40,161 bases of DNA from Tubiluchus corallicola. Lineage: Eukaryota > Animalia > Priapulida. Positions 1 to 40,161 of the stretch are shown one piece after another; the first letter of the stretch is position 1; each line of letters opens with the position of its first letter. The DNA lies in assembly GCA_030141605.1 (NCBI GenBank), contig JAQGDQ010001457.1, positions 1 through 40,161 on the forward strand. Reading direction: 5' to 3'. The notes under the pieces are model-generated. The model worked only from the letters and a program-made list of their open reading frames with translations. It had not been told where the DNA came from and searched no databases. The position numbers and the translations under genes are program-made.

Positions 1-2559
1 GTGAGATATCAAAAATTATTATATTATATGCACGAAATTTACCCTCAAGCTCTGACGTAGGTATTACTCTTTTGTATGACAGGTGAAATTTTATTTTATC
101 TAGCAGGTCACTAAACATTGTTGGTGTCATTTGCTTGCAATTTAAAAAATCATTTGGTCGTGTCTGCTCTTAATTCTTGAAATATTTGGTAATAGCTTCC
201 TTTGTGTTTCTTCGTTGCAACCATTTTTAACACGCAACATTTTTTTATATGCCTTTGCTCTACCTTTACAGAAGCACATGTTGTGCGAACGTGACAAAGC
301 ATATTAGCTTATGCTTTCTAAATTTGAACCACGAAGCGCCATAAGTAGAGAAATCATTTACATAATTTTTGAATACTTCCTTTGGTAAAGAAAGAGGTGA
401 GGCACAGGGCAGAGCACATTCACTCAAAGAGGTGATAAGCAAAGGAAAAGACGTTTGCGCTGCCTCTGTGATTTGACATACAGGAAACATTATTATTAAC
501 ATTGCACTGTACTTCATTTTAGACTAGGAAACAAGTTGTGATCTTTACCTAAATGTTTGGAACAAATACTGTTCTTCTCAAGTAATAGTAAGCCTATGTA
601 AGCTTTATGCATGTAGCACCTGGTAACAACTGCCATTGACCAAACAGAAGAAATAGGCAACTGACTTGACACTAGAAAACAGCAAGTTTCTTCCCTCATC
701 AGCAACTTCTATAATCTGAAACAGAAAAACGGCAACTCAAACATTTTAACAATAAAATATTGGGACAAACAACTACTACTATATTTTAATTTAGTTTGAT
801 ATGACTGATTCATATTAAGTTGTAAGTGAAGTGCAAAATATTTTATTAAAAATTAACTTAACAATTGTTTAGCAAAATTAACAAAAACTCATAAAAACAT
901 GTATAACAGTTAATTAAATGTAATAACTCATTCTGTACGTATTCTGTGCTCATTCTCTACAAAAGTATGGACTTAATGTCTATTTCATTTGTAGATACAT
1001 GTAGTAACAGCTTTTCTATATTTGCTTTAAAATGACAAAGGTGGTACCTATGCAATGACACAATTAAAAAAGACACCATTTTTACAACATCTAGTAACAA
1101 CTAATTAACATTGGTGTGGAAACTGATGTTTGTGGCTGCATGGTGAAATGAAGACAGAGCACCTAGAAAGGAACAGGAAATTCATAATAAGATTTATAGA
1201 TACAGAGGTACCAGAAGGTAGAAATTCAAGGAAAGCTTATCGAAAGTTTCTTCTGGTCCTTATAATAATTGACAAACCAAAGAGGTGAGATATCAAAAAT
1301 TATTATATTATATGCACGAAATTTACCCTCAAGCTCTGACGTAGGTATTACTCTTTTGTATGACAGGTGAAATTTTATTTTATCTAGCAGGTCACTAAAC
1401 ATTGTTGGTGTCATTTGCTAATAGCTTCCTTTGTGTTTCTTCGTTGCAACCATTTTTAACACGCAACATTTTTTTATATGCCTTTGCTCTACCTTTACAG
1501 AAGCACATGTTGTGCGAACGTGACAAAGCATATTAGCTTATGCTTTCTAAATTTGAACCACGAAGCGCCATAACTAGAGAAATCATTTACATAATTTTTG
1601 AATACTTCCTTTGGTAAAGAAAGAGGTGAGGCACAGGGCAGAGCACATTCACTCAAAGAGGTGATAAATAAAGGAAAAGACGTTTGCGCTGCCTCTGTGA
1701 TTTGACATACATGAAACATCATTATTAACATTGTACTGTACTTCATTTTAGACTAGGAAACAAGTTGTGATCTTTACCTAAATGTTTGGAACAAATACTG
1801 TTCTTCTCAAGTAATAGTAAGCCTATGTGAGCTTTTTGCATGTAGCACCTGCTAACAACTGCCATTGACGAAACAGAAGAAATAGGCAACTGACTTGACG
1901 CTAGAAAACAGCAAGTTTCGTCCCTCATCAGCAACTTCTATAATCTGAAACAGAAAAACGGCAACTCAAACAACTTAACAATAAAATATTGGGACAAACA
2001 ACTACTACTATATTTTAATTTAGTTTGATATGACTGATTCATATTAAGTTGTAAGTGAAGTGCAAAATATTTTATTAAAAATTAGCTTAACTATTGTTTA
2101 GCAAAATTAACAAAAACTCATAAAAACATGTATAACAGTTAATTAAATGTAATAACTCATTCTGTACGTATTCTGTGCTCATTCTCTACAAAAGTATGGA
2201 CTTAATGTCTATTTCATTTGTAGATACATGTAGTAACAGCTTTTCTATATTTGCTTTAAAATGACAAAGGTGGTACCTATGCAATGACACAATTAAAAAA
2301 GGCACCATGTTTACAACATCTAATAACAACTAATTAACATTGGTGCAGAAACTGATGTTTGTGGCTGCATGGTGAAATGAAGACAGAGCGCCTAGAAAGG
2401 AATAGGGACTTCATAATAAGATTTATAGATACACAAGTACCAGAAGGTAGAAATTCATAGAAAGATTATAGAGAGTTTCTTCTGGTTCTTATAATAATTG
2501 AGAAACCAAAGAGGTGGGATATCAAAAATTATTATATTATATGCACGAAATTTACCCTC

Positions 2560-2857
2560 AAGCTCTGACGTAGGTTTTACTCTTTTGTATGACAGGTGAA
2601 ATTTTCATTTTATCTAGCAGGTCACTAAACATTGTTGGTGTCATTTGCTTGTAATTTAAAAAATCATTTGGTCGTGTCTGCTCTTAATTCTTGAAATATT
2701 TGGTAATAGCTTCCTTTTGTGTTTCTTTGTTGCAACCATTTTTAACACGCAACATTTTTTCTATGCCTTCGCTCTACCTTTACAGAAGCACACGTTGTGC
2801 AAACGTGACAAAGCATATTAGCTTATGCTTTCTAAATTTTGAACCACGAAGCACCAT
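2560..2857 (-). pseudogene. Decayed PIF/Harbinger (HARBI1-like) transposase N-terminal fragment, present in each macrosatellite unit (about 45..342, 1329..1571, 2560..2857, 3844..4146, 5522..5823)
   Basis: Frame-hopping translation gives ..RRHRKKC.V.KWLQ(R/Q)RNTKGSYYQIFQELRADTT/NDFLNYKQMTPTMFSDLLDKMKISPVIQKS(N/K)T. This matches the Harbinger N-terminal pattern W-V-x-x-W-L-x-x-R-x-x-x-G-x-Y-x-x-L-x-x-E-L ... F-x-N-Y-x-R-M-x-x-x-x-F-x-x-L-L-x-x-I-x-P-x-I-x-K-x-D-T. It contains frameshifts and stops, and no DDE core is visible. Confidence 0.72.
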
Positions 2858-4814
2858 AACTAGAGAAGTCATTTAGCTAATTTTTGAATACTTCCTTTGG
2901 TAAAGAAAGAGGTGAGGCACAGGGCAGAACACATTCACTCAAAGAGGTGATAAGTAAAGAAAAAGACGTTTGCGCTGCCTCTGTGATTTGACATACAGGA
3001 AACATTATTATTAACATTGCACTGTACTTCATTTTAGACTAGGAAACAAGTTGTGATTTCTACTTAAATGTTTGGAACAAATACTGTTTTTCTCAAGTAA
3101 TAGTAAGCCTATGTGAGGTTTATGCATGTAGCACCTGCTAACAACTGCCATTGACAAAACAGAAGAAATAGGCAACTGACTTGATGCTAGAAAACAGCAA
3201 GTTTCTTCCCTCATCAGCAACTTCTATAATCTGAAACAGAAAAACGGCAACTCAAACAACTTAACAATAAAATATTGGGACAAACAACTACTACTATATT
3301 TTAATTTAGTTTGATATGACTGATTCATATTAAGTTGTAAGTGAAGTGCAAAATATTTTATTAAAAATTAACTTAACTATTGTTTAGCAAAATTAACAAA
3401 AACTCATAAAAACATGTATAACAGTTAATTACATGTAATAACTCATTCTGTACGTATTCTGTGCTCATTCTCTACAAAAGTATGGACTTAATGTCTATTT
3501 CATTTGTAGATACATGTAGTAACAGCTTTTCTATATTTGCTTTAAAATGACAAAGGTGGTACCAATGCAATGACACAATTTAGAAAGACACCATGTTTAC
3601 AACATCTAATAACATCTAATTAACTTTGGTGCGGAAACTGATGTTTGTGGCTGCATGGTGAAATTAAGACGGAGCGCCTAGAAAGGAATAGGGAATTCAT
3701 AATAAGATTTATAGATACACAGGTACCAGAAGGTAGAAATTCAAGGAAATCTGATCGAATGTTTCTTCTGGTCCTTATAATAATTGACAAACCAAAGAGG
3801 TGAGATATCAAAAATTATTATATTATATGCACTAAATTTACCCTCAAGTGCTGACGTAGGTATTACTCTTTTGTATGACAGGTGAAATTTTCATTTTATC
3901 TAGCAGGTCGCTAAACATTGTTGGTGTCATTTGCTTGTAATTTAAAAAATTCATTTGGTCGTGTCTGCTCTCAATTCTTGAAATATTTGGTAATACCTTC
4001 CTTTTGTGTTTCTTCGTTGCAACAATTTTTAACACGCAAAATTTTTTTTCTATGCCTTCTCTCTACCTTTACAGAAGCACATGTTGTGTGAACTTGGCAA
4101 AGCATATTAGCTTATGCTTTCTAAATTTTGAATCACGAAGTGCCATAACTAGAGAAATCATTTACCTAATTTTTGAATACTTCCTTTGGTAAAGAAAGAG
4201 GTGAGGCACAGGGCAGAACACATTCACTCAAAGAAGTGACAAGTAAAGAAAAAGACGTTTGCGCTGCCTCTGTGATTTGACACACAGGAAACATTATTAT
4301 TAACATTGTACTGTACTCAATTTAAGACAAGGAAACAAGTTGTGATTTCTACTTAAATGTTTGGAACAAATACTGTTCTTCTCAAGTAATAGTAAGCCTA
4401 TGTGAGGTTTTTTGCATGTAGCACCTGCTATCAACTGCCATTGACGAAACAGAAGAAATAGGCAACTGACTTGACACTAGAAAACAGCAAGTTTTTTTCC
4501 CTCATCAGCAACTTCTATAATCTGAAACAGAAAAACGGCAACTCAAACATCTTAACAATAAAATATTGGGACAAACAACTACTACTATATTTTAATTTAG
4601 TTTGAAATGACTGATTCATATTAAGTTGTAAGTGAAGTGCAAAATATTTTATTAAAAATTAACTTAACAATTGTTTAGCAAAATTAACAACAACTCATAA
4701 AAACATGTATAACAGTTCATTACATATAATAACTCATTCGGTATGTATTTTGTGCTCATTCTCTACAAAAGTATGGACTTACTGTCTATTTCATTTGTAG
4801 ATAAATGTAGTAAC

Positions 4815-5233
4815 TGTACTACATTTAAACTCCAGAACATCAAATGTTTAACATGCAGCAATTGTCGTTTCATCTGTAATAATAAATTACAGCAATAAGT
4901 TTTCAATGAAAAAGATAAGTTTGATAAAGGTACATTACGAAATTAGCTAACGTGATTATCGTCTATAATTGTACAAAAAAATGACAGCTAAATTGTTCTA
5001 ATAGCATAAAGTAGTTCAATAAACATAATTAGACACTTACATGTGGTCTCCCTGAGTTTTGGCACTTATAACTTGCAAGAAAAAACAATAAGAAATCAAC
5101 AACAACATTCACATCATATCAATTGAATTGCATGTCAGGTAATGTCTACCTGGCCAACTACCTGGTCACATGACTGATGACAGTTAAAAGGGCAAGACTA
5201 CATTTAATAGGTAGGGAAACGTGTATGTGCTTA
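4815..5233 (-). mobile_element. Isolated, 3-bp-truncated copy of the BEL/Pao LTR inside macrosatellite unit 4
   Basis: 419 bp matching 6491..6909 with 2 substitutions. It has the same left junction GTAGTAAC|TGTACTAC. The right end lacks the terminal ACA and rejoins the unit at GGTGGTACC, with about 31 bp of host unit missing. Confidence 0.95.
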
Positions 5234-6490
5234 GGTGGTACCTATGCAATGACACAATTAAAAAAGACACCATGTTTACAACATCTAATAACAACTAATT
5301 AACATTGGTGTTTAAATTGATGTTTGTTTCTGCATGGTGAAATGAAGACGAAGTGCCTAGAAAGAATAGGGAATTCATAATAAGATTTATAGATACACAG
5401 GTACCAGAAGGTAGAAATTCATAGAAAGCTTATAGAGAGTTTCTTCTGGTCCTTATAATAATTGACAAACCAAAGAAGTGGGATATCAAAAATTATTATA
5501 TTATATGCACGAAATTTACCCTCAAGCGCTGACGTTGGTATTACTCTTTTGTATGACAGGTGAAATTTTCATTTTATCTAGCAGGTCGCTAAACATTGTT
5601 GGTGTCATTTGCTTGTAATTTAGAAAAATCATTTGGTCGTGTCTGCTCTTAATTCTTGAAATATTTGGTAATAGCTTCCTTTTGTGTTTCTTCGTTGCAA
5701 GCATTTTTAACACGCAACATTTTTTTCTTTGCCTTCGCTCTACCTTTACTGAAGCACATGTTGTGCGAACGTGACAAAGCATATTAGCTTATGCTTTCTA
5801 AATTTTGAACCACGAAGCACCATAACTAGAGAAGTCATTTAGCTAATTTTTGAATACTTCCTTTGGTAAAGAAAGAGGTGAGGCACAGGGCAGAACACAT
5901 TCACTCAAAGAGGTGATAAGTAAAGAAAAAGACGTTTGCGCTGCCTCTGTGATTTGACATACAGGAAACATTATTATTAACATTGCACTGTACTTCATTT
6001 TAGACTAGGAAACAAGTTGTGATTTCTACTTAAATGTTCGGAACAAATACTGTTCTTCTCAAGTAATAGTAAGCCTATGTGAGGTTTTTTGCATGTAGCA
6101 CCTGCTAACAACTGCCATTGACAAAACAGAAGAAATAGGCAACTGACTTGACACTAGAAAACAGCAAGTTTCTTCCCTCATCAGCAACTTCTATAATCTG
6201 AAACAGAAAAACGGCAACTCAAACATCTTAACAATAAAATATTGGGACAAACAACTACTACTATATTTTAATTTAGTTTGAAATGACTGATTCATATTAA
6301 GTTGTAAGTGAAGTGCAAAATATTTTATTAAAAATTAACTTAACAATTGTTTGGCAAAATTAACAACAACTCATAAAAACATGTATAACAGTTCATTACA
6401 TGTAATAACTCATTCTGTACGTATTCTGTGCTCATTCTCTACAAAAGTATGGACTTACTGTCTATATCATTTGTAGATAAATGTAGTAAC

Positions 6491-6912
6491 TGTACTACAT
6501 TTAAACTCCAGAACATCAAATGTTTAACATGCAGCAATTGTCGTTTTATCTGTAATAATAAATTACAGCAATAAGTTTTCAATGAAAAAGATAAGTTTGA
6601 TAAAGGTACATTACGAAATTAGCTAACGTGATTATCGTCTATAATTGTACAAAAAAATGACAGCTAAATTGTTCTAATAGCATAAAGTAGTTCAATAAAC
6701 ATAATTAGACACTTACATGTGGTCTCCCTGAGTTTTGGCACTTATAACTTGCAAGAAAAAACAATAAGAAATCAACAACAACATTCACATCATATCAATT
6801 GAATTGCATGTCAGGTAATGTCTACCTGGCCAACTACCTGGTCACATGACTGATGACAGTTAAAAGGGCAAGACCACATTTAATAGGTAGGGAAACGTGT
6901 ATGTGCTTAACA
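6491..6912 (-). repeat. 3' LTR (422 bp)
   Basis: On the minus strand it reads TGTTAAGCAC...GTAGTACA, is preceded by the PPT, and differs from the 5' LTR at 3 positions. Confidence 0.97.
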
Positions 6913-6920
6913 CCGCCCCC
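6913..6920 (-). promoter_or_regulatory. Polypurine tract (plus-strand primer site)
   Basis: GGGGGCGG on the minus strand directly abuts the TGTT start of the 3' LTR, about 40 nt after the pol stop codon. Confidence 0.88.
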
Positions 6921-6962
6921 ATAAATGTCTCCACGAGCATTTATCACCTAACAAAAAAGCAA

Positions 6963-8594
6963 TCACACGTTCATCATCTGACCTTCAATGAAACACAACT
7001 TGTGTATAGGACGTTTAAGAAACCCCTCTTTGGTTTTCAAGGTGACACTCCTCACCAGACCATCCTTACTGACGTGGGTTTTTACAACACGTCCAAGCAG
7101 CCAACAATTTCTTGGAGTTGTATCCATAATTAGAACAACGTCATCCTCCTTGAGATTCTGTTTTTCTTTGTGCCATTTTGAACGTTGTTGGAGCATCGGC
7201 AAATACTCTAATTTCCAGCGATTCCAAAATACATTAGAAAGATATTGTATCTGTCGCCACTTTTTCATATAAACACCTCCTGCAGAAAACTGACCCAGTG
7301 GAAGTATTGGAGGAGCACTTCCGCCCATCAGAAGGAAGTGGTTAGGTGTTAAAGAATCATAATCATTCGGATCATCAGACGCTGTGGTCAGAGGTCTTGT
7401 ATTGACTATGTTCTCGACAATACAGAATAAGGTGCTCAAACCCTCATCATCAAGTACCTGCTCTTGAGCCACTGAGTGCAGAACTTTTTTAACACTTTTA
7501 ATTAGTGCTTCCCAAGCTCCTCCCATATGAGATGCCCGAGGAAGACAAAAGTCCCAATCAATATGTTTCTGAAGTAAGTTTTCCGTGACAACGTTGGTGT
7601 TCCAAGATTCTACAGACTTTTGGAGCTCTTTGTCTGCTCCCAAAAAATTACTTCCACAATCAGACATTAGTTTGTCAGGTTTACCTCTTCTGGAGCAAAA
7701 CCTATCTAGTGCTTTTATGAACGAATCAGTTGTCATCGTGAACAAAACTTCAAGATGGATGCGTCTGCTAGCCATACATGTGAAAAGGATGCCGTAACGT
7801 TTTACTTCTGAGCGACCACGTTTTACCATAATTGGACCAAAGCAATCAGTACCCACAGTAGCAAACACTCCAGAGCTTTGCAATCTGTCTACAGGCAAGT
7901 CAGCCATCTTCTGGTGTAGTGGAATTGCCCTATTCAGTCTACATTGTCTGCACTCAGCTAAAAGCTTGCGTACCATGCCACGCATTCCAATAATCCAAAA
8001 CTTCTGGCGGATCAAAGACATTACATGCTGTTTGCCGACATGTCCATGCGTGGTGTGGAAATCTTGGATGACTAAACGTGATAATTTATGTCCTTTTGGT
8101 AAAACAATTGGATGCCTCACATTATAGTTGACATCAGCACGCCTTATTCGGCCACCTACACGAATAAGTTGCTTTTCACATAGGAATGGATCAAGTTTCA
8201 CCAGACAACTAGACTTAATAACGTTCTGACTAGTGCTTAAGTCTTTATATTCTTTCGGCAAACTCTCTTTCTGCACATACTTGATTATTTCTTCTTCGGC
8301 ATAGTCGAGTTCTGCAACAGTCAGTTTATTTGGAAAACTCGAAGTCTTTTTGGCAACTTTGTTCTTTAGCACTGTTTTGAACCGAAGAAACCATGCAACA
8401 CTTTTCTTCAACTTGTAGAATGAAGAATAACGATCCATCAAATCATTTATGATAATATGCTGTCGCTGTGTGTCATCCATTGTCGTCGCTGTTATTGTAT
8501 TAACAACTGGAGAGTGCTTCACTTCTTTGTCACCTTGTAATAAATCCTTCTGTGTAGTCATATCAATTCGAGGCCAATCATCTTCTGGAAGCAT
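6963..8594 (-). CDS. pol: Pol C-terminal part: integrase (HHCC, D,D35E) plus DUF5641 tail; the frame extends upstream to about 8708 (EQWRYVPSEENAADDLSRG)
   Basis: FHTTHGHVG...CRQC zinc finger; GTDCFGP, MSDCGSNF and GGAWEALIKSVK catalytic motifs; LTPNHFL; WRQIQYLSNVFWNRWKLEYL; W.LGRV..RPIHKL tail. Confidence 0.96.
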   Translation of the reverse strand: MLPEDDWPRIDMTTQKDLLQGDKEVKHSPVVNTITATTMDDTQRQHIIINDLMDRYSSFYKLKKSVAWFLRFKTVLKNKVAKKTSSFPNKLTVAELDYAEEEIIKYVQKESLPKEYKDLSTSQNVIKSSCLVKLDPFLCEKQLIRVGGRIRRADVNYNVRHPIVLPKGHKLSRLVIQDFHTTHGHVGKQHVMSLIRQKFWIIGMRGMVRKLLAECRQCRLNRAIPLHQKMADLPVDRLQSSGVFATVGTDCFGPIMVKRGRSEVKRYGILFTCMASRRIHLEVLFTMTTDSFIKALDRFCSRRGKPDKLMSDCGSNFLGADKELQKSVESWNTNVVTENLLQKHIDWDFCLPRASHMGGAWEALIKSVKKVLHSVAQEQVLDDEGLSTLFCIVENIVNTRPLTTASDDPNDYDSLTPNHFLLMGGSAPPILPLGQFSAGGVYMKKWRQIQYLSNVFWNRWKLEYLPMLQQRSKWHKEKQNLKEDDVVLIMDTTPRNCWLLGRVVKTHVSKDGLVRSVTLKTKEGFLKRPIHKLCFIEGQMMNV

Positions 8595-8647
8595 CAGGAA
8601 TCTAGGTCCGAATTTCCAGCGTTTCGACTCTAACAGTGCATAAGCAT

Positions 8648-9280
8648 TTAGTCCTCGAGATAGGTCGTCAGCTGCATTTTCCTCAGAAGGGACATATCTC
8701 CATTGCTCTGTGAGACCTCTAGAATGCTTGTGACCCTCTTCTGCACGAAGGTATGAAAGCGCTTGACAGTATTTCGTATGTAGTGCAAGATAATTAGACT
8801 ATCCGTCCAAAATATTGACCTGTCAATGTGGATGGTAAGCTCTTTCCGTAGCACCTTTTCAAGTTTAGCTGCAAGAGCTGCTGCACATAACTCCAGGCGA
8901 GGAATAGTCAGTCCTTTCATCGGAGTTAGCCTTGATTTCGCAATGACAAATGCAGTGTGGATAACGTTGAGCTCATTCTGCTGACGAATGAACACTACCA
9001 CACCATAAGCACTTTCAGAAGCGTCACAAAAATAATGAAGCTCTGTGGATATCACCTTACCAAACTCACGAGGCATGAATGATCTCTCAATCTTGAAATC
9101 TGTTAACAGTGTGCTTTCGTCTTTCCATTGTTTCCATTTCTTCTCAATGGCGCCGTCCAACTTGCTATCCCACGTTTTGTCTGGTAAACGACATTCTTCT
9201 TGAAACAGTTTCTTTCCTTGCAGAACAAATGGGCCACACATTCCAAGGGGATCATAGATACTGGAAAGAGAACTAAGCAA
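8648..9280 (-). CDS. pol: Pol fragment: RT connection and RNase H (Pao Peptidase_A17 region); frameshifted at both ends
   Basis: TKRGLLSSLSSIYDPLG, LHYFCDASESAYG, AKSRLTP..TIPRLELCAA, FWTDS, FHTFVQKRV. Confidence 0.95.
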   Translation of the reverse strand: MLSSLSSIYDPLGMCGPFVLQGKKLFQEECRLPDKTWDSKLDGAIEKKWKQWKDESTLLTDFKIERSFMPREFGKVISTELHYFCDASESAYGVVVFIRQQNELNVIHTAFVIAKSRLTPMKGLTIPRLELCAAALAAKLEKVLRKELTIHIDRSIFWTDSLIILHYIRNTVKRFHTFVQKRVTSILEVSQSNGDMSLLRKMQLTTYLED

Positions 9281-10308
9281 TCCACGCTTTGTATTGGGAT
9301 GCTCCTTTTGTTTACATGGACGCCTAGCGTATCAGCCTCCATCTGCCAACTTATCCCCAAGGCACGCTCATTCGGCAGTGTGTCATGTGACAAGTTTAGA
9401 TCTTTAACACCTTTTCCCCTATCTTCAATTGGGATAGTGTCGAGAACACGTTTATCATTTGACATCCATTTCGTCAAACAAAATCCACCCTTCTGCAAAA
9501 GCAGCTTTAGCTGAGTAATTAGCTTCAATGCTTGCTCTACATTTTCGACTGACTTTAGGCAGTCATCCACATAAAAATTGTAAAGCACAGTTGCTACCGT
9601 TTCTTTATCAAAGCTGTATTGGTAGTCCAATGCAGTGCGTTTCAAGGCAAATGACGCCGCACTGGGGGACCAAGCCCCTCCAAAAAGGTGCACGGTCATT
9701 CTAAGTATCTGAAGAGGCTGGTCAATTCGTCCCTCAGGCCACCAAATGAACCTCAGCATATCTCTATGCTTGGGCGAAACAAACACTTGGTGATACATCT
9801 CACGTATATCTGCTAGCACGGCAACTGGATACTGCCTAAATCGCAAGAGGACACCAACCAAATTATTCGTAAGGTCAGGACCTTGCAAAGCCAATTTGTT
9901 CAGTGAGATACCTTCGCACTCTGCACCGCAATCAAAAACAATACGGGTTTTATCTGGTTTATTTTCGTTAAAGACTGGGAAGTGAGGAAGATACCAAGTC
10001 AGATGTGTAGGAGTACTTGCTGATTGTTCTTCCACTAGCTCTGCATGACCCTTGTTTAGCAAATCGTTGATTCCGTCAGTGTACTTTTGATGAAGAATGG
10101 GATTCTTGGTGAATTTTCTTCTGAGTCCATTGAGCCGTTTTGCTGCCATCTGAAAGCTATCAGGAATAACATTATGTTTGCCTTTAAATGGTATTTCTAA
10201 CTCATAGTGGCCGTCTCTTCTGGTTATTGAGCTTTCCCAAATATCGATGACCATCATCTCTTCTCTAGAATACTGCTCATCATCCAAACAGAATCTATTT
10301 TCCAACAT
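9103..10308 (-). CDS. pol: Pol fragment: reverse transcriptase; true coding span about 9306..10290
   Basis: WYLPHFPV..KPDKTRIVFD, SLNKLALQGPDL, LLRFR, ADIREMYHQV, HLFGGAWSP, FYVDDCL (YVDD at 9562..9573), GGFCLTKWMSN, ALGISW. Confidence 0.96.
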   Translation of the reverse strand: MLENRFCLDDEQYSREEMMVIDIWESSITRRDGHYELEIPFKGKHNVIPDSFQMAAKRLNGLRRKFTKNPILHQKYTDGINDLLNKGHAELVEEQSASTPTHLTWYLPHFPVFNENKPDKTRIVFDCGAECEGISLNKLALQGPDLTNNLVGVLLRFRQYPVAVLADIREMYHQVFVSPKHRDMLRFIWWPEGRIDQPLQILRMTVHLFGGAWSPSAASFALKRTALDYQYSFDKETVATVLYNFYVDDCLKSVENVEQALKLITQLKLLLQKGGFCLTKWMSNDKRVLDTIPIEDRGKGVKDLNLSHDTLPNERALGISWQMEADTLGVHVNKRSIPIQSVDCLVLFPVSMIPLECVAHLFCKERNCFKKNVVYQTKRGIASWTAPLRRNGNNGKTKAHC

Positions 10309-13300
10309 CTCTCGACTTGCTGCTGCAAGACATCTGTTTTGGCTTCAGAAGACTCTTTGACCAGAACATAATTATTTACTGACACGTTGTGTACTTTGCT
10401 GCCCGCTATAGGCCCATTCAACGTCCACCCCAGCTTCGTCTTAACAGCATAAGGAGCGTTTACAGGACCACGTCTAACTTGCAGAGGGGCCAAGGCATCA
10501 GGTACGTCAAGACCGATTAGTAAGCTTAGGTCTTCATCTTGTCCGTGATACTCAACTAAAGATGACGCTATCTCTTTCAAGTGCGGCCATTTTTGAACAT
10601 CTGCGACTGATGCCAAGCATTCTGTATCTAGCATCAGTGACTGTCGAACAAAAACATGAGGCAACATGATTCTGTTTTCACCAATGCTGTCCGTAACAAC
10701 GAAACTTGTAACTAAAGTGTCTGCTTTACTTTGGCGTTTCTCGATTGTGGTTAGGGTAAGAACATCCTCTTTTCCTTCAGCACTTATGCTGTCAAACAGC
10801 TTCCTGGAACAAAACGTGTTTGTAGATCCAGGATCTAACAAAGCCATGGCTTCAACTGGCTTTCTTCCATGTACATGTACTTGAACTTTGACCATAGGCA
10901 ATGCTATCCTCTTTCCTTTAGAACTGCCCCTATTTGCACAGCTTGTAGCTTCAGTCTCGTCTTTTCTTTGCTGCTCATCCCTGGCAAGCCTATTAACATC
11001 TGAAGAAGAACTGCTCAGCCTTCCCACTGCATCGTGCAATAAAGCTGAATGCTTCTTGTTGCATTCATTAACACTACAAGACGGTTTGAAACATCTAGCT
11101 GCTCTATGTTTTCCTTTCGCCAAACAATTAAAGCAGAGGCGTTCCTTACGCACGAACATCAACTTAGCTGGGGTGTCCATAGCTGCAAAAGCTTCACACT
11201 GTCCAAGAGAAGAATGCTCATTTGAGCTGCAAAATATGCAAACTTTCTTGCAAAATTGGGCGCTTTTGGTTTGCGGCTTTTCTTGATTTGCTTTCGCCTT
11301 GCCATTGTTTGCTTGAACTTGAGGTGCTTTAGCAGAGGTGGCATAATTTTTGGCAGAGATGCTTCGTTTAGGTTTTTCCCAATCGCCGAGGCTACCATAC
11401 ACAGGGTGGTTCATTTTTTCAGCATTTTCCTGAATGAATGTTAGCAAATCATAAATACATGGGTTTCTGATTTCATGTTTTCCTATCCTGGACACCACGT
11501 CTTTCCATTTATCATGGAATTTGTATGGCAGTTTTTTAACAATCTGAACGAGACTTGTCTGTGTATTAATTTCGCTGAGATTATTCATTGCTTTCAACGT
11601 CTCGACACAGCTTAAAAGCAAGTCAGCAAATTCTCGCAGCTTCTCGTTGTCATTGGCCTTGATTTGGTCAAACTCGATTATTTTTGACATCCAAGCCTGA
11701 GTAACCATAAACGAAGAGCCGAACCTGTCGATGAGTAACTGCTTTGCATGCTTGTATGCTCGACTGGGGTCCATGTAGCTACAACTTTCCACAACTTTTT
11801 TGGCTTTTCCAGTGCAAAATTGCATTAATCTCTGAAACCTTGCAGCCTCATCTTGTGTGTAGCTCTCGACGTTGGCTTCAAAACGTCGCATGAATTGCCA
11901 AAAGTTTAGAACGTTACCATCAAATTTGTCCAACTCCGCTATTGGAAGTTGCATTGCTTTGTACATGTTGGTATGTTGACGTTGTGCTTCAAGCATGATG
12001 TTCATAATCATAGCCATGTCATTGCTCTGTGGATGGCATTGATTAGGCATGTCGCTTAAATTATCAGTACAAATGGTAGGTTGAGTAGAATTAAAGGCAT
12101 AACTATTCTCGCGCGGTATATTACTGCCATGCGCTAGTGGAATAAAAGCAGACGCTGATGCATTCAGACACTGATTTCCAGAACTTGGATGCTGCATAGG
12201 CAAACGAATATTTTTGTTTTCCAGCAGTGGCCTAACGTCAGTATCAAAGATCTGTATCCACTTGTTCATTATGTCGAATTCATAACCTTTTTTGCCAACA
12301 GGTGGCGCCACGTGAGCTGTATGCGAATCGTGTTCAATATAGTGCCATGGTTTATGTTGACCTAAAAAATGAGCAATTTTTACATTTTTCCCAAATTGCA
12401 TTAAAGCTGGTAAATATTCGTACCGACCCTGAATGACAGCATTATAAGTGAATGGCAAATGTTTTTCATAACTAGTTGACCAGTCTTTAAAAAACTGATT
12501 CAATAATCCTTGGTCCCCACCATCAAAAGTACAGGATTCTGATTTAGCATACAACATTAACTTATTATACATATCAATACTTGGTTTGTAAACAAACACA
12601 CCAGAGTTAAAGCAATCTGGCCAGCCTACATCAGGGGCAGCTGAAAGCCCTTTAAATCTAAACATGTCATCAACATTATCTAATACAATTGTATCAGAAT
12701 CTACAAATACACATTTGCTAAATTGTGTCAACCTCCAACAATGTAGCTTAGTAAAACTCACATTAAGTTCTGGTCTTCCTAACAATTGTAACCTTTTAAA
12801 CTCATGACTATCAATAATACTGACATGTTCAACCAAATCAAATGCATTTCTCAAAAGTGTCATAATATCACAAGAAATACCCTCTGTTACCATGATGACT
12901 AAGCATCTCATTGTTCCTGTGCGACGCAAACTAGAAGCAAGAACAAGTGCTCCCAACGCATACTTATCAGTAGTTGCTAAAGTAACAAAGGCCTCAGACA
13001 AGTAATTCTCATCGCTTTCGCGTGTAGTTTGTGTATGTTTAATTGTCGGATCCGTGTATGTTGACCTTGACCTTAGCCATGCTTTGACCTTTGAGTCTGA
13101 TGTTCCATGGTCCACTAACCTGGTCCCAACATCAGCTGCAGAACCAAAGCTGTCTTCATCACGTTCATCTTCAGAACTACACTCATTCTGCATGCGTTCA
13201 TGTCGTATTCTCATCGCTTGGAGTTTGAGTTCTTGTTCTTTAATCATGAGCTCTTGGTTTCTTAGCTTGGCACTCTTCTTCGATGACGTCACACTCGAGG

Positions 13301-13556
13301 ATTTGGTGGACTTTTCGCTCCTACGTTTCTCTTGCATGGGTTGGTCAGTTGCTATTGAGGGTGGCGATAAATCAGCTGATTCATCTGGAGCGCCTGGTAT
13401 ACAAGGACCGGTTTCCTGTTGCTTCAAAATTCGTTGCACTAAATTTGCCTTGTTGCCAGAAACCGACAAAGACATACTACGAAGAATTTGCCTCAGCTCC
13501 TCAACTACTTTATTTTCCAGTTCGCTTTTAGTGAATAACACTGATGCCATTTTCAC
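10254..13556 (-). CDS. gag: Gag-protease part of the polyprotein: SAP, coiled/acidic linker, glycogenin GT8 domain, PAM2-like motif, DUF1759 Gag core, 3 Zn knuckles, aspartic protease
   Basis: Uninterrupted 1100-aa ORF starting about 250 nt inside the 5' LTR boundary. Motifs include LPIAELDKFDGN..FW.F..RF, CIFC..H..C / CFNC..H..C / C..C..H..H, ALLDPGS and AVKTKLGWTLNGP. The last ~10 codons are out of frame. Confidence 0.96.
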   Translation of the reverse strand: MKMASVLFTKSELENKVVEELRQILRSMSLSVSGNKANLVQRILKQQETGPCIPGAPDESADLSPPSIATDQPMQEKRRSEKSTKSSSVTSSKKSAKLRNQELMIKEQELKLQAMRIRHERMQNECSSEDERDEDSFGSAADVGTRLVDHGTSDSKVKAWLRSRSTYTDPTIKHTQTTRESDENYLSEAFVTLATTDKYALGALVLASSLRRTGTMRCLVIMVTEGISCDIMTLLRNAFDLVEHVSIIDSHEFKRLQLLGRPELNVSFTKLHCWRLTQFSKCVFVDSDTIVLDNVDDMFRFKGLSAAPDVGWPDCFNSGVFVYKPSIDMYNKLMLYAKSESCTFDGGDQGLLNQFFKDWSTSYEKHLPFTYNAVIQGRYEYLPALMQFGKNVKIAHFLGQHKPWHYIEHDSHTAHVAPPVGKKGYEFDIMNKWIQIFDTDVRPLLENKNIRLPMQHPSSGNQCLNASASAFIPLAHGSNIPRENSYAFNSTQPTICTDNLSDMPNQCHPQSNDMAMIMNIMLEAQRQHTNMYKAMQLPIAELDKFDGNVLNFWQFMRRFEANVESYTQDEAARFQRLMQFCTGKAKKVVESCSYMDPSRAYKHAKQLLIDRFGSSFMVTQAWMSKIIEFDQIKANDNEKLREFADLLLSCVETLKAMNNLSEINTQTSLVQIVKKLPYKFHDKWKDVVSRIGKHEIRNPCIYDLLTFIQENAEKMNHPVYGSLGDWEKPKRSISAKNYATSAKAPQVQANNGKAKANQEKPQTKSAQFCKKVCIFCSSNEHSSLGQCEAFAAMDTPAKLMFVRKERLCFNCLAKGKHRAARCFKPSCSVNECNKKHSALLHDAVGRLSSSSSDVNRLARDEQQRKDETEATSCANRGSSKGKRIALPMVKVQVHVHGRKPVEAMALLDPGSTNTFCSRKLFDSISAEGKEDVLTLTTIEKRQSKADTLVTSFVVTDSIGENRIMLPHVFVRQSLMLDTECLASVADVQKWPHLKEIASSLVEYHGQDEDLSLLIGLDVPDALAPLQVRRGPVNAPYAVKTKLGWTLNGPIAGSKVHNVSVNNYVLVKESSEAKTDVLQQQVERCWKIDSVWMMSSILEKR
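10400..10910 (-). other. Retropepsin-type aspartic protease domain
   Basis: LPMVKV..AMALLDPGSTNTF (catalytic Asp codon 10833..10835), LLIGLD, AVKTKLGW. Confidence 0.88.
11034..11240 (-). other. Triple Cys/His zinc-knuckle (nucleocapsid) region typical of BEL/Pao
   Basis: CIFCSSNEHSSLGQC, CFNCLAKGKHRAARC, CSVNECNKKHSALLH. Confidence 0.93.
11390..11950 (-). other. Gag core (DUF1759-like)
   Basis: LPIAELDKFDGNVLNFWQFMRRFE...LMQFCTGKAK..V...AY..AK.LL..RFG...IVKKLP....KW...HPVYG. Confidence 0.9.
12222..13001 (-). other. GYG: Glycogenin (glycosyltransferase family 8) catalytic domain embedded in Gag, aa 186-445
   Basis: Colinear with animal glycogenin-1 as recalled: EAFVTLATTDKYALGALVLASSL, RPELNVSFTKLHCWRLTQFSKCVFVDSDT, LSAAPDVGWPDCFNSGVFVY, FDGGDQGLLNQFF, KHLPFTYN, YEYLPA, KIAHFLGQHKPW, W..IF...V.PLL. 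Confidence 0.96.
13416..13520 (-). other. SAP (SAF-A/B, Acinus, PIAS) nucleic-acid-binding motif at the Gag N-terminus
   Basis: LENKVVEELRQILRSMSLSVSGNKANLVQRIL fits the SAP consensus L..L.V.EL+..L+..GL..SG.K..L+.RL. Confidence 0.85.
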
Positions 13557-13809
13557 TTGAAATTAAATTGCTCTTAGTGTCAATTTTGCAAAAAATTTAG
13601 GATCACTTTTCAAGACCGAAGCGCCATCTATTGCCCATTAGCTGACGTGTCCAAGTTCACAGAGTTCATGCAGCTTTACCTGTAGAAACCAGCTACGCTG
13701 TAGAAGCCCATAATGAGCAAAGCTATCAGGTAAGCATGTCAAACTTCCTGCACCTGAACCAGGTCACTGCTTAATGGCAACTTGAAACTCCCGGCGAGGT
13801 ATATAAAAC

Positions 13810-14231
13810 TGTACTACATTTAAACTCCAGAACATCAAATGTTTAACATGCAGCAATTGTCGTTTTTTCTGTAATAATAAATTACAGCAATAAGTTTTCA
13901 ATGAAAAAGATAAGTTTGATAAAGGTACATTACGAAATTAGCTAACGTGATTATCGTCTATAATTGTACAAAAAAATGACAGCTAAATTGTTCTAATAGC
14001 ATAAAGTAGTTCAATAAACATAATTAGACACTTACATGTGGTCTCCCTGAGTTTTGGCACTTATAACTTGCAAGAAAAAACAATAAGAAATCAACAACAA
14101 CATTCACATCATATCAATTGAATTGCATGTCAGGTAATGTCTACCTGGCCAACTACCTGGTCACATGACTGATGACAGTTAAAGGGGCAAGACCAAATTT
14201 AATAGGTAGGGAAACGTGTATGTGCTTAACA
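13810..14231 (-). repeat. 5' LTR (422 bp)
   Basis: Direct repeat of 6491..6912 with TGT...ACA termini, upstream of gag on the minus strand. Confidence 0.97.
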
Positions 14232-14552
14232 CTGCGGGATGGGAAAGCCACGCATCTGTCCTTCAACAAGTGCATGAGTTGGAAACTAGGTTGAATAGGT
14301 ACTGTAAGTACTGCAGGATGGGAAAGCCATGCATCTGTCCATCAACAAGTGCATAAGTTGGAAACTAGGTTGAATAGGTACTGTAAGTACTGCAGGATGG
14401 GAAAGCCACGCATCTGTCCTACAACAAGTGCATAAGTTGGAAACTAGGTTGAATAGGTACTGTAAGTACTGCAGGATGGGAAAGCCATGCATCTGTCCAT
14501 CAACAAGTGCATAAGTTGGAAACTAGGTTGAATAGGTACTGTAAGTACTGCA
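14232..14552. repeat. 79-bp tandem repeat, 4 copies plus 5 bp
   Basis: CTGC(A/G)GGATGGGAAAGCCA...GGTACTGTAAGTA starts at 14232, 14311, 14390 and 14469, with a partial at 14548. Confidence 0.97.
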
Positions 14553-14968
14553 ATGTAGACAGGAACAATGAAAATGAGCTTAAAGAATTTTTCAAAATTG
14601 TAACACTTTTTTATGGTTTTGCACAAATTAGTGTGATTTCTTATTCATAAAGTCTCGAAATATTATAACAAGTTTCAGTTTGGATTTTCGGAATTACAGG
14701 GTCTGTTATACATCAAAAGATTTATAATTAAGCATCTCTTTTGTGCAAGAGCAGCACCTCTTAAAAGATTTGCTTTTCTGTGTTTTGCGTTATCAAAATA
14801 ATTTTGCCAAATGTTATCATACCAACTTTGCGGTCGTAGAACAGGTCTAATTAGGCTAACCTTACACGCTCAACGATATGAAAAGCTTTGAAACAGCACA
14901 GGTTTTAGTGATTCGTAGAGTGAAGAAATAAAATTTTTTCCCAAAAAATACAGAAAAAATTCCGAAGA

Positions 14969-17900
14969 AAATCTATTGTCAGTTATTGCTGAGATTAAGT
15001 TATTAAAATATCTTTTTTTCTTGAAGTTTGTAATGACTCTGCGCTAAACTAGTACAGCTAAACGAATCAGCTTAGCGCGATCTTTGCGCAGTTTTTGCGC
15101 GATCTTTGCGCAGTTTTTGCGCAATCTTTGCACAGTTTTTGCGCAATCTTTATGCAGTTTTTGCGCGATATTTGCACAGTTTTTGCGCGATCCTTTGCAC
15201 AGTTTTTGCGCAGTTTTTGCGCAATCTTTGCGCAGTTTTTGCACGATCTTTGCGCAGTTTTTGCCCGATCTTTGCACAGTTTTTGCGCGATCTTTGCACA
15301 GTTTTTGCGCAGTATTTGCGCAATCTTTCCGCAGTTTTTGCGAGATCTTTGCGCAGTTTTTGCGCAATCTAGCGCAATTTTTTGCGGGATCTTTGCGCAG
15401 TTTTTGCGCAATCTAGCGCAATTGTTGCGCGATGTTTGCACAGTTTTTGCGTGATCTTTGCACAGTTTTTGCGCGATGTTTGCACAGTTTTTGCGCGATG
15501 TTTGCACAGTTTTTGCGCGATCTTTACCCAGTTTTTGCGGGAGTTCTTGACGGAAAATTTCTATTGTCAGTTATTGCTGAGATTAAGTTATTAAAATATC
15601 TTTTTTTCTTGAAGTTTGTAATGACTCTGCGCTAAACTAGTACAGCTAAACGAATCAGCTTTGCGCGATCTTTGCGCAGTTTTTGCGCGATCTTTGCGCA
15701 GTTTTTGCGGGATCTTTGCACAGTTTTTGCGCAATCTTTATGCAGTTTTTGCGCGATATTTGCACAGTTTTTGCGCGATCTTGCGCAGTTTTTGCGCAAT
15801 CTTTGCGCAGTTTTTGCTCGATCTTTGCGCAGTTTTTGCCCGATCTTTGCACAGTTTTTGCGCGATCTTTGCACAGTTTTTGCGCAGTATTTGCGCAATC
15901 TTTGCACAGTTTTTGCGCAGTTTTTGCGGGATCTTTGCGCAGTTTTTGCGCAATCTAGCGCAATTTTTGCGCGTTGTTTGCACAGTTTTTGCGTGATCTT
16001 TGCACAGTTTTTGCGCGATGTTTGCACAGTTTTTGCGCGATCTTTACCCAGTTTTTGCGGGAGTTCTTGACGGAAAATTTCTAGTGAGTGTGAACGTTGG
16101 GCAGAGCTAAACAGTTGCTAAATGTACCGTCTGGCATTTCACCATGACAAATTCCTGTCGCTTTGATAGGAATCATATCCTTGAAGTTTGTTATGACTGC
16201 GCTAAACTAGTACAGCTAAACGAATCAGCTTTGCGCGATCTTTGCGCAGTTTTTGCGCAATCTTTGCGCAGTTTTTGCGCAATCTTTGCACAGTTTTTGC
16301 GCAATCTTTATGCAGTTTTTGCGCGATATTTGCACAGTTTTTGCGCGATCCTTTGCACAGTTTTTGCACAGTTTTTGCGCGATCTTGCGCAGTTTTTGCG
16401 CAATCTTTGCGCAGTTTTTGCGGGATCTTTGCGCAGTTTTTGTGCAATCTAGCGCAATTTTTGCGCGATGTTTGCACAGTTTTTGCGTGATCTTTGCACA
16501 GTTTTTGCGCGATGTTTGCACAGTTTTTGCGCGATGTTTGCACAGTTTTTGCGCGATCTTTACCCAGTTTTTGCGGGAGTTCTTGCGGAATTTCTTTGTA
16601 GTTATTGCTGGATTGTTATTAAATTTTTTTTCTTGAAGTTTGTAATGACTCTGTGCTAAACTGTCAGCTAAACGTCAGCTTAGCGTGATCTTTGCGCAGT
16701 TTTGCGCGATCTTTCGCAGTTTTGCGCAGTTTTTGCGCGATCTTTGCACAGTTTTTGCGCGATCTTTTTGCAGTTTTTGCGATCTTTGCACAGTTTTTGC
16801 GCGATCTTTGCACAGTTTTTGCGCGATCTTTGCGCAGTTTTTGCGCAATCTTTGTGCAGTTTTTGCGCGATCTTTGCACAGTTTTTGCACAATCTTTTTG
16901 CAGTTTTTGCGCAATCTTTGCACAGTTTTTGCGAGACCTTTGCACAGTTTTTGCGCGATCTTTGCAGTTTTTGCGCGATCTTTGCACAGTTTTTGCGCGA
17001 TCTTTGCGCAGTTTTTGCGCGATCTTTGTGCAGTTTTTGCGCGATCTTTGCACAGTTTTTGCGTGATCTTTGCACAGTTTTTGCGCGATCTTTGCACAGT
17101 TTTTGCGCGATGTTTGCACAGTTTTTGCGCGATCTTTACCCAGTTTTTGCGGGAGTTCTTGACGGAAAATTTCTATTGTCAGTTATTGCTGAGATTAAGT
17201 TATTAAAATATCTTTTTTCTTGAAGTTTGTAATGACTCTGCGCTAAATGATCTTTGCGCAGTTTTTGCGGATCTTTGCAGTTTTGTGCGATTTTGCGCAG
17301 TTTTGCGCAATCTTTGCACAGTTTTGGGTTTTTGGGTTTTGGTTTTGGGTTTTGGTTTGTTTTGGTTTGTTTTTGCACGATCTTTGCGCAGTTTTTGCCC
17401 GATCTTTGCATTTTGCGCGATCTTTACAGTTTTGCGCGAGTATTTGCGCAATCTTTGCGGTTTTTGACTCTTTGCGCAGTTTTTGCGCAATCTTTGCACA
17501 GTTTTTGCGGGATCTTTGCGCAGTTTTTGCGCAATCTAGCGCAATTTTGCGCGATGTTTACTGTTTTTGCGTGATCTTTGCACAGTTTTTGCGCGATGTT
17601 TGCACAGTTTTTGTGCGATCTTCCAGTTTTGCGGGAGTTCTTGACGGAAAATTTCTAGTGAGTGTGAACGTTGGGCAGAGCTAAACAGTTGCTAAATGTA
17701 CCGTCTGGATTTCACCATGACAAATTCCTGTCGCTTTGATAGGAATCATATCCTTGAAGTTTGTAATGACTCTGCGCTAAACTAATACAGCTAAACGAAT
17801 CAGCTTAGCGCAATCTTTGCGCAGTTTTTGCGCGATCTTTGCGCAGTTTTTGCGCGATCTTTGCGCAGTTTTTGCGCAATCTTTGTGCAGTTTTTGCGCA

Positions 17901-19380
17901 ATCTTTGCACAGTTTTTGCGCGATCTTTGCACAGTTTTTGCGCAATCTTTGCGCAGTTTTTGCGCAGTTTTTGCGCGATCTTTGCACAGTTTTTGCGCGA
18001 TCTTTGCGCAGTTTTTGCTCGATCTTTGCAGTTTTTGCGCGATCTTTGCACAGTTTTTGCGCAGTATTTGCGCAATCTTTGCACAGTTTTTGCGCACTCT
18101 TTGCGCAGTTTTTGCGCAATCTTTGCACAGTTTTTGCGGGATCTTTGCGCAGTTTTTGCGAAATCTTTGCGCAATTTTTGCGCGATGTTTGCACAGTTTT
18201 TGCGTGATCTTTGCACAGTTTTTGCGCGATGTTTGCACAGTTTTTGCGCGATCTTTGCCCAGTTTTTGCGGGAGTTCTTGACGGAAAATTTCTAGTGAGT
18301 GTGAACGTTGGGCAGAGCTAAACAGTTGCTAAATGTACCGTCTGGCATTTCACCATGACAAATTCCTGTCGCTTTGATAGGAATCATATCCTTGAAGTTT
18401 GTTATGACTGCGCTAAACTAGTACAGCTAAACGAACCAGCTTTGGGCGATCGTTGCACAGTTTTTGCGCGATCTTTGCACAGTTTTGGCGCAATCTTTAT
18501 GCAGTTTTTGCGCGATCCTTGCACAATTTTTGCGCAATCTTTGCACAGTTTTTGCGCGATCTTTGCACAGTTTTTGCGCAGTTTTTGCGCGATCTTTGTG
18601 CAGTTTTTGCGCGATCTTTGCACAGTTTTTGCGCGATCTTTGCACAGTTTTTGCACAGTTTGTGCACGATCTTTGTGCAGTTTTTGCGCGATCTTTGCAC
18701 AGTTTTTGCGCGATCTTTGCACAGTTTTTGCGCGATCTTTGCGCAGTTTTTGCGGGATCTTTGCGCGATCTTTGCGCAGTTTTTGCGGGATCTTTGCGCG
18801 ATATTTGCGCAGTTTTTGCGCAATCTTTGTGCAGTTTTTGCGTGATCTTTGTGCAGTTTTTGCGCGATCTTTGCACAGTTTTTGCGCGATCTTTTTGCGC
18901 AGTTTTTTGCGCGATCTTTCCACAATTTTTGCGCAAGCTTTGCACAGTTTTTGCGCGATCTTTTTGCACAGTTTTTGCGCTGTTTTTGCGCAATCTTTGC
19001 GCAGTTTTTGCGCGATCTTCGCACAGTTTTTGCGCAGTTTTTGCGTGATCTTTGTGCAGTTTTTGCGCGATCTTTGCACAGTTTTTGCGCGATCTTTGCA
19101 CAGTTTTTGCGCAGTTTTTGCGTGATCTTTGTGCAGTTTTTGCGCGATCTTTGCACAGTTTTTGCGCGATCTTTGCACAGTTTTTGCGCGATCTTTGCGC
19201 AGTTTTTGCGCGATCTTTGCACAATTTTTGCTCAATCTTTACGCAGTTTTTGCGGGAGTTCTTGATGGAAAATTTCTAGTGAGTGTGAACGTTGGGCAGA
19301 GCTAAACAGTTGCTAAACGTACCATCTGGCATTTCACCATGACAAATTCCTATCGCTTTCATAGGAATCATATCCTTGAA
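14969..19380. repeat. Composite satellite: 7 blocks of a 22-bp (2x11) repeat GATCTTTGC(G/A)CAGTTTTTGCGC separated by two types of ~100-175-bp linker
   Basis: Blocks at about 15074-15540, 15661-16058, 16231-16575, 16681-17151, 17249-17632, 17807-18270 and 18442-19253. All linkers begin GGGAGTTCTTG; linker order is A,B,A,A,B,B. Confidence 0.96.
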
Positions 19381-20099
19381 TGATACAGTTGAAATCATTT
19401 ACCGTGCAATACTGCTATGACATTTGCAAAGAAACTGCAACTAAAGTTTTTTGCGATAATATTAAGTGCAGTAAGAGATTGTGAGTGCAAAATGTGTGAT
19501 TCCATTCAAAAATTGAAAATTTCGTCTCTGTGAGAAGTAAATTATTCTTCGTGCTGAGATCATTCGCGTATTGTTGCGTATTCGTGTTCGTTTTGCCTGA
19601 GAAATAAATTGTGGCTGAGTTGCATTTTTTGTGAATTCAAGCGAGGCTATTGCAGCACTTTACTTGGCCTAGCGTTATACAAATATTTTAATACTATTTA
19701 TTATGACACAAGTTTAATGCAATATCATTTAAAGGATCAGTTCTGTTACCATATTTAGAGTTTTAACCAATAACTTTCCTTCTCTTATTCATACATCATG
19801 TCTACGTTTTTAGTACAATAATTATTGAGATACTTACTTATAATGTAATTATTTCGCACTTCATACTTCAAGTTTCCAGCATTCTGTCTTAAGGGTCAGT
19901 TAAATAAAATGGAAAATAATGAGGTCTTCTAAGAGCCAAGAGTCTTTTGCACGGACATAACTAAGTGATTACAGTTGTGTTTGGAAGAATATCCAATCAA
20001 CCTATTTTTTAGACATTTATAAGTGATTTACAAAACAAAAGGTTTTGTTTTACTTTATTTTGCTAGTTGGAAAATCATTTGCGAGAGCTGCTGGCAATG

Positions 20100-20621
20100 A
20101 ATACAATATGGAAACAGCTTACATAACAAAGCATCATAATTTTTTTAGAGTAATGCTTTCGAATGCTGTTGTGCGTGCAGTAAGCCCATCACACCTTGCA
20201 TGGTGCTTCTATCTTGCACGAAAATAATAAGAAAACAGTTCATTTTGCCATTTAACAAAGCTTTATCATTTTTGCAGAGTACTGGCTTTAAATGCATACG
20301 TTGGTTGTGTGCATTGTAAAACCATCTGAACCTGCACTGCGCTGCCATCTGGCAAAGGAAATAATATGATCATAGTCTTGACTGCACTTGACTGTTATGC
20401 CTACGGTAAGTTCATCACACGTTGCACTGTGCTGACATCTGGCAACGGAAATAATATAAAAACAGCCCATGATGCCGTGTAACAATGTTTCGTAATTTCT
20501 GTAGAGTACTGGTTTTAAATCCGCTTGACTGTTATGCGCATAGTAAGTTCATCACACCTTGCACGGTGCTGCCTTCTGGCATTGGAAATAACATAAAAAC
20601 AGCTTATGATGTTGTGTAACA
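20100..20621. repeat. Old degenerate tandem repeat (unit about 90-140 bp)
   Basis: A GTAAGTTCATCACACCTTGCAC.GTGCTGCCATCTGGCA..GGAAATAAT-like core recurs near 20180, 20320, 20406 and 20543. Confidence 0.7.
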
Positions 20622-21593
20622 TAAATAAGATTTTTTAATTTGCTTTAACTTACGAAAAATTTGAAATATGAGCTGTATACAAAGCTCGCACACCAAGCAC
20701 AAGAGTCACCTGCAATAATTGATTATAATCTCTGTAAATTCGAGTCTGAGAAATAAGTCTTATTGGTGTGGCGCCACCTAACAAAGAAACTGCTGAAATT
20801 GCATTACTTGCTACATGTATAAAAAGGCGACAATTTTCTTACTGCAGAATTATGAATTTAAAAGTATAAAGCTTGCAGAGGGAACAACAATAGCCAAAGT
20901 GACAACATTAGCGTCACCATCATCATCAGCATAGCAGCAACAGCAGTGATAACAACCGCACCAATGACAGCAATAATGTGAGTGACAAGTAGAAGGTCGA
21001 GCAGCTGCAGCGACAGTGACAACGACCATATAGTTGTTTCAAAATTATTTATTATATATCGAACATGCCAGTTCAAATTTTGGGTGTTACCCAGTAGTTC
21101 ACACGTGCTGCTAAGATTGTTGTGAAATTTGCTGAACCTTCAAAAAGAGGTATTATTATTATTATCAGCTTATCAATCGTTATTAAATTCCAGACAGAAT
21201 TATAAAGGATTAAAATCTTTCTTTGTCGGCAGGGAGTTAACCTACCACTCAGGTAAATACTTCAAAAGGATTATAAATAAGCTGCTCCTTTGTGTGCAGA
21301 GAGCGCGTCTCAAGTTGTCTCCAATTTAATGTTTTGCGGAATTTGCCGCAAAGTTTATAAACTTCAAAAGTCGGTGTTATTATTTCAGCCCTTATTAAAT
21401 TTCAGATAAAATTGCTGAAAGTTATAATCTTTCTTTGTGCGCAGGGCGTGAACTGAATCTCGAGTGAAATGCTTTAGAAGACTTTAATAACCATCGGGCT
21501 AGGGTTAGAGCAGCAATCATGATTGGTCTGCAATTTGTCATTTTAGAAAATCTGCCGCCAGGATTATAAATTTTAAATGTAAATTCCAAGTTC

Positions 21594-23755
21594 TTGCAGG
21601 ATCTTTGCACAGTTTTTGCGCGATTTTACGCAGTTTTTGCGCAATCTTTGCACAGTTTTTGCGCAATCTTTGCACATTTTTTTGCGTGGTCTTTGCACAT
21701 TTTTTGCGCGATCTTTGCGCAGTTTTTGCAGGATCTTTGCGCATTTTTTGCGCAATCTTTGCGCAGTTTTTGCGCGATATTTGCACAGTTTTTGCGCGAT
21801 CTTTTTGGGCAGTTTTTGCGCGATATTTGAGCAGTTTTTGCGCGATCTTTGCGCAGTTTTTGCGCGATTTTTGCACAGTTTTTGCGCGATCTTTGCGTAG
21901 TTTTTGCCCAATCTTTGCGCAGTTTTTGCCCAATCTTTGCACAGTTTTTGCGCAATCTTTGCACAGTTTTTGCACAATCTTTGCACATTTTTTTGCGCGA
22001 TCTTTGCACAGTTTTTGCAGGATCTTTGAGCAGTTTTTGCGAGATATTTGCGCATTTTTTGCGCAATCTTTGCGCAGTTTTTGCGCGATCTTTGCACAGT
22101 TTTTGCGCGAACTTTGCACAGTTTTTGCGGGATCTTTGCGCAGTTTTTGCGGGATCTTTGCACAGTTTTTGCGTGGTCTTTGCACATTTTTTGCGCGATC
22201 TTTGCGCAGTTTTTGCAGGATCTTTGCGCATTTTTTGCGCAATCTTTGCGCAGTTTTTGCGCGATATTTGCACAGTTTTTGCGCGATCTTTTTGGGCAGT
22301 TTTTGCGCGATATTTGAGCAGTTTTTGCGCGATCTTTGCGCAGTTTTTGCGCGATTTTTGCACAGTTTTTGCGCGATCTTTGCGTAGTTTTTGCCCAATC
22401 TTTGCGCAGTTTTTGCCCAATCTTTGCACAGTTTTTGCGCAATCTTTGCACAGTTTTTGCACAATCTTTGCACATTTTTTTGCGCGATCTTTGCACAGTT
22501 TTTGCAGGATCTTTGAGCAGTTTTTGCGAGATATTTGCGCATTTTTTGCGCAATCTTTGCGCAGTTTTTGCGCGATCTTTGCACAGTCTTTGCGCGATCT
22601 TTGCACAGTTTTTGCGCGATATTTGCACAGTTTTTGGCTAATCTTTGCACAGTTTTTGTCCAATCTTTGCACAGTTTTTGCGCAATCTTTGCACAGTTTT
22701 TGTCCAATCTTTGCACAGTTTTTGCGCAATCTTTGCACAGTTTTTGCGCAATCTTTGCACATTTTTTTGCGCGATCTTTGCACAGTTTGTGCGCAGTTTT
22801 TGGGGGATCTTTGGGCAGTTTTTGCGCGATCTTTGCGCAGTTTTTGCCCAATCTTTGCACAGTTTTTGCGCAATCTTTGCACAGTTTTTGCGCAATCTTT
22901 GCACATTTTTTGCGTGTCTTTGCACATTTTTTGCGCGATCTTTGCGCAGTTTTTGCGGGATCTTTGCGCAGTTTTTGCGCAATCTTTGCGCAGTTTTTGT
23001 GCGATCTTTGCACAGTTTTTGCGCGATCTTTGCACAGTTTTTGCGCGATCTTTGCGCAGTTTTAGCGCGATCTTTGCGCAGTTTTTGCCCAATCTTTGCA
23101 CAGTTTTTGCGCAATCTTTGCACATTTTTTTGCGCGATCTTTGCACAGTTTTTGCGCAGTTTTTGCCCAATCTTTGCACAGTTTTTGCGCAATCTTTGCA
23201 CAGTTTTTGCGCAATCTTTGCACAGTTTTTTGCGCGATCTTTGCACAGTTTTTGCGCAATCTTTGCACATTTTTTTGCGCTGTCTTTGCACATTTTTTGC
23301 GCGATCTTTGCGCAGTTTTCGCGGGATCTTTGCGCAGTTTTTGCGCGATCTTTGCGCAGTTGTTGCGCGATCTTTGCACAGTTTTTGCGCGATCTTTGCA
23401 CAGTTTTTGCGCGATCTTTGCACAGTTTTTGCGCGATCTTTGCGCAGTTTTTGCCCAATCTTTGCGCAGTTTTTGCGCAATCTGTGCACAGTTTTTTGCG
23501 CGATCTTTGCACAGTTTTTGCGCAATCTTTGCACATTTTTTTGCGCTGTCTTTGCACATTTTTTTTTTGCGCGATCTTTGCGCAGTTTTCGCGGGATCTT
23601 TGCGCAGTTTTTGGCTAATCTTTGCGCAGTTTTTGCTCAATCTTTGCGCAGTTTTTGCGCGATCTTTGCACAGTTTTTGCGCGATCTTTGCACAGTTTTT
23701 GCGTAGTTTTTGCGTGATCTTTGCACAGTTTTTGCGCAATCTTTGTGCAGTTTTT
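21594..23755. repeat. Second, linker-free array of the same 22-bp satellite (~2.15 kb)
   Basis: Same unit. An internal 487-bp duplication is visible from variant GCGTGGTCTTTGCACATT at 21684 and 22171. Confidence 0.97.
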
Positions 23756-23799
23756 TTATATAACCATTTGAAATCCAAGATCGCAAACTACAACTAATG

Positions 23800-24546
23800 G
23801 AAGTAATTATGATATTATGAAATCCTGCTCTGCTGCACTTGAGATGCTGTCTACTCCCTAGCTGAAAGACCGACTAATAGATATAGTTATAACTTTATAA
23901 AATCCTGCCACACAAGCCACTTTGTTCTGCTTTGCTCTGTTCTGATACTCTCTGCTCGCTGCACACAAAGCAAGATAGTTATTTCAATTACATCATTTTA
24001 TGAAATCCTTTAAACCGGACCTCTTGAGACACGATAAATACCGTTTACAAAGAGATTAAGTCTTTTATTATAAGCCTCATCAAATCCATTAGCGAACTTC
24101 AGACAACCTTTGTATGTAACTCACAATGAACAGCTGTAATTTTCAATAATTCACTTGGACAACATAATAATGATTGAATTCAATGATAATTATAATCCCT
24201 CATTTTAAATTAGTGTGTGGAATTTTCCCAGGATTATATCCGTGGTGGGTAATGACCAGCCTTGAAGAGGTTTTCATATTGCACAAAAGCAATTCAGAAA
24301 TGTAACATAGAATAAATTGCATTGCGATTTTAATGGCTGATGTTTAAGACATGGGAGAAATTTATCCACGATTGTTCACAGGGGGGAGGGGGGCACAGGC
24401 CGTGATTCATGTGTCTGTTTAATTGGATTTTGTGAAATTTTCGTAAAATTATCTGACATCTTTGTAGATAATGCGCATGTCGTTTCAAGTATTTGCTGCC
24501 CAGCTTTGTACATTGAAAATTATCACTGCTTATTATAGTATCAGGA
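23800..24546 (+). mobile_element. Dispersed ~750-bp non-coding repeat, copy 1 (putative non-autonomous element)
   Basis: Colinear with 31787..32522, for example ATGAAATCCTTTAAACCGGACCTCTTGAGACACGATAAATACCG at ~24000 and ~31960. Boundaries are approximate. Confidence 0.75.
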
Positions 24547-25302
24547 ATTATTCTCTTTACTAGTAATTTTATTTAGAGTTGTGGCATTGAGGTATTATTG
24601 CTGTTTATAAAGTCTAACTCGTTCAACTAATTCCATTCACTTGGTATTAATGCTGTCATTATTTTCAATTGCTGCGTAATCTTTTCCATTTAGTATCATT
24701 CAATCGAGCCTGCATTTATCCTGCGCTTTTGTGTCACAATGAATCAATTCTTCTGTAAAAACACCCATTAAGTCATTTGCTTTAAGTGGTGCTTGCGGTC
24801 TAATGGAAGCTAAACTTTATTCCCATAATAGCTTTTACGGCATGAAGAGGTTCATATTTTAAACTGCCGTAAATGTCACAACAAATTGCATTGATTATAA
24901 GAAAAGTACAAAAAGTGTTTGTAGCCTGTATACTGCTGGATTTTGCTCTAAGTTTACAAGGAGTTATGTGTGAGAGCCTAAAATGCTCTGTTGAGATGAA
25001 TGTTTGCCGTTTTCTTATAAAAATTCTCAGCTACCATAACATGTTTTCTTCTTTCCTCTTTCTACCTGCAGCTACTTATTTTGTGTGACCACTTGTTTTT
25101 TCAAGTTTGTGAGAGAAAGTTGATGGTTCATTAAATTGTGTTGTTATGTCACCTCAGGAAGAAACAGATATTGAAAATTATGAATATCGTTTCAGTTTTT
25201 TACGTAAAAGACACTATTTGCTAGTAATAAATGCTATGCTGTAGAAAAATAGTTTAATGTTGGCTATTGCTCGTTACTGACAAAGACCCTTGTTACCGAG
25301 AG

Positions 25303-25599
25303 TATCCTGGGAAAATTCCTCGCATCATTTTAAAAGGCCAATTTAAAATTATCTCTATTTTCAATGATCGTGTAATGGGGTGCAATTTATTTGTAATAGA
25401 CGCGTCTTTGTGTGTTATGAAAGGCTCTTCAAGGTTGGTCAGTGCGCATCCAGTCAAACTTGGGAAATAATCCTGGGAAAATTCCTCACATCAAATTAAG
25501 AAATCAGGCTTAACATTATTTGTATTTTCAATCTTTATGTAATGGGTGCAAATTATTGATAATAGAAACGTCTTTGTGTGTTATGAAAAGCTCTTCAAG
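25303..25599. repeat. Diverged tandem duplication, period ~167 bp
   Basis: ATCCTGGGAAAATTCCTC...CGTCTTTGTGTGTTATGAAA.GCTCTTCAAG occurs twice. Confidence 0.85.
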
Positions 25600-26094
25600 T
25601 TCATCACAATGGCAACATTTTGCAGGTCCCTTGTAGGCTTTACAATTAATATTTTAATAACTTTATATCATTGTAGAAAAAGTGTAACAATGACCATTGA
25701 CCTAAAAAAACATTGAAAACACCAACTGCATAATCACCAAAGCCTGTTGTAACTATAAAGTTTGTAGTAATTTTAAGCATGTGAAAATTGTTATAGCTTA
25801 TGTTAAACTGTCAAATAAAATATTAGTGATTAGTACTGAGTATACATGAGAAAATGTAAGGGAATACTTAACGATAACGAATTTAAATGATGGGATTTCT
25901 TAAAAATTAACACTTCGATCAATAATGGACCTTAATTTATTGTTTTGTTGTTGCATTGTTTATCATTGAAGGATGCGGCTATGTTACAGCACACAGTTTC
26001 AACTTTGTACAAAATGTTCTGCTAGATTTCACTATGCTGCTGTGCTGCTGGCATTGATGTTGTAGGTGTCTTCATCATGATTGTCGTTCGAGAT

Positions 26095-26200
26095 GGGTGG
26101 ATTTGGGGTGGTGTGGTGTGGTGTGGTATGGTGTAGTGGGTGTGGTAAATGTAGTGAATGTAGGGTATTACAGTGTAGGGGTGGCGTAGTGTAGGCGTGT
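26095..26200. repeat. Degenerate (GTGTG)n / GT-rich simple repeat
   Basis: GGTGGTGTGGTGTGGTGTGGTATGGTGTAGTG... read directly from the sequence. Confidence 0.8.
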
Positions 26201-26380
26201 AATTTAAGTGTTCTGCTATTTTCAAATTTACTCCCTTGAAAGCACAGCGAGAAAAACAAAAATATTCCATAACGTCGACTGAAGGGCAAAAAACGTGAAG
26301 AAAATACTTTTAATCAAATATAGATGCAAATTAGAATGTTCTGTGAATAAGTAGTTATCAACTCATTTCCGACTTCAACA

Positions 26381-26454
26381 TGGTTAGGCTGATTCAGATT
26401 TGAACCCTGGACCTCTTGGCTGCCATTCGTCAACTAATACAATTCCTAGACTAG
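26381..26454 (-). mobile_element. Possible decayed tRNA-derived SINE head
   Basis: The minus strand has TAGTCTAG... (A-box-like) and GAGGTCCAGGGTTCAAATC (B-box-like); it does not form a complete cloverleaf. Confidence 0.35.
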
Positions 26455-26777
26455 ATTCCTACTATTTAATTAACTACAATCATTGTAGTTATTTTCTTTA
26501 CAAAATGACTATGATTGCAACTCTTCACTGCGGGAAATGTGCTGGTCGTTGGCATTTCACTTCTACGAGCAACTTTCACCAATCCGCCATTATGGTGGCT
26601 AGATATCACATTGTTTAAAGAATTTATTAAATATCGTCAATTAACATCAATTAATTAATTAATTACAGATAACAACAATTATCATCGCACAGGCATTTTT
26701 AAAACTTTATTAATATCTGAAAACCCAACAAACTGTGCTTATACCACACCTGCAAACCAAGCACAGTTTTGATAACG

Positions 26778-26832
26778 ATCGCCCAGCGGCTAAGGTGCAG
26801 GATTCGCACGGACTAGGTTGAAGGTTCGAGCG
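26778..26832 (+). mobile_element. Possible decayed tRNA-derived SINE head
   Basis: TCGCCCAGCGGCTAAG (A-box-like) and GGTTCGAGC (B-box-like) at tRNA-like spacing. Confidence 0.35.
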
Positions 26833-27029
26833 TTAGTATGATAAAACAATTTAATAAAATTGTAGTTTATAGTTAATTGTTAATTGATGTATAGAGGAAA
26901 ACTATCCCTGATAATAGTATCAGGGACACATTTTTTGACTAAACTGTTGTTCTGCCCCGTCGCAAGAGAAATACTAGTCATATAATACCAACTAGTGGTA
27001 ACCTTGTGAAGTCACGCAATTACCTTGAA

Positions 27030-27209
27030 CTGATAAAATTTGAACTGAAAGCATTTTCTGGGTAGATTTTTGAATGGCGAATTTTGGGATGTGTTAAAAA
27101 TGATAATCCAGATTTAGAAAACATTCAAAAATTCAGACTTTTGAAGAGCAAACTAACAGGTTCTGCTCTTAGTGCATTAGAAGGTTTTTCATTCAGTAGT
27201 GAAAATAAT
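27030..27209 (+). pseudogene. gag: Decayed gag (DUF1759) fragment of a second, different BEL/Pao family
   Basis: Translates as LIKFELKAFSG*IFEWR/FWDV..DNPDLENIQKFRLLKSKLTGSALSALEGFSFSSEN, matching the pattern LPK.EL..FSG....W..FWD.F...+H.N..L..+QKF.YL+S.L.G.A...+.G......NY. It has one stop plus indels and is not in the supplied ORF track. Confidence 0.8.
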
Positions 27210-30200
27210 TTCTTTCTCTGATTCATATCATTCACTACCCAATGGCTGCTCAATCACTAAATGTTAAGCTCGTCTGGACTTTCTTTCTCTGACTCATATC
27301 ATTCACTAGCCAATGGCTGCTCAATCACTGAATGTTAAGCTCGTCTGGACTTAATTTCATTCTCTGATTCATATCATTCACTAGCCAATGGCTGCTCAAT
27401 CACTAAATGTTAAGCTCGTCTGGACTTAATTTCATTCTCTGATTCATATCATTCACTAGCCAATGGCAGCTCAATCAGTAAATGTTAAGCTCGTCTGGAC
27501 TTAATTTCATTCTCTGATTCATATCATTCACTAGCCAATGGCAGCTCAATCACTAAATGTTAAGCTCGTCTGGACTTAATTTCATTCTCTGATTCATATC
27601 ATTCACTAGTCAATGGCTGCTCAATCACTGAATGTTAAGCTCGTCTGGACTTAATTTCTTTCTCTGATTCATATCATCCACTAGCCAATGGCTGTTCAAT
27701 CACTGACTGTTAAGCTCATCTGGACTTAATTTCTCTGATTCATATCATTCACTAGCCAATGGCTGCTCAATCACTGAATGTTAAGCTCGTCTGGACTTTC
27801 TTTCTCTGATTTATATCATCCACTACCCAATGGCTGCTCAATCACTAAATGTTAAGCTCGTCTGGACTTAAATTCTTTCTCTGATTCAAATCATCCACTA
27901 GCCAATGGCTGCTCAATCACTAAATGTTAAATTCGTCTGGACTTAATTTCTTTCTCCGATTCATATCATTCACTAGCCAATGGCTGCTCAATCACTAAAT
28001 GGTAAGCTCGTCTGGACTTAATTTCATTCTCTGATTCATATCATTCACTAGCCAATGGCAGCTCAATCAGCAAATGTTAAGCTCGTCTGGACTTAATTTC
28101 ATTCTCTGATTCATATCATTCACTAGCCAATGGCTGCTCAATCACTAAATGTTAAGCTCGTCTGGACTTAATTTCATTCTCTGATTCATATCATTCACTA
28201 GCCAATGGCAGCTCAATCAGTAAATGTTAAGCTCGTCTGGACTTAATTTCATTCTCTGATTCATATCATTCACTAGCCAATGGCAGCTCAATCACTAAAT
28301 GTTAAGCTCGTCTGGACTTAATTTCATTCTCTGATTCATATCATTCACTAGTCAATGGCTGCTCAATCACTGAATGTTAAGGTCGTCTGGACTTAATTTC
28401 TTTCTCTGATTCATATCATCCACTAGCCAATGGCTGTTCAATCACTGACTGTTAAGCTCGTCTGGACTTAATTTCTCTGATTCATATCATTCACTAGCCA
28501 ATGGCTGTTCAATCACTGAATGTTAAGCTCGTCTGGACTTTCTTTCTCTGATTTATATCATCCACTACCCAATGGCTGCTCAATCACTAAATGTTAAGCT
28601 CGTCTGGACTTAAATTCTTTCTCTGATTCAAATCATCCACTAGCCAATGGCTGCTCAATCACTAAATGTTAAATTCGTCTGGACTTAATTTCTTTCTCCG
28701 ATTCATACCATTCACTAGCCAATGGCTGCTCAATCACTAAATGGTAAGCTCGTCTGGACTTAATTTCATTCTCTGATTCATATCATTCACTAGCCAATGG
28801 CAGCTCAATCAGCAAATGTTAAGCTCGTCTGGACTTAATTTCATTCTCTGATTCATATCATCCACTACCCAATGGCTGCTCAATCACTAAATGTTAAGCT
28901 CGTCTGGACTTAATTTCTTTCTCTGATTTATATCATCCACTAGCCAATGGCTGCTCAATCACTAAATGTTAAGCGTGTCTGGACTTATTTTCTTTCTCTG
29001 ATTCATATCATCCACTAACCAATGGCTGGTCAATCACTAAATGTTAAGCTCGTCTGGACTTTCTTTCTCTGATCATATCATTCACTAGCCAATGGCTGCT
29101 CAATCACTGAATGTTAAGCTCGTCTGGACTTAATTTCATTCTCTGATTCATAACATTCACTAGCCAATGGCTGCTCAATCACTAAATGTTAAACTCGTCT
29201 GGACTTAATTTCATTCTCTGATTCATATCATTCACTACCCAATGGCAGCTCAATCAGTAAATGTTAAGCTCGTCTGGACTTAATTTCATTCTCTGATTCA
29301 TATCATCCACTACCCAATGGCTGTTCAATCACTAAATGTTAAGCTCGTCTGGACTTAATTTCATTCTCTGATTCATATCATTCACTAGTCAATGGCTGCT
29401 CAATCACTGAATGTTAAGCTCGTCTGGACTTAATTTCTTTCTCTGATTCATATCATCCACTAGCCAATGGCTGTTCAATCACTGACTGTTAAGCTCGTCT
29501 GGACTTAATTTCTCTGATTCATATCATTCACTAGCCAATGGCTGCTCAATCACTGAATGTTAAGCTCGTCTGGACTTTCTTTCTCTGATTTATATCATCC
29601 ACTACCCAATGGCTGCTCAATCACTAAATGTTAAGCTCGTCTGGACTTAAATTCTTTCTCTGATTCAAATCATCCACTAGCCAATGGCTGCTCAATCACT
29701 AAATGTTAAATTCGTCTGGACTTAATTTCTTTCTCCGATTCATATCATTCACTAGCCAATGGCTGCTCAATCACTAAATGGTAAGCTCGTCTGGACTTAA
29801 TTTCATTCTCTGATTCATATCATTCACTAGCCAATGGCAGCTCAATCAGCAAATGTTAAGCTCGTCTGGACTTAATTTCATTCTCTGATTCATATCATTC
29901 ACTACCCAATGGCTGCTCAATCACTAAATGTTAAGCTCGTCTGGACTTAATTTCTTTCTCTGATTTATATCATCCACTAGCCAATGGCTGCTCAATCACT
30001 AAATGTTAAGCGTGTCTGGACTTAATTTCTTTCTCTGATTCATATCATCCACTAACCAATGGCTGGTCAATCACTAAATGTTAAGCTCGTCTGGACTTTC
30101 TTTCTCTGATCATATCATTCACTAGCCAATGGCTGCTCAATCACTGAATGTTAAGCTCGTCTGGACTTAATTTCATTCTCTGATTCATAACATTCACTAG

Positions 30201-30918
30201 CCAATGGCTGCTCAATCACTAAATGTTAAGCTCGTCTGGACTTAATTTCATTCTCTGATTCATATCATTCACTACCCAATGGCAGCTCAATCAGTAAATG
30301 TTAAGCTCGTCTGGACTTAATTTCATTCTCTGATTCATATCATCCACTAGCCAATGGCTGTTCAATCACTAAATGTTAAGCTCGTCTGGACTTAATTTCA
30401 TTCTCTGATTCATATCATTCACTAGTCAATGGCTGCTCAATCACTGAATGTTAAGCTCGTCTGGACTTAATTTCTTTCTCTGATTCATATCATCCACTAG
30501 CCAATGGCTGTTCAATCACTGACTGTTAAGCTCGTCTGGACTTAATTTCTCTGATTCATATCATTCACTAGCCAATGGCTGCTCAATCACTGAATGTTAA
30601 GCTCGTCTGGACTTTCTTTCTCTGATTTATATCATTCACTAGCCAATGGCTGCTCAATCACTAAATGGTAAGCTCGTCTGGACTTAATTTCATTCTCTGA
30701 TTCATATCATTCACTAGCCAATGGCAGCTCAATCAGCAAATGTTAAGCTCGTCTGGACTTAATTTCATTCTCTGATTCATATCATCCACTACCCAATGGC
30801 TGCTCAATCACTAAATGTTAAGTTCGTCTGGACTTAATTTCTTTCTCTGATTCATATCATCCACTAGCCAATGGCTGCTCAATCAATAAATGTTGAGTTC
30901 ATCTGTACTTAATTTCTT
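27206..30918. repeat. 75-bp satellite (70/71-bp variants), about 50 copies, with higher-order repeats
   Basis: Unit TAATTTCATTCTCTGATTCATATCATTCACTAGCCAATGGCTGCTCAATCACTAAATGTTAAGCTCGTCTGGACT (for example starts at 27352 and 27427). Confidence 0.98.
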
Positions 30919-31786
30919 AAGTATTCAGGTTTACAGAATTTAATCAGAAAAAATTGATATTAACTATCCTGCTTTTTGTTCAGAGCACAGAGCGCATTGC
31001 AAAAAGATTCCATAGAGTTTTATATATAAAAAGAAAATACTGAAATTGGTTGAAAATTACAACACTGCTGTCACAGTCGCTTATGTGAATATGTATATAC
31101 AGTATAAATTGTTCGGGCGTCGGGTTCTCGCCACCAGGGTCGTAGTAATCACCCAAAACACAACACATAAAGATGTATTTCCCCTTGAGGGTTCAACACT
31201 CCCTCCCAATGACGCCGAAACAGTTGTGAGACAAGTCCTGGGAGGGCAGGTGAAGGCTTGTCCTATTTGGCGTCTCAAACATCAGCAACCGCTGAACTCT
31301 AGTCAACAGAATGTTGCGCTTGTATTTAAAAACTTTGTACAGGTAAAATACGTGAGTGTTTAACTTTGAGCCAATCAGAATGCAGGATTTGCACATGTGA
31401 AATATGAGACTGTTTAACTTTGAGCCAATCAGAAAGCAGGATTTGTGAATTTTATGCAGGTATGATTAGTACATTTTTGACTTACAGGGGTGTTTTACTT
31501 TAACGCCACATTGAAATAACATGCAGGCCGCATATCTGTGTCCTTGAGTGAGTGAAAGTTTGAACTCAAAACAGCCCAGCAATGATATAAAGCAATATTT
31601 ATATAATACTTTAATACTGCAATTTATACTATATCTTTGAAATTTTGTATATAATTTTCACATACATTGATATGATTATTTACAAGGCTGCCTCACTATG
31701 CGGCAGAATAAAATGTTTCAGCTTGAAATTTTACAGACTGTAAGCAATTTTACTTGAAATCCAAAGCGCAAAGCATTACTAATCGA

Positions 31787-32522
31787 ATCGTAATTATGAT
31801 GTTTTAAATCCCACCCCACGGCACTTGAGACGCTGTTTGCGCCCTGCAAAGAAAGAGGCTAATAGCTGTAATCAGGATTTTATAAAATGCTGCAGATCTC
31901 CTGCGATAGGGTCTGCTTGCTGCACACAAAGCGAGAGAGTCACTTCAATTACATCATTTTATGAAATCCTTTAAACCGGACCTCTTGAGACACGATAAAT
32001 ACCGTTTACAAAGAGATTAAGTCTTTTATTATCAGCCTCATCAAATCCATTAGCGCACTTCAGATAACCTTTGTATGCAACTCACAAAGAGCAGCTATAA
32101 TTTTCAATAATTCAGTTGGACAACATAATAATGATTGAATTCAAAGATAATTATAATCCCTCATTTTAAATTAGTGTGAGGAATTTTCCCAGGATTATAT
32201 CCCTGGTGGGTATTGACCAGCCTTGAAGAGTTTTTCATATTGCGCAAAGAGCGATTCTGTAATTCAGAAATGTAACACAGAATAAATTGCATCGCAATTT
32301 TAATGGCTGATGTTTAAGATATGAGAGAAATTTATCCAAGATTGTTCACAAGGGTGGGGGGGGGTCACACGCCGTGATTCGTGTTTCTGTTAAATAGAAT
32401 TTTGTGAAATTTTCGTAAAATTATCTGACATTCTTTGTAGATAATGCGCATGTCGTTTCAAGTATTTGCTGCCCACCTTTGCATAGAGGAAAATTATCCC
32501 TGATAATAGTATCGGGAACACA
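31787..32522 (+). mobile_element. Dispersed ~750-bp non-coding repeat, copy 2, ending in a hairpin followed by T6
   Basis: Colinear with 23800..24546. The 3' end ATAGAGGAAAATTATCCCTGATAATAGTATCGGGAACACA|TTTTTT also occurs at 26891..26936. Confidence 0.75.
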
Positions 32523-32529
32523 TTTTTTG

Positions 32530-34550
32530 AATAAGTGTGGCAGTTGTTGTGATTATCAACAAAAAATACAGTTGTGCACAATGTAGTTAATTAAGTGCGG
32601 TTGTTGTGATAGTTAGCGAAAAAGTGCGGTTGCACAGAAAGAAAGTTAATAAGTGTGGTTACTCTGGTTGTGAGCAAATAAGTGTAAGTAATGTAAGTAA
32701 TTAAGTGCAGTTGTGCAGAATGTAAGTAATTAAGTGCGGTTGTTGTGATAGTCAGTTAAAAAGTGCGGTGGTGCAGAAAATAAGTAAAAAATGCTGTTGT
32801 GCAGTAAGTAAGTAATTAAGTGTGGTTGTTGTGATAGTTAGCAAAAAAGTGCGGTTGCACAGAAAATAAGTAATTATGTGCAGTTGCGCAGAAAATAAGT
32901 AATAAAGTGCTGTTGTGCAGAATGTACGTAATTAAGTGCGGTTGTTGTGATAGTTAGCAAAAAAGTGTGGTTGTGCAGAAAATAAGTAATTAAGTGCGGC
33001 AGTTGTTGTGATTGTCAGCAAAAAAGTGCGGTTGTGCAGAATGTAAGTAACTAAGTGCGGCAGTTGTTGTGATTGTCAGCAAAAAAGTGCGGTTGTGCAG
33101 AATGTAAGTAATTAAGTGTGGTTGTACAGAAAATTAGTAATTAAGTGCGGTTGATGTGATAGTTAGCAAAAAAGAGCAGTTGTGCATAAAGTAAGTAATT
33201 AAGTGCGGCAGTTGTTGTGATTGTCAGCAAAAAAGTGCTGTTGTGCAGAATGTAAGTAATTAAGTGCGGTTGTGCAGAAAATGAATAATTAAGTGCAGTT
33301 GTGGAGAATGTAAGTAACTAAGTGTGGCAGTTGTTGTGTTGTCAGCAAAAAGTGCGGTTGTGCAGAAATTATGTAAATAAGTGTGGTTGTTCTGGTTGTG
33401 AGCAAATAACTGTGAGTAATGTAAGTAATTTTAGTGCAGTTGAGCAGAATGTAAGTAATTAAGTGCGGTTGTGCAGAAAGTAAGTAAATAAGTGTGATTG
33501 TGCAGAATGTAAGTAATTAAGTTCGGTTGTGCAGAAAGTAAGTAATTAAGTGTGGCAGTTATTGTGATTGTCAGCAAAAAAGTGCGGTTGTGCAGAAAAT
33601 AAGTAATTAAGTGCGGCAGTTGTTGTGGTTGTCAGCAAAAAAGTGCGGTTGTGCAGAAATTATGTAAAAAAGTGTGGTTGTGCAGAATGTAAGTAATTAA
33701 GTTCGGTTGTGCAGAAAGTAAGTAATTAAGTGTGGCAGTTATTGTGATTGTCAGCAAAAAAGTGCGGTTGTGCAGAAAATAAGTAATTAAGTGCGGCAGT
33801 TGTTGTGGTTGTGAACAAAATGTGCAGTTGTGCAGAAAATAACTAATTAAGTGCAGTTGTGCAGAAAGTAAGTAAATAAGTGTGATTGTGCAGAATGTAA
33901 GTAATTAAGTTCGGTTGTGCAGAAAGTAAGTAATTATGTGCAGATGCGCAACAAATAACTAATTAAGTGCAGTTGTGCAGAAAGTAAGTAAATAAGTGTG
34001 ATTGTGCAGAATGTAAGTAATTAAGTTCGGTTGTGCAGAAAGTAGGTAATTAAGTGCGGTTGTTGTGATAATTAGCGAAAAAGTGTGGTTGTGCAGAAAA
34101 TGAATAATTAAGTGCAGTTGCGGAGAATGTAAGTAACTAAGTGTGGCAGTTGTTGTGATTGTCAGCAAAAAAGTGCGGTTGTGCAGAATGTAAGAAATTA
34201 AGTGTGGTTGTGCAGAAAATTAGTAATTAAGTGCGGTTGATGTGATAGTTAGCAAAAAAGTGCAGATGCGCAGAAAGTAAGTAATTAAGTGCGGCAGTTG
34301 TTGTGATTTTTAGCAAAAAAGTGCAGTTGCGCAGAAAGTAAGTAATTAAGTGCGGCAGTTGTTGTGATTGTCAGCAAAAAAGTGCGGTTGTGCAGAAATT
34401 ATGTAAAAAAGTGTGGTTGTTCTGATTGTGAGCAAATAAGTGTGAGTAATGTAAGTAGTTTTAGTGCGGTTGAGCAGAATGTAAGCAATTAAGTGCGGTT
34501 GTGCAGAATGTAAGTAATTAAGTGTGGTTGTGCAGAAAATTAGTAATTAG
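32530..34550. repeat. Compound minisatellite of ~29-bp (AAGTGCGGTTGTGCAGAAAATAAGTAATT) and ~32-35-bp (AAGTGCGGCAGTTGTTGTGATTGTCAGCAAAA) units
   Basis: The two related units are interspersed irregularly over ~2 kb. Confidence 0.95.
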
Positions 34551-35834
34551 TAATAATTCAATTCAAGGCCATTTATTTTCATAAGAATATGCCAGAGTCG
34601 CATAAATGTGAGTGTAATGAACAAACCTGAACAACTTTTCACAACATACAAGTCCATTCTAGATTTTGTAATGCCTGCTGTTGTATTACAATGTCAATTG
34701 AAATTATGTGCAATTAATAAACACATACGAAGTATTTTACAGTTTGAATAATAAATGGTAAGCGTGAGCAAGTTTAAACAAGTTCTACAACTTTCAAATT
34801 TTACCAAATTCTATGGCATAAGACACAAGTTCAGTTGACATGCTCTACGCTCAGCACACAATGCAGGTCTTTTATTTTGACCATAACTGTAACAAAGATT
34901 AAGCAGGTCTTATTATCCTGCAATAACAAATTATTGAAGCTTGTTTAGGTTCTTAAAAGGAAGAAAAGATTTGGTAGTAAGATGGTCAACTTGTGCAAAT
35001 AGATTGCACTAAAAGTGAAGGAACTTTGCATCTATTAAAATTGTTTAAGCAAAAATTGTTAGCGCTATATTTCTAGTGCTGAAGAATTTGAGGCGGAGTT
35101 AAAAAGCTGTCATGGTGATCAACTCCAACACGTCAGTTTATAGGCGTAACTTTCAGATGCGTGAAGACGAGACAACTCAAGCAAATCATTTGCTTTGCGG
35201 TCTTGCTATGAGTGTGAGCAGCGCTCCAGGAAAAAACAGAACAGTTTTTAGTGAAGTGTAATATTGATTTTAAGTGCAAAATGTGTGATTTTGTTAAAAA
35301 GTGAAAATTTTGTTGTCTGTACAAAACAATTTATTCTTTGCACTTAACCACAGAAGTGATCACGCTTTAGTCTTCTGTTTTGTCTAATAAATGGATTGTG
35401 GCTGCAAGGTGATTTAAGAATGGAATGGTGGCATTTCATAAAACAAGTTTTAAATTAACGTTCTCTCAGTAAAAGTGAAAAATCGCCTGGCTTTTCATTG
35501 AATTTAAAGCTTCATTAGGCTGATAACAAAAACTTAACTTTCAAATTTCTCACAGAAAACTGATCACGTTTCGCCATCTTGATTTAGAAATACGCGCCAC
35601 TTCGTGACGTCATCGACGTGATTCGCCTGGAATATTGCATGGAGTATGAATTTGCTTTATAAATTTATGTCAGGCATCAGCAAGCTAATTCTCTCTTTAT
35701 AACTGTCCTGCCTATGTTTTATGGTAAGTGTTAATCCTATGTGCAATCATTTTAAATCAGTTACTTTATTTTATATAAATGGGTCTTGTAGGGCTGTGAT
35801 CTATCATGCAATGATAATGTTGTTTGGATACATG

Positions 35835-36535
35835 TGCAGGTTTTGCAGGTTTGACAGTATGACGGGTTTGACAGGTTTAACAGTATGGTGGGTTGGCAGG
35901 TTTGACAATATGGCGGTTTGGCAGGTTTTTCAGTATGGTGGGTATGGCAGGTATGACAGTATGGCGGGTTTTGCAGGTTTTGCAGTATGGCGGGTTTGGC
36001 AGCTTTGACAGTATGGCGGGTTTTGCAGGTTTGACAGTATGGCGGGTTTTGCAGGTTTGACAGTATGACGGGTTTGACAGGTTTAACAGTATGGTGGGTT
36101 GGCAGGTTTGACAATATGGCGGTTTGGCAGGTTTTTCAGTATGGTGGGTATGGCAGGTATGACAGTATGGCGGGTTTTGCAGGTTTTGCAGTATGGCGGG
36201 TTTGGCAGCTTTGACAGTATGGCGGGTTTTGCAGGTTTGACAGTATGGCGGGTTTGGCAGTTTTAACAGTATGGCGAGTTTGCAGGTTTGACAGTATGGT
36301 GGGTTTGGCAGGTTTGACAGTATGGCGGGATTTGCAGGTTTGACAGTATGGCGAGTTTGCAGGTTTGACAGTATGGCGGATTTGGCAGGTTTGACAGTAT
36401 GGCGGGTTTGCAGGTTCGACAGTATGGCGGATTTGGCAGGTTTAACAGTATGGCGGGTTTGCAGGTTTGACAGTATGGCGGGTTTGACAGGTTTGACAGT
36501 ATGGCTGGTTAGGCAGTACAGCAGGTATGACAGTA
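35835..36535. repeat. 26-bp minisatellite GACAGTATGGCGGGTTTGGCAGGTTT
   Basis: About 27 copies; a 206-bp (8-unit) block is duplicated (variant GTATGACGGG at 35857 and 36063). Confidence 0.96.
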
Positions 36536-36762
36536 AAAAGTGATAGTTAGCAAAAAAGTCAGTTGAGCAGAATGTAAGTTATTAAGTGCGGTTGCGCAGA
36601 ATGTAAGTAATTAAGTGTGGTTGTGCAGAAAGTTAGTAAATAAGTGCGGCAGTTGTTGTGATTGTCAACAAAAAAGTGCAGTTGTGCAGAAAATAAGTAA
36701 TTAAATGCGGTTGTGCAGAAAATAAGTAAATAAGGGCGATTGCATAAAAATTATGTGCGGTT
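36536..36762. repeat. Short second block of the 29/35-bp minisatellite
   Basis: Same units as 32530..34550, fused directly to the 26-bp array. Confidence 0.9.
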
Positions 36763-37511
36763 AATTACTTAACCTACTTGCTTAGTTTAATTTAATTATA
36801 ATAATCTTGTGCAGGTGGCGCCACAGCACGGAAGTGTTTAATTCAGATAAAATTAACAATGCCAAAATCCGTGTTTTAGCTTCCTAGTTTTGCCAAGGTA
36901 GAAACCACCTGACTACCAAAAAGCAGATGCAGCATCATTGTGACAGATAATGTCTGTTAACTTCACTTTTCACACAGCTATTTGTTATAGTCCAACAGGC
37001 TTTTGTGTCTTAGTTATTTTTTTCAAGGAAGTGCCTCACTTGTTCTTGCTAGATTTTCAAAAATATTTTGCTCATGTTTTTCCCTCTTAGAGAGTCAAAC
37101 GCAGAATTCGCCACTGAGAAACAAATGACGAAAATTGTGTCTGGATTCTGGACATAAAGATTAAAATTGAAGTCTCTCAGGAGTACTTGGTGTTGCAAGA
37201 GCACAGATGCTGGCCTTGGTCTTGAATGTTTTGAATGTTGAAAAAGATTTTATTTTTTAAATTGCCAATTTGTTTATTTGCAGGTTATTATCTGTGGAGC
37301 TTCAAAAAGTTTATGTGGCTAAAAGTCACTTTAAAACTTGAAACATTTCACATGTTCTGCCTACTGTGTCTCACTGCAACGTTGGAAACGTCTAGGAAGC
37401 CACAATTACAACAAAATTCGTCATTTTCCTTCAACAGCTATGTGAATCATGTGCAATGTTGTAAAAAATTAGCTGAATTTCAAATATCACAGACTTGGTG
37501 AGGTTGATGAC

Positions 37512-38704
37512 TGTCACGGTCGTGTTTAGCAGATTAAAACGAATAGCCATTTAACTGTAATAACACGTTTACGTGGCATTTGAAAAACTATTAGCTATAT
37601 CTGAATGTATTGTATTGAACCTGTCATTAATAACTAATTAACCGAATTTGGTAAACGTTATAAACTGGTGGCTCCACCTATCGGGAGTTCAACAAAGAAA
37701 TGTTAAAGTTCAACATTTTGGACCAAATTCTGGCTTCATGAGCTCATACCTATAGTACTGCTGTGATTGGATGATTAACTGGGTCACGACAGGTATAACT
37801 TGAGAGGTGCAGATTATTCCACGAGGTTACGGAGATAGTGGTTAAATGGCCGACTCAGCTAAAAGGCCAATTGATTTTGTCTTTGTCGGGGCGTTGGCCG
37901 ACAAGACGTCACTTCGGATACTTTAATAATCAACTTCATGACTTTCTATAGCTACGTGAATTGAATTGTTCACACTACCAGTCATTATCTTGCGTAGACA
38001 GAACGTGAGCCATACGTCTGATATTTGGCAAATGACATTTTCCTGTGATGGGTATGCTTCCATGATGGTGGAGTTTTCAACCAAAACGGCACAAGAAGTA
38101 GACTCCTAATATATTCTGAAAGCCTGGTACCTGACTCATTAGGAGGAGACGTTGTCAGAAGAATCCTGGTGGTCTGTCATCGTCCGCTAATCTCATTAAA
38201 GCCAGTCAAGCGAGTGGGACATTGATGCGGTCGCCGTTGTCGACAAACGTAGACTGTTAGCAAAGTGATTCCAGCCACCTAAGTGTGTGAAACCCGGAAC
38301 TTTACGGGAGACGTCCCGCTACGTGAAACGCTAGCAGACTGATCTTAAATGAGGGGTACCCCGCTGTTTTGTTGCAAGTTGTGAGTTCTTTTTGTTTATT
38401 GTTTTGGATTAATTAATTAATTATGCCAATTAAAATGTTAAACCTAAGGCAAACAGTTTGTTTATTTATACTTTGTTGTGTTCACTGTTTCCGTTCACAC
38501 TGTATCACCATTGGCCCATTCTCTGTACTTTAGGACAGACCGACCCCTCCTGCGCTTGTAACTGCCTTAGAATTCACATAAACATTGCTGCTCTTTAACA
38601 TTTGGAGTCACCAACCCGTTCAGCAATCCATCTTGACTTAAGTTGCCCGACCCAAGTTCGAAGCCCCGTGGGCTAGCAAAGAATTTCGTGACCCGAATGT
38701 TACA
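37512..38704. mobile_element. Solo LTR (1193 bp) of an unrelated LTR retrotransposon
   Basis: Termini TGTCAC...GTTACA (5/6 inverted match), flanked by an exact 5-bp direct repeat ATGAC at 37507..37511 and 38705..38709. It is more GC/CpG-rich than its flanks and has no ORF. Confidence 0.75.
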
Positions 38705-40161
38705 ATGACAATCTTGTGTATGTATACAGCACATTGAAGTCAATTAAAGAGGTGCGTCAACTGATATGTTTTGTAATTTGCCAAAAAGGAAGCTGGAATT
38801 GTCAGCAAAACATTTCATGTAGAAGCAGCTCTAAGAAAATTGTTAGAAGCTATAGCTGACAGCTCTGGTCCTTGGAACTTAATACATGATGAAAGAAATT
38901 ATGCCATAATTATATTGATATGCCAAGAGAATGAGAAAAAGTCCAAACCTGTTTGAAACGGACTGAAATCGACGTTCGTTCATCTTGAGAACAAATAATC
39001 ATTGTGCAGTGTCACTAATCTAAAAAAAGAAAACTGATGATTATGATTAACGATTACTTGATTTTAAGAAGCCTGCAAGAAACACTGAGTTACACTGTTG
39101 CTTCAGTGATTAGTTTATTTCACATTGTGAGATTGAGTGAAGCATTTGTAAGTATTTGTAAAAGTGAAATCTTGTAATGGCAATCTTTTTTGATTTTGTA
39201 TGGGACTCTGTGCTTTGCATAATAACACAATACAAATTTGTTGTTCAGCATGGTTCACAAAGTATGTGTTGTATATCTTCAAACTGTCGCCACTTATCTG
39301 GCATGGTAGACTCGTAATTGTTTGATGAACATAATAAATTGTTTTGTACTATTACTCATTGTTTCTGTAAAGTGGATCCTAACAAAAGAAAGTTACCTTG
39401 AACTTTCCACTTTTGGAACTCTACAAGCAGCAATCCCCTAGTCAAAAAAACCTTCCTTAAAAATGTAGATGGATGTAGCAGACCTTTAGCTAGCTTAGGC
39501 TCATGTGGACGAGCATACATCCTTGATCAATAGACTTTTCCATTGTGTTACTTCAGAAACATAATATAATAAACATATAATGATCATCAAGGCAAATCTT
39601 TTGTAAAAGTAAGTAAGTTACTGTCACTATTGCGTAATACATACAATGAAATTTATGTGGTTTTACGTGCTGCTATATCAGGGATAGAAAGAAAATAAAG
39701 ATCTTGTGGTTTTAGCGCTAATTGAGCGAAATCTACGACCAGGTGAGCATTTCATCCAGGGGAGTATTTATTACCTGGATGAAATGCATCTTTCATGATA
39801 ACTTGCACCCCTATTCATACAAATATGCCCTAGATTGCTGTTCAATTCCGATAACTTTGAGGCGGACTTAGCAACGTGATCAAGAGCATTGCGATCTCCC
39901 TGCATGGTAGCGCCATACTAAACAGTGATGGATGTTGTTAAAAACTGTCCACCACAGTAGGGGAAATAAAAAATTTTTTAAAAGCATCGGTTAGATAATT
40001 TTCACAGTGAATTTTTACAGTTCAGTTACATAAACAAGACTTCTTGTGTTCCCACACCATAATCGTTCAACTTCTACTCACTAGGTGTAAATGCTGTCAT
40101 TATTTTCAATTACTGCGCAAATCCTTCCTTTTAATGCATTTAATCGATCCCGCACAAAGCA

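Follow-up and report, generated by a model that had tools for sequence, protein, structure and literature searches.

Within the window (the whole 40,161-nt stretch of Tubiluchus corallicola DNA analysed here), a BEL/Pao LTR retrotransposon encodes the catalytic domain of animal glycogenin in frame inside its Gag protein. The fusion is real and is carried by a multi-copy family, and sequence comparison indicates that the domain is under purifying selection as a protein. With moderate confidence, we read this family as having likely captured a glycogenin mRNA and retained its product as a Gag module predicted to form dimers and to glucosylate itself. Most host fragments found in LTR elements are decaying passengers of crippled elements; here, a core enzyme of energy storage lies inside the structural protein of a family that has kept its pol, and it is more conserved than pol. 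This configuration points to an unrecognised connection of retrotransposon particles with glycogen or with a coat of sugars and, if particles self-glucosylate as predicted, to what is likely a new use of host metabolism by a mobile element.

The glycogenin domain and its place in Gag

The element spans positions 14231-6491 on the minus strand, between paired LTRs that differ at 3 positions (Table 1). Its BEL/Pao membership is indicated by LLDxG and LIG protease motifs, by the order PR-RT-RH-IN and by matches to the family profiles DUF1759, Peptidase_A17 and DUF5641. ORF1 comprises, in order, a SAP domain, a Ser-rich stretch with a predicted coiled coil, the glycogenin domain, a linker, the Gag core, zinc knuckles and the protease.

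Table 1. Coordinates of the element's features in the window.
Feature	Position	Strand	Details
5' LTR	13810..14231	-	422 bp, TG...CA
ORF1	10254..13550	-	1098 aa from Met (13550-10257 without stop); 1102 aa stop to stop
SAP domain	13422..13505	-	aa 16-43; Pfam; also in BEL relatives P0134 and P0192
Glycogenin catalytic (GT8) domain	12222..13001	-	aa 184-443
PAM2-like motif LNASASAF	12144..12167	-	aa 462-469; part of ancestral Gag linker
DUF1759 Gag core	11496..11924	-	aa 543-685; Pfam
Triple Cys-His box	11034..11240	-	aa 771-839; boxes at aa 771, 806, 825; definition from PMC554778
Aspartic protease motif LLDPGS	10824..10841	-	aa 904-909
pol	6963..10344	-	RT (YVDD), RNase H (PF05380), integrase, DUF5641
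Polypurine tract	6913..6921	-	adjoins 3' LTR
3' LTR	6491..6912	-	422 bp, TG...CA; outer flank is a unit of the 1.29-kb tandem array
Solo LTR, same family	4815..5233	-	first 3 nt lost; outer flank the same as that of the 3' LTR
Target-site duplication, one copy	14232..14236	+	CTGCG, 5 bp, within 79-bp tandem repeat

The preliminary description of this DNA had recognised a 260-codon, stop-free and intronless segment inside both LTRs as animal glycogenin (GT8), and our searches bear out this identification. Its placement and reading frame were right, with a residue numbering (aa 186-445) that was off by two. Pfam returned SAP, Glyco_transf_8 (PF01501, 8e-15) and DUF1759 on ORF1 in that order, the arrangement that the description had predicted. 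A phmmer search against the PDB matched glycogenin-1 over segment residues 3-260 (E 4.3e-83), with the next family, the Skp1 galactosyltransferase, reaching 1.9e-26 only. Moreover, an AlphaFold model of the domain, built from an alignment of 41 glycogenin-type rows, had a mean pLDDT of 83.7 and superposed on rabbit glycogenin with a TM of about 0.89. The likeness to animal glycogenin-1 extends from the fold and about 52% identity to the catalytic residues, acceptor tyrosine and dimer contacts; the element's domain differs in lacking the synthase-binding tail and introns, in being embedded in Gag and in evolving faster.

With numbering taken from the PDB alignment, the domain matches human GYG1 at 14 of the 15 positions checked, the exception being T83, replaced by Ser. 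The metal ligands D284-S-D286 (DxD) and H394 are present, as are K400, D343, D346, Q347, N315, Y377, Y379 and W310. Among these, Y377 corresponds to the acceptor tyrosine Y195, and Y379, D343 and W310 correspond to the dimer contacts Y197, D160 and W128. According to PMC12267440, glycogenin builds a short chain on Y195 from UDP-glucose, uses Y197, D160 and W128 as dimer contacts and binds glycogen synthase through its C-terminal domain. A search of the window in six frames gave no glycogen-synthase-binding motif, which 113 of 131 host glycogenins have; in long host isoforms it is internal, outside the last 45 residues. The element therefore carries a glycogenin-derived catalytic domain, not a complete glycogenin. 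In addition, the lid region and the loop at 296-301 contain unusual replacements. Human GYG2, as described in PMC12267440, keeps the same residues and barely self-glucosylates, so conserved residues need not mean activity.

The architecture of related elements defines the site of insertion. Read by eye, related BEL Gags contain an optional SAP domain, a Ser-rich and a coiled-coil-like stretch, a variable low-complexity linker and the DUF1759 core, the linker before the core reaching about 580 aa. ORF1 of the window has every one of these ancestral features, with glycogenin between the coiled-coil region and the PAM2-like motif; the domain is an insertion into the variable N-terminal linker of Gag. 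The GC3 of the domain is 0.29, compared with 0.37-0.45 across the remaining element. A PAM2-like motif of the type LNPxAxE[WF] occurs in the Gag linker of 15 of 54 BEL relatives (P0124-P0143 and others), against 0.5 expected after shuffling. PAM2 is a ligand of poly(A)-binding protein, and the motif, present in the window as LNASASAF, may recruit PABP to Gag.

Copies of the family and selection on the domain

Copies were assessed on contigs of public sequencing runs aligned to the window; X1 and X2 come from one sample, which may be the window's own source, and X4 and X5 from other studies. The preliminary description had made its case depend on spanned junctions and on further copies, and both were found. 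Two X4 contigs, of 700 nt (11815-12515) and 1115 nt (12725-13837), bridge the C-terminal and N-terminal junctions of the domain, respectively, and an X1 contig of 874 nt (12154-13027) holds the whole domain with 68 nt beyond one junction and 26 beyond the other. An X5 contig runs from the domain end into a homologous Gag linker with a small indel (read by hand); it leaves the N-terminal junction uncovered and shows that the diverged X5 copy is element-borne on its C-terminal side. Beyond the 5' end of the LTR (14231-14233), 11 contigs of X1, 11 of X2 (7 + 4) and 9 of X4 carry different sequence, which indicates several insertion sites of the family; some of these flanks may belong to solo LTRs. 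The cargo contig of X1 has a depth of 1053, against 926-1389 for other major gag/pol contigs and 96-197 for minor variants, contig depth being a rough guide only to copy number. None of the 15 joints listed, out of 17, skips the cargo. In X5, the element has a depth of 11-25 and the putative host glycogenin gene 21.8, so this sample may hold one or two copies only; its pol is about 88% identical to that of the window, with few gaps.

The very high depth of X4 over the domain was considered as amplification or expression and rejected, since it is confined to a narrow, symmetric peak near 12620 in which reads run through into the adapter. This peak (12480-12770) probably reflects hybrid capture with a bait directed at the best-conserved glycogenin motif; if so, a phylogenomic glycogenin probe pulls down this transposon in this species.

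The copy in the window is itself broken: its pol is split over three frames beyond that of ORF1, with breaks near 10285, 9310 and 8710, so that gag-pol occupies four frames. High-depth run contigs differ in length from the window at all three breaks, which therefore look private to this copy or to the assembly. A one-base gap at 11925 interrupts a high-depth X4 contig that covers the linker and the start of Gag, marking a broken copy in that sample. The TGG start of a tRNA primer-binding site was not found directly after 13810. The window's two element flanks have no target-site duplication in common, the second CTGCG copy lying outside the window. In an X1 contig (depth 101), the opposite LTR end adjoins the 79-bp repeat, which stops at the same five bases as those beside the 5' LTR. 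The insertion thus probably had the usual 5-bp duplication, and the 3' side of the window has been recombined or mis-joined. Because the 3' LTR may derive from another insertion, LTR identity was not used for dating.

Since Gag and Pol must be read through the domain, its open frame alone proves nothing. Between X5 and the window, the glycogenin contig differs at 44 of 591 positions, compared with 516 of 4323 over six gag/pol contigs (p 0.0009; 0.03 when the RT contig is the only one compared). This count omits two 5'-side X5 contigs, one of which (13400-13865) has 48 differences in 471 positions. The 35 differences listed, out of 54 in the domain, comprise 27 synonymous and 8 non-synonymous changes, none of them at the 14 catalytic or contact residues, and yield a dN/dS of 0.065-0.10 (p 2e-9 or less). 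If the other 19 were all non-synonymous, the ratio would be 0.25-0.36 (p 0.0005 or less). These values come from one pairwise comparison, and even the worst case of 0.36 lies below the ratio near 1 that the preliminary description had named as counting against its proposal.

Compared with host glycogenins, conservation is incomplete. The element keeps 98 of 117 conserved glycogenin columns, with 19 replaced, where the median host keeps 116, and its branch length is 1.87 against a median of 0.29; the long branch and the replaced columns indicate that constraint has been relaxed or shifted. Retention of the 14 key residues is not significant alone (chance about 0.27), as 91% of other invariant columns are also kept. 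A comparison independent of X5 nevertheless points to selection as well: where eight lophotrochozoan-type proxies are invariant, the element retains 73 of the 80 columns that are also invariant in other animals but 21 of the 31 that vary there (p 0.006).

Donor, precedents and searches for related fusions

Phylogenetic reconstruction places the domain among animal glycogenins; the tree does not resolve the donor phylum. X5 holds a second, more canonical glycogenin that matches the element at 80% only over windows of 36-53 nt. Its hand-translated loose ends, LFEYEEL and FRPNLET, lie in frame around a WPDCFNSG motif, and what is apparently another X5 contig carries the element's unusual PPVGKKGYE loop followed by an LWW motif. 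The aromatic residue of LFEYEEL matches F299 of the element, in a column where 91% of 131 hosts have Arg and none has Phe. The odd loop and the aromatic residue, common to both sequences, point to a capture, long ago, from the lineage's own glycogenin, which on this sequence evidence is the likely donor; alternatively, the canonical X5 glycogenin may belong to another element family. Capture from a spliced host mRNA had been proposed before. Animal glycogenin genes have introns within the catalytic domain, and the intron loss is deduced from this general background. For splicing-out of the cargo, a rough pattern search showed donor- and acceptor-like sites that are weak only. We also considered that small RNAs against the element might strike the host gene, holding it hostage. 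This idea is disfavoured by the 80% match over 36-53 nt only and by selection acting on the protein.

In Tan et al. 2016 (PMC5131818), template switching onto co-packaged mRNA is presented as the established route for captures by LTR elements. LTR-mediated retroposition as described there resembles the present case in that part of a host mRNA sits in frame within an LTR element, with template switching as the likely route. The chimeras in that text are young and are described as behaving like non-autonomous elements; here, in contrast, the family has retained pol, its cargo is far diverged from the host gene and purifying selection is strong. Host-type enzymes kept by an LTR family are also known from an AlkB demethylase in orchid Gypsy elements (PMC9289625) and from a GDSL esterase and a DEDDy exonuclease in rotifer LTR elements (PMC5408684). 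As described in these papers, the enzymes are separate ORFs acting mostly on nucleic acids or membranes, whereas the present one belongs to carbohydrate metabolism and is fused within Gag. Enzyme capture by an LTR element is thus known, and the cargo, its position and its constraint are what is unusual here.

Compared with BEL/Pao elements (Belpaoviridae, e.g., Sinbad) as described in PMC554778 and PMC3118150, the element has the same triple Cys-His box, LLDxG protease, PR-RT-RH-IN order and LTRs. We collected 103 BEL relatives with up to 39% identity over Gag-protease; glycogenin occurred in 0 of 103, and no captured Pfam enzyme was found in the long N-termini of the 24 scanned. One set of relatives (P0148, P0153, P0154 and P0164) includes a BEL polyprotein labelled Streptococcus dysgalactiae, likely a contamination; where others are annotated as BEL polyproteins fused with valine-tRNA ligase (Schistosoma) or with ATG7 (Nymphon), errors of the gene models are the likely cause.

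The preliminary description knew of no LTR element with a glycogenin cargo, and neither our protein nor our literature searches turned one up. HMMER with the whole ORF1 against 1.84 billion representatives gave no fusion, with gag-only or glycogenin-only proteins in the best 150 of 17,190 matches; a fused relative of like divergence would sum both scores and so rank first. A protein word-index search returned host glycogenins throughout the 120 matches listed of 821; none of 53 BEL proteins retrieved in this way had PF01501, and none of the 11 matches longer than 1922 aa had BEL domains. Of 304 proteins retrieved, 201 match the glycogenin part only, 103 the Gag part only and 0 both. Among the papers listed, no title or opening of an abstract describes a glycogenin-carrying LTR element, a record of which subscription papers, supplements, Repbase, Dfam or GyDB may hold; in PMC8220671, the string 'glyco' is absent from the main text. 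None of 63 pattern matches in a metagenome scan was confirmed, and the ESM Atlas gave no usable match. A viral scan gave a single weak match among 56 (29 residues, E 8e-5), to the GT8 FDGGDQG region on viral contig L001 (5001-5093).

Possible functions and genomic surroundings

The retained acceptor tyrosine and dimer contacts, together with the missing synthase-binding tail, suggest a Gag module that would dimerise and self-glucosylate; the lack of that tail makes short chains on the particle more likely than full glycogen. On this reading, reverse transcription would have switched templates onto a glycogenin mRNA and so copied it, in frame and without its synthase-binding tail, into the length-variable linker between the Gag coiled coil and the capsid core. 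With pol kept, the family would have continued transposing with its cargo. The domain would be made with every Gag, pair with that of a neighbouring Gag or with host glycogenin, and transfer glucose from UDP-glucose into short alpha-1,4 chains on Y377. In Ty1 and Ty3, the N-terminal part of Gag faces outward; by this analogy, the glycogenin domain would sit on the particle surface. As a guess, Gag could then be cross-linked and the particle coated with short glucose chains. The likeliest gain, itself a tentative guess, would be that particles under assembly dock in germ cells on stores of glycogen or on proteins that bind it; the gain could alternatively lie in cross-linking during assembly or in shielding. 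It is rather doubtful that the whole sequence of events would hold, with an autonomous retrotransposon whose capsid polyprotein self-glycosylates in the cytosol and whose maltosaccharide coat docks on germline glycogen, steering particles to oocytes or early embryos.

Other readings of the same data carry less weight. The domain might be a non-catalytic binding module: by dimerising, or by attaching to host glycogenin or to glycogen, it would cross-link Gag or position it and add little or no glucose. Such a role would fit the kept contacts W310, D343, Y377 and Y379 and the replacements in the lid region and loop 296-301, and GYG2 is a precedent for a conserved yet nearly inactive glycogenin (PMC12267440). 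We nevertheless regard it as rather unlikely, given that D284, D286, H394 and every sugar-binding residue have stayed in place over a long branch, the metal- and sugar-binding residues being unchanged relative to X5 among the 35 differences listed of 54. It is also improbable that the insert is useless to the element, a trapped passenger kept open and folded since Gag-Pol is translated through it. Its in-frame position upstream of essential Gag and Pol, its relaxed conservation relative to hosts and the tolerance of length in relatives' linkers, where as much as about 580 aa can precede the Gag core, would agree with this. Against it stand the low dN/dS, a divergence below that of pol, the retention of polar active-site residues and the lack of any cargo-free joint among the 15 listed of 17, when a useless 780 bp would be easily lost.

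Selection could also arise if one or a few copies acted as an extra host glycogenin. The near single-copy depth in X5 would suit such a domestication, which we consider very improbable because X5 also has pol (about 88% identity, few gaps), because X1, X2 and X4 have many insertion sites and because the synthase-binding tail needed for normal priming is absent. Finally, the window's flanks, with no common target-site duplication and a rearranged or mis-joined 3' side, might raise the suspicion of a glycogenin retrocopy joined to the element by assembly error or contamination. This is hardly credible, as each of the two junctions is crossed by a single contig of X4, a separate study, and the C-terminal junction recurs in the diverged X5 copy. 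A selected, predicted self-glucosylating and dimerising Gag module remains the reading we prefer.

In the 5' leader (13810-13551), a donor-like site lies near 13679 and an acceptor-like stretch just before the ATG; a further stretch near 13630 resembles a CTCF site. No host gene was seen among the ORFs listed for the remaining window, and long ORFs over the satellite arrays were rejected as genes, being repeat artefacts. These arrays occupy 15075-23703, 27206-30918, 32693-34549 and 35839-36516, with periods of 11/22, 75, 29 and 26 bp. The 5' LTR was inserted into a 79-bp tandem repeat present in 4 copies (14231-14552). On the other side, positions 1-6912 form a 1.29-kb tandem array, of which one unit took up an LTR, the unit losing 30 bp and the LTR 3 bp; this LTR-bearing unit was then duplicated, and the second LTR is now the 3' LTR of the element.
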